A stretch of 64,000 nt of DNA from an uncultured Saprospiraceae bacterium (lineage in GTDB: Bacteria; Bacteroidota; Bacteroidia; Chitinophagales; Saprospiraceae), in contig CALJKQ010000064.1 of the NCBI GenBank assembly GCA_937973565.1, forward strand, positions 3,671-67,670, in the 5' to 3' direction. The translations under genes were made by a program, and so were the position numbers. Position 1 is the stretch's first letter. Each line of letters opens with the position of its first letter. The notes beneath the pieces are model-generated. The model searched no databases, was not told the origin of the DNA, and was given only the letters and a program-made list of their open reading frames with translations. This document shows positions 1 to 64,000 of this stretch, piece by piece.

Positions 1-1223
1 ATGCTGCCAGTTTTGTAAAGGCACTTCGCAGGCCTCGCAAACTTTTGTTGATGGTAGAAGCGGGTTCCGCCGTGGATGCCATCCTGGACAGCCTTTTACC
101 CCATCTTCAAAAAGGCGATGTGGTCATTGATGGTGGCAACTCCCATTATAAGGATACAGAAAGAAGAATGGCAAGCTGCAGTAAAAAGGGCGTTCATTTC
201 ATGGGCTGTGGTATATCCGGAGGTGAAAAGGGGGCGCTTGATGGACCTGCCATTATGCCGGGAGGGAACCACAATGCTTATCAGCTTGTAAAACCCTACC
301 TGGAAACCGTGGCTGCCACCAATTTCGAAGGCCATCCCTGCTGCACTTATATTTCAGAAGGCGGATCCGGCCATTACGTAAAAATGGTTCACAATGGCAT
401 CGAGTATGCGGAAATGCAGCTTATCGCTGAAGTTTATGGAATTTTGAGGTATGGTCTCAATCTCCATCCGGACGAGATAGCAGAGACTTTTCACAAATGG
501 AATAAAAAGAAAAATGCTTCCTACTTATTGGAGATTTCCAGCACCATTTTAAATACCAAAGTAGATGGCGACTGGATTATTGACAAAATTCACGATAGTG
601 CAGGAAGCAAAGGTACGGGGGGGTGGACGGCCCTTGAGAGCATTGAAAGAGGGCAGGCATTTACAACGATGGTAGCTGCCCTTTTTTCGAGGTATCTATC
701 AGCAGATTGGAAGTGGCGCAAAACTTTCTCGGAAAAGGTTCAAAAGAAGCATAAACACAAGTTGTCAATTTCCATTAAGCAATTGGAAGATGCTTATTAT
801 TTATCGCGACTTATCAATCACCATCTGGGCTTTGAATTGATAAAAAAGGCGGCCATCGAAAACAAATGGGACATTGATTACAGTCAATTGGCTGCCGAAT
901 GGACCAATGGCTGTATAATTAGGTCTTCACTCATGACCAAACTCACAGCTATCCTTGCCAATCATACACAAATATTGGAGGATGAAACACTGCAAGAGAA
1001 AATGCACAAGTACAAAAAATCGCTGGTAGCGTCCGTATGCGCGGGTTTGCAAACAGGCATTGATGTTTCAGCGATGAGTGCAGCGGCCAATTATATAAAT
1101 ATTATTAGCACCTATCCGGGTACAGCTTCACTCATACAGGCCCAAAGAGACTTTTTTGGTGCCCATACCTTTAAGTGGGCTGACCAGCCGGACGGGAAGC
1201 CGGTCCATTTCCATTGGGAATAG
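1..1223 (+). CDS. gnd: 6-phosphogluconate dehydrogenase (decarboxylating), 5' end cut by window edge
   Basis: Frame 3 is open from base 3 (AASFVKALRRPRKLLLMVEAG...), so the listed Met at 45 is internal. Motifs GNSHYKDTERR, GISGGEKGALDGPAIMPGG and GHYVKMVHNGIEYAEMQLIAE are 6PGDH signatures. Confidence 0.9.
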   Translation, partial: AASFVKALRRPRKLLLMVEAGSAVDAILDSLLPHLQKGDVVIDGGNSHYKDTERRMASCSKKGVHFMGCGISGGEKGALDGPAIMPGGNHNAYQLVKPYLETVAATNFEGHPCCTYISEGGSGHYVKMVHNGIEYAEMQLIAEVYGILRYGLNLHPDEIAETFHKWNKKKNASYLLEISSTILNTKVDGDWIIDKIHDSAGSKGTGGWTALESIERGQAFTTMVAALFSRYLSADWKWRKTFSEKVQKKHKHKLSISIKQLEDAYYLSRLINHHLGFELIKKAAIENKWDIDYSQLAAEWTNGCIIRSSLMTKLTAILANHTQILEDETLQEKMHKYKKSLVASVCAGLQTGIDVSAMSAAANYINIISTYPGTASLIQAQRDFFGAHTFKWADQPDGKPVHFHWE

Positions 1224-1231
1224 GTCAGAAT

Positions 1232-2128
1232 TTATTCGAGATGGGCCTGAATAGCGTGTTCAACAGCCTTTTTTAATCCTGCGTAATTGGCCTCAGACAT
1301 TTTGGCAAGCGGCAATCTTACTTCGTTGGTGCAAAAACCCAGGATTTCCATCGCCGACTTTATGCCTACCGGATTGCCCTCTACATACAACCATTTGTGT
1401 AGGTCGTACGTTTGGAAGTTGAGCTGACGGGCTTTCACAAAATCTTCAGCCAGGGCAGCCCTGATCATGCCTGAAAAAGAAGCTGGAAAAGCATTGGCCA
1501 TCACTGAAATAACGCCTTCACCTCCACAAGCTACCATAGGCATTGCCACCTCGTCGTCACCACTGGTCACAAAGAAATGGGGGGGTCGGTTTTTAATAAT
1601 TCTGGTTGCCTGAATGAGATCACCGGAGGCTTCTTTAATGCCAATAAAAATGGGACTTGCATTGGCTAGTCTTATGGTAGTTTCCCACTCCATATTGGAA
1701 CGCGTCCTTCCGGGCACATTGTACAAAATGATGGGTCGTGGACAAACTTCGGCCATAGCCATATAATGTTGGTAAATTCCTTCCTGAGAAGGTTTTACAT
1801 AGGCCGGACTGGAAGACAATACAGCATCAATTCCTGTAAAATCAAAGGATTTGATGTATTTGCATAGATCTTTGGTGTTGTTTCCGGCGAAATTGCCCGC
1901 TACAACAGGCACTCGTTTGTTTACCAAATTGATAACGTGGTCCAAAACAGTCCTTGATTCTGCAGCATCGAGGGTAGCGGTTTCACCTGTACTTCCCAGG
2001 GCCACAATGTACTCCACACCTCCGGAAATCACATGATCAATGATACGGGTCATGGCCTCAAAGTCGACCTCACCATTTCTAAAGGGAGTGATGATGGCCA
2101 CTCCGGTGCCCCTAAATTTATTTTCCAT
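1232..2128 (-). CDS. dapA: 4-hydroxy-tetrahydrodipicolinate synthase
   Basis: 298 aa. GTGVAIITPF, GSTGE, LYNVPGRT and the Schiff-base lysine context IGIKEASGD are DapA/NAL-family hallmarks. Confidence 0.9.
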   Translation of the reverse strand: MENKFRGTGVAIITPFRNGEVDFEAMTRIIDHVISGGVEYIVALGSTGETATLDAAESRTVLDHVINLVNKRVPVVAGNFAGNNTKDLCKYIKSFDFTGIDAVLSSSPAYVKPSQEGIYQHYMAMAEVCPRPIILYNVPGRTRSNMEWETTIRLANASPIFIGIKEASGDLIQATRIIKNRPPHFFVTSGDDEVAMPMVACGGEGVISVMANAFPASFSGMIRAALAEDFVKARQLNFQTYDLHKWLYVEGNPVGIKSAMEILGFCTNEVRLPLAKMSEANYAGLKKAVEHAIQAHLE

Positions 2129-2630
2129 GAGATGATATTTTCTCTATCCAATTATCAATTACCACAATTTGTGCCAGGCAATCCCCCGGATTATCGTCAA
2201 TAGTCAGGTCCAGCCAGGGTTCAACATCTTTTGTATATATGCCGGTTTTGAACGAAGCCTGACAGTTTTTCAAAATCAATTGCTGGTGAATATCGAAATC
2301 GGCACATAAATAATAAAGCCTTTTAAATCGGAGTGCGAGAAAGGAGGCAATATTTTCATTAAATGCATAGCCGGCCCATTTGATTTCCTTTTGATGATAG
2401 TAAAGGCAATCCGGCGCTTCGACCGGTTTTTCCTTCAAATACAGTAAAAATTCCAGGTCTTCCCTATGTACACCTTTTTTCTCAAAGTATTGGCAAATGG
2501 CTTCCCGGCTTTCGCTTCCTGCATCGTCCAGCATGATGCCGACAGATGCAACTTTGCCCTGAGCAGCTGACGCAGCTATTTTTTTTTCTGCACTGTCTAA
2601 CAACCATTTTTTTAACCAATTCAGAGCCAT
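2118..2630 (-). CDS. hypothetical protein, overlaps dapA start by 11 bp
   Basis: 170-aa ORF with coding-like composition and tight coupling to dapA. No motif I recognise. Confidence 0.55.
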   Translation of the reverse strand: MALNWLKKWLLDSAEKKIAASAAQGKVASVGIMLDDAGSESREAICQYFEKKGVHREDLEFLLYLKEKPVEAPDCLYYHQKEIKWAGYAFNENIASFLALRFKRLYYLCADFDIHQQLILKNCQASFKTGIYTKDVEPWLDLTIDDNPGDCLAQIVVIDNWIEKISSHGK

Positions 2631-2676
2631 ATACTTCGCTGTGGGGCAAAGATAAAATTTCTCCGTGAAAATGGCT

Positions 2677-3582
2677 TTAAACCTGTCTTGATCTTAAGTC
2701 TTGGATAGCCTGATGGAGTTCCGGGAAGGTAAAATTGAAATTGTTTTTCATGAGGATAGCCGGCAATACACGGGTGCTGTCCAAAACCACGTGCGACATT
2801 TCGCCCAAAATTAATTTTAGCACAAATGTAGGTACAGGTGCAGTCCACGTAAAAAAGCCAAGTGAATTCCTGATAACTGAAACCATGTCTTTGTTGCTCA
2901 TGGCAGCCGGTCCTACCGCATTGATGGGTCCATGATATCTATCATCCTCAATGCAGGCTACTATTATGGAGCAAAGGTCATCAATGTGGATCCAGGATTG
3001 CCTTTGATGTCCATTTCCAAAATATGGCAGTAATCTTAGCGTAGGAACCGTCTGCATCATTTTAGGCAGTGCACCTCCCCGTGTTGAAAGCACAATACCA
3101 ATGCGTGTCAAAACCTTTCTGTGTGCATCTACGGAAGCATGTGCCGACTCCCATGCTTGAACACATGAGGAAAGAAAACCATTGCCGGCAGTGCTGTCTT
3201 CATCCAAAATTTCACTTCCCCGATCGCCATAAAATCCAATGGCAGAAGCGCCAATATAGAGCTGAGGTGTGTGACCTTTTTCCTTTAACCAGGTAGCCAG
3301 ACTTAGGGCAGGAGCTACTCTGGACTGTATCAATTCATTTTTTCTGGCATTTGTCCATCTGGCATCAGCAATACCCGCACCTGCCAGGTTTATGACCACA
3401 TCCGGCATGCTGCCGATATCCTTGATCTCAGAACGTTCCGGCTGCCATTGAGCATATGAAACACCATTGTTCTCAGATTGCAAAGACCTTGATAAGATTG
3501 TAACCCTGTATTGTTTTTTTAATCGATCAGCCAGGTGTTTGCCTATTAACCCTGTACCTCCGGCAATCAAAACAGACTTCAT
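2677..3582 (-). CDS. YfcH/TIGR01777-like NAD-dependent epimerase (atypical SDR)
   Basis: I chose the internal Met (cat at 3580-3582) giving MKSVLIAGGTGLIGKHLADRL, a Rossmann GxxGxxG at the N-terminus. Length and C-terminal extension fit the YfcH family. Confidence 0.8.
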   Translation of the reverse strand: MKSVLIAGGTGLIGKHLADRLKKQYRVTILSRSLQSENNGVSYAQWQPERSEIKDIGSMPDVVINLAGAGIADARWTNARKNELIQSRVAPALSLATWLKEKGHTPQLYIGASAIGFYGDRGSEILDEDSTAGNGFLSSCVQAWESAHASVDAHRKVLTRIGIVLSTRGGALPKMMQTVPTLRLLPYFGNGHQRQSWIHIDDLCSIIVACIEDDRYHGPINAVGPAAMSNKDMVSVIRNSLGFFTWTAPVPTFVLKLILGEMSHVVLDSTRVLPAILMKNNFNFTFPELHQAIQDLRSRQV

Positions 3583-3686
3583 GATAAGATTTTGAATACT
3601 AACAAAAAGAAAGGGGCTGGGTTTAAATAAAAAATCCGGACAGAACTTCTCTGCCCGGATCAAAGACCTTCTATAAAACTAAATTT

Positions 3687-4373
3687 TTAACCTCTGCAGG
3701 CTTCTTTGGCTGCCCTTAATTCTTCAGCTGAGTTGATGGTTTGTACAGTACCGTCTTCCAGTGTAATGGAAATCGGGAAAACAAACTGAGGTCTGCTTTT
3801 GGTTCCTTTCAATGATTTAATTAATTCTGCCATTGCAGCCTGATCTGCAACAGTAACTTCGCCGTTTACGGTTGTCAGGGTGATTGGAAAATTAAGTGTA
3901 AAACAAGGAACACCATGTCCTCCACCATTGCCATGTCCGGGACCGTGACCAGGACCGTGACCAGGACCATGTCCGGTTCCATCTACTTTACAGCCGGCAA
4001 TCAAAGCCCTGAGATCCTCTGTAGATGTAATATCCACAATGGCTCCGTCTTCTGTTGTAACAGAATATGGAAACTGGATTTTGGGTCTTCCTTTGATTTC
4101 TGGGTTGTTTTCTTTCCATGCTTTAAAGGCAGCTTTCATTTCTTCATAAGAAGCGACTACCTGGGTGGTTGAGTCGGCAAAAACTACGGTTACCGGGAAA
4201 TTGATTTCAAAACAACCGTTTTTGCCGGTTCTGGTTTCTGAGCATATTTCATCCAATGCGGAATTAACGAAATTTTCGGTGTCTGTTGTACTGTCGTCAG
4301 ACGTACATGCGGTAAATGCAAATGTAAATAGCATCAAAGCAAAAGCAACTGGCAGAAAAAATCTGTACTTCAT
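3687..4373 (-). CDS. secreted lipoprotein with two homologous Cys-bounded domains joined by a His-Gly-Pro linker
   Basis: Lipoprotein signal MKYRFFLPVAFALMLFTFAFTAC. Two internal copies (CFEINFPVTVVF...EDLRALIAGC and CFTLNFPITLTT...EELRAAKEAC) are separated by GHGPGHGPGHGPGHGNGGGHG. Confidence 0.75.
   Translation of the reverse strand: MKYRFFLPVAFALMLFTFAFTACTSDDSTTDTENFVNSALDEICSETRTGKNGCFEINFPVTVVFADSTTQVVASYEEMKAAFKAWKENNPEIKGRPKIQFPYSVTTEDGAIVDITSTEDLRALIAGCKVDGTGHGPGHGPGHGPGHGNGGGHGVPCFTLNFPITLTTVNGEVTVADQAAMAELIKSLKGTKSRPQFVFPISITLEDGTVQTINSAEELRAAKEACRG
3912..3974 (-). repeat. in-frame 12-nt coding repeat (HGPG)n
   Basis: The plus strand reads ccatgtccgggaccgtgaccaggaccgtgaccaggaccatgtcc. 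The minus strand encodes GHGPGHGPGHGPGHGNGGGHG. Confidence 0.85.
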
Positions 4374-4459
4374 AAAATACTTTTTATAGTTATTGAATAT
4401 TTGTAGGTATGATGCAATTTGATTTCTTTTGTACTCAATAAAACCAAAAAAAATAATAA

Positions 4460-5035
4460 ATGAACCAGGCTACTTTGTGGCAACGCTTTAAAGAAGGCGA
4501 CAAAAACAGCCTGAAAATCATATATGAAGAACATATTGATGCCCTGTTTTTATTTGGTAAAAAATTATGTGCCGACGAAGATCAGGTGCTGGATTATATC
4601 CATGACTTGTTCGTGTATGTATGGGAAAACCGCGAAAAACTGGGAGATCCTGTAGTCATCAGGGCCTATTTGCTCAAATCTCTCCGAAATCGAATCATCG
4701 ATGACTTTCGAAAAAGCAAAAAAATCAATATTAGCTCAGATATTTCTTTGGTCAAGGATACAGAACTTTCAAAAGAAGAGGAATGGGTGGCTTTTGAAAC
4801 ATCTGCTCAGATCAATGAAAAACTGGGTGGTGCTGTCAAATTGCTAACAGACCGTCAAAGAGAAATCATTTACCTCAAATTCAATCAAAACCTGTCCTAT
4901 GAGGAAATTGGCGATATATTGGGTATTAATTATCAATCTGTCAGAAACCTTGCACACCGGGCAATTTCAGAATTGAGGAAAAACATGACAGTACTTTTAA
5001 TTATACTGACTGCCCTCCTGGTAATTTCCTGGTGA
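4460..5035 (+). CDS. ECF-type RNA polymerase sigma-70 family factor
   Basis: 191 aa. Region 2-like DYIHDLFVYVWENR and region 4 HTH LSYEEIGDILGINYQSVRNLAHRAISELR. Followed by FecR and a TonB receptor. Confidence 0.85.
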   Translation: MNQATLWQRFKEGDKNSLKIIYEEHIDALFLFGKKLCADEDQVLDYIHDLFVYVWENREKLGDPVVIRAYLLKSLRNRIIDDFRKSKKINISSDISLVKDTELSKEEEWVAFETSAQINEKLGGAVKLLTDRQREIIYLKFNQNLSYEEIGDILGINYQSVRNLAHRAISELRKNMTVLLIILTALLVISW

Positions 5036-5084
5036 TTTAATGAGTACAGCAAAGCGATGAATGCGTTTTAATTAAAAAAAGAAA

Positions 5085-5546
5085 ATGATCAGGGTATTAA
5101 TAGTCATGGGTTCAGTGTTGCTTTTCTGGTCATGCGGAAAAGATGGTGCTGAGGTAAACATTGACGAGGCTCTGCTCCCCTATTTTGAAAAGTTTCAAAA
5201 GGAAGCGAATGAAAGAGGGGTGGATTTTGATGTATCAACATCCAATATTTCAGGGGCAATCGTCAATATTTCGGGCAACAACATTGTAGCCCAATGCACA
5301 CACAATGAAAATGTACCATCCGTGGTAACCGTAGATATTGATTACTGGAATTTGGCAACCGAACAGGAAAAGGAATTTTATATTTTTCACGAGCTAGGGC
5401 ACTGCTACCTCAAAAGGGTACATGACGACAGCAAAGACAATACCGGCCACTGCCTGAGCATTATGCACTCAAGTGCAGATGCATGCAAATTTGTGTACAA
5501 CAGCAACACCAGGTCGGATTACCTGGACGAGCTTTTTGATAAATAA
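5085..5546 (+). CDS. small lipoprotein with HExxH zinc-metallopeptidase-like motif
   Basis: Signal plus lipobox MGSVLLFWSC. FYIFHELGHCYL (HExxH) is followed by further His/Asp residues (HDDSKDNTGHCLSIMH). Confidence 0.6.
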   Translation: MIRVLIVMGSVLLFWSCGKDGAEVNIDEALLPYFEKFQKEANERGVDFDVSTSNISGAIVNISGNNIVAQCTHNENVPSVVTVDIDYWNLATEQEKEFYIFHELGHCYLKRVHDDSKDNTGHCLSIMHSSADACKFVYNSNTRSDYLDELFDK

Positions 5547-5553
5547 TGATAGA

Positions 5554-6516
5554 ATGAAACCAGACTTTACAAAATATGATGTAGAAGACTTTGTGTCGGA
5601 TGAAAGTTTTGTATCGTGGGTAAACAACCGCGATTCAGAATTCTGGGCTCGGTTTGTTCAGGATCATCCGGAGAAGAGAGATCAAATAGCACTGGCAGAA
5701 AAACTGGTTGGTGCCCTGACCCAAAAAGAGGTGGCTCTTTCTCAACGCGCCAAAGCGGGGACCTGGAATAAAATCGAAAAATCAATCTCCGGCACTTCCA
5801 TTGTTCGCAGGCTCTTTATTGCGGCTTCTGTGGCTGCAGCTTGCTTAGCTGTCTTTTATGTTACCGGTTTGGGGACACAATCGCAGAATGTTATCCTGGC
5901 CAACAACGGCAAAGAAGCCAAAGAAGAAGTATTGCCCGATCAAAGCATCGTGGTGCTTACGCCCGGAGCAACACTCGAATATGATGCTGAAACCTATATG
6001 TCTGATAGAAAAGTAGCATTAAAGGGAAGGGCTTTTTTTGAAGTCCAAAAGGGTAGCCCATTTGCTGTTACCACCCATCAGGGAACCGTTGAAGTGCTGG
6101 GTACAAGCTTTGATGTTGACGCTATGTCCGGAAACTTTCAGGTAGTGTGCTATACCGGAAAGGTCAGGGTCAGTCACATGGACACCAAAGTGTTGCTTAC
6201 CCCCGGCGAGCAGACAGCTTTTGGTAAAAATGAGCAAAACAAAGAGCCATTCGACTTACCCGCTAATCTACAACCAGACTGGATTTCAAGTTATCTCGCA
6301 TTTGAGAATGAATCACTGGAAAATGTGATTCGTGAAATCGAAAATGCTTACAATGTTCAGGTTGAGGTTGAACCTTCTCTGTTAAACGGAGTCAAACATT
6401 CAGGTCATGTAGTGAAAGACGATATTGAAAAAGCCTTGACCAGCATTACCTGGCCCCATCATTTGACATTCGAGTTGGAGGGCGATGTTGTAAAAATTGT
6501 AAACAAAGTTGATTAA
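5554..6516 (+). CDS. FecR-family anti-sigma factor / transmembrane sensor
   Basis: I start at the ATG at 5554 (MKPDFTKYDVEDF...), just after the upstream stop. It has a single central TM (LFIAASVAAACLAVFYV). The periplasmic FecR-like part shows VLPDQSIVVLTPGATLEY and GRAFFEVQKG. Confidence 0.85.
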   Translation: MKPDFTKYDVEDFVSDESFVSWVNNRDSEFWARFVQDHPEKRDQIALAEKLVGALTQKEVALSQRAKAGTWNKIEKSISGTSIVRRLFIAASVAAACLAVFYVTGLGTQSQNVILANNGKEAKEEVLPDQSIVVLTPGATLEYDAETYMSDRKVALKGRAFFEVQKGSPFAVTTHQGTVEVLGTSFDVDAMSGNFQVVCYTGKVRVSHMDTKVLLTPGEQTAFGKNEQNKEPFDLPANLQPDWISSYLAFENESLENVIREIENAYNVQVEVEPSLLNGVKHSGHVVKDDIEKALTSITWPHHLTFELEGDVVKIVNKVD

Positions 6517-9091
6517 AAAGACAAGGATATATACCCTTCTAGTTTTTTTGTTTTGTGCAGCATCACTGGCTGCTCAAACGGGGATTACTTTGGGCAAATT
6601 TATCGACTATTTATCTGACCGGTATCAAATAGATGTAGCCATTGACCCGTCTTTGCTCAATCAATACCAGATAGATCCGGCTTCTATTAACGAAAAAAAC
6701 GTTGTAGCTTCTCTGGAGCAAATATTTGAGAAAGCCGGGCTTGAGTATTATTATCTGGACCAAAATCAGATTTTGCTCAGACGATCCAATGTGGTTTTAA
6801 ACCCTGAAGCCAAAAAGTTCAATGGGAAGGTAGTGGATGCCGTTACAGGAAACCCTCTGCCTTTTGCTGCTGTTTACACAGTAGGTTTTCATAACGGTGT
6901 TGCTTGTGACGAAGCCGGCAACTTTTCCATCCAACTGGAAGACAACAAGTCCGATAGCATAGAGTGTTCTTTTTTAGGATATGACAAAATCAGGTTATCG
7001 TCTGCCAAATCAAACGGAATCGTCATACGCTTACAACCCCAGCCACAAACGGTTGAAAGGATTACCATCGTCGCGTCGGCACAGCATTATGTAAGTGGTA
7101 TGAAATCCGAATACAATGCCAACTATCATAGCTATAGTTATACCAATGTAGCGGGTCAGGACTTACATCGCAGCATTCAGAAACTATCCGGAGTTACCAA
7201 ATCAGACAAAGCTACTGCCGGTATACGGGGGTACGGAAGTGACAAGACCCTTACTATGGTCGACAATATCCCTGTATTAAATACAGGACATTATTACAAT
7301 ATCATCAGTGGTCTTAATGAGCTCTATTTTGATGAATTTACTTTGTACAAAAACCAATTTCCGACATCCTACGGCAATGCACTGGGAGGTATGATTCAGT
7401 TTTCCTCCACCGAAAAAAACAATGCTACCCTTCGTACAACTTCTAATCTTCTGTATTCAGGTGCAGCACTTCATTTGCCGGTAAGTTCCAAAGTGACCCT
7501 GAAAGCAGGGGGTCGGGTTTCTTATTTGGGTATTAATGAAAATGGCATTCTTGCCAGCAATTTCAATCAACTGCGCTTTGAATCCAATAGCAACAACCCT
7601 TCGGGCATCGTTTCCAATTTACCAAGGGCTGATTTTTACGATGCCAACATTAAATTGAAAATTGCCCCCAATACACGAAGCTATTTTGAAATCAATGGCC
7701 TCATCAGCAAAGACAATACGCAATTGGATTGGGAAAACAACCGCCAGTCGTTTATTCAAAATCAGAGTGTAATTCTCAACCAAAAATTTCTCAACGCCCG
7801 ACAAATTGCCAACCGAGGGTTATCGCTTAGATATGCCACAACCATTGGTAAAAATTATACCATCACCTCTGATTTGTACAGCTACGAATATCGGGATTCT
7901 TTTCATCTCGCCAACGAGAACACCGATTATATCAACGGCAATGAAAATAAGATATACACCGATTACCAACATAGCCAATGGATCCAAATGTCGGGATTCA
8001 GAACAGCTCTTGAATATAGGATCAGCGAAATCTCCTCATTAAAGGCCGGGTTAGATGTTTCCAGGATGCAATTGGAATTAAACACTTCAGAAAACAACCA
8101 CAAGCCACTGGCATTGGATCAGCAGGCTACACAGCCGGCGTTCTTTATGGAATACCTGTTTCGAAAAAACAGGTGGACACTCAACGGTGGCTTCAGGATT
8201 GTCCAACCTTCCGGCTTTGATCAATTGTATTTACAACCCCAACTTTCAGCTTCTTTTAAACCTGTTGATGGTATGGAGCTTAAATCGAGTATTGCAAAAA
8301 GGGTACAGAATTTCAACCAGTTTGACTTTGAGACCAGATTTGCACAAAACCTGAAGTACTACTATATCAGCCAAAAGGATTTTTTACCTCTTCAGCAAAG
8401 TACTTCCTACATGCTCGGCAGCCGTTTTACCAAAGCAGGTTTTTTGTTTGATGTGGAATTTTGGTTGAATCATTCTACGGGAAGTCAGCTCTTTACTTCC
8501 TTAAACACTGGCAACCGAACGGGTCCACCGATGCCCTTTAATTACATGTTTTTTACAGGAGAAACCACTACCAAAGGCATTGATTTTACAGTGGCTTACA
8601 AAGTAGGTGCAATTAAATATTCATTGGCTTATACCCTGAGTAAGGCTACTCAACAGTTTAACGGCATCTATAAAAACCTAACCATCCCTTCGCCCGATGA
8701 CAGGAGGCACCAACTTACGGCTGGTGCAGATTTTAAAGTTAAAAAATGGACTTACAATACATCCATCACTTATTTATCGGGCACTCCTTATCTCAGCTTC
8801 GATAAAAGCAGAGACATGGGACCCAAGGATAAATCCAACCGAATGGATATCATATCCTATTTGCCTCCCTATGTAAGTTTGGATGCCGGAATCAATTATG
8901 GCTTTCAATTAAAGAGATGTCAGTTAACGATAGGCGCAACGGTAAGTAACTTAACCAATCACACCAATATCAAATTTCTCCAGCAGACAGGAGAGTTTGA
9001 TGACAAAAAAAACATGAAACCCCTGGTAACAGGCAATCAATCCTTGATGTTGGGAAGGTTTTTCAACCTCCACTTCTCTACCAAATTTTAG
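6509..9091 (+). CDS. TonB-dependent receptor with N-terminal STN signalling domain and CarboxypepD_reg-like domain
   Basis: TTG start overlapping the FecR stop. Signal peptide, then an STN-like block (LGKFIDYLSDRYQIDVAIDP...ILLRR), then GKVVDAVTGNPLPFAAVY, plug and barrel. The C-terminus ends in ...HFSTKF, with a terminal aromatic residue. Confidence 0.85.
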   Translation: MIKKTRIYTLLVFLFCAASLAAQTGITLGKFIDYLSDRYQIDVAIDPSLLNQYQIDPASINEKNVVASLEQIFEKAGLEYYYLDQNQILLRRSNVVLNPEAKKFNGKVVDAVTGNPLPFAAVYTVGFHNGVACDEAGNFSIQLEDNKSDSIECSFLGYDKIRLSSAKSNGIVIRLQPQPQTVERITIVASAQHYVSGMKSEYNANYHSYSYTNVAGQDLHRSIQKLSGVTKSDKATAGIRGYGSDKTLTMVDNIPVLNTGHYYNIISGLNELYFDEFTLYKNQFPTSYGNALGGMIQFSSTEKNNATLRTTSNLLYSGAALHLPVSSKVTLKAGGRVSYLGINENGILASNFNQLRFESNSNNPSGIVSNLPRADFYDANIKLKIAPNTRSYFEINGLISKDNTQLDWENNRQSFIQNQSVILNQKFLNARQIANRGLSLRYATTIGKNYTITSDLYSYEYRDSFHLANENTDYINGNENKIYTDYQHSQWIQMSGFRTALEYRISEISSLKAGLDVSRMQLELNTSENNHKPLALDQQATQPAFFMEYLFRKNRWTLNGGFRIVQPSGFDQLYLQPQLSASFKPVDGMELKSSIAKRVQNFNQFDFETRFAQNLKYYYISQKDFLPLQQSTSYMLGSRFTKAGFLFDVEFWLNHSTGSQLFTSLNTGNRTGPPMPFNYMFFTGETTTKGIDFTVAYKVGAIKYSLAYTLSKATQQFNGIYKNLTIPSPDDRRHQLTAGADFKVKKWTYNTSITYLSGTPYLSFDKSRDMGPKDKSNRMDIISYLPPYVSLDAGINYGFQLKRCQLTIGATVSNLTNHTNIKFLQQTGEFDDKKNMKPLVTGNQSLMLGRFFNLHFSTKF

Positions 9092-9092
9092 G

Positions 9093-9581
9093 TTATTGGC
9101 GTTTTAGTACCAGCGAATCTGCGGGATAATGACTTTTTAAAGTATCCATTTGTGATTTTGCCCAATTGATGAACCTGCTTTTTTGTTCTGCCGACAAGTT
9201 GGCTTCCGGATGAAGTCCCAGCCAGGTATATGATTTTAATGGCATTTCGCCTTCTTCCATCATTTCTACGATTTCTTCTAATTTGTGGTTTTGGACCGCA
9301 ATTCTTTTTTTGGTGAATTCAGAAAAATTGAGGTGTTTTTTGCCGTCTGTTACGTGGTGATTAAGCCACCAGGCAACCGGTTGAACATTGGCATACCAGG
9401 GATATTTAGTGCTGTTGGAGTGGCAATCATCACATGCTGCTTTTGAGATATCGGCCACCTCTTGCGGGAAATCGTATTTTGTTGATATGTGATAAGTTTG
9501 ATCGTTGGATACATTTCTTTCCGGCTTAAAAAACTGGATAACGATCAGGACAACAACCAGAATGGTGGCAAATTTTTTCAT
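9093..9581 (-). CDS. secreted haem-binding-domain (Haem_bd-like) protein
   Basis: N-terminal TM/signal. CDDCHSNSTKYPWYANVQPVAWWLNHHVTDGKKHLNFSEF matches the haem-binding domain family pattern as I recall it. Confidence 0.65.
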   Translation of the reverse strand: MKKFATILVVVLIVIQFFKPERNVSNDQTYHISTKYDFPQEVADISKAACDDCHSNSTKYPWYANVQPVAWWLNHHVTDGKKHLNFSEFTKKRIAVQNHKLEEIVEMMEEGEMPLKSYTWLGLHPEANLSAEQKSRFINWAKSQMDTLKSHYPADSLVLKRQ

Positions 9582-9638
9582 GATTTTAGCTTTTAATATT
9601 TCAATTTAAAAATAGGGATAATTAATCAGGCGTAGTAG

Positions 9639-10133
9639 CTATTCTTTTCTTTCATACACCATAAAACGATGGTCAAAGTGGTTTTTTTCATCCTTTGTGC
9701 CCGGTTCGTCGTATGTGCAGATCCATTCATCCTCATTTATTACAGGAAAAAAAACATCGCCTTCACAATCACAGTCTACCAGGGTGAGGTACAATTTGTC
9801 CCACAATTCAAGCGTCTGCTCGTAAATTTGGCCACCACCAATGATAAATATTTCCTCCTCGTTTAATTCATGTGCGGTGTGTAAAGCCTCTTCCAGAGAT
9901 CTCACAACGATGCATGATGATGCGATAAAGAAGGCATCCCTTGATACCACGATGTTGGTACGGTTGGGTAATGGTCTGCCAATCGATTCAAAACAATTTC
10001 GACCCATAATGACGGCGTGACCTGAGGTTATTTTTTTGAAATATTTTAGATCGGCCGGCAAGTACCAGGGTATCTGGTTGCCATGACCAATGACACGATT
10101 TTGAGTCATGGCCACAATGCAGGATATTTTCAT
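9639..10133 (-). CDS. folA: dihydrofolate reductase
   Basis: I chose the Met at 10133 (MKISCIVAMTQNRVIGHGNQIPW...), directly after the mrdA stop. Motifs IPWYLPADLKYFKKITSGHAVIMGRNCFESIGRPLPNRTNIV and IIGGGQIYE are classic DHFR. Confidence 0.9.
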   Translation of the reverse strand: MKISCIVAMTQNRVIGHGNQIPWYLPADLKYFKKITSGHAVIMGRNCFESIGRPLPNRTNIVVSRDAFFIASSCIVVRSLEEALHTAHELNEEEIFIIGGGQIYEQTLELWDKLYLTLVDCDCEGDVFFPVINEDEWICTYDEPGTKDEKNHFDHRFMVYERKE

Positions 10134-10134
10134 C

Positions 10135-12006
10135 TCAGTCTTCATAGGATTTATCTGCAAGCGTGGTAATCAATACCTTTTCCTGGATCCGTTCTTCCCA
10201 ATGTTTCATTTCAGGAGAAATCTCCCGTTTGATGTATTTTTCGATCATCAAACCTGCAATTGGAGTAGCCGTTTCTCCTCCCCAACCTCCGTTTTCTACA
10301 TAAACAGCGATGGCAATTTTGGGGTTGTTGCGTGGGGCAAAACCAAAAAATACAGAGTGGTCTTTGCCCCTGTTTTGAGACGTACCGGTTTTGCCACAAA
10401 CGGTAATGCCCGGAAGAATGGCTGCACGCGCGGTACCTGCTTCCACAGCCAATTGCATGCCATCGATTACCGGATCAAAATACCGGTAGTCGATTCTCAT
10501 TTTATGTTTGACCCTGAATTTTTCATCGATCGGACTCGATGTGTTCAGGTATTTTTTGATCAGATGTGGTGCGTAATAATAACCGCGATTAGCAATAATA
10601 GCAGCAAGATTGGCCATTTGGATAGTGGTTACCTGCAATTCTCCCTGACCAATACCGAGAGAAAGCATGTAGGTGGCTTTCCATCCATTGATCTCACGGC
10701 GGTAAAGCTTGTCGTAGTATTTTGAATCCGGCACAAAGCCGGCGATTTCTGCCGGATTTTCAACACCTAGCTTGTGACCCAAACCAAATTCCTTTAAATA
10801 AGATACCAGTGTATCCAGACCAATTCCCGGTTTTTTGAAACCGTATTGATTGACAAATAGTCGCATGAGGTGGTAGTAGTAGGAGTTGCAACTGTGTTGG
10901 ATGGCATTGGAAATATTGGATATAGGCGGGTGGGGGTGGCACTTTTGTGCCTTACTGGCTGATATCTCATAGGCACCATCGCAGTAAAATGAAGTATTGG
11001 GTTGAACAATGCCTTTTTGCAAAGCAATGAGCGAAAAGACAGGCTTAAAAATCGAGCCGGGAGGATAGTTGGCGATCAAACTTCTGTCGAGAAAGGGCCG
11101 GTTGATGGTATCAGACAACAAGCTATCGAAGGCCACACTCCTGTTTTTATCGAGTGCAATGCTGTTTGGGTCATAAGAGGGAGCACTGATCATGGCCAGG
11201 ATTTCTCCGGTAGAAGGTTCAATGGCCACGATGGCACCACGTTTGTTTTTCATCAACTCCTCACCATATTGTTGCAGTTCCAAATCGATGCTCGACATCA
11301 TGTCGAAACCCGAAACCGCCATGGAATCCAACCGGCCATTATCAAAAAGACCTACTTGACGACCGAGGTTGTCTTTGAGTACGTAGCTTATCCCTTTCTT
11401 TCCCTTTAATTGTTTTTCCATACCTTTTTCAAGACCGGAAATACCAATGTAATCTCCCAAACTGTACTCGCCTTCCGAACGATTGATAATATCCCAGTTT
11501 ACTTCTCCCAAATAACCCAATACATGGGCAGCATTGTGGTGAGGATAAGAGCGTATGCTTTTTAAGACCGGAAAAAAGCCGGGAAATTTGTGGAGGTGTT
11601 CGTGAAAACGGGCAAAGTCTTCAGGTCGTATTTTTGATAAGAAAGTAAAAGGAACGGATTTATGGTATAGTGGATTTTTCCAATCCTTGTTGAGATTTTT
11701 TATGAAAGTTTGTTTATCAATGCCCAGCAGCTTGCAAAACGCAGCGGTATCCATCTTAGGATCAATGTTTCTGTAAATGACATTGAGATCGTACAAAGGA
11801 GCATTGGTCACCAGAAGTTTTTCATTGCGGTCGACAATCATGCCCCTTGATGGGTACAATACGTTTTTGTATAAGGCTGCTTTTTTGGCTTTCTCCTTGT
11901 ATTTGATGTCAAGCAGTTGAAGGTGCGCTGCCTTGAATAGGAGCAAGGAGCAACACAACACGACGAAAACAATGATGCTGTTTTTTCTGTCTGCCAGATT
12001 GATCAT
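10135..12006 (-). CDS. mrdA: penicillin-binding protein 2 (elongasome transpeptidase)
   Basis: 623 aa with an N-terminal TM. SxxK (GSIFKP), SxN (HSCNSYY) and KTG (CGKTGTSQ) are present. Sits immediately downstream of mreC-mreD. Confidence 0.9.
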   Translation of the reverse strand: MINLADRKNSIIVFVVLCCSLLLFKAAHLQLLDIKYKEKAKKAALYKNVLYPSRGMIVDRNEKLLVTNAPLYDLNVIYRNIDPKMDTAAFCKLLGIDKQTFIKNLNKDWKNPLYHKSVPFTFLSKIRPEDFARFHEHLHKFPGFFPVLKSIRSYPHHNAAHVLGYLGEVNWDIINRSEGEYSLGDYIGISGLEKGMEKQLKGKKGISYVLKDNLGRQVGLFDNGRLDSMAVSGFDMMSSIDLELQQYGEELMKNKRGAIVAIEPSTGEILAMISAPSYDPNSIALDKNRSVAFDSLLSDTINRPFLDRSLIANYPPGSIFKPVFSLIALQKGIVQPNTSFYCDGAYEISASKAQKCHPHPPISNISNAIQHSCNSYYYHLMRLFVNQYGFKKPGIGLDTLVSYLKEFGLGHKLGVENPAEIAGFVPDSKYYDKLYRREINGWKATYMLSLGIGQGELQVTTIQMANLAAIIANRGYYYAPHLIKKYLNTSSPIDEKFRVKHKMRIDYRYFDPVIDGMQLAVEAGTARAAILPGITVCGKTGTSQNRGKDHSVFFGFAPRNNPKIAIAVYVENGGWGGETATPIAGLMIEKYIKREISPEMKHWEERIQEKVLITTLADKSYED

Positions 12007-12530
12007 CAGAATTTAGGTCTAAATATGAGCTGAAACAACACTATCACTGCCATCGAAGTAATAAAACTAAAAATGGTATTCATAAAGATGTGAAAGAAAT
12101 AAACAAACGAAAATGCCTCCACACTGAAATAGAAAAAGCAATGAACCAGCAAAAGCAGGCTGGTGAAACTCATAAACCAAGCCATGCCCATTTTTTGAAC
12201 GGTGGGATAGTCATCTGCATTATATCCCTCGAAGGGTTCCAAAAACCGAAGCACGATGCTTTTGATATAGGCGGTAAAAACCAGTGCCGAAGCATGTACA
12301 CCCGGAGAATTGTAGAAACCATCAATCAGGAGTCCATAAGCAAAGGCAATGATTAAGGTTAAAGCCCGTGGCGTTTTCATAGGCAACATCAACACCGGCA
12401 AAGGGTACAACAAAAGATGTATGTAATCAAACGAGCCAATAGACAAATCAACCCTGCGGCAGATCACTACTTGAAAAAGGAAGTAAAACAAAAACCTCCA
12501 GATATTGGCATATATAACGTTGCTATTCAT
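12006..12530 (-). CDS. mreD: rod shape-determining protein MreD
   Basis: 174-aa polytopic membrane protein between mreC and mrdA, overlapping both neighbours. Confidence 0.75.
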   Translation of the reverse strand: MNSNVIYANIWRFLFYFLFQVVICRRVDLSIGSFDYIHLLLYPLPVLMLPMKTPRALTLIIAFAYGLLIDGFYNSPGVHASALVFTAYIKSIVLRFLEPFEGYNADDYPTVQKMGMAWFMSFTSLLLLVHCFFYFSVEAFSFVYFFHIFMNTIFSFITSMAVIVLFQLIFRPKF

Positions 12531-13353
12531 TCTGGTAGACTTCTGCTTCTAATTTTTTTTGTTCTCCAGACAGACGATTGGATATCACATACAAGGCATC
12601 CCATGCAGTAGGATCATTAAACAATTCCACTTCTATGGTATAACTGTTGCTGCCCGGCTCTAACACTACTGTTTTTACTTTTCCCACCTGAATGCCTTTT
12701 GGAAAAATGGTTGAATAACCACTGGTGATAACGGTATCACCAACCAAAACGGTTTTGTGTTTGGGTATTGATTCAAGGTTTAGAATTTTGGGATTACCCA
12801 TTTTCCAGGTCAAAACTCCATTGCTGTTGTTGCGTTTGATCAAACAGCTGATATTGCTTTGGCTATGGAGAATGCTCATCACGATGCTGAAGTTGTTGCT
12901 TACTTTTTTGATGATGCCTACCAGGCCATTCTGACTGATAACACCCATATCCGGCTTAAGCCCTTGTTTTTCTCCTGAACAAAGGGTAATGAAGTTGTCT
13001 CTCAATCTGAAATTGCTATTGCAAATATCTACAGCGATGAGTTGATATTTGGATGAATCGAGATCGATCGTATCATTATCGTGCAAGCTTGAGTTGAGGT
13101 CGTAGTCGATAAATTTTTTAATTAGTCTTGCATTTTGTTTGTGCAGGCTATCGTTTTCCACATCCAGTCTCAAATAGGCATTGAGTTTGTCGACGCGCGC
13201 GTCGATGGAAGTAGAAAAAAGATTGGCCGAGTGTAGGAAAATTCCTTTTTGCTCTTGGTTGTAGTTGATGATAATGTAAAAGCAAAGGAATTCCATTGCC
13301 AGAAACAGCAAGTGGTAGCCAAATCTCAGCAGTAATTCTATCGCATTTTTCAT
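12523..13353 (-). CDS. mreC: rod shape-determining protein MreC
   Basis: N-terminal TM, coiled-coil segment, then the beta-barrel region (GVISQNGLVGIIKKV..., VITSGYSTIFPKGIQVGKV). Confidence 0.85.
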   Translation of the reverse strand: MKNAIELLLRFGYHLLFLAMEFLCFYIIINYNQEQKGIFLHSANLFSTSIDARVDKLNAYLRLDVENDSLHKQNARLIKKFIDYDLNSSLHDNDTIDLDSSKYQLIAVDICNSNFRLRDNFITLCSGEKQGLKPDMGVISQNGLVGIIKKVSNNFSIVMSILHSQSNISCLIKRNNSNGVLTWKMGNPKILNLESIPKHKTVLVGDTVITSGYSTIFPKGIQVGKVKTVVLEPGSNSYTIEVELFNDPTAWDALYVISNRLSGEQKKLEAEVYQNE

Positions 13354-13508
13354 CTGAACCCCAAAGATAATTCATTTTTAACATAACAAAAACAATATAT
13401 CTTGTTGATTATTAATAAGATACAAGAACACGCCCCTGTTTTGCCAAACAAAATTCGGCAAACTATTTCTTGAATAATTGTTTATTGTATTGACTACAAA
13501 CGAAACCC

Positions 13509-13925
13509 ATGCGACTTTCAGTTTACCGCAGATCCCATTTTAATGCCGCCCACCGGATTTTTAATCCTGCATGGGATGATGAAAAAAACGAAAAAGTATT
13601 TGGCTCATGCGCCAATCCTTATTTCCATGGTCATAATTACGAACTGGAGGTCTGTGTCACGGGGGAAACGGATCCAGATACCGGGTATGTTTACGATTTG
13701 GGGCATTTGCAACACATCATCGAAGAAGAAGTGGAAGCGCGGCTCGATCACAAAAATCTCAACCTGCAGGTTGAAGAATTTAAAGAATTGATTCCTACAG
13801 CCGAACACATTTGTTATGTCATTTATACCTGGCTGAGAAAGAGGATAGCATCTTCTTATGATATCAGGGTAAGGTTGTGGGAGACTCCCAGGAACAGCGT
13901 AAGTTATCCGCCTGAAGCCTTCTGA
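13509..13925 (+). CDS. queD: 6-carboxy-5,6,7,8-tetrahydropterin synthase (PTPS family)
   Basis: 138 aa. HFNAAHR, HGHNYELEV and the TAEHIC context are PTPS/QueD signatures. Confidence 0.85.
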   Translation: MRLSVYRRSHFNAAHRIFNPAWDDEKNEKVFGSCANPYFHGHNYELEVCVTGETDPDTGYVYDLGHLQHIIEEEVEARLDHKNLNLQVEEFKELIPTAEHICYVIYTWLRKRIASSYDIRVRLWETPRNSVSYPPEAF

Positions 13926-14770
13926 TTGCGGGCTTTTTCAATTTCATTGATGAGTTGCTGAACGCCGCGCTGGCGCTTGTTGAGTTTATTGTTTTTAGAA
14001 GCTTTTACTGCATTGGACAAGCCACCCAGGTAATACCGCGTTATCCAGGGTCCTACGCTCAATGTAGCGTCTGCAAGACCAATATCCGGAATGAGATCGA
14101 TGTACAACAGGCCAAATAAAACATAAAGGGCCATGGAGTTGAGACCATCTTTTACTTCACCGTTGGCAATCTGGCCGGTACCAGGTAAGATCGCACTCAT
14201 CCATCTGGCGGTAGATGGATTTTTTTTGCTGTTTTTTTCCAGGTCTTTGATAATCCTGGATACAGCCACTGAATCCAGGTTTTGGCTGTAACTCAACTTA
14301 TTTACATACGATAAGCCTTTGTCGTATTGATCTGTGAAAAAATAATTGATGGCTGTCATAAAATAAAACCGATCCAGGTTGGGTTCCAGTCTTTTGGTCA
14401 CCTGGAGGATTTCGACCAGTGCTCTCTGGTATTCTTCTTTTGCCAGAAAGATTTTTTGTTTTTCAAACCTTACCTCATTTCTGCGGGCATCGAAATTTGG
14501 CAATTTGAAAAAATACAAATCGAGGTATTTCAGTGCATTTTCATCGTCGCCTTTCAAAAGAAAGCAGCGTGCAATTTTGCCGCATACTTCGGGATTGGCG
14601 TTGTTTTGATCAAGGTAATAAGCCCTGAGATACTCTTTTAAAGCAGCATCTGTCTGCTCTTGTAAAAACAAATGATCGGCGTATTGCAACTCAGGAGACT
14701 GAGCCGACAAAGTCCCCAGCCAGAAACTAAAAGCCGTAATATAAATCAATATGGCGCTTGCTCTGCTCAT
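13904..14770 (-). CDS. secreted TPR-like protein with C-terminal P-G-x-G-[QR]-I membrane module (paralog B)
   Basis: Signal peptide ...LGTLSAQ. The C-terminus SAILPGTGQIANGEVKDGL plus hydrophobic segments plus AVKASKNNK parallels the upstream paralog. Confidence 0.7.
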   Translation of the reverse strand: MSRASAILIYITAFSFWLGTLSAQSPELQYADHLFLQEQTDAALKEYLRAYYLDQNNANPEVCGKIARCFLLKGDDENALKYLDLYFFKLPNFDARRNEVRFEKQKIFLAKEEYQRALVEILQVTKRLEPNLDRFYFMTAINYFFTDQYDKGLSYVNKLSYSQNLDSVAVSRIIKDLEKNSKKNPSTARWMSAILPGTGQIANGEVKDGLNSMALYVLFGLLYIDLIPDIGLADATLSVGPWITRYYLGGLSNAVKASKNNKLNKRQRGVQQLINEIEKARNQKASGG

Positions 14771-15545
14771 ACAATTTTGACTTTTGTTTTTTGTTATAAT
14801 TTTTGGCTGACTTTATGGAGCCGTAAATATTGCCGATGTAAAAACCGGCAGCAAAGCCACCGTAGATCCAACCACCGGCTGATTTTATGCCGCCCTGTGA
14901 AAACCGGCGATAAGACTGGTAGCTGGTGGCTGCAATGAAAATAAATGAAATAATACCATCTTTGACGTCCTTGGCATATATCCGTCCTGCACCCGGAATC
15001 AGGGCAGAGAGGGTTCCCGCCAGAAAGGGACTTTTGCGTTTTTGGTTCAAACCTGCGTGGATGATTTCGTAATAACCGTCATCTTTTACGTTCCATATCC
15101 TATACAAGCTGTCTGATTTTTTCCAATCCTGTCTGAGCACGGATATGTCCAATGTCATTTTTTGAGCTGCAGACGATGGTAAGACATCTTTGTGGCTGTC
15201 AAATACCAATTGAGCTACTCCGGCCTGATCATTGAGTGCCATAGAGAGTACATATTCTTTGAGGATATCGGGATTTTTCAAATCCAGTGACGCCCCCTTT
15301 TTTTCTACTTCATCGTACTTGTTGAGTTTGCGGTAGGATTTCAACAACTGTGTGAGATATCCCGGTTCATTGGGAAAGAGATAGTGCAGGCGCTCATATT
15401 CTTCTGCAGCAAAATCGTACAATTTCTGATCGTACAGAAATCGTGCAAAGCCGGCCAGTTGAGTACTGTCGGCAACAGGGTTTTGTCCTATGGCAGCGAT
15501 CGAGAGTAAAAAAAAGACAAGGCCGGCTATGATTCTCCTTTGCAT
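14727..15545 (-). CDS. secreted TPR-like protein with C-terminal P-G-x-G-[QR]-I membrane module (paralog A)
   Basis: Signal peptide ...SIAAIGQ. SALIPGAGRIYAKDVKDGI plus hydrophobic segments plus SIKSAKNYN. Its 3' end overlaps the start of paralog B by 44 bp. Confidence 0.7.
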   Translation of the reverse strand: MQRRIIAGLVFFLLSIAAIGQNPVADSTQLAGFARFLYDQKLYDFAAEEYERLHYLFPNEPGYLTQLLKSYRKLNKYDEVEKKGASLDLKNPDILKEYVLSMALNDQAGVAQLVFDSHKDVLPSSAAQKMTLDISVLRQDWKKSDSLYRIWNVKDDGYYEIIHAGLNQKRKSPFLAGTLSALIPGAGRIYAKDVKDGIISFIFIAATSYQSYRRFSQGGIKSAGGWIYGGFAAGFYIGNIYGSIKSAKNYNKKQKSKLYEQSKRHIDLYYGF

Positions 15546-15548
15546 AAA

Positions 15549-15953
15549 TTACCATTTAACAGGGTCAACCAAGGCCCTTTTTTTTGCATCAATAGTATAT
15601 TTTTCAGGACTTAAACCGTTGCACCGTGTCAATCGGTCCAAGGTCATAATGCCACCTTTGATGAGACCTTCCTGCTTAACGGCCATGATGCCATATAATG
15701 AGCACGAAGGGTGGAAGGCACAACGATTGGCATCTTGCGATGAAAGGATTTCCTTGTACAAAAAAAACAAGGCGGAAAACACCATCTGGACTTCATTTTG
15801 ATTGCCTTCAATGTGTTCTTTAAAGGTGGTGTAAGCACTGGGTTTGTGCTTTTCAGCAGCCAGAACACGTGCAAAGCTGAGGTCTTCCGGGTTTTGACCC
15901 ATCAGCAAACCGGAAGCGGTCAATGACAAGAAAAGGATTAAAAATGATTTCAT
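15549..15953 (-). CDS. YidD-like (haemolytic-domain) protein with signal peptide and N-terminal extension
   Basis: CAFHPSCSLYGIMAVKQEGLIKGGIMTLDRLTRCNG matches the YidD/PF01809 Cys pattern. At 134 aa with a cleavable-looking signal (MKSFLILFLSLTASGLLMGQ) it is longer than canonical YidD. Confidence 0.7.
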   Translation of the reverse strand: MKSFLILFLSLTASGLLMGQNPEDLSFARVLAAEKHKPSAYTTFKEHIEGNQNEVQMVFSALFFLYKEILSSQDANRCAFHPSCSLYGIMAVKQEGLIKGGIMTLDRLTRCNGLSPEKYTIDAKKRALVDPVKW

Positions 15954-16597
15954 TCTACTACCACGTTATCAAAAGTAATTGACTTGTATAGTTGCTGTTC
16001 ATTGCCGGAATACTGCGAAACTATTTTCATTGGCACAGGCAGGTCTTTGATGATCTGGTAATTTTCATAAAACGTCTTATTGATTTCTTTTTCCTCTACG
16101 TCATAAAAAACAATGCCCATCAGCAGATTGTCTTTGACATGCGTAATTACTTTTTTGAGAAAGGACTTAAAAGCCGATGGTGGTTCCCACTCCATTATCA
16201 ATTCTTCGTCACTTTCCTGCACGGAGGTGATTACAAAACCCGCGGAAGAAAGGCCAAAATCATTGTCTTTGTATTCCAGTATGTTTTTAAACATAATAAA
16301 ATCATTGACCTGACCCAATACTTTGGTTGTTACCAATGAGTCGCCTACATATTTATGCAGGGTAGAATCCTGGATAACCCATCTTTCTTTCTGAGGAAAA
16401 GAAAGAAAATACTCTGCTTTGTTCTGGTGGTTGTCATAACTCACTTTTCCCATCATGAGGGTAGACTTTTCAGTTCCGGTTCTTTTTTCTTTAATGGAAA
16501 AACCCGCCTGAAACAAATGATACTTTTGAGCGTTGAGGGCGTTGGACAGACAGCAAGCAAGGATGAAAATAAATATTAATCTTGTCACCAGGTTCAT
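15950..16597 (-). CDS. hypothetical secreted protein (possibly LolA-like fold), first gene of the YidD-like operon
   Basis: I start at the Met at 16597 (MNLVTRLIFIFILACCLSNALNAQ, a signal peptide). Its stop overlaps the next gene's start (ATGA at 15950-15953). Confidence 0.6.
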   Translation of the reverse strand: MNLVTRLIFIFILACCLSNALNAQKYHLFQAGFSIKEKRTGTEKSTLMMGKVSYDNHQNKAEYFLSFPQKERWVIQDSTLHKYVGDSLVTTKVLGQVNDFIMFKNILEYKDNDFGLSSAGFVITSVQESDEELIMEWEPPSAFKSFLKKVITHVKDNLLMGIVFYDVEEKEINKTFYENYQIIKDLPVPMKIVSQYSGNEQQLYKSITFDNVVVE

Positions 16598-16758
16598 TTT
16601 ATATAACTGCAAAAGAACAAAATGTTGAGCATATAAAACCAAATTATGTATTTGAGCAGGACATTTAAGCTACGCATCATTGAATGCACAGCACTGTTTA
16701 CAACGCGATGCCGGCTTAAAATCAATCATGATTTATTTTGTCATATGCCTATAAAAGC

Positions 16759-16783
16759 AAAGTGCAGCCTATAGCTGCACTTT
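16759..16783 (-). terminator. intrinsic terminator-like hairpin downstream of 16809..17267
   Basis: Perfect 10-bp stem aaagtgcagc / gctgcacttt with a 5-nt loop. On the minus strand it is followed by gcttttat. Confidence 0.55.
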
Positions 16784-16808
16784 ACTTTAAATCTTATGTA
16801 ATTATTGA

Positions 16809-17267
16809 TTAGTACAAAGAAGCCAATGATGCTCCAACGATACCAACATAAATAACAAAGAACAATGCATAAGCGATAACACAACCCCAAAGAGCGTTCA
16901 TCACTTGCTTCTTCCTTGAAGAACCTTCATCCATGGTAAGGTATACGATCAACATACCCACCCAGCCAAGGCAGAATCCCCACCAGAAACCCGGAATACC
17001 AAGTGGTGTTCCGCTGGCGTTCTCAAACATGCCATCTTCGCTTGCAGAAGCTGAAAGTTGAGTCTTTTCAACAAGGTTTGGATACTTGGCAACCAGTTGG
17101 TCGTAAGTAAGTCCTTCTTCCTTAATGATCTTCTCGATTTGGTTCAGATCAGAAAGTTGTTGTTCAATTACTTCTTTTTTTGCCGTTAATTTACCGGGAT
17201 TAGTTGTAGTTGCAGACAAGCTGAGACAAGCACCCAATACGAAGGCCAAAAGGAAAAATCTTTTCAT
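16809..17267 (-). CDS. hypothetical membrane-anchored secreted protein
   Basis: Signal peptide, helical soluble part, then two C-terminal TM segments (GFWWGFCLGWVGMLIVYL, ALWGCVIAYALFFVIYVGIVGA). Confidence 0.65.
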   Translation of the reverse strand: MKRFFLLAFVLGACLSLSATTTNPGKLTAKKEVIEQQLSDLNQIEKIIKEEGLTYDQLVAKYPNLVEKTQLSASASEDGMFENASGTPLGIPGFWWGFCLGWVGMLIVYLTMDEGSSRKKQVMNALWGCVIAYALFFVIYVGIVGASLASLY

Positions 17268-17482
17268 AATGAATTATTAAGGTTAGATAAATAAGGTTTA
17301 AATGTTGCGTAAATATAGAAAATATTTAATTGCCTGTCAAAATGTAATTCCCTGTTTTTCACAAAATTTAACCATTTTTTATAAAATTGTTAAAATATTG
17401 TGACAAAATACAGCCAAACACGAAATATTATTTGGAAAAACAGACGATTTAAACCATTAATCAACCATAAATTTTGTATGGG

Positions 17483-17986
17483 TTATTTGCTTTTTCCGCC
17501 TAAAATGTATCGAACAGACAAGGCACCATAACCGGAACGGAACCTGTTCAAATTTACACCCGGATAGTCATAGGAATCAACCAATACTATGGTTGGTGCC
17601 CAATCTACACTGGCGTTTATCGGATAATCTTCAAAAGTGTAATCCAGACCAATGACACCGGAAACACCCAGTTCGTAGTATGAATTGTAGCCGGCATATC
17701 CATAGTCCCAGGTCGTAACGGAAGCACCTCCTCCAAAATACCAGTTTAATTTGTTGACACTTTTAACAGGGCTGTGGATTTCGTAGTAGGCACCGGCTGC
17801 CAATCCACCCCAACGAATACCTCCAAAAATGTCGATCGCTGCCTTCTTATTCAAAAAAGTCTTGTACGAGCCAATCAGACCATAACCCAATTTGGCGCCA
17901 ATTGCCGATTTGTAATCCTGTGCATTTGCAGAACTTAAAAAAGCCACTACAAATAGTGTTGCAAAAATAGTTTTAAGTGTTTTCAT
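17483..17986 (-). CDS. small outer-membrane beta-barrel protein
   Basis: Signal peptide ...SSANAQ. Alternating Gly/aromatic beta-strand pattern (GAKLGYGLIGSY, GGLAAGAYYEI, YFGGGASVTTWDYGYAGY). Confidence 0.6.
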   Translation of the reverse strand: MKTLKTIFATLFVVAFLSSANAQDYKSAIGAKLGYGLIGSYKTFLNKKAAIDIFGGIRWGGLAAGAYYEIHSPVKSVNKLNWYFGGGASVTTWDYGYAGYNSYYELGVSGVIGLDYTFEDYPINASVDWAPTIVLVDSYDYPGVNLNRFRSGYGALSVRYILGGKSK

Positions 17987-18108
17987 TTAAACAATCTTTA
18001 GTAATTAGGTAATATTTATATTTTCAAAGATAAAAACAAAAATCGTGTCTAGGGATAAGTGTTGATAAAATGTGCTGTGACGTAGTTTTTTTCGATTAAA
18101 ATGTAGAA

Positions 18109-18534
18109 TTATGCGGTTGGAAGCAACCAATCCATTGCCATCCGATATCCATGCAGTCCTTGTCCCATGATGGTATGGGCACAAATCGGACTTAAATAAG
18201 AGATGCGACGAAAGTGTTCCCTTTCCATTATATTACTAATGTGTACTTCTACTACCTTGCATGGAACTGCAGCTACAGCATCGGCAAGAGCAATGGATGT
18301 ATGGGTATAACCCCCTGCATTGAGTATGATGCCATCTGCGCGGTATCCAAAATCCTGTATCCAGTCTATAAGCTGGCCTTCGTGGTTGCTTTGCAGATAG
18401 ACCAGTTCATGCTGTGCATATTCTTCCCTTAATCGGGGAATAAAGGAGTCAAAACTCTCCGTACCATAAATGTCAGGTTGCCTTTTGCCTACCATGTTGA
18501 GATTAGGGCCATTGATGATAATGATGAATGCCAT
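18109..18534 (-). CDS. aroQ: type II 3-dehydroquinate dehydratase
   Basis: IIINGPNLNMVGKRQPDIYG, QSNHEGQLIDWIQ, NAGGYTHTSIAL and EVHISN are type II DHQase signatures. Confidence 0.92.
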   Translation of the reverse strand: MAFIIIINGPNLNMVGKRQPDIYGTESFDSFIPRLREEYAQHELVYLQSNHEGQLIDWIQDFGYRADGIILNAGGYTHTSIALADAVAAVPCKVVEVHISNIMEREHFRRISYLSPICAHTIMGQGLHGYRMAMDWLLPTA

Positions 18535-18536
18535 AA

Positions 18537-20726
18537 TCAGTTGGCAAATTCAGACATAAACTTGATGCGCACCAGACACAGCTCTTCCATGGTAATGTCC
18601 TCATCTTTGAGTGCCTTGAAAGCATCCATCAATGAATCCGACTCAGCCTCGCGGTAATATTCATAAATTTCCTCAATGATGTCGTGATCAATTTCCTCTT
18701 CGATATAATAGTCGAGGTCAAGCTTCGTACCACCGTCTACGATGAGGTTGAGTTCTTCGAGCAATTCCTCCATGGTCTTACCCACATTTCGGGCAATATC
18801 TTCCAGTGGCAGCTTTTTGTCGATGCCCTGAATAATGGTGACCTTGTCTTTACTTTTATTGGCAACCTGGCGAATCAGGATTTCATCCGGCCTGTCGATC
18901 TCGTTGTCTTCTACATATTTTTGAATCAGGGCGATGAAAGGTTTGCCATATTTGGCTGCCTTTCCCTGGTTGATGCCGGTAATTTTGAGCATGTCTTCGT
19001 GGCAAACCGGATAAAAAGTTGCCATTTCCTGGAGGGAGGGCTCCTGGAAGATAATCCAGGGCTGTACACCCAGTTTTTTAGCTTCTTTTTTGCGGAGTTC
19101 CAACAACATGTTCATAAGCGTTTCATCCAAAACAGTGCCGCTTCCTTCCCCTATTATCACATCGTCGCCTTCTGCATCGCTGAAATCGCGGTTCAACGGA
19201 ATGGTAATCGACCATGGTTTGTTGAGAAATTCGTGACCCTGCTCTGTAACCCTCAGCAGTCCGTATAATTCAATGTCCTTTTCAATCAGGTTGTTGAGGA
19301 TGCCGTGTCGGATGATGGAATGCCAATACAAATCTTCCTGATCTTTGCCGCATCCAAACAGTGGAAGTTTGTCGAAACGAAAATCTTTCATCTCCTTGGT
19401 GGCTTTGCCGGTAATGAATTCCACTACGGTTTTGATCAGAAACTTTTCATTGATTTCGAGGATGGCTTTAATGACCATGGCCATATCATGGTTGACCTCT
19501 ACTTTGTCTTTGGGGTGCCTGCAGTTGTCGCACATCTTGTCGCACTTCGATTCATCATATGGCTCACCAAAGTAATGCAACAAAAATTTTCTGCGACAGG
19601 CACTGGTTTCAGAATACGCAATGATTTCATCCATCAGCTGCGCCCCGAGCTCTCGTTCAGAAACGGGTTTGTCGCGCAGGAATTTTTCGAGTTTGAGAAT
19701 GTCTTTATACGAGTAAAAAGCAAGGCATTTCCCTTCCAGTCCGTCTCGTCCCCCGCGACCTGTTTCCTGGTAGTAGTTTTCAATGCTTTTGGGTATATCG
19801 TAATGGATCACAAAGCGCACATCCGGCTTATCGATGCCCATACCAAAGGCTATGGTGGCTACGATCACCTCGATTTCTTCCATCAGAAAATCATCCTGAA
19901 CCTTGGTGCGCACCTTGGCATCCAGACCTGCATGATAAGGGGCTGCTTTGATGCCATTTACCTGAAGAATTTTAGCCAGTTCTTCGGTCGTTTTTCGCGC
20001 CTGAACATAGATTATGCCCGATTTGGTGGGCATGGCTTTTACAAACTGAACGATCTCTCTTACGGTTTGATCTCTGTTTATTTTGGGTCTGATTTCGTAA
20101 AAAAGATTATCCCGGTTGAAGGAGGAGATGAATACATTCACATCCCTCATATTGAGGTTCTTCACAATATCCGACTGCACCTTGGGTGTTGCGGTGGCAG
20201 TAAGAGCCACCAGCGGTATATCGGTACCAATGGCACTGATCATGTTTCGGATTCTGCGGTACTCCGGTCGGAAGTCGTGACCCCATTCGGAGATACAGTG
20301 GGCTTCGTCGATGGCTACAAAGGACACATTGGTTTGTTGGAAAAACTCAATGTTTTCATCTTTGGTAAGGGTTTCCGGAGCCACAAACAACATCTTGGTA
20401 GTCCCGTTGGTGATGCCTTCTTTGACCTCCCGCATTTGGGTACGGGTAAGGGAGGAATTCAGAAATGAAGCCAGCTCATCGCTTTGAGAGTAGCCCCTGA
20501 TGCTGTCAACCTGGTTTTTCATAAGGGCTATCAGCGGTGATATGATCAAGGCGGTGCCCGGAAGCAGCAGGGCGGGTAATTGATAACAAAGCGACTTACC
20601 CCCGCCTGTAGGCATGATCACAAAAGTATCTTTGCCCGACATCACACTTTCAATGATTGCTTTCTGCTCTCCTTTAAAAGTGTCAAAGCCAAAGTATTCT
20701 TTTAATGATTTTTCGAGGCTATGCAT
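18537..20726 (-). CDS. recQ: ATP-dependent DNA helicase RecQ
   Basis: 729 aa. Walker A MPTGGGKSLCYQLPA, DEAH box AIDEAHCISEWGHDFRPEY, Zn-binding CRRKFLLHYFGE...CDKMCDNC, and a C-terminal HRDC-like region. Confidence 0.95.
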   Translation of the reverse strand: MHSLEKSLKEYFGFDTFKGEQKAIIESVMSGKDTFVIMPTGGGKSLCYQLPALLLPGTALIISPLIALMKNQVDSIRGYSQSDELASFLNSSLTRTQMREVKEGITNGTTKMLFVAPETLTKDENIEFFQQTNVSFVAIDEAHCISEWGHDFRPEYRRIRNMISAIGTDIPLVALTATATPKVQSDIVKNLNMRDVNVFISSFNRDNLFYEIRPKINRDQTVREIVQFVKAMPTKSGIIYVQARKTTEELAKILQVNGIKAAPYHAGLDAKVRTKVQDDFLMEEIEVIVATIAFGMGIDKPDVRFVIHYDIPKSIENYYQETGRGGRDGLEGKCLAFYSYKDILKLEKFLRDKPVSERELGAQLMDEIIAYSETSACRRKFLLHYFGEPYDESKCDKMCDNCRHPKDKVEVNHDMAMVIKAILEINEKFLIKTVVEFITGKATKEMKDFRFDKLPLFGCGKDQEDLYWHSIIRHGILNNLIEKDIELYGLLRVTEQGHEFLNKPWSITIPLNRDFSDAEGDDVIIGEGSGTVLDETLMNMLLELRKKEAKKLGVQPWIIFQEPSLQEMATFYPVCHEDMLKITGINQGKAAKYGKPFIALIQKYVEDNEIDRPDEILIRQVANKSKDKVTIIQGIDKKLPLEDIARNVGKTMEELLEELNLIVDGGTKLDLDYYIEEEIDHDIIEEIYEYYREAESDSLMDAFKALKDEDITMEELCLVRIKFMSEFAN

Positions 20727-20996
20727 CTATTGTATGTTATTAAATAACAGCTTTTTGTTTGATAAGAAAGCGATCTCCCAAAAGGGGGAAACGGCTCTTG
20801 TTTTTAGTGGATTTTGTACCCTGTTTTTACAAATGCCGTCTAAAGTTATCAAAAATTTCATGCAAACCCACAAATAAAATAATGAATTTTTATTTTACAT
20901 ATCGCAGATACGCTCCCTATCTTTGGCCGGTCTGATGATAATTGCGAATAAAATTCATCATTAAGCACAGGCAAAACACTAAAATACCGCCAACAA

Positions 20997-21959
20997 TTGG
21001 AAGCACAAATTTTAAATAGCATACACTCTACTTTGGAAATTGAAGCTCACACCCTCAATGCCATGCGGCAATCCATTGGCCCATCACACGTTGAGGCCGT
21101 TAAATTGCTGTATGCATGCCAGGGCAAGCTGGTGGTGACCGGCATAGGCAAGAGTGCCATCATTGGTCAGAAGATGGTTGCCACTTTCAATTCTACCGGC
21201 AGTAAGGCAGTATTTATGCATGCGGCTGATGCGGTTCATGGTGATCTGGGACAAATAGATAAAAGCGATGTGGTGATCTGCCTTTCCAAAAGTGGTGATA
21301 CCGCTGAGCTCAAAGTTTTATTACCTATTTTAAAGGCCATGGGCAATACAACCATAGCCATGGTATCCAATGCTTCCTCTTTTCTGGCCAACCAATGCGA
21401 TTTGTGTTTACTGCTTCCTGTCGAAAAGGAAGCAGACCCCAACAACCTGGCTCCTACGGCAAGTACGGTGGCGCAGCTGGCTATGGGTGATGCTCTGGCC
21501 ATGGCGCTGCTGCATCTCAAAGGATTCAGCTCAAAAGATTTTGCCCTTTTACACCCCGGAGGTAATCTTGGGAAGATGCTGTATACTACTGTAGGCGATC
21601 TTGCCTATAAAAATGCACAGCCTTTTGTGCATGCCGGTGCGCTCATCAAAGACGTCATCCTCACCATTTCATCGGGCAGATTGGGTGCTACCGCTGTGAC
21701 AGATGAAAACAAAAAGATTTTGGGCATCATTACCGACGGTGACTTAAGAAGAATGCTCATGAACCAAAGTTTTGGTGATCATATCAAAGCAGAACAGATT
21801 ATGTCTGCACACCCCAAAACCATTTCCGGCCAGGCTCTTGCCGTTGAAGCATTGGAACATATGAGGTCGTTGTCTATTTCGCAACTGCTGGTGGAAGAAA
21901 ACCAACAATACAAAGGTATCATCCACATGCACGATCTCATCCGGGAAGGCTTTGTTTAA
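20997..21959 (+). CDS. kpsF: KpsF/GutQ-family arabinose-5-phosphate isomerase (SIS + tandem CBS)
   Basis: SIS motifs GKLVVTGIGKSAIIGQK and CLSKSGDTAEL. C-terminal CBS pair. TTG start as listed; the true start is uncertain. Confidence 0.88.
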   Translation: MEAQILNSIHSTLEIEAHTLNAMRQSIGPSHVEAVKLLYACQGKLVVTGIGKSAIIGQKMVATFNSTGSKAVFMHAADAVHGDLGQIDKSDVVICLSKSGDTAELKVLLPILKAMGNTTIAMVSNASSFLANQCDLCLLLPVEKEADPNNLAPTASTVAQLAMGDALAMALLHLKGFSSKDFALLHPGGNLGKMLYTTVGDLAYKNAQPFVHAGALIKDVILTISSGRLGATAVTDENKKILGIITDGDLRRMLMNQSFGDHIKAEQIMSAHPKTISGQALAVEALEHMRSLSISQLLVEENQQYKGIIHMHDLIREGFV

Positions 21960-22274
21960 AAACCAACATTACAAGAATAAAATTTCGAATTGATGGGTAA
22001 AGCAATAGTTAATTCTTTACCATTCGACACTTTTCTTAGCACACCAAATAATATGTGGCACACACTGTTAATCCTGCTTTTCCGGGTTAAAAAGATGGTG
22101 TGTATCGAAATTTGGACCTTTGAGAAGGACGATGCAGGCTGTATGTATTTAATAATCAATGGTGTGATATATAAAATATATTTTAGTCAAATGGAGCTTT
22201 ATCAAAATTTTATGCTTTAAAAATTTAAGTTTGGGTTAATTACTATATTTTTAGACCGAAATTCAAAACTAATT

Positions 22275-23954
22275 ATGAGCACAGCAACAACACAAAGTTC
22301 ACGTCACCCCAAAGGTTTATGGGTACTGTTTGGTACCGAAATGTGGGAGCGTTTCAATTTTTACGGAATGCGCACATTGTTGACGCTATTCATTGTTCAC
22401 GCACTGATGATGAGCGAGGAACAATCTTCACTCATATATGGCGGCTTTTTAGGTTTATGTTACCTGACACCCATGTTGGGCGGTTTCATTTCTGACCGAT
22501 TTTTAGGCAACAGAAACTGTATTCTTATCGGGGGACTTTTAATGGCAACAGGTCAGTTTCTCCTGTTTACGAGTGCCACTACATTTGGCGTAAATCTTGA
22601 ATTGGCAAAAACACTCTTGTATGTTGCCTTAGGTGTATTGATATTTGGAAATGGTTTTTTCAAACCCAATATTTCCAGCATGGTTACCAACCTGTATCCA
22701 AAGGAAGAAAAGAGCAAGCTGGATACAGCCTTCACCATATTTTATATGGGTATCAATGTGGGCGCATTTTTAGGTCAATTCATTTGCCCTGCATTGGGAG
22801 ATGTGGTGGATGCCAATGGAACCAGGGATGTATTTGCATTCAAATGGGGCTTTTTTGCAGCAGGTGTTGCGATGTTGATCGGCACACTTACCTTTTATTT
22901 GCTGAAAGATAAATATGTGGTTACTCCGGAAGGAAGGCCCCTGGGTGGCTTGCCAAAACACAACATTGCATCCGATTATGAAGAAGGAGAGTCACAAAAA
23001 GCTGTTTTTTCAAGCAAATCATTGATGCTGGCCGTTATCGCATTTATTGGCTTGGCACTCACATTCTATTTTGTGATTGGACAAAACATCGTTTATTCAG
23101 CCATTTATGCCAGCGGACTTACCCTGGCAGGGTTGATTTTGACAGACTCTTCCTTATCAAAAGTTGAAATGGACAGAATCCTGGTGATCTATATAGTTTC
23201 CTTTTTTGTGATCTTCTTTTGGGCAGCCTTTGAGCAGGCCGGTTCTTCATTGACCTTTATAGCCAATAATCAGACAGACAGAAATTTCTTTGGCTGGAAC
23301 ATGCCTCCGTCTATGGTTCAGATCTTTAATGGCATATTTGTGGTCATGCTGGCCATCCCGTTCAGTATGTTGTGGGATAAGTTAAGGGCAAACGGTAAGG
23401 AACCCATTTCTCCCGTTAAACAAGCCATCGGACTTGCCACCATTGCCTTAGCCTATTTTATCATAGCCAATAACGTAAAAGATCTGGGTACTACCGGACT
23501 ATTGGGCATCAAGTGGCTTATTTTGTTGTATCTATTGCAAACGATAGGTGAGCTTTGTTTGTCTCCGATCGGACTCTCTCTGGTGGGTAAACTGGCCCCT
23601 AAGAGGTTTACTTCTTTGCTGTATGGTGTATTTTTCTTATCCAATGCTTCCGGATATGCTTTGGCCGGAACCCTGGGATCCATTTTGCCTGCTACCGGAG
23701 ATAAATTCAAAACAGCGAGCGATATGGGCATTGATCTGCAAGCGATATTGGATAAAAAGATAACACCTACTCCGGAACAATTGCAAATGCTGGCAGATAA
23801 AAACATCATGGATCATTATCCGGTTTTTGCAGGATTTCAGATCACCAACCTGTACGAGTTCTTTATGGTGTTTGTGGTGCTTTGCGGCATTGCTGCTTTG
23901 ATATTGTTTTCTTTGAGTCCTGTACTCAAAAGGATGATGCACGGTGTAAAATAA
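22275..23954 (+). CDS. POT/PTR2-family di-/tripeptide:proton symporter (copy 1)
   Basis: ExxERFxYYG motif (FGTEMWERFNFYGMR), FGNGFFKPNISS, about 14 TM. Confidence 0.9.
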   Translation: MSTATTQSSRHPKGLWVLFGTEMWERFNFYGMRTLLTLFIVHALMMSEEQSSLIYGGFLGLCYLTPMLGGFISDRFLGNRNCILIGGLLMATGQFLLFTSATTFGVNLELAKTLLYVALGVLIFGNGFFKPNISSMVTNLYPKEEKSKLDTAFTIFYMGINVGAFLGQFICPALGDVVDANGTRDVFAFKWGFFAAGVAMLIGTLTFYLLKDKYVVTPEGRPLGGLPKHNIASDYEEGESQKAVFSSKSLMLAVIAFIGLALTFYFVIGQNIVYSAIYASGLTLAGLILTDSSLSKVEMDRILVIYIVSFFVIFFWAAFEQAGSSLTFIANNQTDRNFFGWNMPPSMVQIFNGIFVVMLAIPFSMLWDKLRANGKEPISPVKQAIGLATIALAYFIIANNVKDLGTTGLLGIKWLILLYLLQTIGELCLSPIGLSLVGKLAPKRFTSLLYGVFFLSNASGYALAGTLGSILPATGDKFKTASDMGIDLQAILDKKITPTPEQLQMLADKNIMDHYPVFAGFQITNLYEFFMVFVVLCGIAALILFSLSPVLKRMMHGVK

Positions 23955-23979
23955 CTTTTGACTTTAAGCAGTAATAACC

Positions 23980-25749
23980 ATGTCTAATATTTCATCTTCC
24001 GGGACTGAACAAGGATCGGGCAGTGACTTTTTTTCTCAAAAAGTACTGGGTCATCCCGCCGGCCTGTTTGTATTGTTTTTCACTGAAATGTGGGAAAGGT
24101 TTTCGTATTACGGTATGCGCTCGCTGCTGGTTTTGTTTCTCACTTCCAACCTGATAGATGGTGGCTGGGCATGGGAAAGAAAAACGGCTTTGGCACTGTA
24201 CGGTACCTATACATCTATGGTTTACCTCACACCCATTATAGGTGGTTTTGTAGCCGATCGATTTTTGGGTTCCCGTAAAACTGTTTTACTGGGAGCTTTC
24301 ATCATGGCTATGGGACACGCTTCGATGGCGCTGGAAACACCGGCATTCCTTTACATAGGTTTGTTATGCCTTATTTTTGGTAATGGCTTTTTTAAACCCA
24401 ATATGACATCCATCGTTTCCCAGTTGTACAAAGACCACGCAGAGAAAAAGGATGCTGCTTATACCATATTTTATATGGGTGTAAATTCCGGTGCATTCCT
24501 GGGCATGATGTTGTGTGGCTATATTGGAGAAAAAGTAGACTGGAGTTATGGCTTTGGATTGGCCGGCATCTTTATGCTGCTGGGTTTGGTCATGTTCTAT
24601 TTTTTCCAGGGCATCTTTGGCGATGTGGGTTTAAAACCACTGGTTACAGCCAATTCAAAATCCAGTGAACCCAATGCAGTGGCATCCGATGGCGACAAAA
24701 GAAATCCCTTTCTGACGATCGATATTGTACTCATCATTTTAGCGGCCATAATTGCACTCGTATGGGTGATCAACGACCCCATGTCTAAAATATACAACTT
24801 TAATATTTTCGGGGATTCAACCACTGCTGATTATGTAATGCTGGGAGGCGTCATTATCTTTCTTTTCATTTTGTTTTCGCGTTTGGTTCGATACAGTAAG
24901 ATCACAAGAGAGAAACTCATAGCCCTGTGCATGATTGCCTTCTTTTATATGCTATTCTGGGCGGCCTTTGAACAGGCCGGAGGTTCTATGAGCATCTTTG
25001 CCAAAGACTATGTAGATCGCAGTCTAACCGGTGGTTTTGCCACTACATTCAAGGTCATCAATACTTTGCTCACAGTTGTGCCCCTGGCCATTATTACCTG
25101 GGTGCTTACCAAGCTATTCAGAGTTACCTTTGGCAAGTATGCCATTGCCAATATGGTTTTGATATCCAGTTTTGTCATCATTTGGGGCATTGTTATATGG
25201 ATGCTCAACCGCGAATTCAACAATGAGGGCACAGAAGTGCAGGCTTCCTGGTTTCAGATATTGAATTCATTTTTCATCATTACCCTGGCACCCATGTTTA
25301 CCAAGTTGTGGGAAAGCAAATACAATCCACCGGTGGCCTTTAAGTATGCCATGGGACTTACGTTTCTGGGCATTGGTTTTTATGCGCTCTCGTATGGTTC
25401 ATCTGCCATTCCGGCCGGTGCACAAACCGCAGCCGTGAGTATGATCTGGCTGGTAGTTGCCTACCTTTTTCACACCATGGGAGAATTGTGTATATCGCCG
25501 GTTGGCTTGTCGAATGTAAGTAAGCTGGCACCTGCCAGAATGATATCCATAATGTTTGGCGTATGGTATTTGTCCATAGCCATTGGAAATAAGATTGCCG
25601 GTAAGCTGGGAGGTGAAATGGATGCTATTTCACAGTCTTACGGCATGGGCAACTTCTTCCTGATTTTTACCATCATACCTTTTGGAGCAGCCGTTTTGGT
25701 TGCCGTTCTTCATCCGGTATTTAAAAAACTAATGAATGGAGTCCAATAA
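23980..25749 (+). CDS. POT/PTR2-family di-/tripeptide:proton symporter (copy 2)
   Basis: FFTEMWERFSYYGMR, FGNGFFKPNMTS. Confidence 0.9.
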   Translation: MSNISSSGTEQGSGSDFFSQKVLGHPAGLFVLFFTEMWERFSYYGMRSLLVLFLTSNLIDGGWAWERKTALALYGTYTSMVYLTPIIGGFVADRFLGSRKTVLLGAFIMAMGHASMALETPAFLYIGLLCLIFGNGFFKPNMTSIVSQLYKDHAEKKDAAYTIFYMGVNSGAFLGMMLCGYIGEKVDWSYGFGLAGIFMLLGLVMFYFFQGIFGDVGLKPLVTANSKSSEPNAVASDGDKRNPFLTIDIVLIILAAIIALVWVINDPMSKIYNFNIFGDSTTADYVMLGGVIIFLFILFSRLVRYSKITREKLIALCMIAFFYMLFWAAFEQAGGSMSIFAKDYVDRSLTGGFATTFKVINTLLTVVPLAIITWVLTKLFRVTFGKYAIANMVLISSFVIIWGIVIWMLNREFNNEGTEVQASWFQILNSFFIITLAPMFTKLWESKYNPPVAFKYAMGLTFLGIGFYALSYGSSAIPAGAQTAAVSMIWLVVAYLFHTMGELCISPVGLSNVSKLAPARMISIMFGVWYLSIAIGNKIAGKLGGEMDAISQSYGMGNFFLIFTIIPFGAAVLVAVLHPVFKKLMNGVQ

Positions 25750-27268
25750 CCAAACGCAGGCAGTAGACACTGCACTCGAAGAAATCCGCAACTTCAAAGG
25801 GCAATACCCCAGGCAGCTGTGGTATCTTTTCTTCTCTGAAATGTGGGAGCGCTTTTGCTTTTATGGCATGAGAGGCATGCTGGTCATTTTTATGGTCAAC
25901 CAGTTGATGCTCGATGCTACCCAGGCCAACCTGCAATACGGTGCCACCCAGGCTTTTGTATATGCATTTACTTTTATTGGCGGACTTTTTGCCGATAAAA
26001 TTTTGGGCTACCGGAAATCCCTGTACTGGGGCGGTCTTTTGATGATTGTAGGCAGTATGATTCTTGCCATCGATCCGGTGCGTTTTTTCTTTTTTGGCAT
26101 CAGTTTCACGATTGTAGGTACCGGCTTTTTTAAGCCCAATATCTCTACCATGGTAGGTACGCTTTACCACGATGGTGATACCCGGAGAGATGCGGGTTTT
26201 TCACTGTTTTATGCAGGTATCAACCTGGGTGCGCTCATCGGCGGTTATCTATGCGTTGCAGTAGGTAAGGGCGAAATGCTCACCTCTTTGGTGCCTGCCC
26301 ATCTCACGTGGAATGTCGCTTTTGGCTTTGCAGCTCTGGTCATGATCATCAGTCTGCTCACCTTTACTTTTACCCAAAGAAGCATGGGTAATATAGGTTT
26401 GTCTCCACTGTTGCACCTTGATGCGTCCAAAAGAAGAAACCTCGAATGGCTTACCTATGTGGGTTCGCTGGTGATTATTCCTTTAATCATGACCATGGTT
26501 TCCAAAACTGAATACACGGATATATTCATGTATATCATTGGCCCGACCACATTGGTTTATCTTGCCTATGAAATGCGTAACTTTTCGGTGTCGGAGCGAA
26601 AAAAACTATTGGCAGCATTGGTCTTTATCTTTTTCTCTATTTTGTTTTGGGCCTTTTTTGAACAAAGTGGAGGGTCGCTCAGTCTTTTTGCAGAAAAAAA
26701 TCTCGATAAGAACCTGGTAGGTATGACCCTTGATCCCAATGGTGTCAACAACTCGGCCAACTCTCTTTTTGTCATCTTGTTTGCTGCCTTGTTGGGCATG
26801 GTATGGGTCGCCCTTGCGAAAAAAGGATGGGAACCCAATACCTTAGTTAAATTTGGACTGGGCTTTTTGTTTTTGGCAGCAGGGTTTTACATCTTTTATA
26901 CAACCCAGTTTTTTGCCAATGATCAGGGCGTTACCTCTTTGAATGTGTTTACCCTGGCATGGTTGGTCATCACATTTGGTGAGTTATCGTTATCTCCCAT
27001 CGGCATGTCCATCATGACCAAGTTATCGCCTGTAAAACTGCAGGCCATTATGATGGGCATGTGGTTTTTGGCCAGTGCGTACGGACAATACTTTGCCGGC
27101 ATCCTGGGTGCCAACATTGCGGAAGCATCTGCCAATGCATCTAACCTTGAACAGTTGATTACCTATACCAATGGTTATCGCCAGTTGGCTATATACGCAC
27201 TTATATCGGGGGTGGTGTTGATCGTCATTTCTCCTTACGTGAGAAAACTCATGCAGGAAGTCAAATAG
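25736..27268 (+). CDS. POT/PTR2-family di-/tripeptide:proton symporter (copy 3)
   Basis: FFSEMWERFCFYGMR, VGTGFFKPNIST. Its start overlaps the end of copy 2 by 14 bp. Confidence 0.9.
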   Translation: MESNNQTQAVDTALEEIRNFKGQYPRQLWYLFFSEMWERFCFYGMRGMLVIFMVNQLMLDATQANLQYGATQAFVYAFTFIGGLFADKILGYRKSLYWGGLLMIVGSMILAIDPVRFFFFGISFTIVGTGFFKPNISTMVGTLYHDGDTRRDAGFSLFYAGINLGALIGGYLCVAVGKGEMLTSLVPAHLTWNVAFGFAALVMIISLLTFTFTQRSMGNIGLSPLLHLDASKRRNLEWLTYVGSLVIIPLIMTMVSKTEYTDIFMYIIGPTTLVYLAYEMRNFSVSERKKLLAALVFIFFSILFWAFFEQSGGSLSLFAEKNLDKNLVGMTLDPNGVNNSANSLFVILFAALLGMVWVALAKKGWEPNTLVKFGLGFLFLAAGFYIFYTTQFFANDQGVTSLNVFTLAWLVITFGELSLSPIGMSIMTKLSPVKLQAIMMGMWFLASAYGQYFAGILGANIAEASANASNLEQLITYTNGYRQLAIYALISGVVLIVISPYVRKLMQEVK

Positions 27269-27271
27269 GGC

Positions 27272-29242
27272 TTACCAAAATCTTTTATAACTGATTACAG
27301 GGATGAGCCCGAGCTGGGCTTCAATGAAGGGTCCATTGGGTCCCGGCCTCAGATGTCCATCGTTTTGTCTGTTGGTTAGGTTTTGTATATCGAGTGATAA
27401 CATTGATTTTCCGCGGGTATAATTGATCCTTGCATCGCATCGCAGGTAGTGATCAAATTGTCCAATAGGGGGTGAATCAAAATTGCGGATGGCCAGATAG
27501 TTATTGGGATAAATTCCAAAATAATACTGCCCTCCTCTGTAATGACAGGAAACGGCTATGCTGAGCAGGCCGCGTTTCAGGGTTAGGGTTTTGCCGATAT
27601 TCACATTTCCCATCCATCCAAAGTCGTTTTCTGCATTTTGCCAGTCTTCAAAACTGTTGTTTTTGTATTTTGTATTCAGGAGGCTGTGATTGAAATTAAG
27701 CCACCAATTTTTACCGGCATCCCATTCCAGGGCAATACTAATGCCCTGTGATTTGCCCCTTCCTTCATTACTGAGATTTTCAACAAAGGTATAATCAAAA
27801 CCATGGAGGTAGTTGTAATGCAAAGAATCTGCCGGCAGTTTAGAAAAGCTGTGGTAAAACAATGAAATACTGCTTCTAAATCGATGAGCCGTTATTTTAT
27901 AATCCAACATGTAGTTTAATCCTATGATGTCTGACAAATCAATATTCTCCGGCCTAATGGCATAACTTGCATTCCTTGAAAAGGAAGCCGATACACTATG
28001 GATGCCTTTAAAATATTCCAGGTTCACAGTTGGCAGGATGTTGAAATCCTGGATGTGGGATAGGCTCAGGTTGTTATGCAATTTGATGTTTGAAAAAAGA
28101 TAGAAGCTTTTGTTCAATGACAGCAACACGGAACTGTTTTGTTGATCAATGTTTTTGGGACGGATATTTTCCACACTTAGTTCTGAAGCATAATGGTCAA
28201 ACATATAGCGGACTTCCCACCTCCATCCTTTAGGAGTCAAAAGTGATGACTTGACCGAAAATTTTTCTTGGGTGTTTTCAAAAGAATCACTTACACTGTA
28301 AACACTGCCATCCTGAAAATTGACCAAGCCATTGGCAGAACGATGGTCGTTTCTCTGAGAAAAGGAAAGGCCAAAATCCATTTTATACCCTCCTTTAAAT
28401 TCCTGCCGTCCGAGCCATTGTGTGGTAATATTTTGCGATGTATAACCGATGTTTTGACCGTCTTTGTAATTCAGGTATGGAGGTTCACCTGCTGTGTGCT
28501 GATTGTTGCTTCTGCCGGCTGCCACCAGCAGGGTTGAGTGAAAGGACTTATGCTGCCCGGAAACACCCACCATAAGGTCATCGAAACGGATAGCTTCATT
28601 GCCAAAAGAGACACCCAGGTCATCCAGCAAGCCGGTAAATGAGTACCTATAGTTGGCAAACACCCGGGTATTGTCTTTCCATACCTTGTGTAAGCCGGCT
28701 TCCAGGCCCAACAAGCTGAGTTGCAGGTAATTTTGTCGTTGAGTTGATATTTGCATATCGGCCATACCCCCCAAAGCCCAACCTGATTTACCGGGAGACG
28801 AAGGAGCAATAAACTGCATGCCATCCAGTATATTACCGCTGAACATGTTTACGCCTCCCGCAGATGGGCTGGCCAGGTCGCTGAGGGTACCTGCATTGCT
28901 CAGGTGGTTGGGATTGACAATATCCAGGCCATTAAGTCTCCAGGCATTTAAGTGCGATGGAAGTCCATGATAAAGAATTCCGTTGGCCTGATCGTTGGCA
29001 ATGGCTATTCCGGGGAAATGCAGTAAGATTCGTGCGGGATCATCGAAGCCACCCGGTAGCCTTTTGAAATCCCGATTGCTAAGCGATATCTTTTGGGCAT
29101 TAAAACTTTTTTTAGAAATAAAAACCACCGTATCCGCAGATACCTGCCACAGAGAGTCAGATTGAGCGCGGCTCTGCCAGGAAACAATAAGTAGGAGCAG
29201 GCACATTATCCGGCCATGACTCAATATTGGATAAAGCTTCAA
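27272..29242 (-). CDS. TonB-dependent receptor-like outer-membrane protein
   Basis: Signal peptide ...SWQSRAQ, plug-like FKRLPGGFDDPARILLHFPGIA, long beta-barrel, C-terminal ...ISYKRFW. Lies 24 bp downstream of the LacI gene on the same strand. Confidence 0.7.
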   Translation of the reverse strand: MKLYPILSHGRIMCLLLLIVSWQSRAQSDSLWQVSADTVVFISKKSFNAQKISLSNRDFKRLPGGFDDPARILLHFPGIAIANDQANGILYHGLPSHLNAWRLNGLDIVNPNHLSNAGTLSDLASPSAGGVNMFSGNILDGMQFIAPSSPGKSGWALGGMADMQISTQRQNYLQLSLLGLEAGLHKVWKDNTRVFANYRYSFTGLLDDLGVSFGNEAIRFDDLMVGVSGQHKSFHSTLLVAAGRSNNQHTAGEPPYLNYKDGQNIGYTSQNITTQWLGRQEFKGGYKMDFGLSFSQRNDHRSANGLVNFQDGSVYSVSDSFENTQEKFSVKSSLLTPKGWRWEVRYMFDHYASELSVENIRPKNIDQQNSSVLLSLNKSFYLFSNIKLHNNLSLSHIQDFNILPTVNLEYFKGIHSVSASFSRNASYAIRPENIDLSDIIGLNYMLDYKITAHRFRSSISLFYHSFSKLPADSLHYNYLHGFDYTFVENLSNEGRGKSQGISIALEWDAGKNWWLNFNHSLLNTKYKNNSFEDWQNAENDFGWMGNVNIGKTLTLKRGLLSIAVSCHYRGGQYYFGIYPNNYLAIRNFDSPPIGQFDHYLRCDARINYTRGKSMLSLDIQNLTNRQNDGHLRPGPNGPFIEAQLGLIPVISYKRFW

Positions 29243-29266
29243 ATCTTACAGTTGAAATAACAAAAA

Positions 29267-30262
29267 TCAAATCGAACCCAAATCTATCAAATTTGTTCCT
29301 TCTACCAAGTGTCTGATTTCATGATCCTGGTTTTGGATGTGGTGAATGAGCAATTGGCAGGCCGATTTTCCAATCTGGTACCCTGAATGAAAGATGTGGC
29401 TGATGGGGGGGAACAAAAAGTAGGGAGAGGTTCCATCGCTAATGCCAATAACACTCAGCTCATGAGGAACCCGGAGTCCCATTTTTAAAAAATGATTCAG
29501 TCCATGAACCATTATCTCGTCGGTCATAAAAAAAACGCCATCCGGGAGGTATTCTTCGGTTTTTGCCCTAAGTTGCTCATTGATTTGGTGGATGTTGTTT
29601 ACGATGAGAAAAGGTTGCGGATCAATCGGTATTCCACCGTCCTGGACGGCTTTCAAAAAACCCTCAAATCGGTCCTGCGTGATGGTAAGATTTTCGTGTC
29701 CGAAGACGCCCAGGATTTTTTTTCTGGATTTTTGGATCAAGGCAGAAGTTGCCGTATAAGCTGCTTCGAAGCCATCGATAGTGACAGTGGGAAAATCGTT
29801 GCCGGCAAGGACTTTATCGACCAGCACCACCGGAATTTGGCTGTCTTTTAGGATCTGCAGGTGGTTGAGGTTGCTGGTATTGTCGCTCAAAGAGATGAGC
29901 ACCCCTTCGACAACCCAGCTAAGGCAATATTTGATGATTTCGGCTTCAGCTTCAAATTGATTGCCCGATTGAAAAATGATGACCTTGTAGCCTCTTTCAT
30001 CTGCGTATTGCTGGATGCCTTTGATAAGGTCCGGAATGAAGAATCGATTAAATTCCGGGAGGATGAGGGCGATCATTTTCGTATTCTTTTTTCGGAAGAA
30101 CCGGGCATGAAGATTGGGCAGATAGTTGAATTTTTGAGCAACTTCTCTGACCCGGATTTTGGTATCTTCACTGATGTCGGGATGATCGGATAAAGCCCTT
30201 GAAACCGTGGATACGGAAATGGATAACATTTTGGCAATATCGACGATTGTAATTTTGTTCAT
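29267..30262 (-). CDS. LacI/GalR-family transcriptional regulator
   Basis: N-terminal HTH MNKITIVDIAKMLSISVSTVSRALSDHPDISEDTKIRVREVAQKFNYLPN plus a periplasmic-binding-protein-like sugar-binding core. Confidence 0.9.
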   Translation of the reverse strand: MNKITIVDIAKMLSISVSTVSRALSDHPDISEDTKIRVREVAQKFNYLPNLHARFFRKKNTKMIALILPEFNRFFIPDLIKGIQQYADERGYKVIIFQSGNQFEAEAEIIKYCLSWVVEGVLISLSDNTSNLNHLQILKDSQIPVVLVDKVLAGNDFPTVTIDGFEAAYTATSALIQKSRKKILGVFGHENLTITQDRFEGFLKAVQDGGIPIDPQPFLIVNNIHQINEQLRAKTEEYLPDGVFFMTDEIMVHGLNHFLKMGLRVPHELSVIGISDGTSPYFLFPPISHIFHSGYQIGKSACQLLIHHIQNQDHEIRHLVEGTNLIDLGSI

Positions 30263-30293
30263 AGGTCAAATTTAACATTTCATTTTATTAACA

Positions 30294-30317
30294 ACAAACG
30301 TTTGCACAAACGTTTGC
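30294..30317. promoter_or_regulatory. tandem LacI-type operator (perfect 12-bp direct duplication, each copy containing the palindrome caaacgtttg)
   Basis: acaaacgtttgc occurs at 30294-30305 and again at 30306-30317. This is 32-55 bp upstream of the LacI start and about 280 bp upstream of susC. The AAACGTTT core with a central CG is typical of LacI/GalR operators. Confidence 0.6.
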
Positions 30318-30596
30318 GTTTATTTTTAATTTGTTAACATTTAAATAATACCTATCATTGCTAATCTATTACAAGGGATAGGAAATACCACAAAAACAAG
30401 GTTTAGAAAAAATATTTAATATGTAAAACTGCCAGGAAGCGAATATTTATTTTTTAACGTTATGTTAAAATAATATTCATTCCGACATTTACAATCCCAA
30501 CGTTCTGAAAAACAATGTATTATGAGGGGCATAATCACACTTACGTGTTTTATGATATAACTTTCTAATTAATTAAATCAAAATCGTCAAAGCCAC

Positions 30597-33554
30597 ATGA
30601 AGAGAACATTAACAAAATTTATGTTTCTTTTGGTATTTGCCCTGGGAGTTTCCTTTACCTACGCGCAGCGTACGGTTTCCGGAAAAGTGACAGACGGCAA
30701 GACCGGTGACCCCCTAATCGGGGCCAACATTTTGGTGAAGGGAACCAGCACGGGAACCATTACCGACCTCGATGGTATGTATTCAATCAGCGCCGCTGAA
30801 GGATCTACCCTCGTTTTTTCTTACACAGGATATGCCAATCAGGAAGCTGTGGTTGGTTCTTCCTCAACCATCGACATAGCCCTTCAGGAAGGTTCCGTGT
30901 TGGATGAAGTTGTTATCGTTGGATACGGCTCTCAAAAGAAGAGAGATGTAACCGGCTCAGTTGCCTCATTGAAAGAAAAAGATTTCAACCAGGGTATTGT
31001 TACTTCAGCAGACCAATTGTTGCAAAACAGGGTTGCGGGAGTAAACATCATCAACAACAGTGGTCAGCCGGGAGGTCAGGCTACAGTTAAGATTCGTGGT
31101 AACAACTCTATCCGTGCAGGTGCGAGTCCACTTTATGTAATTGACGGGGTGCCTTTGGATGGCCGTACAGCTAAGGCTGGATTGTTGGCTACTGATATTG
31201 GAGCTATTGCCAACTCAAACCCATTGAACTTCATTAACCCATCAGATATTGCCAATATCGATGTATTAAAAGATGCCTCTTCTGCGGCTATCTATGGTTC
31301 AAGAGCTTCCAATGGTGTTATCCTCATTACTACCAAAAAAGCTAAATCAGGTGCACCAAAAGTGGACTTTGGAGTTAGCTTGGGTACCAGCTCAGTATTG
31401 AAAAAGTACGATGTTTTGTCTGCAGACGAATACAGATCAGCTTTGAGCAGGTACGGTTTGGCATCAGGCGATGGCAAAGGAAGTGTTGATGCTTTCGATC
31501 AAATTACAAGAAATGGTATCAACCAAAATTACAATATCTCTATCGGAGGAGGTTCTGAAACTGCAACTTACCGTTTTTCAGGAGGTTATCAGGACATCCA
31601 GGGTATCATCAAAGATTCTGGTCTGAAGAGATATACCGCTTCTTTCAACTCTAATTTCAAAGTGTTGGATGGCAAATTGGGTTTGGATGCGATGTTGATC
31701 GCAAGCCAGACTGTTGAGGATATTGCACCTATCTCAACCAACGCCGGTTTTACCGGTAACCTGGTTGCGCAGGCATTGCAGTGGAACCCAACCGTTCCGT
31801 TAACAACTGCCAATGGAGATTTTACAACCTCTAAAAACAACCCATTGGTGGGTGCAACTACCATCAACCCGTTGAACTTGTTGGATGGTCATTTTGAAAA
31901 TGCAAAGACCACTACTACTTTGGCTAACATTTCTCCTTACTGGAACATTACAGATAACCTTCAATACCGATACAGATTGGGTATCAATTACGGTTTGGGA
32001 AATACCAGAGGAGCGATTTCAGGTAATGTAAATGTGCAAGGCATTGAAGGCTTAGGTTGGGCAGGTATGGCCAACAATGAGTTGTTGTCAACCATCCATT
32101 CTCACACATTAAGCTTCAACAAAAATGTGTCAGACGACCTGAGATTGGAAGCCATTGCCGGCTACGAATATCAGAAATTTGACTTCAGAGGATATGCACT
32201 GGCAGGTCGTGGTTTTGCTGTTTTGGATTTTGACAATACCAATGCGATTCAAAACTCAAGCAATGCCAACAAGCGTTTCATTTCATTTGCTGATCCAATC
32301 AGCGAATTGCAGTCATACTTTGGTAGAGCAACTTTGGGATTCAAAGGTAAATACAACCTTACTGCTACTTTGAGAGCTGACGGATCCTCAAAATTTGGTG
32401 AAAACAACAAATACGGTATTTTCCCATCTTTTGGTGCTTCCTGGAACATCAAATCAGAAGATTTCCTTGCAGACAACGACAACATCAGCGACCTGAAATT
32501 GCGTTTGGGCTGGGGTAAAACCGGTAACCAGGAATTCCCTGCAGGCTCTGCTCAGGAAAGATACCAATTATTGGAAAACGGGGCTTCCAAATTGGAAAAC
32601 GTTGCTAATCCTAACTTGAAATGGGAGTCTTCATCCACGCTTAACTTTGGTTTGGATTTTGGATTAATAAACAATTCACTAACTGGTAGCATCGATTACT
32701 ATAGCAGAGTAACAAATAATTTGTTGCTGGATCCAACTGTCTCTGAACCAGGTCCAGATGTAAAAGGTTGGAAAAATATAGATGGAGAAGTCTTAAATAC
32801 AGGTGTAGAAATCGCATTGAATGCACAACTTTTCGAAAAAGAGAATTTTGCCTGGTCATTGGGTGGAAACGTTTCATTCCTTAACAATGAATTTAGAAAC
32901 TACAGTGGTCCTCCAATTCTTACCGGTGACTTGTTTGGTCAGGGATCTTCAGGAGCCTATGTACAGGAAATGAAAAATGGTTATCCATTGAATACATTCT
33001 TTGTAAGGGAATACCTAGGTCTGGATGAAACAGGGAACAGTAAGTACACACAGGGTGGTGATGTTACTGTTGCTGCTGGCGATCCAAATGCAAACATTAT
33101 CCTGGGTCTTTCTACCAGCTTAGCTATCAGTAAACTTAACTTCTCAATGAACTGGAATGGCGCTTTTGGCCATCAATTGTACAACAATACAGCTATGTCA
33201 GTGTTACCTATCGGTAACCTTGGTAGCAGAAACCTTGATGCTGCATTGTTGGAAGGCGATGTAAAAGAAAGTGTTGCCAATCCAATCACATCTTCTTCAA
33301 GATACGTCGAAGATGGTGATTTTGTGAAACTGGCCAATGCTACCTTATCTTATGATTTGGGAAAAGTTTCTAAGTTGTCAAATGTTAGATTGTCACTTAC
33401 TGGTCAGAACCTTTTGGTTATAACAAACTACAGTGGATTTGACCCTGAAGTTAACACTGTTAACCTTAGAAATGGTATTCCTTCTTCAGGTATTGAGTAC
33501 ATTCCTTATCCTTCCGCAAAATCATTTATTTTCGGTTTAAATGTTTCATTCTAA
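30597..33554 (+). CDS. SusC/RagA-family TonB-linked outer-membrane transporter
   Basis: 985 aa. Signal peptide, CarboxypepD_reg (GKVTDGKTGDPLIGANILVKGTSTGTITDLDGMYSI), plug (IVGYGSQKKRDVTGSV), ends ...GLNVSF. Followed by SusD. Confidence 0.93.
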   Translation: MKRTLTKFMFLLVFALGVSFTYAQRTVSGKVTDGKTGDPLIGANILVKGTSTGTITDLDGMYSISAAEGSTLVFSYTGYANQEAVVGSSSTIDIALQEGSVLDEVVIVGYGSQKKRDVTGSVASLKEKDFNQGIVTSADQLLQNRVAGVNIINNSGQPGGQATVKIRGNNSIRAGASPLYVIDGVPLDGRTAKAGLLATDIGAIANSNPLNFINPSDIANIDVLKDASSAAIYGSRASNGVILITTKKAKSGAPKVDFGVSLGTSSVLKKYDVLSADEYRSALSRYGLASGDGKGSVDAFDQITRNGINQNYNISIGGGSETATYRFSGGYQDIQGIIKDSGLKRYTASFNSNFKVLDGKLGLDAMLIASQTVEDIAPISTNAGFTGNLVAQALQWNPTVPLTTANGDFTTSKNNPLVGATTINPLNLLDGHFENAKTTTTLANISPYWNITDNLQYRYRLGINYGLGNTRGAISGNVNVQGIEGLGWAGMANNELLSTIHSHTLSFNKNVSDDLRLEAIAGYEYQKFDFRGYALAGRGFAVLDFDNTNAIQNSSNANKRFISFADPISELQSYFGRATLGFKGKYNLTATLRADGSSKFGENNKYGIFPSFGASWNIKSEDFLADNDNISDLKLRLGWGKTGNQEFPAGSAQERYQLLENGASKLENVANPNLKWESSSTLNFGLDFGLINNSLTGSIDYYSRVTNNLLLDPTVSEPGPDVKGWKNIDGEVLNTGVEIALNAQLFEKENFAWSLGGNVSFLNNEFRNYSGPPILTGDLFGQGSSGAYVQEMKNGYPLNTFFVREYLGLDETGNSKYTQGGDVTVAAGDPNANIILGLSTSLAISKLNFSMNWNGAFGHQLYNNTAMSVLPIGNLGSRNLDAALLEGDVKESVANPITSSSRYVEDGDFVKLANATLSYDLGKVSKLSNVRLSLTGQNLLVITNYSGFDPEVNTVNLRNGIPSSGIEYIPYPSAKSFIFGLNVSF

Positions 33555-33572
33555 TTAAAAATCATATCAATC

Positions 33573-35078
33573 ATGAAATACAAAATAATCTTATTGTTGA
33601 TGGTTGGCTTCAGCTTTCAGACCTGTACAGATCTGAAAGAAGAACTGAGGGAAGACCTGACAAAGGAGGAAGCATCAAAACTTGTAAAAGTTGAGTCAAT
33701 ACTTCAAGCAGCTTACGATGGGATGAAAAATCCTTACCAGGATCAATCCCGTTTCTGGGCTGCACAAGAGCACACCACTGATGCAGCTATGGGCCCAACC
33801 AGGGGACCAGACTGGGACGACAATGGAATCTGGAGATCACTCCATGCCCATACTTGGACAGCAGATCATTCATTCCTTACCAGTACATTTAGTGAATTAC
33901 TGCAAGTTGTTTTTACAACTACAGATTTATTGCAGTTTAATCCCACACCACAGCAAGCTGCAGAAGCTCGTTATCTGAGATCTTTCGTAATGCTTTCTGT
34001 ACTGGATGGTTGGGGACAAGTTCCTTTCAGAGACGCAGGCTCTTCATTGTTGGAAGATGCCCAGGTATTGGGTCCTCAGGAAGTAGTTGACTTCGTGGTA
34101 TCAGAAATGGATGCCATCATCAATGACTTACCTGCCAGCCCAACCAACAGAGCCAACAAAGACGCAGCACGTGTATTGAAAATGAAGGCATTGCTCAACA
34201 AAGGTGCTTACCTTAACAGAGAAACTCCATCATTCAATGCCGCTGATATGAATGCGGTATCTGCCATTGCAGATCAGATCATTGGTTCAGGTAAATACCA
34301 GCTTTCTGACAATTATTTTGACAACTTTGCTCCAGACAATAATGTTAGAAGTACTGAAAACATTTGGACTGCAGAGAACATCGGTGGTGTTTCTTCAGGT
34401 AACGTAAGATCAAGGTGGTTTTGTACCCTTCACTACAACCAGAACCCTTCCGGATGGAATGGTTTTACAACACTGGGTGATTTTTACATGTCTTTTGAAG
34501 ACAACGACTCTAGAAAGAAAGCCAATTACACCGGTATGACCGATGTATCCGGTATCAATGCAGGTTTCCTTTTCGGTCAGCAGTTCAATGAAAAAGGAGA
34601 AGCTCTTAAGGATAGAAAGGGGAATCCGCTTTCATTTACCAAAGAGGTGGCCATCAAAGAATCAGGAGCTAATCTCGAAATTACCGGTATCAGGGTTATC
34701 AAATATCCAATCGACTACAATAATGGAGATAACGTAGACAACGATTATGTTTACTACAGATATTCAGATGTATTGTTGATGAAAGCGGAAGCCATGCTTC
34801 GCACCGGCAATGCAGCAGGAGCATTAGATATTGTAAACCAGATCAGAACAAAAAGAGGTGCTTCTCCGCTTGCTGCTCTAACAACTGATAACTTATTAGC
34901 AGAAAGAGGAAGAGAGTTGTACTGGGAAGGTCACAGGAGAACTGACCTTATCCGTTTTGGCAAATTCTTGAATGCCTGGGAAGAGAAATCCGCTTCAGGC
35001 AAAGAGAGACTTTTGTTCCCAATACCAACACAATCTCTCGCTTCAAATCCAAATTTGAAGCAGAATCCTGGCTATTAA
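33573..35078 (+). CDS. SusD/RagB-family nutrient-binding lipoprotein
   Basis: 501 aa, lipobox ...FSFQTC. C-terminal SusD signature RYSDVLLMKAEA...RGRELYWEGHRRTDLIRFGKF. Confidence 0.9.
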   Translation: MKYKIILLLMVGFSFQTCTDLKEELREDLTKEEASKLVKVESILQAAYDGMKNPYQDQSRFWAAQEHTTDAAMGPTRGPDWDDNGIWRSLHAHTWTADHSFLTSTFSELLQVVFTTTDLLQFNPTPQQAAEARYLRSFVMLSVLDGWGQVPFRDAGSSLLEDAQVLGPQEVVDFVVSEMDAIINDLPASPTNRANKDAARVLKMKALLNKGAYLNRETPSFNAADMNAVSAIADQIIGSGKYQLSDNYFDNFAPDNNVRSTENIWTAENIGGVSSGNVRSRWFCTLHYNQNPSGWNGFTTLGDFYMSFEDNDSRKKANYTGMTDVSGINAGFLFGQQFNEKGEALKDRKGNPLSFTKEVAIKESGANLEITGIRVIKYPIDYNNGDNVDNDYVYYRYSDVLLMKAEAMLRTGNAAGALDIVNQIRTKRGASPLAALTTDNLLAERGRELYWEGHRRTDLIRFGKFLNAWEEKSASGKERLLFPIPTQSLASNPNLKQNPGY

Positions 35079-35101
35079 TGGTTAAAAATTCTAATTTTAC
35101 A

Positions 35102-35126
35102 GGGGAGCATTTTGCTCCCCTTTTTT
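35102..35126 (+). terminator. intrinsic terminator hairpin between susD and the downstream FG-GAP genes
   Basis: ggggagc-atttt-gctcccc (35102-35120) followed by tttttt (35121-35126), 24 bp after the susD stop. Confidence 0.65.
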
Positions 35127-38100
35127 GTTTAAATACCATACATTGAAACCGCTTTATTACTCTGTTATTGCCCTTTTGCTGGTATCCTGCCATGCAGATC
35201 AACAGAAGGCAACTCAAAATTCCAATGCTGTATTCACGCTTCTTGATGCTGATCAGACAGGTATTTCCTTTTCCAATCCGGTAGAGAATACCGAAAAATT
35301 CAACATTTTCAATTACCGCAATTTTTACAACGGAGGGGGTGTTGCCATCGGCGACATCAACAACGATGGACTTTCGGATGTATTCATGACAGCCAATATG
35401 AAAGAAAATCGCCTTTACATAAATAAGGGAAATTTTCAATTTGAAGACATCTCCCATTCTGCCTTTGGCAAGCAGGATATACACTGGAGTACAGGTGTGG
35501 TAATGGTAGATATCAACAACGACGGCTGGCTGGATATCTATGTATGCAATGCAGGCTACCAATCCGGCGTAGAAACCGCCAATCAATTGTTCATCAATAA
35601 CAAGGATTTGACATTCACCGAAAGGGCCACTGAATATGGTCTGGACGACAGGGGTTACACTACCCATGCCGCTTTTTTTGACTACGATAAAGACGGCGAC
35701 CTCGATGCCTATATCCTCAACAATAGCTTTATACCGGTCAACACACTCAACTATTCCAACAAACGTGAACAACGGGCAGAAGACTGGGAGGTAAAAGATT
35801 TTCTGAAAGGAGGAGGTGATAAGCTGCTGAGAAACGACAAGGGGCATTTTACGGATGTAAGCAAAGAGGCGGGTGTTTATGGCAGCCTTATCGGCTTCGG
35901 ACTTGGCATCTCCGTTGGTGACGTCAATGGCGATCAATGGCCCGACCTCTATATTAGTAACGATTTTTACGAAAAAGATTATTTGTACATCAACCAAAAA
36001 AACGGCAAATTCAAAGAAGAGCTGGAAAACCGCATGGGTCACATCAGCCTTTCATCGATGGGCTCCGATATAGCAGACATCAACAATGACGGGCACCTCG
36101 ATATCTTTGCCACCGATATGCTTCCTTCAGAAGATATAAGACTCAAACGCACCACTTCGTATGAAAGCAATGATCTTTTTAACCTCAAGTTGGGTAAAGG
36201 ATTCTATTACCAATACATGCAAAATACATTACAGCTCAACCGGGGTGATGGCCACTTTACGGAAATAGCCAATATGGCGGGCACAGAAGCATCTGACTGG
36301 AGTTGGGGTGCACTGATTTTTGATGCAGACAATGACGGCTGGCAGGATTTGTTGGTTTGTAACGGAATTTACAAAGACGTAATCGATCAGGACTTCATCG
36401 ATTTTTTTGCCAACGAAGTGATGCAACAAATGGTAATGAGTGGCAAAAAACAAAAGGTGGATACCATTGTAGGCCTGATGCCCTCTACGCCTATACCCAA
36501 CAGGATGTTTCGCAATAAGGGTGACCTCACCTACCAGGACGTTGCCAAAGATTGGGGCCTCGACCAGCCCGGCTTCTCTAATGGAGCGGCCTACGGAGAT
36601 CTCGACAACGACGGCGACCTGGATCTCATCGTCAACAATGTAAACGCACCGTGCTTTGTCTATCGCAACAACACCAACAAAGCACAACACTATATTTCTG
36701 TGAAACTAAAAGGCACATCGCCCAATACATACGCCATAGGAGCCAGTGTTGAAGTCTACGCAGGTCATCAGCGTTACTTTAAAGAAATTATGCCCTCCCG
36801 CGGCTTTCAATCCTCGGTAGACTATACCCAGGTTTTTGGTTTGGGCAAACAAATTACCGTCGATTCACTGGTGGTAAGTTGGCCGAATGGAAAAAGACAA
36901 AGCTGGATAAAACCGGCGGTTGACCAAATCCTTACCGCTGAGGAGGATGACCAAAAAGCTTTACCCCGCACCAAACAGACTCCTGCAACAGCCTTGTTCA
37001 AAAACAAAGTATTGCCGGGCATCTGGACTCATAAGGAGGATGATCATGTAGACTTTTATTATGAAAGAGGCATCTATGAAATGCTGAGCAAAGAGGGTCC
37101 TGCTTTGGCCATGGCAGACCTCAATAAAGATGGCATAGATGATATTTTTGTCGGAGCAGCCAGGGGACAAAGCCCCGTACTTTATTGGTCTTCCTCAAAA
37201 GGATATACCGAAGACACCAAAAGATTTAACTATACTGAATTTGAAGATACCGCCGCTGCCTTTTTTGACGCAGACGGTGATGGTGACCTCGACTTGTTTG
37301 TGGGGTCGGGCGGCAACTTCAATCCACCGCTTACCCGTGAAATGCAGGATCGAATTTACATCAACAACAACAATCAGTTCACCCTTTCCACCCGCGCTCT
37401 TCCTACCAACGGCATGAATACCTCAGTTTGCATTCCTTTTGATTTCGACAATGATGGGGATGTGGACTTGTTTGTAGGCAGCAGAAGTTTTCCGCAGAAA
37501 TATGGTGAGCAGCCTGACAATTATCTTTATGAAAACAATGGCAAAGGGATTTTCCAGAATGTTGCGCCTACCTTGTGTCAGACATTGGCAAAGGCAGGTA
37601 TGGTTACCTCTGCTACGCTGGTTGATTTAAATGGCGACCAAAAAAAGGAACTGGTCGTTGCCAGTTCATGGGGGTCAGTAACGGCCTTTGGTTTTGATAA
37701 AAAGAAAATCACACCCTGGCCGCCTCTGATGGGTAAAGACCAGACCGGCTTATGGACGTACGTAGGTAATTTTGACATCGATAACGACGGCGATCAGGAT
37801 CTCCTGTGTGGAAACATAGGCCTCAATAGCATTTTGTCAGACCATGCCATGGAATTGTGGGTGGGTGATTTTGACGCCAATAAAACGGTTGATAAAATCC
37901 TGACCCGGAAAATTGGCGATCGGTTTGTACCTGTGATGATGAAAAGAGAATTCATGGAACAGCTGCCATCGCTCAAGAAAAACAACTTAAAACACCAGGA
38001 TTTTGCCAACAAAGGCATAGAAGACCTGTTGCCACCGGGAAGCAGAAATAAAGCTTTGATCAGAAGTGCCAACTATTTTGCTTCGGTAGTTTTGATCAAC

Positions 38101-38442
38101 AAGGGCAAGGGACAGTTTGAATCGAGAGAGCTGCCCCATAACTTCCAGACATCTTGTCTCAATGCGGCGGTTATTATAGATGTCAACAACGACCAATGGC
38201 CTGACATTATACCCGTTGGCAACCGTTCGGTTTTTGCCCCACAGTTTGGCAGGCTCGATGGATTTTGCGGAGACATTTTGATTAATGAAAAAGGACAATC
38301 ATTTTCATCCTTGCCATCTTACCAAAGTGGTCTGGATTTAAGGGGAGATGCCAGGTGTGCAGGCCTTATCAAAACAAAAGAAAAGAAATCGTTTATCGTA
38401 ACTTTTAACAACCACATTCCAAAGTTTTATGAACAATTATAA
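35125..38442 (+). CDS. FG-GAP/VCBS-repeat protein with ASPIC/UnbV domain (CRTAC1-like), copy 1
   Basis: Lipobox LLLVSC. Repeated Ca-binding-like loops DINNDGLSDVF, DINNDGWLDIYV, DYDKDGDLDAY, DLDNDGDLDLIV. UnbV-like AIGASVEVYAGHQRYFKEIMPSRGFQSS. No ATG start: the listed TTG at 35125 lies in the terminator T-run, so TTG at 35143 (MKPLYYS...) is equally likely. Confidence 0.85.
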   Translation: MFKYHTLKPLYYSVIALLLVSCHADQQKATQNSNAVFTLLDADQTGISFSNPVENTEKFNIFNYRNFYNGGGVAIGDINNDGLSDVFMTANMKENRLYINKGNFQFEDISHSAFGKQDIHWSTGVVMVDINNDGWLDIYVCNAGYQSGVETANQLFINNKDLTFTERATEYGLDDRGYTTHAAFFDYDKDGDLDAYILNNSFIPVNTLNYSNKREQRAEDWEVKDFLKGGGDKLLRNDKGHFTDVSKEAGVYGSLIGFGLGISVGDVNGDQWPDLYISNDFYEKDYLYINQKNGKFKEELENRMGHISLSSMGSDIADINNDGHLDIFATDMLPSEDIRLKRTTSYESNDLFNLKLGKGFYYQYMQNTLQLNRGDGHFTEIANMAGTEASDWSWGALIFDADNDGWQDLLVCNGIYKDVIDQDFIDFFANEVMQQMVMSGKKQKVDTIVGLMPSTPIPNRMFRNKGDLTYQDVAKDWGLDQPGFSNGAAYGDLDNDGDLDLIVNNVNAPCFVYRNNTNKAQHYISVKLKGTSPNTYAIGASVEVYAGHQRYFKEIMPSRGFQSSVDYTQVFGLGKQITVDSLVVSWPNGKRQSWIKPAVDQILTAEEDDQKALPRTKQTPATALFKNKVLPGIWTHKEDDHVDFYYERGIYEMLSKEGPALAMADLNKDGIDDIFVGAARGQSPVLYWSSSKGYTEDTKRFNYTEFEDTAAAFFDADGDGDLDLFVGSGGNFNPPLTREMQDRIYINNNNQFTLSTRALPTNGMNTSVCIPFDFDNDGDVDLFVGSRSFPQKYGEQPDNYLYENNGKGIFQNVAPTLCQTLAKAGMVTSATLVDLNGDQKKELVVASSWGSVTAFGFDKKKITPWPPLMGKDQTGLWTYVGNFDIDNDGDQDLLCGNIGLNSILSDHAMELWVGDFDANKTVDKILTRKIGDRFVPVMMKREFMEQLPSLKKNNLKHQDFANKGIEDLLPPGSRNKALIRSANYFASVVLINKGKGQFESRELPHNFQTSCLNAAVIIDVNNDQWPDIIPVGNRSVFAPQFGRLDGFCGDILINEKGQSFSSLPSYQSGLDLRGDARCAGLIKTKEKKSFIVTFNNHIPKFYEQL

Positions 38443-41400
38443 CAGGATTCCAATGACCAGGTATTTTATTTTGGTGTGGGTGGTGTTTTTGTTTTCCTGT
38501 AAGCAGGAAGATAAAAAAGAAAACTTGTTTACTTTATTGACAGGTGATGATACCGGAATCGACTTTCAAAACAAGTTGAACCTGACCACGGAAATGAACA
38601 TATTCAAGTACATGTATTATTACAATGGTGGAGGAGTTGGCGTTGCCGACTTCAACAACGATGGCTTGAAAGACATCTTTTTTACCGGCAACATGGTAGA
38701 AAATGAATTGTACCTCAACGAAGGAAATCTCAAGTTTAAAAATGTTACCAACAAGGCAGGTATTAAAAAAGATGCTGCCTGGTCCAATGGTGTCAGTGTA
38801 GTGGATATCAACAATGATGGTATGATGGACATCTACATAAGTCAGGTTGGTGAATTTGATATTTTCAAAGGTCACAACCAGCTTTTTGTATGCCAGAAAA
38901 TAGAAAATGGTATACCCGTATACCAGGAAATGTCGGCACAATACGGACTGGATCTGGTGGGTTACGGTACGCATGCGGTATTTTTTGATTACGACCTGGA
39001 TGGTGACCTCGACATGTACCAATTGAACCATTCTACTCACAACAATGGTACTTTTGGGCAACGACCTTCCTTTTTAGGAACCTACCATGCCCAATCCGGA
39101 GATAAGATGATGCGCAACGATAAAGGACGTTTTACAGATGTAACCAAGGAATCCGGCATCCATTCTTCGGTGATCGGTTACGGCCTTGGCGTGGTGGCCA
39201 GTGATATCAACCTCGATGGTTACCCGGACCTTTACATAGGCAACGACTTTCATGAAAACGACTACCTGTACATCAATCAGGGCAATGGAACATTTAAAGA
39301 TGTAACACCGGATCAGCTCATGCATACCAGTCGCTTTTCCATGGGTGTAGATGCAGCAGATCTCAACAACGACGGATACAATGAGATCATCTCACTCGAC
39401 ATGTTGCCCGAAAAAGCAGATATTTTGAAGCGATCTGAAAATGATGAAGATATCAGCTTATTCAAGTTTAAACTCGATTACGGCTACAACTATCAATATT
39501 CCCGCAATGCACTGCAGTTGAACAATGGCGATGGCAGTTTTAGCGAAATAGGCATGTACAGTGGTGTACATGCAACTGACTGGTCGTGGTCTCCCTTGTT
39601 TTTTGACATAGACCAGGATGGCAAACGGGATTTATTTATCAGCAACGGTATACCCAAGCGGATGAACGATCTCGATTACATCAATTTTGTTTCGGATCAG
39701 GACTGGCAGTGGAAGACCAGCCACAACGAGCTTACTCAAAAGGAACTCGATCTGATCATGAAGATTCCTGAACTCAAGTTGGATAACAAAATCTTTTTGC
39801 AAGACGGTGAGCTAAGATTTAATGACAAAAGTGATGCTGTTGCCAACCTCCTGCCCAGTTATAGCAGTGGGTCCGCTTATGCAGATTTCGACAACGATGG
39901 TGATCTTGATGTGGTGGTAAACAACATCAACGAAAAGCCCTTCATTTATCGCAATGACGTACAACGTGCAGCCGACCGGCAAAAAGCTTTGCGCATTCGA
40001 TTTAAGGGACAGGCCGGCAACATCAACGCCATTGGAACACGTATCATTGTCAAGGCAGGAGGGCAAAAGTATTATGCCGAAAATTATCCTGTCCGAGGCT
40101 TTCAATCCAGTTTTATGGAGGATTTGTTTCTGGCTACCGGCAAAGCAAAGCCCGATTCATTGACCGTTATCTGGCCCGACCAAAGCTATCAATCCACGGC
40201 TTTGGGTATGGACTCTATTCATATACTCACTTATAAAACCGGCTTGCCAAAGTTTGATTACAAATCTCTTGTCGGAACCAAAGTGATGGCATGGACAGAC
40301 AATACACCATCAGCAGGGATCAATTATAAACACACGGAGAATCCTTATATTGAGTTTCACCGCGAGCCACTTGTACCTTTTAGTTGCGGAGAAGAAGGTC
40401 CGGCATCAGCGGTTGGTGACATAGATGGGGATAAGAAGGAGGATGTTTTCCTGGGAGCTTCCAAAACCTTTAAACCGAAGATTTATAAACAAACGGCCAA
40501 TGGCACTTTTCGGTTGGTGCCGCAGGCTGACCTCGATGCTGATTCTACCTATGAAGACGTGGATGCAGTTTTTGCCGATGTCAACAATGACGGGGCCAAG
40601 GATTTGATTGTAGCGAGTGGGGGCAATGAATATTCATTAAAAAACGACTTTATGAAGCCCAGGCTGTATCTCAATGATGGACGCGGGCAGTTTAAAAAGA
40701 AAGCAGATGCTTTCGGTGAAGTTCGGCTCAATGCTTCCGCTGTGAAAATATCCGATATCAATAACGATGGCTTGCCGGATGTTTGGTTTTTTGGCAGATC
40801 GGTGCCGTATCAATATGGGCAAATTCCGGCTTCTTATGTGTTGATCAACACAGGTAATGGTAACTTTAAGGATAAGACTGCAGAGCTGGCTCCCACCTTA
40901 AGTAAGCTCGGACTGGTTACGGCTGCACAGCTTGCCGATATAGATGGTGATCGGGATTTGGATGTGGTGGTTGCCTGTGAATGGGATGGTATTTTGGCAT
41001 TGAAAAATGAAAATGGCAAATTTATTCTGCAGCATCTGTATGATGGACGTGGTTGGTGGTCATCACTGTACATAGACGATGTAGATGGAGATGGTAAAGT
41101 AGATATTATTGCCGGCAATCAGGGGCTCAACACCCGCATGAAAGCCAGCCCGGAAAAACCGGTGCATATGTACCTCGCAGATATGGACAACAACGGCACT
41201 GCTGAACAGGTAGTGACGTATTTCATTGGGGATCGCGAGATTCCGCTGGCCAACAAAACAGAACTGGAAAAGAAATTGCCACCCATCAAGAAGAAGTTCT
41301 TAAAAGCCAGCGATTTTGCCAAAGCCGACGTAAAAGAAATTCTTTCCTTCTACGACTTGAAGAAAGCCGAAAAGAAGGAAGTCAATCAATTTGCCAATCT

Positions 41401-41734
41401 AATCCTGTATCAAAAAAGTGCAGGTAAGTTCACAGAACAAGCATTGCCGTTTACCATGCAATTTTCTCCACTTACAGCCATAGCTCCTATGGGTAAGCAG
41501 CAATGGCTGATAGGCATGAATAAGTACAACGGCAACATCCAGATTGGCCGATACGATGCCGATTTTGGCGGCATCCTTTCATTTGAATCAGGACAATTGA
41601 AATACGAGAAACTACCCGGCCTGATTTTGAAGGGGGCCATTAAAAAAATGGTACCCATTGTTGTCAATGGAAAAAAACAATATTTGGTTGTAAAAAACAA
41701 CGATAGCTGTCAGCTCATTGCACCGGCTTCTTAG
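38429..41734 (+). CDS. FG-GAP/VCBS-repeat protein with ASPIC/UnbV domain (CRTAC1-like), copy 2
   Basis: Lipobox VFLFSC. DFNNDGLKDIFF, DINNDGMMDIYI, DYDLDGDLDMY, DFDNDGDLDVVV. UnbV-like AIGTRIIVKAGGQKYYAENYPVRGFQSS. The alternative start ATG at 38453 (MTRYFIL...) avoids overlap with copy 1. Confidence 0.88.
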   Translation: MNNYNRIPMTRYFILVWVVFLFSCKQEDKKENLFTLLTGDDTGIDFQNKLNLTTEMNIFKYMYYYNGGGVGVADFNNDGLKDIFFTGNMVENELYLNEGNLKFKNVTNKAGIKKDAAWSNGVSVVDINNDGMMDIYISQVGEFDIFKGHNQLFVCQKIENGIPVYQEMSAQYGLDLVGYGTHAVFFDYDLDGDLDMYQLNHSTHNNGTFGQRPSFLGTYHAQSGDKMMRNDKGRFTDVTKESGIHSSVIGYGLGVVASDINLDGYPDLYIGNDFHENDYLYINQGNGTFKDVTPDQLMHTSRFSMGVDAADLNNDGYNEIISLDMLPEKADILKRSENDEDISLFKFKLDYGYNYQYSRNALQLNNGDGSFSEIGMYSGVHATDWSWSPLFFDIDQDGKRDLFISNGIPKRMNDLDYINFVSDQDWQWKTSHNELTQKELDLIMKIPELKLDNKIFLQDGELRFNDKSDAVANLLPSYSSGSAYADFDNDGDLDVVVNNINEKPFIYRNDVQRAADRQKALRIRFKGQAGNINAIGTRIIVKAGGQKYYAENYPVRGFQSSFMEDLFLATGKAKPDSLTVIWPDQSYQSTALGMDSIHILTYKTGLPKFDYKSLVGTKVMAWTDNTPSAGINYKHTENPYIEFHREPLVPFSCGEEGPASAVGDIDGDKKEDVFLGASKTFKPKIYKQTANGTFRLVPQADLDADSTYEDVDAVFADVNNDGAKDLIVASGGNEYSLKNDFMKPRLYLNDGRGQFKKKADAFGEVRLNASAVKISDINNDGLPDVWFFGRSVPYQYGQIPASYVLINTGNGNFKDKTAELAPTLSKLGLVTAAQLADIDGDRDLDVVVACEWDGILALKNENGKFILQHLYDGRGWWSSLYIDDVDGDGKVDIIAGNQGLNTRMKASPEKPVHMYLADMDNNGTAEQVVTYFIGDREIPLANKTELEKKLPPIKKKFLKASDFAKADVKEILSFYDLKKAEKKEVNQFANLILYQKSAGKFTEQALPFTMQFSPLTAIAPMGKQQWLIGMNKYNGNIQIGRYDADFGGILSFESGQLKYEKLPGLILKGAIKKMVPIVVNGKKQYLVVKNNDSCQLIAPAS

Positions 41735-41737
41735 GTA

Positions 41738-43375
41738 TCAGAGCCAAACCTTGGTGAAATCAAATTTTCTGGCATCGAAAAGGCCTTTATCGGAAAGTTT
41801 GAGTTCGGGAATGACGAGCAAGGCCATAAAAGATAAGGTCATGAAGGGAGCATCGAGTGTTGAGCCCAGCATTTGTTTAGCCATTTGATCTACTTTTTGA
41901 TAGTCCTCTGATACTTCATATCCATCGCGATTGCTCATGAGTCCGGCAACCGGCAGGGGGAGGGTAGCTACGTCAGCACCCAAACATGCTGTGACACCAC
42001 CCCGGTGTTTGACTACTTCATTGATGGCATTGGCCAGGTCTTCATCGTTGGTGCCTACGGCAATAATGTTGTGAGAATCGTGACCTACCGATGAAGCAAT
42101 GGCCCCTTTTTGGAGACCAAAACCATGGATAAGAGCAATGGCGGGTGGAGATTGTACATATCGGTTGTACACCACAACTTTGAGCACGTCATTTTCCGTG
42201 TCAGGTGTGAATATAGTATGCTGGTTTACCAAATTAAACAGCAACTCTGTGGTAATCAACTGACCTCCTTTTGCGGCTATGACCCGCATCTGTTTTGCCT
42301 CTGTTGGGATAGGGAGAGCCAGTTGTTCGGCAGCAACAGGTTTGGTATCAAAGTAATTAACGATAGCACTTTGAGGTAATGGCAGTCTGGTTTTGCCGTT
42401 TTCAGCTACGCACTGTCCTCTCAAATAGGTCTGTAAAATTTCGAAGTTATTTACATCTTTTACTACTATAAAATCAGCGGAGTCACCAGTGCGGAGCAGG
42501 CCCACCGGCATACCATAATGCAAGACAGGGTGAATACAGGCCATATACAGCGCCTCAAACAGGCCAATGCCGTGCCGGTGGATGGCTCGTTTGACCAACT
42601 CATTGATGTGGCTTATCACCAGCTCATCCGGGTGTTTGTCGTCTGAGCAAAACATCATTTGTTGCCAATGCTCCTTTGCCAGGGGAATGAGGGCTTCAAA
42701 ATTTTTGGCGGCACTGCCTTCTCTGATGAGGATTTTTACACCCAGTTGCAATTTTTCAGCAGCTTCATCGGTTTGGTAACATTCGTGGTCAGTGGTTATA
42801 CCATGTGAAAAATAGTCCCGGGCATCCTTGCCTCTTAAGCCCGGTGCATGACCATCGATGGGCTTTCCCGATTTTCGGGCGTGGTACAATTTTTCCATTA
42901 CCATAGCATCCTGATGAATGACACCCGGATAATTCATCATTTCTGCCAAATAATAAATATCGGGCTTCTGCAAAAGCGTAAGTATATCCTGATCATCGAT
43001 GGCGGCACCTGCGGTCTCAAACGCCGTAGCCGGTACACAAGAAGGCGCCCCGAAGGCAAAATGAAATGGACTTTGGGCAGCATCGTTCAGCATGTAATCA
43101 ACCCCTGCCACACCCAGTACGTTGCCTATTTCATGGGGATCAGAAACGGTGCCCACAGTACCATGAACCACCGCCAGACGCGCAAAGTGAGCGGGCGTGA
43201 GCATAGAACTTTCGATGTGTACGTGCGCGTCTACAAAGCCGGGCATTAAATATGGCTCAGCCGGCCGCTCATTGTCAAGGGCTTCGATGGCTTTGATTTT
43301 TCCTCCCTCAACGGTCACTTCTCCAAAATATATTTGGCGCTTGAAAATATCTACGATGTTTCCGGTAAGTGTCAT
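41738..43375 (-). CDS. ade: adenine deaminase
   Basis: 545 aa. Amidohydrolase metal site PGFVDAHVHIESSMLTP. Length and overall layout typical of Ade. Confidence 0.88.
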   Translation of the reverse strand: MTLTGNIVDIFKRQIYFGEVTVEGGKIKAIEALDNERPAEPYLMPGFVDAHVHIESSMLTPAHFARLAVVHGTVGTVSDPHEIGNVLGVAGVDYMLNDAAQSPFHFAFGAPSCVPATAFETAGAAIDDQDILTLLQKPDIYYLAEMMNYPGVIHQDAMVMEKLYHARKSGKPIDGHAPGLRGKDARDYFSHGITTDHECYQTDEAAEKLQLGVKILIREGSAAKNFEALIPLAKEHWQQMMFCSDDKHPDELVISHINELVKRAIHRHGIGLFEALYMACIHPVLHYGMPVGLLRTGDSADFIVVKDVNNFEILQTYLRGQCVAENGKTRLPLPQSAIVNYFDTKPVAAEQLALPIPTEAKQMRVIAAKGGQLITTELLFNLVNQHTIFTPDTENDVLKVVVYNRYVQSPPAIALIHGFGLQKGAIASSVGHDSHNIIAVGTNDEDLANAINEVVKHRGGVTACLGADVATLPLPVAGLMSNRDGYEVSEDYQKVDQMAKQMLGSTLDAPFMTLSFMALLVIPELKLSDKGLFDARKFDFTKVWL

Positions 43376-43516
43376 GGGAGTTTATTGAAATTTGACAAAT
43401 AAATTTGAACTCGAAAAATAATCAATCGCGGCCAGATAATGCATTGACAAAGGTCAGGTATTTCACACAATTCAACGCAATGGTGTAACTTTGTGGTTCA
43501 ATTAATAAATTTTCCT

Positions 43517-44695
43517 ATGCAGAAAGTATATATTTTATCCGCACAGAGAACCCCAATGGGAAGTTACGGAGGAGCACTGTCATCGTTTTCAGCAACACAG
43601 CTGGGTTCCGTTGCCATCAAGGCAGCTGTTGAAAAAGCAGGCATCAATGCCGATGATGTGGATGAGGTTTTCTTTGGCAATGTTTGCCAGGCCAACAACG
43701 GTCAGGCACCGGCCAGACAGGCGGCATTGGGGGCAGGTTTAAGCAAAAGAGTTCCTTGTACAACTGTAAATAAAGTATGTGCTTCCGGCATGAAGTCCGT
43801 TATGTTTGCTGCTCAATCCATACAGCTGGGCCAAAACCAGGTTGTAGTAGCCGGTGGTATGGAAAGCATGAGCAACATACCTTATTACCTGCCTAAGGTA
43901 AGATGGGGCTTGAAATACGGCGGTGCTGAGTTGGTAGACGGCTTGCAGAAAGACGGACTTACCGATGCCTACAACCACCAGGCCATGGGTACCTGTGCTG
44001 ATGCTACAGCAACCAAATTCAGCATCAGCAGAGAAGACCAGGACAGGTATGCTATCCAATCTTATACAAGAGCAGCAGAAGCAACCAAAGCCGGAAAATT
44101 TAAGGATGAAATATGCGGTGTGTCTATACCTCAAAAGAAAGGCGATCCCATTTTGATGGTTGAAGACGAAGAATACAAAAATGTGATGTTTGATAAGATC
44201 CCCGGACTAAGACCTGCTTTTAGCAAGGAAGGTACTGTTACCGCTGCCAACGCTTCTACCATGAACGATGGTGCCGCAGCCCTTGTGCTGGCGAGTGAAG
44301 AATATGTGCAGAAACATGGACTTACCCCTATTGCAGAAGTGGTATCATATGCGGATGCGGCCCAGGAGCCGGAGTGGTTTACCACGGCACCTACATTGGC
44401 AGCACCTATAGCCCTGAAAAGAGCAGGGTTGTCCGCTGAACAGATCGATTATTATGAAGTCAATGAAGCATTTGCAGTAGTAACCATGGCCTTCAACCAG
44501 GTGATGGGGGTAGACGAGTCAAAGGTCAATGTCAATGGTGGTGCGGTAGCCCTTGGGCACCCGCTGGGAGCATCAGGAGCCAGAATCATTACGACACTGA
44601 TCCATGTATTGGGACAAAACAACGGCACCTATGGTTTGGCTACACTCTGTAATGGAGGAGGTGGCGCCAGCGCAGTCGTTGTTAAAAAACTATAA
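43517..44695 (+). CDS. acetyl-CoA C-acetyltransferase (thiolase II)
   Basis: I start at MQKVYILSAQRTPMG. Active-site Cys VNKVCASGMKS, NVNGGAVALGHPLGASGARI, CNGGGGASA. Confidence 0.92.
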   Translation: MQKVYILSAQRTPMGSYGGALSSFSATQLGSVAIKAAVEKAGINADDVDEVFFGNVCQANNGQAPARQAALGAGLSKRVPCTTVNKVCASGMKSVMFAAQSIQLGQNQVVVAGGMESMSNIPYYLPKVRWGLKYGGAELVDGLQKDGLTDAYNHQAMGTCADATATKFSISREDQDRYAIQSYTRAAEATKAGKFKDEICGVSIPQKKGDPILMVEDEEYKNVMFDKIPGLRPAFSKEGTVTAANASTMNDGAAALVLASEEYVQKHGLTPIAEVVSYADAAQEPEWFTTAPTLAAPIALKRAGLSAEQIDYYEVNEAFAVVTMAFNQVMGVDESKVNVNGGAVALGHPLGASGARIITTLIHVLGQNNGTYGLATLCNGGGGASAVVVKKL

Positions 44696-44701
44696 TCCCG
44701 C

Positions 44702-47700
44702 TTACTTTAAGTCGATCGTACCTGCATCGGAGTTTTCCAACATGCTGCCCGGTGCGAGTCTTATTTCTTTACCGTTGATGTTTTCAATGGTGATCTGACC
44801 CGTATTGGAAAAAGTACCGAGGTTGTTGATGCCATAAAGCCCGTTCACTGCATGGTTGTTGAGCAGTGTCAAGATACCATTATTGTTGAAGTCAGCACCT
44901 ACTGCGTTGTAAATTCCGGTACTCCCGCTATTACTTATGTTCAATGTTGCAGAACTGTTGATCAGCATACTCCCGCTGTTGCTAAATGCTATGCCGCTGG
45001 TATTGATGGGGTTGGTAATGTCCAATACACCGTAAAGCAGTACATCTCCGGCATTGGACATTTCACCTTTGTCGGCTATTTTGAGTTGTGCGTTGTTTTG
45101 GATCAGCAGGGTAGCAGTGGCACCTATCGTTACGGATGAGGCTTTGGCTACGTTGCCGTTGGTTATGCTGATGGTATAGGCTGCCGCAGGATTGATGACC
45201 ACCTGATGGCAGGGTTGAGGAATTTTTCCTGTGCTCCAATTACTGGCCTGGTGCCAGTTGCCATTGGTGCCGATCCAGGTATTGACTACATCGGGAATGT
45301 TTTCGTCGATGCTGTTGTCGCAATCATTGTCTTTGCCATCACAAATCTCAGGGGCCCCGGGATAGCTGTTGGGATCATCATCAAGACAATCCTGGGTGAC
45401 AGCACAGTAACCATCTCCGTCATTATCACCACCGTAGCCGTTGAGACAAAAATCGTTGTAATTGCCACCGCCTGGCAGTTGCGGATTGCCTTCTAATCTG
45501 AGTGTAGCACCCCGTGTGCAGAATATGTCATAAACGCGGGGGATGCAGCCATTAAAATTATTCTCATTCAACCACATAACTGCAATCGGGGGTATGGTGA
45601 GGAAGACAGGTAAAGTACCCGTGAGGTCATTGTTGTCGAGATAAAGCGTTCTCAGATTGCCAATATCACCAAAAGAATAAGGTAGGGTGCCTGAATAGCT
45701 GTTGTTGCCCAAATCTACGTAGTCAAGCAACACAAAATCATCAAGAAAATTGGGCAGATTGCCTGAAAGGGTATTGCTGTAAAGGTTGAGGCGAGTCAGC
45801 TCTGTAAGTCCCGTCATTGCTGCAGGTAAACTACCGGTGAGGTGGTTATTTCCCAGGTTGAGCGCGGTCACTCTGCCCGAAGTATTGCACACGACACCAA
45901 ACCAGGTGCACACATTACAATTAGATGCATAGTTGACCCAACCGCTCTTGTTGGTCCAGGAAGCACCGTTGGTAGCATTGTAAAATGAGACCAGTGCAGG
46001 ATAATCCGGATGACATGGCACAGAGGCATCGTAAGCACAGATGCCAAATTCTCCATAGTCGTTGGTTGCGGGTATGTCCTTTGGAGTTACTCTTATGGTG
46101 ATGGTTTCACCGGGAGTGCGTCCTGTCAGAATGATTTGTGCATGGTTGCCTGCGCCATTGTTGTCATCACAGGCTATGGCCGTAAGACTGTTGCAGTTAC
46201 CTGCATAGGCTTGCAAAACCATATCAGTAAAACCTCCCGACACCTGCGTAGTCTCAATGGTTAATGAGCCCGAAGAAGGCACTTTGGCTGTAAACCATAC
46301 ATCGGTATTGTAAGCCTGAGAAACACAGCTAAACCCCGGCGTATTGGCAGATTGAGTACCATAGTCGTTGTCGAAGGTTCTGGCTGTACAGCCTTGTGAA
46401 AGCGTGAGTGGTATGGCATCCAGACACTCATCGTTGACGGGACCCAGGGTTCCACAAGCCACACCTGTAAAACAAGAGGCATTAACAAAATTCAGAAATA
46501 ATTGTTTGCCGGCAACGGGTCCGAAGCCTACTGAAAAATTGATGGACTGACCTGCAAGGCCGTTGCACTGGCTCATGATCGTGCCATTGCTGCCCGGCAG
46601 CGTGGGGGCTCCACTGTTAAAACAATTGTTGCCTTCAGGGGTCTGGTCGTTATTATACGCGATTACATTTCCGCAATCATCGATCTGAGAATTGTCGCCA
46701 TTCCAAACACAGGCGTGGGTATGTCTAAGTCCGAGCACGTGACCCAACTCGTGTGCTACATTCTGAATGTTGTAGGAATAGTTGGGATAGTTGACTACAG
46801 AAGTGGATAAGCCGGATGAGAGGGCAGCAGGGCCGGGATAGGACGTAATAGGGTTGCAGAAACCTCCGATGCCGTAGCTTATGCCGCCCGGCAGATCTTT
46901 GGTGCTAAGCAAATAAGCCACTTTACCGCTCAAGCCGATGGATATGAGTCTGTTCACGAAAGCCGTGCGCATGGCTGTAACCGAGGTTGCAGAAGTGTAA
47001 ATATCGGTTGTGTTCCAAATGTAAACCTGAGAAATGATAATGGGTACCTTGTAATTGTTGTATAAGGTGGCCACGTTGCTAAAAATATTCGTCAACCAGG
47101 TTTGGGTATTGGTAGTGCTGGATCCATTGCTTTGGTAGGCAGAAAAGTCGCATTCTACGTAAAGCTCAAGGCAGTCTGCATATGAATTCCTTTCGCCACG
47201 GTGATCTGCCATGGAGACATTGTCTTCTGTATGACATTCGTGCAATGCCTGGTTTGTTGCAATGGTTAATCTAAGTTGAGAAGAGGTTGCGTCTTTGTGG
47301 ATTTCGAATTGTTGGTCTGCGGTGGAAATAAACAGTGAAAATTGGTTTTCGCCGGTGCACAAGTTAACGGTGGATGATTCATAGTCCTGTACTATGCCGC
47401 GGTAGGTAACCACGTTTATTATTTTTGCATTTTCTCCGGAAGAAAACTGAACCAGGGCGTCTCGGCTGAACAGTTCGTATTTTTCGAGTTCAAGTTTCAT
47501 TTCTTTGCCATCCAGATTTATGCTAAGCACAATGTTGCGTGGTTTTTGGATGGCTACCAGATCATAGCAATCGTCGTTCAATGTCACGCTGTTGTTGGCA
47601 GTCAACGAGCTTTTGGAAAGGGCCACCGAGTGCAAATTATGGGTTGATGTATCGGTTTTTTTCAACTCATTTTTGGAAGCAATCTGTGCATACGATGCTG

Positions 47701-47746
47701 GGAACAAGACAGATAGAAGGAGGCAAAGAGAGAGGATTCTTTTCAT
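44702..47746 (-). CDS. secreted multidomain metzincin: reprolysin-like (M12B) protease + PPC-like domain + plant-type LRRs + MopE-like Cys/Asp motif + beta-helix-like tail
   Basis: I start at the Met at 47746 (MKRILSLCLLLSVLFPASYAQ). Zinc site HELGHVLGLRHTH. LRRNT-like CTWFGVVCNTSGRVTALNL followed by 24-residue repeats LxxLxLxxNxLxGxLP. DGDGYCAVTQDCLDDDPNSYPGAPEICDGKDNDCDNSIDE. Confidence 0.85.
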   Translation of the reverse strand: MKRILSLCLLLSVLFPASYAQIASKNELKKTDTSTHNLHSVALSKSSLTANNSVTLNDDCYDLVAIQKPRNIVLSINLDGKEMKLELEKYELFSRDALVQFSSGENAKIINVVTYRGIVQDYESSTVNLCTGENQFSLFISTADQQFEIHKDATSSQLRLTIATNQALHECHTEDNVSMADHRGERNSYADCLELYVECDFSAYQSNGSSTTNTQTWLTNIFSNVATLYNNYKVPIIISQVYIWNTTDIYTSATSVTAMRTAFVNRLISIGLSGKVAYLLSTKDLPGGISYGIGGFCNPITSYPGPAALSSGLSTSVVNYPNYSYNIQNVAHELGHVLGLRHTHACVWNGDNSQIDDCGNVIAYNNDQTPEGNNCFNSGAPTLPGSNGTIMSQCNGLAGQSINFSVGFGPVAGKQLFLNFVNASCFTGVACGTLGPVNDECLDAIPLTLSQGCTARTFDNDYGTQSANTPGFSCVSQAYNTDVWFTAKVPSSGSLTIETTQVSGGFTDMVLQAYAGNCNSLTAIACDDNNGAGNHAQIILTGRTPGETITIRVTPKDIPATNDYGEFGICAYDASVPCHPDYPALVSFYNATNGASWTNKSGWVNYASNCNVCTWFGVVCNTSGRVTALNLGNNHLTGSLPAAMTGLTELTRLNLYSNTLSGNLPNFLDDFVLLDYVDLGNNSYSGTLPYSFGDIGNLRTLYLDNNDLTGTLPVFLTIPPIAVMWLNENNFNGCIPRVYDIFCTRGATLRLEGNPQLPGGGNYNDFCLNGYGGDNDGDGYCAVTQDCLDDDPNSYPGAPEICDGKDNDCDNSIDENIPDVVNTWIGTNGNWHQASNWSTGKIPQPCHQVVINPAAAYTISITNGNVAKASSVTIGATATLLIQNNAQLKIADKGEMSNAGDVLLYGVLDITNPINTSGIAFSNSGSMLINSSATLNISNSGSTGIYNAVGADFNNNGILTLLNNHAVNGLYGINNLGTFSNTGQITIENINGKEIRLAPGSMLENSDAGTIDLK

Positions 47747-48147
47747 AAAGCCCAAATTAACAACTTTTTTTAAAAGGCAATACATTTCAATGTATTTACG
47801 ATTATGTGACAATCTACCCTACCCTTGCTCCCTGCTCCCTTTCTTACTTTTTATCATTAGCTAGAATGAAAGCCCCGTTGTAATGTCGGGTTTTTATAAT
47901 TACGATCACAAAAACAGATAGAAATAACTAAAATTAAAAATAAAAGAATAAAATTTTGTTAAAGTATCAAAAAAGCCTTGCAAAAAATATATAATTCTTT
48001 TAAATTTGCGTTACGAAAAATAAAAAGAAAACTACGGGTGAAACAAATATTTTTCTTGACGGTATTTTGTTCTTAATTGTTGTAAAATAACCCAAGGAAA
48101 ACAAACAATATTTTGTCAAACCTATTTTTATAACAAAATTTTATTGA

Positions 48148-48330
48148 ATGAAAAGTTTTTTATTCAGGCTTTTGGTAGAAAAAAATGTAAGGTCTAAGGC
48201 AGAGTTGATAAAGCAAAAAAGCCTTATTGACGAGATTACGGATAAGGATTACCAGCAAGGGGATTATAATCCGAAAACGGCCAGACACCGTTCTCTCAAA
48301 AACATCAACGGGAAGTTGATTCGATTTTAA
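48148..48330 (+). CDS. hypothetical 60-aa basic protein (could instead be part of a non-coding transcript)
   Basis: The only ORF in an AT-rich 0.6-kb gap. A plus-strand-specific terminator lies 59 bp downstream. No recognisable motif. Confidence 0.3.
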   Translation: MKSFLFRLLVEKNVRSKAELIKQKSLIDEITDKDYQQGDYNPKTARHRSLKNINGKLIRF

Positions 48331-48388
48331 AGAAAGCGACGCCCAGGCGTATAAGTTTTTATCATAGTTTTTTAGTTGTTAGATTAAA

Positions 48389-48417
48389 AGCTGTCTTTTG
48401 CAAAAGGGACGGCTTTT
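48389..48417 (+). terminator. plus-strand-specific intrinsic terminator
   Basis: 11-bp stem agctgtctttt / aaagggacggct using three G:U pairs, which become C:A mismatches on the other strand. 4-nt loop, then ttttattgttt. Confidence 0.5.
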
Positions 48418-48424
48418 ATTGTTT

Positions 48425-48525
48425 ACCGGGAACGGAGCAACGGGCAACCGAAGACCGGGAACAGAGCAACGGGCAACCGTAGACCGGGAACGGAGCAACG
48501 GGCAACCGTAGACCGGGAACGGAGC
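48425..48525. repeat. 3.5 head-to-tail copies of a 29-bp unit (accgggaacggagcaacgggcaaccgtag)
   Basis: Units at 48425-48453, 48454-48482 and 48483-48511, plus a partial unit at 48512-48525. There are 1-2 substitutions between copies and no spacers. Confidence 0.9.
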
Positions 48526-48575
48526 TGTCGACAAACGATTGTAAGCATAGAATCTAAATTTCAACACCCAAGTAA

Positions 48576-48764
48576 CCCGGATGCTCCGCTCCCTATGCCA
48601 ATGGAACAGCGTAGGGATCCGGTTTCATGGATGAGATTTGGGGTAGCCACTCGCAGAGCTCGTGGTTCATTCGCTTTTGATTGCCACCGGCAATCAAATT
48701 GCTACTTCGTAGCAACCGCTCAGTCATGCTCCGGATGCTCTGTCCCCGGATGCTCCGCTCCTCG
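48576..48764. repeat. inverted-orientation copies of the repeat core (TGCTCYGYTCCC) and ccggatgctc triplet, flanking a hairpin-rich 130-bp core
   Basis: cccggatgctccgctccct at 48576-48594. atgctccggatgctctgtccccggatgctccgctcctcg at 48726-48764. The core tgctccgctccc is the near reverse complement of gggaacggagca in the 29-bp units. An internal perfect hairpin ttgattgcc-acc-ggcaatcaa lies between them. Confidence 0.7.
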
Positions 48765-48772
48765 CTTACCAC

Positions 48773-48811
48773 AAAAAAAAAGGGATCAAGCTTAGCTTAA
48801 TCCCTTTTTTT
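48773..48811. terminator. bidirectional intrinsic terminator (serves rpsT on the minus strand)
   Basis: A9 run, then hairpin agggat-c-aagc-tta-gctt-a-atccct (48781-48805), then a T7 run. Lies 20 bp past the rpsT stop. Confidence 0.8.
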
Positions 48812-48830
48812 CTCTTTCGGTTACTGGTAA

Positions 48831-49085
48831 TTACCCGATGGCATTTACGTGCTTCATCAACTTGCTCTTCAAGTTGGAAGCTTTGTTTTTGTGCCAGGTG
48901 TTTTTCTTAGCCAGCTTGTCAATCATAGCTACCACCTTTGGTAAATACTTTACTGCTTCAGTCTTGTCTTCCAAAGCCCTTAATTTGGCGATGGCAGTCC
49001 TTGCAGATTTTTTATAATACCTGTTTCTCAATCGGATAACAAGGTCTTGCCTGATTCTCTTTTTTGATGACTTATGGTTTGCCAT
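48831..49085 (-). CDS. rpsT: 30S ribosomal protein S20
   Basis: 84 aa, [13 protein letters not shown]..., highly basic, typical S20. Confidence 0.95.
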
Positions 49086-49110
49086 TGATCTTAATTTATG
49101 AATTGGAGCG

Positions 49111-49118
49111 CAAAGATA
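49111..49118 (-). promoter_or_regulatory. candidate Bacteroidota -7 box (TAnnTTTG) for rpsT
   Basis: The minus strand reads TATCTTTG about 25 nt upstream of the rpsT ATG, with TTGG 19 nt further upstream. Confidence 0.35.
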
Positions 49119-49162
49119 ATTGTAAATCTACACTAAACCAAGTTTTTATGTAAAAAAACGCA

Positions 49163-49690
49163 TTAAAACCTTACTACATCCGAATATTGTTCTTTGTCAA
49201 ATAAAAAACTCGATACTCTCTTTTTGTTCTTCGTCACCTGCACCATGTTTTTTTGGTCATCGTACAGCTCAGTCAGAATATTATTTTTGATGCTTACTTC
49301 CTTTATTCCGGCCGGCACCTCGTATTCCATGTAACAATAAAAGGCAATAAAGTCCTCGCTCGGCTCTTTGCCAATAAAGCTGGGCTTTAGTACCTTGCCA
49401 CCACCACTTAATACCTGATGTTGGCTCAGGTAATCGGCAATGGCCTGGTCGGCCTCAGGAGCTTCATTGTCCCTGCCGAGTCGCAGATTCTTTTTGCCAC
49501 CCTTTGCAAGGATTTTTTCAAGGTCGTCTACAAAAATGTGGACTGTGACCTGAAGGGTTGAAGATGGGGTATCGTAGTTGATCTCGCTGCGGCTAAGATG
49601 AAAATCGTGAACTTCATCTCCTGTCCTGACCCATCCGGCTCCCGATACCCAGCACCCGGTAAGCAATAGGAATAATGCGGCAAGCTGCAT
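49163..49690 (-). CDS. hypothetical secreted protein (DUF6702-like by recollection)
   Basis: Signal-like N-terminus. HDFHLSRSEINYDTPSSTLQVTVHIFVDDLE resembles a Bacteroidota DUF family. Its start abuts the ahcY stop. Confidence 0.6.
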   Translation of the reverse strand: MQLAALFLLLTGCWVSGAGWVRTGDEVHDFHLSRSEINYDTPSSTLQVTVHIFVDDLEKILAKGGKKNLRLGRDNEAPEADQAIADYLSQHQVLSGGGKVLKPSFIGKEPSEDFIAFYCYMEYEVPAGIKEVSIKNNILTELYDDQKNMVQVTKNKKRVSSFLFDKEQYSDVVRF

Positions 49691-51003
49691 TAATACCTGT
49701 AATATTCTGGTTTAAAGGGACCCTCAACTTGTACACCAATGTAGTCGGCCTGGTCTTTCGACAGGGTTTCCAGCTCTACACCGATTTTGGCAAGGTGGAG
49801 TCTGGCTACCTTCTCATCCAGGTGCTTGGGCAAGGTGTAAACCTCATTTTTATAACTGGCGCTGTTGGTCCACAACTCGATCTGTGCCAGGGTCTGGTTG
49901 GTAAAGCTGTTGGACATTACAAAAGATGGGTGGCCGGTGGCACAGCCCAGATTCACCAACCTTCCTTCTGCCAGGATGATGATGTCTTTGCCATTGAGCG
50001 TGTATTTGTCGACCTGTGGTTTGATCTCAACCTTGGTGTCATTGTAGTTTTGTTTCAACCACGCCATGTCGATCTCGTTGTCGAAGTGTCCGATGTTGCA
50101 AACGATGGTTTTGTCTTTCATTTTCAGGAAGTGATCTCCTCTTACGATTGACTTGTTGCCGGTAGCTGTTACTACGATGTCCGCTTCACTTAAAGCATTT
50201 TCCAACCTTTTTACAGCAAAGCCATCCATAGCCGCCTGAAGGGCGCAAATGGGATCAATTTCGGTAACGATTACCCTGCAGCCGGCTCCTCTCAATGACG
50301 CTGCAGAACCCTTACCCACATCGCCGTAACCACAAACAACAGCTACTTTACCGGCCATCATGATGTCGGTGGCCCTGCGGATAGAATCCACTAAGGATTC
50401 TTTACAACCGTATTTGTTGTCGAATTTGGATTTGGTAACAGAGTCATTCACGTTGATGGCAGGCATGGGCAGGGTGCCATTTTTTACTCTTTCGTACAAT
50501 CTGTGTACGCCTGTAGTTGTCTCTTCAGACAAACCCTTGATGTTGGCAACCAGCTCCGGATAACGATCCAAAACCATATTGGTTAGATCTCCTCCGTCGT
50601 CGAGAATCATATTGAGGGGCTCACCTCCTTCGAATGCATGGAGGGTCTGCTCGATACACCAGTCAAATTCTTCTTCGTTCATACCCTTCCAGGCGAATAC
50701 CGGAATGCCCGCAGCAGCTATGGCAGCAGCAGCGTGATCCTGGGTAGAAAATATGTTGCAGGAAGACCATGATACCTGAGCGCCCAATTCTACAAGGGTC
50801 TCGATCAATACTGCGGTCTGTATGGTCATGTGCAGACAACCTGCGATTCTGGCTCCTTTGAGGGGCTTGCTTTGTCCGTACTCGGCGCGCAATGCCATCA
50901 AACCGGGCATTTCTGCTTCTGCCAATTCTACTTCCTTTCTGCCCCATGCAGCCAGGTTGATGTCTTTTACTTTGTAACTCAGTTGTTTCTCAGCTGTTGC
51001 CAT
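49690..51003 (-). CDS. ahcY: adenosylhomocysteinase
   Basis: 437 aa. [17 protein letters not shown] site [20 protein letters not shown], and C-terminal ...[10 protein letters not shown]. Confidence 0.95.
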
Positions 51004-51132
51004 TTGTGATAATTTGCTTTTTTTTCAGTGGGCAAAGGTAGGAAATATATGACCTTTTTCGCCCGTATATTATCACAACAGTTTGTTAAAAATTTGGTTG
51101 TCAGGTTCGCATAAAACCCAAAATCCGACGTC

Positions 51133-51573
51133 TCACCGACCTCTATTGCGCGCCTTATTGATGATGTTGGACATGATCTCCTGGCGGAACTGTTTTTCAA
51201 CCCACAACAGGCGGGCTACTTTTTTGGCAGGAAGGAAAACTTTGAATTTTTCCACATACCGTCGCTCCAGCTGGATTTCTTTTTCCCGGATCTCAAAATG
51301 ACGGGCAATGTAGGCTTGGGCGTCTTTGTCGGACTCATCCCCTTCAAAATCAGATTTTTTTTCAGCCATCAATGCCGCACGTTCTGCTTCCATCTGGTTG
51401 TAGACGGGCCAGAACTTTTCAGATTCTTCAGGCGATAAGCCCAGCTTTTCGGTTATGAAGGCAATCTTCAGGGATTTGATCCGCTCTTCCAATGCTTCTC
51501 TTTTTTTGCCTATCTGTCCGAAGGCAAGTCCGGAGATCAACAATAAACTAAAAATAATAAAGGTCTTTTTCAT
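51133..51573 (-). CDS. periplasmic Spy/CpxP-like helical protein (ECF-associated)
   Basis: I start at MKKTFIIFSLLLISGLAFGQ. Helical, charged, with LGLSPEESEKFWPVYNQ (LTxxQ-like). Last gene of the sigma/anti-sigma operon. Confidence 0.6.
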   Translation of the reverse strand: MKKTFIIFSLLLISGLAFGQIGKKREALEERIKSLKIAFITEKLGLSPEESEKFWPVYNQMEAERAALMAEKKSDFEGDESDKDAQAYIARHFEIREKEIQLERRYVEKFKVFLPAKKVARLLWVEKQFRQEIMSNIINKARNRGR

Positions 51574-51596
51574 TATACTAAAACTAAAAATAAACA

Positions 51597-52169
51597 CTAC
51601 ATAATCTCATTAAGGTACTCAATTTCTTCATCGGTGAGGATGTCCTGCAACAGGGGTTCTTCGCTGTCCAGTCCTTCGATTTCCGGCAGACTGTTGTGGT
51701 CAACCGGTTCGAGTTGTTTCAGCAGCCAGAGGTCTTCTTCGGAATTATAATTTTGGAGCAGGTGGTTGACTTCTTCACTGGTGAGACTTTGGTTAAATTC
51801 TTTGCTCAGTGCTGCATAGGCATGCTCACTGTTGGTTTCATTGCCTGCGGGCAAAACAAATTTCAGCATCACCACGGCTACAATGACCAGCACGGCTGCT
51901 GCCGCCATCCAGCGAATGTTGCGCATAAGCACGACCCTGCCACCACCACCTTGTGCGCCCTTCGCGTTGGCCAACACCCAATCAGGCAGGCTGTCGAAAT
52001 AACCTACGGGCACACCGGCTTTGGTTTGAGCAGGCAAGCTACGCTCCAGTTGGATTTGTGCCATTACCTGATCTTGCATGGCATCAAAATACCCGGCGGG
52101 AGGATCCCCATGTGGTGATACTTTTTTCAGTTTTTCCAGCTCTTGGCTCAGTTTTTCTTTCTCTTCCAT
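51597..52169 (-). CDS. putative anti-sigma factor (single-pass membrane protein)
   Basis: 190 aa with one TM (WMAAAAVLVIVAVVMLKFVL). Sits directly downstream of the ECF sigma gene. Confidence 0.55.
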   Translation of the reverse strand: MEEKEKLSQELEKLKKVSPHGDPPAGYFDAMQDQVMAQIQLERSLPAQTKAGVPVGYFDSLPDWVLANAKGAQGGGGRVVLMRNIRWMAAAAVLVIVAVVMLKFVLPAGNETNSEHAYAALSKEFNQSLTSEEVNHLLQNYNSEEDLWLLKQLEPVDHNSLPEIEGLDSEEPLLQDILTDEEIEYLNEIM

Positions 52170-52180
52170 TTCTCTTTCTT

Positions 52181-52720
52181 TTAAGCCAGCAAATAGGCTT
52201 CAATTTTTTTCACTGCGTGGTGGTACGAGGCTTTGAGCGCACCTACGGAAGTGTCGAGTATATCTGACATTTCCTGGTAACTCATTTCATCGTAGTACCG
52301 CATATTAAAAACGATTCTCTGTTTTTCCGGCAGCTCCTCCAGCGCGTGTTTGAGCTTTTGAACGGCCTTTTCTTCATCGAAGTCATGGTCGGCCTGATCG
52401 GTGCTACCTACCTGAAATTCTTCGAGCGATTGTGTGGCCTTCTGTCGTTGGTTTTTTTTCAGGGTAAGTGCCTCATTGGTGGCTATGCGGTACAACCACG
52501 TGTATAAGCTCGAACGACCTTCAAAGTTGGCAAATCCACGGTAGGCCTTAACGAAAGTATTTTGCAATACGTCATCAGTGTCTTCGTGGTTTTCTACAAT
52601 CCTGCGGATGTGCCAGTAAACTTTTTCCTGGTACTTGTGCATGAGCAACCTGAAACCCTGCTCGAGGGTGGCGGCGTTTCGTAGCATTTCTACGATGGTG
52701 TCGTCATCAGCTTGCTGCAT
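52181..52720 (-). CDS. ECF-type RNA polymerase sigma-70 family factor
   Basis: I start at MQQADDDTIVEML. Region 2 DDVLQNTFVKAYRGFANFEGRSSLYTWLYRIATNEAL. Region 4 MSYQEMSDILDTSVGALKASYHHAVKKI. Confidence 0.88.
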   Translation of the reverse strand: MQQADDDTIVEMLRNAATLEQGFRLLMHKYQEKVYWHIRRIVENHEDTDDVLQNTFVKAYRGFANFEGRSSLYTWLYRIATNEALTLKKNQRQKATQSLEEFQVGSTDQADHDFDEEKAVQKLKHALEELPEKQRIVFNMRYYDEMSYQEMSDILDTSVGALKASYHHAVKKIEAYLLA

Positions 52721-52771
52721 ATTCCTATTGAATTGTAATGGTTTGACACCAATTTCACCCAAAGGTTTAAT

Positions 52772-53689
52772 CTAAACAGGGCGGGTGTCATTGAGTTTTT
52801 CGATGAACAACAGGGTCTTTTCCTCTTTGCTTTCGTACATGGGCAAAAATATGGCATTTTCCTGCACATTATCAATGCAGTACGAATGATTTTTATATAT
52901 AAATTGATTGTAGGTATCGTCGTATCCACGCACCATTACCAACAATTCGGCGGTCTGTTCACGCAATTCTTCCAAACTTTTGTAGAAAAAGGGACTCTTA
53001 TCATTGATCACATGGATAAGGGTCCAGTTGAGTGGAAAGAGATAGATAAATTCCAGTTCCAGTTCCAGTCGCTTAAACTTCCTGCGGCGCTGGCCTTCCA
53101 CTTCTTCCAGCCAGGTCATGTTGATGGATGCCTCCATATTGATCAGTGTATTGGCTCCTGCATTGACCAGGCGAAGTTGAAGGGACCGTTCATCACCATA
53201 GGGTGCAAGCACTACTTTATCAGCAAACTTGATTTTAACGGGGGCTTTTGAAAAGCGAAAAATCAAGAGACCTGTACCCAATGCATAACAGGTAAGTCCA
53301 ATCAATGAATTAAACGAAGAAACCACATTGGTAAAATGATCCTGTGGATTGAGGTAACCATAACCCACCGTGGTAAATGTCTGGATACTGAAATAATAAC
53401 AGTGCATAAAGTCCTCCCAGTTCCCGAGCACCTTTCCATTGAGTTTATCGATACCATGGATATAATACAAAAGAGCAAACAACCCATTGAGCAGTAAAAA
53501 GATGCCGATCAACTCCAGAATAAATGTATGCCACGGCACATTGACCAGGTGTTCAAAGGGCTTGGTACCTTCGCCACCAACCCGCTCGATGTTGAAGCTG
53601 CCGTCTTCATTGACTAGCCTCGCCCTGGCCGATACCTTGTTGGTAAAGCCAATATTGGCGCCCACCGGACCCTGGTGTTTATCTGTCAT
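52772..53689 (-). CDS. KirBac-type inward-rectifier potassium channel
   Basis: 305 aa. Two TM helices flank the pore helix plus selectivity filter FSIQTFTTVGYGY. A C-terminal cytoplasmic beta-rich domain is typical of IRK/KirBac. Confidence 0.85.
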   Translation of the reverse strand: MTDKHQGPVGANIGFTNKVSARARLVNEDGSFNIERVGGEGTKPFEHLVNVPWHTFILELIGIFLLLNGLFALLYYIHGIDKLNGKVLGNWEDFMHCYYFSIQTFTTVGYGYLNPQDHFTNVVSSFNSLIGLTCYALGTGLLIFRFSKAPVKIKFADKVVLAPYGDERSLQLRLVNAGANTLINMEASINMTWLEEVEGQRRRKFKRLELELEFIYLFPLNWTLIHVINDKSPFFYKSLEELREQTAELLVMVRGYDDTYNQFIYKNHSYCIDNVQENAIFLPMYESKEEKTLLFIEKLNDTRPV

Positions 53690-54110
53690 TTTTTGAGGAT
53701 ATCTTTTTTATCAAATGCAAGATTTTGTGAAATGAAAGTGGCTGCTTTATGCAACGCTGTCATTTGCTATGTTAAAGATAAAGAAAAGAGGAATATGAAA
53801 AGGTGAGGCGTGTCATGGTATAAGGTGAGGAGATGAGTTGGGGGCGGGGGCACATGGGTTATTTCCCCATGAATTGAATGCAGATGTGGATAACACGGGA
53901 AAAGTGAAAAATGCGATATATTTAAAATTCTTCCTGTGTTAAAGCCCATTTGAATGCGTGTAACACAATGCTCGAGGCTCTGCAATTATTTGCTGAGTAC
54001 AATAAAACAGCAATTTCTGTCTTAAGGAGTTGGGCGCGCGACAACATTGTTGGTATTTTATTACCTTGTGGCTCTATGATGGCTGCTTAAACAGCTATAA
54101 AAATATTTTT

Positions 54111-55376
54111 ATGAAGATCTCATTTTTTCAACAAATAATACAAAAGCACTATAACCATTTTGATGAGGATGAAAGACGGAATGTTACCATCTTCCTCATC
54201 CTGGAGTTGATGATGATTTTTGTAATTGGTTCATGGGGCTTTGGCTTTGCATATTTGGAAATGTGGGAGATGTTTTGGCTGGTCATCTTTACCTGGATCG
54301 GGTATGTACTTTTGTTTATAGGTACTGCTTTTTGGGGTCTTCCTTTCCATTTCGGGCGATCCGTTGCCTTGCTATTGGCCTTGGTTATAACCGGTCTTCC
54401 TCCGATATTTTATGGCATGGATACGATGATCACGGTGCATTTGGTTTTCGTACCCCTGGCTACCATTCTCTTGTTTTCAAGGAAGGAGAAAAAGCAATTT
54501 TTTATTTATCTGGGTTTGGTCTTTTTGGCGTTTATTTCTGTAGTTGCCTGGAATTCACTTTATGACCCTGTCTTCCAGGTACCTGCCCACACATTTAGAA
54601 TATTCAATACGGTTGTGACTTTGGATAGCATGTTTATTTCCATGTATTTTGCCTATTTCTTTTTTACCCAAAACAATGAGTTCAAAGATATGTTAGCGAC
54701 AGAAAGAGAAAAATCTGACCGCTTGTTGTTGAGTCTGTTTCCGGATTCCATCGCCGGAAAATTGCGTGACAGCAACCAATCCATAGCAGACAGTTTTGAC
54801 AATGTGACCATACTTTTTGCCGATATTGTAGGCTTCACAAGATATGCTAGTAACATGACACCTAATGAATTGGTGGCCATGTTGGATGAAATATTTAGCG
54901 AATTTGACGCATTGGCGGATAAATACGGTGTCGAAAAAATCAAAACAATAGGAGATTCTTATCTGGCAGTGGGAGGCCTTCCCTTGCCGGACGAAAATCA
55001 TTGCAGGAACATAGCTGAAATGGCCTTGGAAATGAACCGGGTTATAAAAGAGAAATACACTACAAAGTACAAGCTCACACTGCGCATGGGCATCCATACA
55101 GGCCATGCAGTGGCAGGGGTCATTGGAAATAAAAAATTTGCTTATGACATTTGGGGCGATTGCGTAAACATTGCCAGTCGTTTTGAATCCAATGGCCATC
55201 CGGAAAAAATCCATATTACAGAAGATGTAAAAAACACGTTGGGTGATGGCTATGTCTTCGAGGATTGCGGCCAAATCGATATCAAAGGAAAAGGTCTGAT
55301 GCATTCCTTCTTTTTATTGGGACGGAAGGGTGAAGTGTCTCCGATAACGGCCCAACGTTTAGGCAGCTTAAATTAG
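54111..55376 (+). CDS. membrane-anchored class III adenylate/guanylate cyclase
   Basis: I start at the ATG at 54111 (MKISFFQQ...). About 6 TM helices, then NVTILFADIVGFTRY, KIKTIGDSYLAVGG and FAYDIWGDCVNIASRFES. Confidence 0.9.
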   Translation: MKISFFQQIIQKHYNHFDEDERRNVTIFLILELMMIFVIGSWGFGFAYLEMWEMFWLVIFTWIGYVLLFIGTAFWGLPFHFGRSVALLLALVITGLPPIFYGMDTMITVHLVFVPLATILLFSRKEKKQFFIYLGLVFLAFISVVAWNSLYDPVFQVPAHTFRIFNTVVTLDSMFISMYFAYFFFTQNNEFKDMLATEREKSDRLLLSLFPDSIAGKLRDSNQSIADSFDNVTILFADIVGFTRYASNMTPNELVAMLDEIFSEFDALADKYGVEKIKTIGDSYLAVGGLPLPDENHCRNIAEMALEMNRVIKEKYTTKYKLTLRMGIHTGHAVAGVIGNKKFAYDIWGDCVNIASRFESNGHPEKIHITEDVKNTLGDGYVFEDCGQIDIKGKGLMHSFFLLGRKGEVSPITAQRLGSLN

Positions 55377-55560
55377 TAAATGGTTTTAAATGTGGGTTCT
55401 GCAAAAATATTGGCAAATAACGAAGTATGAGTTTAGTTTTATGCCTGCTAAATTGTATTACTGCTTTTAACTCCTTTCGAATGATAGCCAAGAACCTGGA
55501 GAAGAGTTGTCAATATTGATTACTTTTAAAATTAATCTTTACTTTATTATAAAAAACCTT

Positions 55561-57426
55561 ATGTCAAACACAGTTGTCCCACATAAAAATGAGTTTCATC
55601 AAAAGCTACTTCGTGAAAATCTGAATAAAATATTTGGTGATTTTGATGAGGCTATTTTAGGTGAAATAGAAGATCAATTGATATGGATAGAACTGGATGG
55701 TGGCAAAACCATTATCAGGGAAGGCGATGCCGGCGATTCGTTGTTTTTTGTGCTCAGCGGCAGATTGGTAGCCACTAAAAAAGACAGAGAAAACAATGAG
55801 TATAAGATAGGAGATGTCGTTCGCGGAGAAATGGTTGGCGAGATGTCGATTTTTACAGGAGAGGCACGTTACGCAACGGTGACAGCGATTAGGGATAGTG
55901 TTTTGGTTCAGCTGCCCAAAGCGCTATTTGAAAAAATAATCCGGAAGTATCCGGATGTTGGCTTAAATGTAACCAAACTTATCATAGATCGGGTTAAGAA
56001 ATCAAATAAGGCGCAAAAAAGTCATATAAACAACATTTGTTTTTACCCCATTCACGATTCTGTAAACTGCACAAAGCTAGTACAACCATTATTTGACTAC
56101 TGTAACCCGGGCATAAACATTTGCCACATAAATAAAGAAGTCTTGGTGCAAAATGGCTTCAATGTGGATCAGAACAAGGCTGAAGAAGATAAAAACACGA
56201 ACAGAGCCCTCATCAAATGGCTGAATGATATAGAGTCAATGCATGAGTTTATATTTTTTGAGTGTGAAAACAGGCCCGGCCCCTGGAACGACAAATTTCT
56301 CAGACAAGCAGATCACATCGTTTTGTTGGCAGATAGCACAAAGAGTTATGTGCCCACAGACATGGAAGAAATATTGGGTAAGATTAAAAATGTCCAATTT
56401 TCAATGGTCTTTATACATCCGGCCAATACTGAAATGCCGGAAAAAACCAGAAACTGGCTGGATGCACGACCTCAGATCAGAAGTCATTACCATCTGAGGT
56501 TGGGTCATGAAAAGGACTTGCAAAGACTGGGTAGGTTACTAACCGGCAGAGCCACAGGTCTCGTATTAGCGGGTGGTGGAGCCAAAGGGTTTGCTCACAT
56601 CGGAGTGATGCGGGCAATGGCTGAATATGGGATTCCCATTGACTACCTCGGGGGTACAAGTGTAGGATCTATGATGGCAGCCAGTTTTGCATTTGACAGA
56701 TCCATCGATGAAGTTGAAAAGACCATACGCGAAGCCACCGAGTACAAGCCTTCTTCTGACCTGAGTTTTATACCTCTTATTTCGCTGGTTAAAGGAATGA
56801 ATATAAAAAGGATGGTCGGTTTTACCATTAAAAAACTTAGTGGCATACATCATGTTGACCTGGCCGATACATGGATACCTATGTATATTGTGGCCTCCAA
56901 TTATACACGATCTGATGAAACCGTTTTTTTTAGGGGAAGTATGTCGAAGACATTGTTGGCTTCTGCAGCAATACCCGGTGTTTATCCCCCGGTTATAATC
57001 GATGGAGAATTGTATGTAGATGGTGGCACATTCAACAATTTTCCGGCAGATATTATGCGTAACCTGGAAATGAGCAAAGTGATTGGCATTGATTTCATGA
57101 TTGAAAAAAACCATACACTTACCATCGATGAAATGCCATCCAACAACCAGGTGTTCAGAGGTAAATTATTGGGCAAAAAGGATAACAAACACAAATTGCC
57201 CGGCATTGGATCCATCATTATTAACTCTACCCTGATGTACAGCAACGCCAAAAGGCACGAATCCATTGCTTATCTTGATTTGCACTTCAATCCGGATGTA
57301 GCCAAATTCGGTCTGACTGCCTGGACTGATTTCCACAAGATTGTTGAAAAAGGATATCAACATGCCAAACAGGTTTTGGAAGGTATGAGTCGTGAAGATT
57401 TGGCCAAATTTCAAAACCCAATTTGA
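55561..57426 (+). CDS. cyclic-nucleotide-binding domain fused to patatin-like phospholipase
   Basis: I start at the ATG at 55561 (MSNTVVPHK...). CNB phosphate-binding cassette GEMSIFTGEARYATVTA. Patatin GLVLAGGGAKGFAHIGV, GxSxG = GTSVG, catalytic YVDGGTFNNFP. Confidence 0.9.
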   Translation: MSNTVVPHKNEFHQKLLRENLNKIFGDFDEAILGEIEDQLIWIELDGGKTIIREGDAGDSLFFVLSGRLVATKKDRENNEYKIGDVVRGEMVGEMSIFTGEARYATVTAIRDSVLVQLPKALFEKIIRKYPDVGLNVTKLIIDRVKKSNKAQKSHINNICFYPIHDSVNCTKLVQPLFDYCNPGINICHINKEVLVQNGFNVDQNKAEEDKNTNRALIKWLNDIESMHEFIFFECENRPGPWNDKFLRQADHIVLLADSTKSYVPTDMEEILGKIKNVQFSMVFIHPANTEMPEKTRNWLDARPQIRSHYHLRLGHEKDLQRLGRLLTGRATGLVLAGGGAKGFAHIGVMRAMAEYGIPIDYLGGTSVGSMMAASFAFDRSIDEVEKTIREATEYKPSSDLSFIPLISLVKGMNIKRMVGFTIKKLSGIHHVDLADTWIPMYIVASNYTRSDETVFFRGSMSKTLLASAAIPGVYPPVIIDGELYVDGGTFNNFPADIMRNLEMSKVIGIDFMIEKNHTLTIDEMPSNNQVFRGKLLGKKDNKHKLPGIGSIIINSTLMYSNAKRHESIAYLDLHFNPDVAKFGLTAWTDFHKIVEKGYQHAKQVLEGMSREDLAKFQNPI

Positions 57427-57455
57427 GGAAATGTCCCATTAAAGTATTTTGAAGC

Positions 57456-58064
57456 ATGAATATTGATATTACAAACCTGGACAATTTCGACACCATTTTC
57501 AATGAGATGATGATTGAGGTTTTGGGAGCAATGGAAAATACGCTGCCAGCATATCTCACTTATCATAGTGTTGAGCATACACGCGGAGTTTTAAATGACG
57601 CTATCCATATAGCAAACATGGAGGTTGTATCCGAAATCGATTTGAAAAAAATCAAAATTGCGGCTTTATTTCACGATACAGGATTTATGTTTACCTATAA
57701 AGACCATGAGGAAGCAAGCTGTGATTATGCCCATAAAATCCTGCCAGGGTACCAAATAAGTGATGAAGATATAATACATATCAATGAAATGATTATGGCC
57801 ACCAAAATTCCCCAAACACCCAAAGATCATTGCGGAAAAATATTGGCGGATGCTGACTTAGCCTACCTGGGTACTGGTAGTTTTGAAAAGATTTCATCTC
57901 TATTATTCAGTGAGCTGAAACACTTCAACCCATTACTGAATGTAGCAAGTTGGAATGAAATTCAAATTAAATTTTTAAAACAACACCAATATTTTACAGC
58001 ATATTGTGTTACTGAGAAATCAGCTATAAAGGATGCCCACTTACTGCGTTTGATAAAGGGGTAA
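57456..58064 (+). CDS. HD-superfamily metal-dependent phosphohydrolase
   Basis: H...HD...D pattern: YHSVEHTRGV, AALFHDTGF, LADADLAYLG. Lies 30 bp downstream of the patatin gene. Confidence 0.8.
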   Translation: MNIDITNLDNFDTIFNEMMIEVLGAMENTLPAYLTYHSVEHTRGVLNDAIHIANMEVVSEIDLKKIKIAALFHDTGFMFTYKDHEEASCDYAHKILPGYQISDEDIIHINEMIMATKIPQTPKDHCGKILADADLAYLGTGSFEKISSLLFSELKHFNPLLNVASWNEIQIKFLKQHQYFTAYCVTEKSAIKDAHLLRLIKG

Positions 58065-58074
58065 AAAGCATCAC

Positions 58075-58192
58075 CATAAAGTGCACAAGGAACACACAAA
58101 GTTCACAAATGAGGCGATGTGAAAAGTAGTGTCCTTAGTGCCACCTCTGTGACCTTAGTGGTAAAAAAAGATCACCACTAACTCATTTTACA
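58075..58192. repeat. REP/MITE-like imperfect inverted repeat in the intergenic gap
   Basis: The left arm caccataaagtgcacaaggaacacacaaag resembles the reverse complement of the right arm ccttagtgccacctctgtgaccttagtggt. A terminal hairpin ttagtggt-(11 nt)-accactaa is present. atcaccataaa / atcaccactaa recur at both ends. Confidence 0.45.
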
Positions 58193-58194
58193 AC

Positions 58195-58743
58195 CTATTT
58201 TTGTTGAGGCTTCCATAGAGAATAAGTGAGATTTATAACAAAAATCAACTGTGAAGTTAAAAAGATAAATAGACAGATAAAAATAAAAAGGTCAGCGTAT
58301 TGGCTTTTATACATGTTAGCTTCTTTGTAATAGTGGCCCTGACCAGATACAAAAAATATTATCAACAACAAGGTTGCCACAGAAATCCAGGCATGGACAG
58401 CACTTAACCCTTTGTTGAAGCTTCGTTTCATAACGGTTGGGATGAGATAATATGCCAGGGTACATAGTCCCAATATCAAAGCCACAGCCATATACAAATG
58501 AAAGGTAGCTATAACCAAATAAGTATCATGCCATTGAAGATCAAATAAGGCACTTCCCGACCATATAGTATTTATACTGGCCAACAAAATCGTTGAGAGA
58601 AAACCGATGGCAAATAAGCGGGTACCTGGGTTTGAAGATAGGTTTGTGTATTGGGTGATGATATATTTGGAAAAAAGAATGGCAGCAGTAAAGATGCAAA
58701 TATAAATTAGAAGGGAATACAGATGGGGCGGAGCAGCATTCAT
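58195..58743 (-). CDS. 5-TM membrane protein resembling the C-terminal helices of haem-copper oxidase subunit I
   Basis: FDLQWHDTYLVIATFHLYMAV aligns with the CoxI helix-X motif LHDTYYVVAHFHYVL. The downstream SAVHAWISV resembles AKIHFAIMF. Confidence 0.65.
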   Translation of the reverse strand: MNAAPPHLYSLLIYICIFTAAILFSKYIITQYTNLSSNPGTRLFAIGFLSTILLASINTIWSGSALFDLQWHDTYLVIATFHLYMAVALILGLCTLAYYLIPTVMKRSFNKGLSAVHAWISVATLLLIIFFVSGQGHYYKEANMYKSQYADLFIFICLFIFLTSQLIFVINLTYSLWKPQQK

Positions 58744-58884
58744 GACTTTTTTAATTTTAAGTAAATTTACAACTTATTTTATTATGAAATGGAATTTAGC
58801 ATATGATATCTAAAGCTGCTGAATGTAGATGGAATACTTAATTAGTAAATTTCTTAAAAGACAGAGCTCGAATAAATTTTTATT

Positions 58885-58917
58885 AAAGTAAGCAGCCTTC
58901 CACAGGCTGCTTACTTT
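58885..58917. terminator. strong hairpin downstream of the lipoprotein gene
   Basis: Perfect 13-bp stem aaagtaagcagcc / ggctgcttacttt with the 7-nt loop ttccaca. Lies 31 bp past the stop at 58948. There is no long U-run on either strand. Confidence 0.5.
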
Positions 58918-58947
58918 ATGCTACAGATTCTTCCTTTAGTGGAAAAT

Positions 58948-59430
58948 TTAATCCCTGCGTTTTAATTCGATTTCCTTTTCATCCAGGGTCTTACTGTTGA
59001 AATCCACGGATTCTTTCACCAACAATCTGGCTTTGATTACAGATGGATAGTTGGTAAATTGAGATGTGTTATCAAAAAGTACCCAGGTAACCGTAGGAGA
59101 GTTGTTAATTGAACATTCAATATTAAATCCAATGAATAGTAGATTATTAGAATAATTAATTGAGCCTACACTGCCCAGCAAATCTTTTTTAATGGGATTT
59201 AAAGTATTGATATAATATGGTTTTATCAGAGTCTTTGAATTATCTATTCCAACTAAAATAGACTTATCCAAACAATGAAAATTGACATCGGTTTCATAAA
59301 AAGTATAACTATCCTTTTTAATGCAGTCAATTTCTCCGTATGGAATTTCATCAGCGCTGCAGTTGACATCATTTTGATCACAGCAGGCAAGGACACAGAG
59401 AGAAACAGGAAGTATGATTAGCCATTTCAT
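58948..59430 (-). CDS. hypothetical lipoprotein, translationally coupled to the upstream T9SS cargo gene
   Basis: Lipobox MKWLIILPVSLCVLAC. Its ATG overlaps the upstream stop (ATGA at 59427-59430). No recognisable domain. Confidence 0.7.
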   Translation of the reverse strand: MKWLIILPVSLCVLACCDQNDVNCSADEIPYGEIDCIKKDSYTFYETDVNFHCLDKSILVGIDNSKTLIKPYYINTLNPIKKDLLGSVGSINYSNNLLFIGFNIECSINNSPTVTWVLFDNTSQFTNYPSVIKARLLVKESVDFNSKTLDEKEIELKRRD

Positions 59431-61658
59431 TGTTTAATAATTTTATTCCAGAAGTTATTGCCATTACTATCAGTGAGCAGAACCACATACATACCTTTCA
59501 CCAAATTGGGTAATGCAACACTAAAATACTGATATTCAAACGAATCCACTAGCGTTTGGTCCAAAATCTTTGTTCCTTTAAGATCATATATTTTTATTGC
59601 ATATATTTTTGTGTCTTCATTCAATACAATGTTGAGTTCATTTGCTGTTAATGGATTCGGATATATTTTGATGCTATTTTTATCAGCTCTGCTGAGAAGG
59701 ATAGACTCATTTCTGTTTTTTAAACCGATACTATCTCTGATAATATCATTTAGCAAAGATATTTCAGATACGTTAATCTGTTTATTTCTTATTTTGGTAA
59801 CATCAGGATTGGGACCACACCCAATCAAAGCTACACAATCACTCATACATTTTATTTTTACATCACAACAATTGGTTGTTTCAAACGCTCCTGGCCATGG
59901 TCCAAATGAACCGATAAAGGATCCTGTTAAAAGTTTCATGGTAGCAAGTCCAAAAGGAGGGTCATCAAAAACTACAGACCAGTTGGATTCACTGGTATTA
60001 TTGGGTTCATCCACAGGGGGTAGATCCTCTGTGGATGCATCAAGACTGCCTAAAGTATAGGCCCCGATTTTTTCACACTCACAGTATGCTGGCACTTCTC
60101 CTTCCTCGTTGGGAATTGTATTTAATACGGTTGCCAAATAAAAATCAGAATTAATTTGGGCAATGGCTTCTCCATGGTTGACAACTTTACCCCCAAATGT
60201 TGCATTTGATACTAAGGTAAACTTCAATTCATCTCCGGGAGCTATTTCATATCTTTTCTGACCATGAAACAAGGTGTAATCATCCAGGTTTAATTCACCG
60301 CACAGACTTTCAGCGAAAGTGCTGTTGTAAAAAGCAACTGCTGAAGTGGCTGCTGCGAAAATATTGGCGGTTGTGGCGCTTCCAATAGCCGTGCTAATGG
60401 CATCAACAAGTGTATTGGCACTTGTCAATGCACCATCAATGGTTGGGTCATCTTCAGGTACATCACATTTTGCCATGAATTTTTTTTCACCGTGAATAAT
60501 TGTGTCCTGAAGCACGCCATTTTTATTTACAAACATCATAGCCCAATCTTCAATGGAAATCCAAGCCGATTGCTGACACAAGACACAGGAATAGGTTTGA
60601 GCCGTTAAGAAGGTCTTTGAATAATAGCCATACTCAGTTTCAATTTGTTTATTGCAGGCTTTGCAGTTTTCAAGATTGGGACTAATGGTTGCCGGGTCAA
60701 CACAGACAAGTCTGTACCTTATGGTGCTCCAGCCTTGATGTAAAGACGTTTTAAAATTGTTGGGAGAACTGTCTACGCCATCATAGAACATGTGCATTCT
60801 TCCCGCTTTAGCAGCACCAATTCTGCCTTGTGAAAAAATAAAATCATTATCTTCAGGTTTAGTATCAAAATTTTGTGCAAAAACGTCTGCATCATAATTC
60901 ATGCAATCTTCCTCTTCATTGAAATTGGGTATGCCTTGTACATTTAAAGCGCTGTCTTTGGTTCTTATCAACTTACATAGGCAATCACCGGTTGGGCTGC
61001 CTCCGGGATTAAAATTGTTGTGGAATTCTGTAAACAAGGCACACATATTTTGAAGCCAGGTGTCGTTGGCTACTGTGGTAGAAGTAAAGTTTGAGCCAAC
61101 CACTTGATTATATCTGCTGACCATATCACAAATTTGTTGTGTTGTTAGTTTTAAAAATTTTTGAAAAAATGCAAATAGCTCGACTTTACTCACTTTCTTG
61201 CCACACCAAAAGGTATATAAAGAAGATTTGGTTTTTGTGTATTCATCAATGTACTTGTAGAGACGCTCAGTAACATTAACCATGCTGTCATCTTTGGTGT
61301 TGATTCTAACGATTTTTGTAGTTATTCTTCCTGAAGAATCGTAAATTTTAACTTCAAATTCAAGTGTGTTGTTGGATGGGCTTAAGTCAAATATTTCTGT
61401 TTCATTGTTTTCTATTTGTACTCTGGTAGTTTGGATAATTTGATTTAGAGTAGTTACGTCTATTCTTGTTATCCTGGTTGTGGACTCTGATAAAGTATCT
61501 TGATAGAATTTTAAATAAGTGGCTGTTTTACCATTGCACATATCCAACAGCATGTATTCATAATTGACTTTGATTGGTTTTTCCGCATGAAGCCAATTGA
61601 TACTCAGAAAAATGAAAAATAGAAGGAGTAGCGTTTTGATTTTTTTCATCTTAAACAA
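59427..61658 (-). CDS. orphan Cys-rich secreted protein with T9SS C-terminal sorting domain
   Basis: Signal peptide (MKKIKTLLLLFFIFLSINWLHA). The C-terminal ~80 aa, KIYPNPLTANELNIVL...LPNLVKGMYVVLLTDSNGNNFWNKIIKQ, matches the type A T9SS CTD pattern. I recognise nothing in the rest. Confidence 0.8.
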   Translation of the reverse strand: MFKMKKIKTLLLLFFIFLSINWLHAEKPIKVNYEYMLLDMCNGKTATYLKFYQDTLSESTTRITRIDVTTLNQIIQTTRVQIENNETEIFDLSPSNNTLEFEVKIYDSSGRITTKIVRINTKDDSMVNVTERLYKYIDEYTKTKSSLYTFWCGKKVSKVELFAFFQKFLKLTTQQICDMVSRYNQVVGSNFTSTTVANDTWLQNMCALFTEFHNNFNPGGSPTGDCLCKLIRTKDSALNVQGIPNFNEEEDCMNYDADVFAQNFDTKPEDNDFIFSQGRIGAAKAGRMHMFYDGVDSSPNNFKTSLHQGWSTIRYRLVCVDPATISPNLENCKACNKQIETEYGYYSKTFLTAQTYSCVLCQQSAWISIEDWAMMFVNKNGVLQDTIIHGEKKFMAKCDVPEDDPTIDGALTSANTLVDAISTAIGSATTANIFAAATSAVAFYNSTFAESLCGELNLDDYTLFHGQKRYEIAPGDELKFTLVSNATFGGKVVNHGEAIAQINSDFYLATVLNTIPNEEGEVPAYCECEKIGAYTLGSLDASTEDLPPVDEPNNTSESNWSVVFDDPPFGLATMKLLTGSFIGSFGPWPGAFETTNCCDVKIKCMSDCVALIGCGPNPDVTKIRNKQINVSEISLLNDIIRDSIGLKNRNESILLSRADKNSIKIYPNPLTANELNIVLNEDTKIYAIKIYDLKGTKILDQTLVDSFEYQYFSVALPNLVKGMYVVLLTDSNGNNFWNKIIKQ

Positions 61659-62395
61659 CTTTTAAATAGCTAAAGGTTTCTCAGACACCAGTTTAAAATC
61701 ATTTTTTCATGATGTAGGGCCGAGTCTGCAGTTTAATGCCCGGGACGCCAAAATTCATTTAATTTCCACTTATTTTCATTTCTTTTCCCAATAAGCTTAG
61801 TATATTAAATTTCTGATGGTAATTTTTAAAAATGAAAAACTCAATCACGAAGCTGTAATTACAGCCTATGATTAAAAAATGAGATACAGCAATTCTGACT
61901 AAGAACCACTAAATTAATTCTGACTTACTGTTTATTTTCTGTGAGTATGCGTTTTCGATTTCATAGCTGAGTTCCTTTCTAATTCAAATATAGTATTAAT
62001 TATTTATAACAGAAAATTTATTTTATAAAAATATGTTAAAATTTATATAATGTACAAAACATAATGTAAATAAATATTACTTCATCATGTGTCGATCTAC
62101 ATTATTCAAATTGATTAAGGCAGCCAACAATCTAATTATAAATAAAACCCACCATTCCGTTTTGAACATCCCATCTTAAAATATTTTTATGTAAAAGGCC
62201 ACCGCTCTAACAGGAGAAATAAAAACCGAAACTAATTCCAGGAAGGTACGAATTAAATTTTGATAATTCATTTAGCCATAGTTAAAATACACCACTACAC
62301 GATACTCAATTAGGTTGAGCCATCTTTTTGAATTTTATTTAACATTATAATTTTTAATAATTCCAACGTTCCATAAGCCAAAAGTATCCTTGGAA

Positions 62396-62881
62396 CTACG
62401 GATTCACCTTCCAGATTTTATCTGAATAGGGCAGGTATTCCGGCAAGGCTGCAGATCCAAACCAGGTTAGCAATTCATAGCCTAGCAAACAATTTTTTAT
62501 AGCGGGATCCGTTTGCAGCAGGGCATGGGCTTCCTCGGGTGTATTGAGCTTGTTCAGAATAAAAATCCCTCTGTATTGTAGTTCGTTTTTTGCCAGTGGT
62601 CCGGCCACAATGAGTTTGCCCTCCTCCACCAGTCGGTGAATATTGGACATATGACCTTTGAAATACTCATTTGTTTCTTCTTTGGTGGCCGAGGTATTTG
62701 AACCTGTTTTCAGGATTACCAGAAAATAGGATTTCATGCCGTAATCATTGGCACCCAATTTTTCGGCCAGGGCTTTATCGTAATTGGGATTGGCAATTGG
62801 GGTCGTTGTCTCTGATTGTGCCACAAGAAAATGCAGGGAAAAGCAAAAAACAAGCGTCAAAAGATTTTTCATTACTATCAT
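62396..62881 (-). CDS. secreted YciI-like (DGPF) domain protein
   Basis: Signal MKNLLTLVFCFSLHFLVAQ. YFLVILKTGSN...GHMSNIHRLVEEGKLIVAGPL...GIFIL...EEAHALLQTDPAI follows the YciI-family pattern. Confidence 0.6.
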   Translation of the reverse strand: MIVMKNLLTLVFCFSLHFLVAQSETTTPIANPNYDKALAEKLGANDYGMKSYFLVILKTGSNTSATKEETNEYFKGHMSNIHRLVEEGKLIVAGPLAKNELQYRGIFILNKLNTPEEAHALLQTDPAIKNCLLGYELLTWFGSAALPEYLPYSDKIWKVNP

Positions 62882-63088
62882 TAAATATTGGTTTATAAAA
62901 TGCTATGCATTAAAGGTATACATTTCCTTATTTCCTGATAAAATTACCACAAAATTATTATGACCAGGCTTTCCTGGATGATTGTTTGCCTTACCTTAAA
63001 AACATTGTATTTTTCATTTTTCTTGACGGCATAAAATATTTATTTTCAAGTAAATATGTATTTGTATATTTGATACACTTACTTTATA

Positions 63089-63345
63089 ATGAGAGCCTAT
63101 TGCATCAGCCTGTTTTTGGTGACTTAGTGTTATACCCTGGCCGGGGCTCAGTCATATCGTTTATTTACCATGCGGGATGGCCTTTCTCAGATGAAAATAA
63201 CCTCTTTGCATCTCGATAAACGCGGCTATCTTTGGATAGGCACTCGCAATGGTCTCAATAAGTTTGATGGTGAAAAATTGAGGTCTATATCGAAAATGAG
63301 GGCTTATTGCAAAATAGGATGTATGACATTGACAAAGACCGGATG
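63089..63345 (+). pseudogene. decayed N-terminal remnant of a two-component 'regulator propeller' (Reg_prop/Y_Y_Y) sensor
   Basis: ATG at 63089 gives the signal peptide MRAYCISLFLVT, then an in-frame TAG at 63125. The same frame continues CYTLAGAQSYRLFTMRDGLSQMKITSLHLDKRGYLWIGTRNGLNKFDGEK. The homologous sequence (IEVYIENEGLLQNRMYDIDKD) continues only after a -1 shift at the A5 run 63273-63277, and similarity is then lost. Confidence 0.7.
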
Positions 63346-63566
63346 GCTATTCTTTTCATTCTTACTTATTATGTATTATTGATGGGTCTAATTTTGCTTT
63401 CTAGTTTGGTCCTTATGCCAGCGTGTTCTTTGATCTGAATGTTGCCGAGGAAGGATAATGTATGGAATTGTGAGCATTATATCAACAGGGCTTTGTATGC
63501 ATTATATGAGGGTAAACAAATATTTTATGGATTCAAAAAAAGTCCAGTAAAAAAAATTTACGTACT

Positions 63567-64000
63567 TCAAATTTTTAGAAACCAGCCTGCTTTCGATTGA
63601 GTTTTCAGTATGTATAGCCCTGGAGCAAGTGAAGTAACATCTATTCGGACACAGGCTTTTGAGCTCTTATATAGAAGCATCCCACTGGCATTGTATATTT
63701 CATAACCATCGTAAGTACTGACTTCAAGAATCCCATGGGTCGGATTGGGATAGATGGAATGTGAAATCTCATTTTCCACATCTTTCGTTTCTGTTGTGCT
63801 TTTACATCCCATAAATCCCACCACATTGTCCCATAAATTGCAGGCTTCGGTCCGGATACCACATTGGTTGCCATCAGGATCATCGTTTATTTCAAGGTAA
63901 CAATCATCGTTGCTTTGGTATGGATTCCATACTTCGAGTCCAACGCCATTGGGATTGCCGGTCTTCGCAAAATTGACCCAGTAATTCAGCATGTTATATT
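63567..64000 (-). CDS. C-terminal part of a carboxylesterase-type (type B) hydrolase with T9SS sorting domain; 5' end beyond window
   Basis: YWVNFAKTGNPNG is the conserved C-terminal carboxylesterase motif. The tail SIYPNPTHGILEVS...LAPGLYILKTQSKAGWFLKI is a T9SS CTD. The frame is open to the window edge. Confidence 0.75.
   Translation of the reverse strand, partial: YNMLNYWVNFAKTGNPNGVGLEVWNPYQSNDDCYLEINDDPDGNQCGIRTEACNLWDNVVGFMGCKSTTETKDVENEISHSIYPNPTHGILEVSTYDGYEIYNASGMLLYKSSKACVRIDVTSLAPGLYILKTQSKAGWFLKI

Follow-up and report, generated by a model that had tools for sequence, protein, structure and literature searches.

A cyclase, NTE-family lipase and HD hydrolase gene cassette in Saprospiraceae points to cAMP-controlled membrane lipid turnover

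RESULTS

Gene organization of the locus

The window analyzed here, a stretch of 64,000 nucleotides from a contig of an uncultured Saprospiraceae bacterium, contains three adjacent genes encoding a predicted membrane cyclase, a lipase with a cyclic nucleotide-binding (CNB) domain, and an HD-superfamily hydrolase. Their features are as follows (window coordinates).

54111..55376, + strand: predicted membrane class IIIa adenylyl cyclase, 421 aa, six-transmembrane (6TM) N terminus plus catalytic domain (ORF, PF00211)
54180..54671, + strand: six predicted TM helices of the cyclase, residues about 24-187 (hydropathy scan)
54789..55319, + strand: cyclase catalytic domain with full hexad (motif positions, AC8 C1/C2 alignment)
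55377..55560, + strand: cyclase-lipase spacer, 184 nt
55561..57426, + strand: bacterial NTE-family protein, 621 aa (Pfam domains)
55690..55950, + strand: CNB domain (PF00027, E = 2e-20)
55837-55887, + strand: phosphate-binding cassette (G93, E94, R103, A105), motif GEMSIFTGEARYATVTA
56191..56517, + strand: NTE_Ploop domain (PF24179, 63.4 bits against a cutoff of 27)
56560..57054, + strand: patatin domain (PF01734, E = 2e-30)
56572-56589, + strand: oxyanion hole GGGAKG, residues 338-343
56653-56667, + strand: nucleophile GTSVG, residues 365-369
57019-57027, + strand: catalytic Asp in DGG, residues 487-489
57456..58064, + strand: HD-superfamily metal-dependent phosphohydrolase, 202 aa, candidate cAMP phosphodiesterase (PF01966)

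An earlier note on this DNA had described three co-directional genes in a row and quoted motifs from two of them. This description is borne out: the ORF listing gives all three genes on the + strand at these positions, PF00211, PF00027, PF01734 and PF01966 each match the expected protein, and every quoted motif is found in the cyclase and lipase sequences. In six contigs of this species, from metagenomes or genomes, the independently called genes have identical starts and encode proteins of 421, 621, and 202 aa. The HD gene follows closely 3' of the lipase gene, as had been reported, with a gap of 29 nt (57427-57455). The cyclase and lipase genes are 184 nt apart, compared with 20 to 70 nt in other lineages; this spacer has no terminator-like site on the + strand and no Rfam match, and it leaves room for separate transcription of the two genes. 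The neighbors (rpsT, ahcY, an ECF sigma factor gene, and a K+ channel gene) are all of the housekeeping type, and the gene context is unchanged across six samples of the species.

A class IIIa cyclase with an ATP-type active site

Residues 227 to 403 of the cyclase match PF00211 (Guanylate_cyc) with an E value of 3e-59 and 200 bits. Six hydrophobic segments (residues 25-41, 54-70, 84-100, 106-122, 130-146, and 168-184) lie N-terminal to this domain and fall within the phmmer match (residues 16-411, E = 5.5e-60) to the 6TM mycobacterial cyclase Cya (Rv1625c; 7yzi), which is among the best solved relatives together with mammalian AC8, AC9, and AC5 (E values of 1e-62 to 1e-67). The motifs FADIVGFT (236-243), KTIGD (278-282), YDIWGD (345-350), and NIASR (353-357), which are also seen in the alignment to AC8 C1/C2, supply the complete hexad: D238 and D282 for metal binding, K278 and D346 for ATP specificity, and N353 and R357 for the transition state. 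The ATP-type pattern previously proposed is thus present in sequence, and cAMP is the probable product. The same D-K-D-D-N-R hexad is common to all Bacteroidota cyclases linked to NTE or HD genes.

Like Rv1625c and the mammalian membrane cyclases, the protein has six TM helices followed by a class IIIa catalytic domain of similar length and carries all six catalytic residues on a single chain. It differs from Rv1625c in that it comes from another phylum and shares an operon with a CNB effector. A further difference is that, in three other genomes, paralogues of this 6TM cyclase are found directly upstream of genes for AlkB-like membrane hydroxylases, a hint that the family may cooperate with enzymes that act on the hydrocarbon chains or lipids of membranes.

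A bacterial member of the NTE family

The lipase consists of a CNB domain (PF00027, residues 44-130), the NTE P-loop-like domain (PF24179, 211-319), a patatin domain (PF01734, 334-498), and a conserved C-terminal helical region; no TM segment was found in it. The NTE_Ploop domain, which the earlier note did not mention, is present in 120 of 120 homologues among the matches listed. Because it carries this domain, the lipase is a member of the NTE family rather than an ad hoc fusion, and close homologues are named "NTE family protein" by JGI. In agreement with the claim of an intact phosphate-binding cassette, the contact residues of GEMSIFTGEARYATVTA (residues 93-109) are kept in nearly all members of a set of 94 relatives that spans several phyla (G in 94, E in 93, R in 93, and A in 90). 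The patatin catalytic elements are all retained, as had been stated: none of the 94 relatives has a substitution at the glycines of GGGxxG, at G365/S367/G369, or at D487/G488, and position 342 is K or R. Foldseek searches with the AF2 model (mean pLDDT, 81.6) place the patatin part closest to PlpD (TMt, 0.83) and the CNB part closest to cAMP-bound CRP/GlxR. We consider it probable, but inferential, that the CNB domain binds cAMP, and the same holds for the direction of regulation and the lipid substrate.

The family comprises at least 500 species and 2,847 clusters at 50% identity. Its tree sets Bacteroidota apart from other phyla, identity drops with taxonomic distance, and inheritance looks mostly vertical. 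Of 72,556 plasmids, 13 carry a full-length relative, and each of these is 0.65 to 2.8 Mb in size (megaplasmids or chromids); the phage records contain none.

[quoted passage not shown] The eukaryotic proteins (NTE/PNPLA6-PNPLA7, Drosophila Swiss-cheese, and yeast Nte1) share with the Saprospiraceae lipase the combination of cNMP-binding, NTE_Ploop, and patatin domains as well as the Ser-Asp dyad and oxyanion hole. They have three CNB domains, whereas the present protein has one (bacterial relatives of about 750 aa have two), and the bacterial protein is half as large, has no TM anchor at its N terminus, and has a cyclase gene as its neighbor. Eukaryotic NTEs are not known to have a cyclase partner of their own, nor are their CNB domains known to bind cAMP.

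The HD hydrolase

The third protein matches PF01966 (E = 9e-6; 26.4 bits against a cutoff of 22) and has the motifs H37-x3-H41, H73-D74, H84-E85, and D132-x-D134. Alignment of the family shows H41, H84-E85, K117, Q120, D132, W166, Q170, and H177 to be invariant, and the AF2 model has a pLDDT of 95.9. By both sequence profile and fold, the nearest solved relatives are uncharacterized HD hydrolases (2pq7 and Lin1889) and the NTP pyrophosphohydrolase YpgQ, followed by the catalytic domains of class I phosphodiesterases (PDEs). The latter are abundant among the fold matches (TM, 0.6 to 0.67), as expected for any HD-fold protein, and neither the HDxxH signature of class I PDEs nor an HD-GYP motif was found in the sequence. 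With the YpgQ-like hydrolases (5dqv/5dqw, 2pq7, and 3b57) the protein shares a single HD domain of about 200 aa and the H...HD...D metal site, but it is only 13 to 22% identical to them (E values of 1e-7 to 1e-3; TM, 0.59 to 0.70), and its family has its own invariant residues and its own gene context of cyclases, CNB proteins, and YitT.

The commonest neighbor of HD-family genes is a YitT/DUF2179 membrane protein gene, not a cyclase gene; among the 80 HD loci examined, about 50 consist of a YitT-HD pair and lack a nearby cyclase. Nevertheless, a cyclase lies within 4 kb at 9 of 64 non-trio HD loci versus 1.6 expected. HD relatives are found beside a cyclase without a lipase (two loci), beside 1,080-aa HEAT-CNB proteins (seven loci), and adjoining TPR- or response-regulator cyclases. 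The catalytic residues are all common to YitT-linked and cyclase-linked forms, and the split between cNMP-linked and YitT-linked forms in the HD tree has a bootstrap value of only 35%. The HD protein may plausibly act as a cAMP eraser: gene context points that way, while similarity does not.

Co-conservation of the three genes

Our analysis shows that the three genes are conserved together, in line with the module that the earlier note had proposed: they are tightly spaced, their order is shuffled, and their synteny extends to proteins only about 42% identical. The order cyclase-lipase-HD is found in other Saprospiraceae (ten loci) and, at 42 to 43% lipase identity, in Persicitalea and another Cytophagales metagenome-assembled genome (MAG) (three loci). 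Flectobacillus rivi, Flectobacillus major DSM 103, and Arcicella have the order cyclase-HD-lipase, and another Saprospiraceae MAG has a convergent cyclase-lipase pair. The three genes adjoin one another in no fewer than four separate lineages and in two different orders, which indicates that their adjacency is beyond chance. Cyclases occur within 3 kb of NTE genes 14 times versus 2.3 expected from far flanks (a rough Poisson P of 1.5e-7 that ignores kinship).

The partner cyclases have at least three kinds of N-terminal modules: 6TM, MASE7, and a signal peptide followed by about 300 aa and a TM segment. The TM part of the present cyclase has no recognizable sequence similarity to the MASE7-type partner in the convergent pair. 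Varied N termini combined with a constant ATP-type hexad are the pattern of a signaling module whose inputs can be exchanged. Proteobacterial NTE relatives are found independently beside response-regulator cyclases, a CHASE2-cyclase, and a cyclase-STAND protein, and Saccharospirillum has one beside a cyclase and a CRP-family regulator. However, most NTE relatives, including nearly all proteobacterial ones and those of Larkinella, Nibrella, and Phaeodactylibacter, have neither a cyclase nor an HD gene within 8 kb; thus, the link is not obligatory. The flanks of the trio differ between genera but are housekeeping or metabolic in every lineage examined. We found no paper that describes such a cyclase-NTE-HD operon.

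DISCUSSION

Three other explanations were weighed. The earlier note had likened the genes to the Pycsar and CBASS antiphage systems. In an abortive-infection system of this kind, infection would trigger synthesis of a cyclic nucleotide by the cyclase, the CNB-patatin protein would degrade the membrane and kill the cell, and the HD protein would limit background signal. The logic of producer, CNB effector, and hydrolase is indeed the same, and Pycsar likewise sets a class III-fold cyclase beside an effector with a CNB sensor. PADLOC returns matches to PycC (48 bits), the CNB part of PycTIR (60 bits), and CapV-type phospholipases (27 bits); CapV, the nucleotide-activated patatin output of type I CBASS, is a structural neighbor of the patatin domain (TMt, 0.55 to 0.60); a WYL-domain regulator adjoins the trio in Flectobacillus rivi; and flanking genes, as noted, vary by genus. 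However, PlpD is closer than CapV, which lacks a CNB sensor, and no CD-NTase is present. The cyclase scores far higher with canonical PF00211 than with the best PycC model and aligns over its full length with membrane cyclases; it is purine (ATP) type with a membrane sensor domain, the N termini of its counterparts are ordinary environmental sensors, and the effector carries patatin and NTE_Ploop rather than TIR or TM domains. The lipase reaches only 33.6 bits with NCBIfam CBASS_lipase (cutoff, 200) and 22 bits with an antiphage phospholipase model (cutoff, 400). Since PADLOC and NCBIfam matches are at domain level only and the differing flanks are housekeeping, membership in Pycsar or CBASS is not supported. 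No defence genes were seen in the flanks examined, the locus is invariant within the species, and full-length members of the large, apparently mostly vertically inherited NTE family are absent from phage records and, among plasmids, occur only on megaplasmids. We therefore regard an immune role as very improbable.

It is just as improbable that three unrelated housekeeping genes were kept together by happenstance. Most NTE genes do lack these neighbors, most HD genes pair with YitT, and a single ancestral arrangement within Bacteroidota could have given the trio; yet across Saprospiraceae and Cytophagales the trio persists down to about 40% protein identity even though all flanks change, its order is shuffled without dispersal, the cyclase sensor module is exchanged, Proteobacteria have independent cyclase-NTE adjacencies, and a cyclase and a CNB domain encoded side by side match directly in function. 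A less likely but serious alternative to cAMP hydrolysis is that cyclase and lipase are coupled while the HD protein is a YpgQ-like nucleotide pyrophosphohydrolase or acts at a step after the lipase, perhaps on products such as glycerophosphodiesters or other phosphoesters. Its nearest solved relatives, the missing PDE signatures, and the many YitT-HD pairs favor this, and the catalytic residues shared by both HD forms suggest one common chemistry. A role on lipid products leaves unexplained the HD genes beside cyclases without a lipase, beside HEAT-CNB proteins, and beside TPR- or response-regulator cyclases; the frequent class I PDE fold matches also count against it, though these are expected for the fold.

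On balance, we think it probable that the genes form a chromosomal cAMP signaling cassette controlling a cytosolic NTE-type (lyso)phospholipase. The PNPLA6-like lipid remodeling that had been offered as the sober alternative is better supported than the immune framing. The cyclase would act, as does Rv1625c, as a homodimer whose two active sites are both complete, and a signal at its membrane domain would lead to cAMP synthesis. Binding of cAMP to the single N-terminal CNB domain may then alter the activity or membrane association of the Ser-Asp patatin esterase, which would deacylate membrane (lyso)phospholipids, and the presumably cotranscribed HD hydrolase would most likely hydrolyze cAMP and reset the switch. 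The role would be regulatory or housekeeping turnover of membrane lipids and not abortive infection. The cassette offers a simple system in which to ask whether NTE-type lipases truly are cyclic nucleotide receptors.

Organization of the three-gene locus

Three co-directional open reading frames (ORFs), as described in the earlier note, are real and occupy the following positions in the window.

54111-55376, + strand: cyclase ORF, 421 aa
55561-57426, + strand: ORF of a lipase of the neuropathy target esterase (NTE; PNPLA6-like) family, 621 aa
57456-58064, + strand: HD protein ORF, 202 aa

Independent gene calling places all three starts identically on six same-species contigs from different samples. 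The motifs that the note had quoted are all at their expected places, and the Pfam profiles PF00211, PF00027, PF01734, and PF01966 match the respective proteins. The gap between the lipase and HD genes is 29 nt, and that between the cyclase and lipase genes is 184 nt. Within the latter there is no Rfam match at E <= 0.1 and no + strand terminator-like site, and promoter-like matches are fewer than in shuffled sequences. A search upstream of the trio genes for the Bacteroidota-type TAnnTTTG motif found none.

In the window the trio lies among rpsT, ahcY, and genes for an ECF sigma factor, a Kir-type channel, SusC/D, a thiolase, and an adenine deaminase, a gene content that is identical in the six contigs. 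The Kir-type K+ channel gene (52772-53689, - strand; Ion_trans_2 plus IRK_C) is divergent and upstream of the cyclase gene; in an Aureispira-like lineage (locus L174) a bestrophin-type channel gene (7060-8058, - strand) has the same relative position, which may be a coincidence. Between ahcY and the K+ channel gene sits a group (51133-52762, - strand) consisting of an ECF-type sigma factor gene (Sigma70_r2/r4) and two small genes without a Pfam match (190 aa and 146-154 aa), whose position downstream of the sigma gene suggests that they could encode anti-sigma partners. On the other side of the trio, a stand-alone 182-aa ORF (58195-58743, - strand) is conserved in every contig of the species. 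It matches PF00115 (cytochrome oxidase subunit I; 46.9 bits) over positions 294-411 only and may be either a gene remnant or a CoxI-like membrane protein that has been truncated. The G+C content is 0.34-0.37 just downstream of the trio (58000-64000), compared with 0.40-0.47 upstream; the gene products of this downstream region include a 743-aa T9SS-sorted protein (Por_Secre_tail), and several of its ORFs have no Pfam match. A 140-aa ORF overlapping the cyclase start at L174 is lineage specific and absent from the window and was set aside.

A predicted class IIIa adenylyl cyclase

The cyclase matches nearly the full length of PF00211 (Guanylate_cyc; E 3e-59, 199.9 bits, cut-off 21.9). Its catalytic hexad is complete on one chain, with D238 and D282 for metal binding, K278 and D346 for ATP specificity, and N353 and R357 for the transition state, and in an alignment these residues occupy the same motifs as in the C1/C2 domains of AC8. 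Six hydrophobic segments (residues 25-184) precede the catalytic domain. Among solved structures, its nearest relatives are mammalian AC8, AC9, and AC5 and mycobacterial Cya/Rv1625c; phmmer aligns residues 16-411, the membrane part included, with the six-transmembrane (6TM) cyclase 7yzi (E 5.5e-60). Its sequence is that of a canonical class IIIa adenylyl cyclase of the homodimeric, Rv1625c-like kind, and the K/D pair predicts 3',5'-cAMP as its product.

Three other Saprospiraceae genomes encode full-length 6TM paralogues of this cyclase (57-67% identity), each followed after 23-200 nt by a PF00487 gene, at the following loci.

L177:6452-10528: cyclase paralogue and PF00487 gene
L178:8001-10502: cyclase paralogue and PF00487 gene
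L179:6001-8531: cyclase paralogue and PF00487 gene
L180:6001-8311: cyclase paralogue and PF00487 gene

The PF00487 protein is AlkB alkane-1-monooxygenase-like in a PDB search (8f6t, E 9e-65) and has no match in NCBIfam typing. In one of the genomes the arrangement occurs twice, at a distance of 14 kb, amid many genes for AraC-type regulators. With these AlkB-like neighbors, the 6TM cyclase family repeatedly has as its partner an enzyme that acts on membrane lipids or hydrocarbons. Work on Rv1625c and on mammalian cyclases has raised the idea that 6TM anchors respond to lipophilic ligands, and the pairing with AlkB-like genes fits this idea.

A bacterial short form of the NTE family

The combination of a cyclic-nucleotide-binding (CNB) domain with a patatin domain, described in the earlier note, is borne out in the lipase (PF00027, 72.9 bits, N-terminal to the esterase; PF01734, 106.6 bits), but an NTE_Ploop domain upstream of the patatin domain had been overlooked (PF24179, residues 211-319, 63.4 bits against a cut-off of 27). 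The patatin domain has GGGx[KR]G at 338-343, GxSxG at 365-369, and DG[GA] at 487-489. The phosphate-binding cassette of the CNB domain and the patatin catalytic elements are intact, as the note had it, and conserved in a set of 94 relatives drawn from several phyla: the cassette residues Gly, Glu, Arg, and Ala are found in 90-94 of them, and the oxyanion-hole glycines, the GxSxG Ser, and the DG Asp are invariant in all 94. In Foldseek comparisons the patatin part is closest to PlpD (TMt 0.83), followed by CapV (0.55-0.60); for the CNB part, cAMP-bound CRP/GlxR ranks first. No full-length solved relative was found. Eukaryotic NTE has an N-terminal transmembrane (TM) anchor and three CNB domains, whereas the window protein has one CNB domain and no hydrophobic segment. 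Thus, the window protein represents the NTE family in a short, bacterial form, in keeping with the JGI name of its homologues ("NTE family protein"), and with its catalytic residues intact it is a predicted (lyso)phospholipase.

The NTE family comprises 2847 cluster representatives (50% identity) at E <= 1e-30, and relatives are encoded in at least 500 GTDB species representatives. Many family representatives (among P0246-P0386) are 730-770 aa long and match the query in two stretches, which is why we assign them an extra N-terminal CNB domain; their sequences indicate that, besides the one-CNB form of the window, bacteria also have one with two CNB domains. The NTE cNMP sites have been said to "suggest" regulation by cyclic nucleotides (PMC9025805).

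Co-conservation of the trio

Co-conservation was assessed from three sources: the best 80 loci by NTE profile, in one genome per species, on which a tblastn census was run; the best 80 metagenome loci by HD profile; and annotated contexts. The synteny check proposed in the earlier note came out in favor of a conserved unit: the trio is co-conserved in Saprospiraceae and Cytophagales, in two gene orders. The order cyclase-NTE-HD is present in other Saprospiraceae (NTE 71-75% identical) and in Persicitalea and another Cytophagales metagenome-assembled genome (NTE 42-43% identical), and the order cyclase-HD-NTE is present in Flectobacillus rivi, Flectobacillus major DSM 103, and Arcicella. In one more Saprospiraceae metagenome-assembled genome, the NTE and cyclase genes form a convergent pair. 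Within the trios of other lineages the genes overlap or are separated by 20-70 nt. The N termini of the partner cyclases vary (6TM; MASE7; or a signal peptide, about 300 aa, and a TM segment, with no Pfam match in this last type except a weak, sub-threshold HNOBA in F. rivi), and the ATP-type hexad is kept by all of them. The flanking genes are metabolic or housekeeping genes that differ wholly between genera, such as those for cytochrome c assembly, bestrophin, and DUF1800; a hybrid sensor kinase, a TPP enzyme, and a heparinase; and a TonB receptor, short-chain dehydrogenases, and a deacetylase.

In a neighbor-joining tree of NTE proteins the Bacteroidota form one clade, in which trio-bearing genes are interleaved with lone ones (Larkinella, Nibrella, and Phaeodactylibacter). 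Proteobacterial NTE genes among the best 80 loci usually have neither a cyclase nor an HD neighbor; in several proteobacterial lineages a class III cyclase gene adjoins the NTE gene (response-regulator cyclases, CHASE2-cyclase, and cyclase-STAND). Cyclase genes lie within 3 kb of an NTE gene in 14 cases, against 2.3 expected from the far flanks (rough Poisson P of 1.5e-7, uncorrected for relatedness). Several of the proteobacterial partner cyclases have residues other than K/D at the two substrate-specificity positions (for example, E/G at locus L021), and therefore the messenger may differ in those organisms. In Saccharospirillum (L018:5968-7710, - strand, and L032), the gene of an NTE relative diverges from those of a soluble class III cyclase and a CRP-family (CNB plus HTH) regulator, the three forming a small cyclic-nucleotide gene cluster.

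The HD protein and its family

The third protein is an HD-superfamily phosphohydrolase, as indicated by an H...HD...D motif, a match to PF01966 just above threshold (26.4 bits, cut-off 22), and a confident, all-helical AlphaFold2 model (pLDDT 95.9) that matches HD-superfamily structures. Invariant residues in a 22-sequence alignment are H37, H41, H73-D74, H84-E85, K117, Q120, D132, D134, W166, Q170, and H177. A PDB profile search and Foldseek revealed no close characterized relative, the top matches being 2pq7, Lin1889, and YpgQ (profile E of 1e-7 to 1e-3, TM 0.59-0.70). Foldseek also aligns many catalytic domains of PDE5, PDE4, PDE2, and PDE10 (TMq 0.6-0.67, E of about 1e-2, root mean square deviation of 5-9 Å), with YpgQ-like proteins matching equally well or better. 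As to the substrate, the matches from both searches (YpgQ-like proteins, Cas10 HD, and class I PDEs) are weak and do not discriminate. The protein lacks the class I PDE signature HDxxH (it reads HDTGF, with no His at +4) and a GYP motif, and it matches HD-GYP entries weakly (4mcw, E 0.03; 5z7c, E 0.3).

The HD gene contexts come from the best 80 metagenome loci by HD profile. HD proteins at least 64% identical to that of the window are all found in the trio wherever the contig reaches far enough. At 44-53% identity, the main context is an apparently translationally coupled YitT/DUF2179-HD pair. The stop of the YitT_membrane plus DUF2179 gene overlaps or abuts the HD start (L087:5111-6600, L090:5108-6582, and about 50 of the loci L101-L173), and the pair is spread over Flavobacteriaceae, Algoriphagus, and many metagenome contigs; our literature searches found nothing on the function of YitT/DUF2179. 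At four Algoriphagus-type loci (L090:2827-3729, L118, L145, and L159), the YitT-HD pair is preceded, at a distance of about 2 kb, by a co-directional stand-alone patatin gene of 300 aa.

A link to cyclic nucleotides recurs in this family. A cyclase gene is directly upstream of the HD gene at two loci where the lipase is absent (L102 and L109); four YitT-HD loci (L105, L116, L155, and L156) have a TPR-cyclase gene 2.4-3.6 kb upstream of HD, in the opposite orientation; and response-regulator or TPR cyclase genes are directly downstream at three loci (L141, L149, and L157). Furthermore, genes for 1080-aa HEAT plus CNB proteins are convergent with the HD gene at L120-L124 and L167-L168. Those at L124:6590-9829 and L167:6632-9883 (both - strand) lie immediately downstream of the HD genes on metagenome contigs, and each product, of about 1080 aa, carries a C-terminal cNMP-binding domain as well as HEAT repeats. 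A cyclase gene lies within 4 kb in 9 of 64 dereplicated non-trio HD loci, against 1.6 expected (P of about 5e-5, uncorrected for relatedness). All cNMP-linked members fall on one side of a neighbor-joining tree of HD proteins with a bootstrap of only 69 of 200 replicates (35%), so a clean split between cNMP-linked and YitT-linked proteins is not relied on. Because the cyclic-nucleotide link persists without the lipase, a purely lipid-product role of the HD protein is argued against. Thus, from gene context, a cyclic-nucleotide role of the family is credible, and the HD protein is a candidate 3',5'-cNMP phosphodiesterase, supported by this context though short of proof.

Defense or lipid regulation

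The earlier note likened the trio to CBASS and Pycsar, and some matches to PADLOC models do point that way. They are at the domain level and sub-threshold: PycC matches part of the cyclase domain (48 bits, versus 200 bits to PF00211), a CapV-like match reaches 27 bits, and PycTIR models match only the CNB part of the lipase (residues 29-155, 60 bits). On this showing we reject membership in a defense system. Neither do the defining features agree, and none of the three proteins has those of Pycsar or CBASS. A Pycsar cyclase belongs to the PycC-type pyrimidine clade, whereas the window cyclase has the ATP-type K/D pair; a Pycsar effector joins CNB to a TIR or transmembrane killing domain, whereas the window effector has patatin as its output domain and lacks both a TIR domain and a TM segment. 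CBASS combines a CD-NTase signal generator with the cGAMP-activated phospholipase CapV. No CD-NTase (cGAS/DncV-like) is encoded among the locus neighbors, judged by the Pfam content of all locus genes, and against NCBIfam CBASS_lipase the lipase scores 33.6 bits (cut-off 200), outside the CapV type.

The surroundings are not those of a Pycsar-type defense island or mobile element, with housekeeping flanks, plasmid matches on megaplasmids only, and no full-length phage match. By tblastn, 13 of 72,556 plasmids carry a full-length NTE relative (27-28% identity), and each of these is a megaplasmid or chromid of 0.65-2.8 Mb. None of 50,697 phage records has such a relative, matches there being confined to the patatin domain; carriage of the lipase by mobile elements is thus unsupported. 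The variable island that the note proposed to look for left no sign, gene content being the same in six samples. Our literature searches found no CNB-patatin effector or system of the Pycsar type, and the effectors described in recent surveys are of the TIR and TM kinds only. Because of these domain-level matches, the housekeeping context, and the negative results on mobility and in the literature, we consider it very improbable that the trio is a defense system. This negative result matters, as a cyclase gene followed by a gene for a CNB-patatin protein is no evidence in itself of Pycsar/CBASS-type defense. As a separate observation, a gene for an HTH-WYL-WCX regulator is divergent and upstream of the trio in F. 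rivi (L009:4670-5614, - strand) and absent at the F. major locus (L176). WYL-type regulators often accompany defense systems.

Proposed mechanism and implications

Our analysis shows the architecture of the trio, its key residues, and its co-conservation. In the scheme we propose, the membrane cyclase would make cAMP, which would bind the CNB domain of the cytosolic NTE-type esterase; binding would change, in either direction, its (lyso)phospholipase activity on a lipid substrate or its recruitment to the membrane, and the co-transcribed HD protein would probably degrade cAMP. A further-reaching reading, tentative and in our estimate rather unlikely, is that the trio represents an ancestral, minimal form of NTE/PNPLA6 regulation, in which a lipid- or hydrocarbon-sensing 6TM cyclase would act through a cAMP-gated NTE lipase in a feedback on membrane composition, the signal being ended by a new stand-alone family of HD cAMP phosphodiesterases widespread in Bacteroidota.

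The NTE family, to which the lipase belongs, the class IIIa 6TM cyclases, and the HD superfamily are already known. What appears to be new is (i) a conserved operon joining an ATP-type cyclase, an NTE-type lipase, and an HD hydrolase and (ii) the context-based nomination of the HD family as a cAMP phosphodiesterase; our literature searches found no paper on either. In the literature found, the mycobacterial CNB-esterase proteins Rv2565 and Rv3728 are merely "hypothetical lipolytic enzymes."

The finding addresses the question of whether the CNB domains of NTE/PNPLA6, a human disease gene, respond to cyclic nucleotides. Because several lineages have a one-CNB bacterial NTE genetically linked to an ATP-type cyclase, the residues that contact the ligand are conserved throughout the family, and one carrier is cultured (the isolate F. 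major DSM 103), this question can be tested on soluble proteins of 620 aa. The small HD family, which recurs next to cyclases and CNB proteins, is a candidate new bacterial cAMP phosphodiesterase, and the presence of Rv1625c-like 6TM cyclases beside an NTE lipase or an AlkB-like hydroxylase bears on what membrane anchors sense. If the reading as ancestral NTE regulation were true, NTE-type CNB domains would be genuine cAMP receptors, the lipase would be a readable physiological output of the 6TM cyclase that would make candidate anchor ligands testable, and bacteria would gain a further class of cAMP phosphodiesterase.
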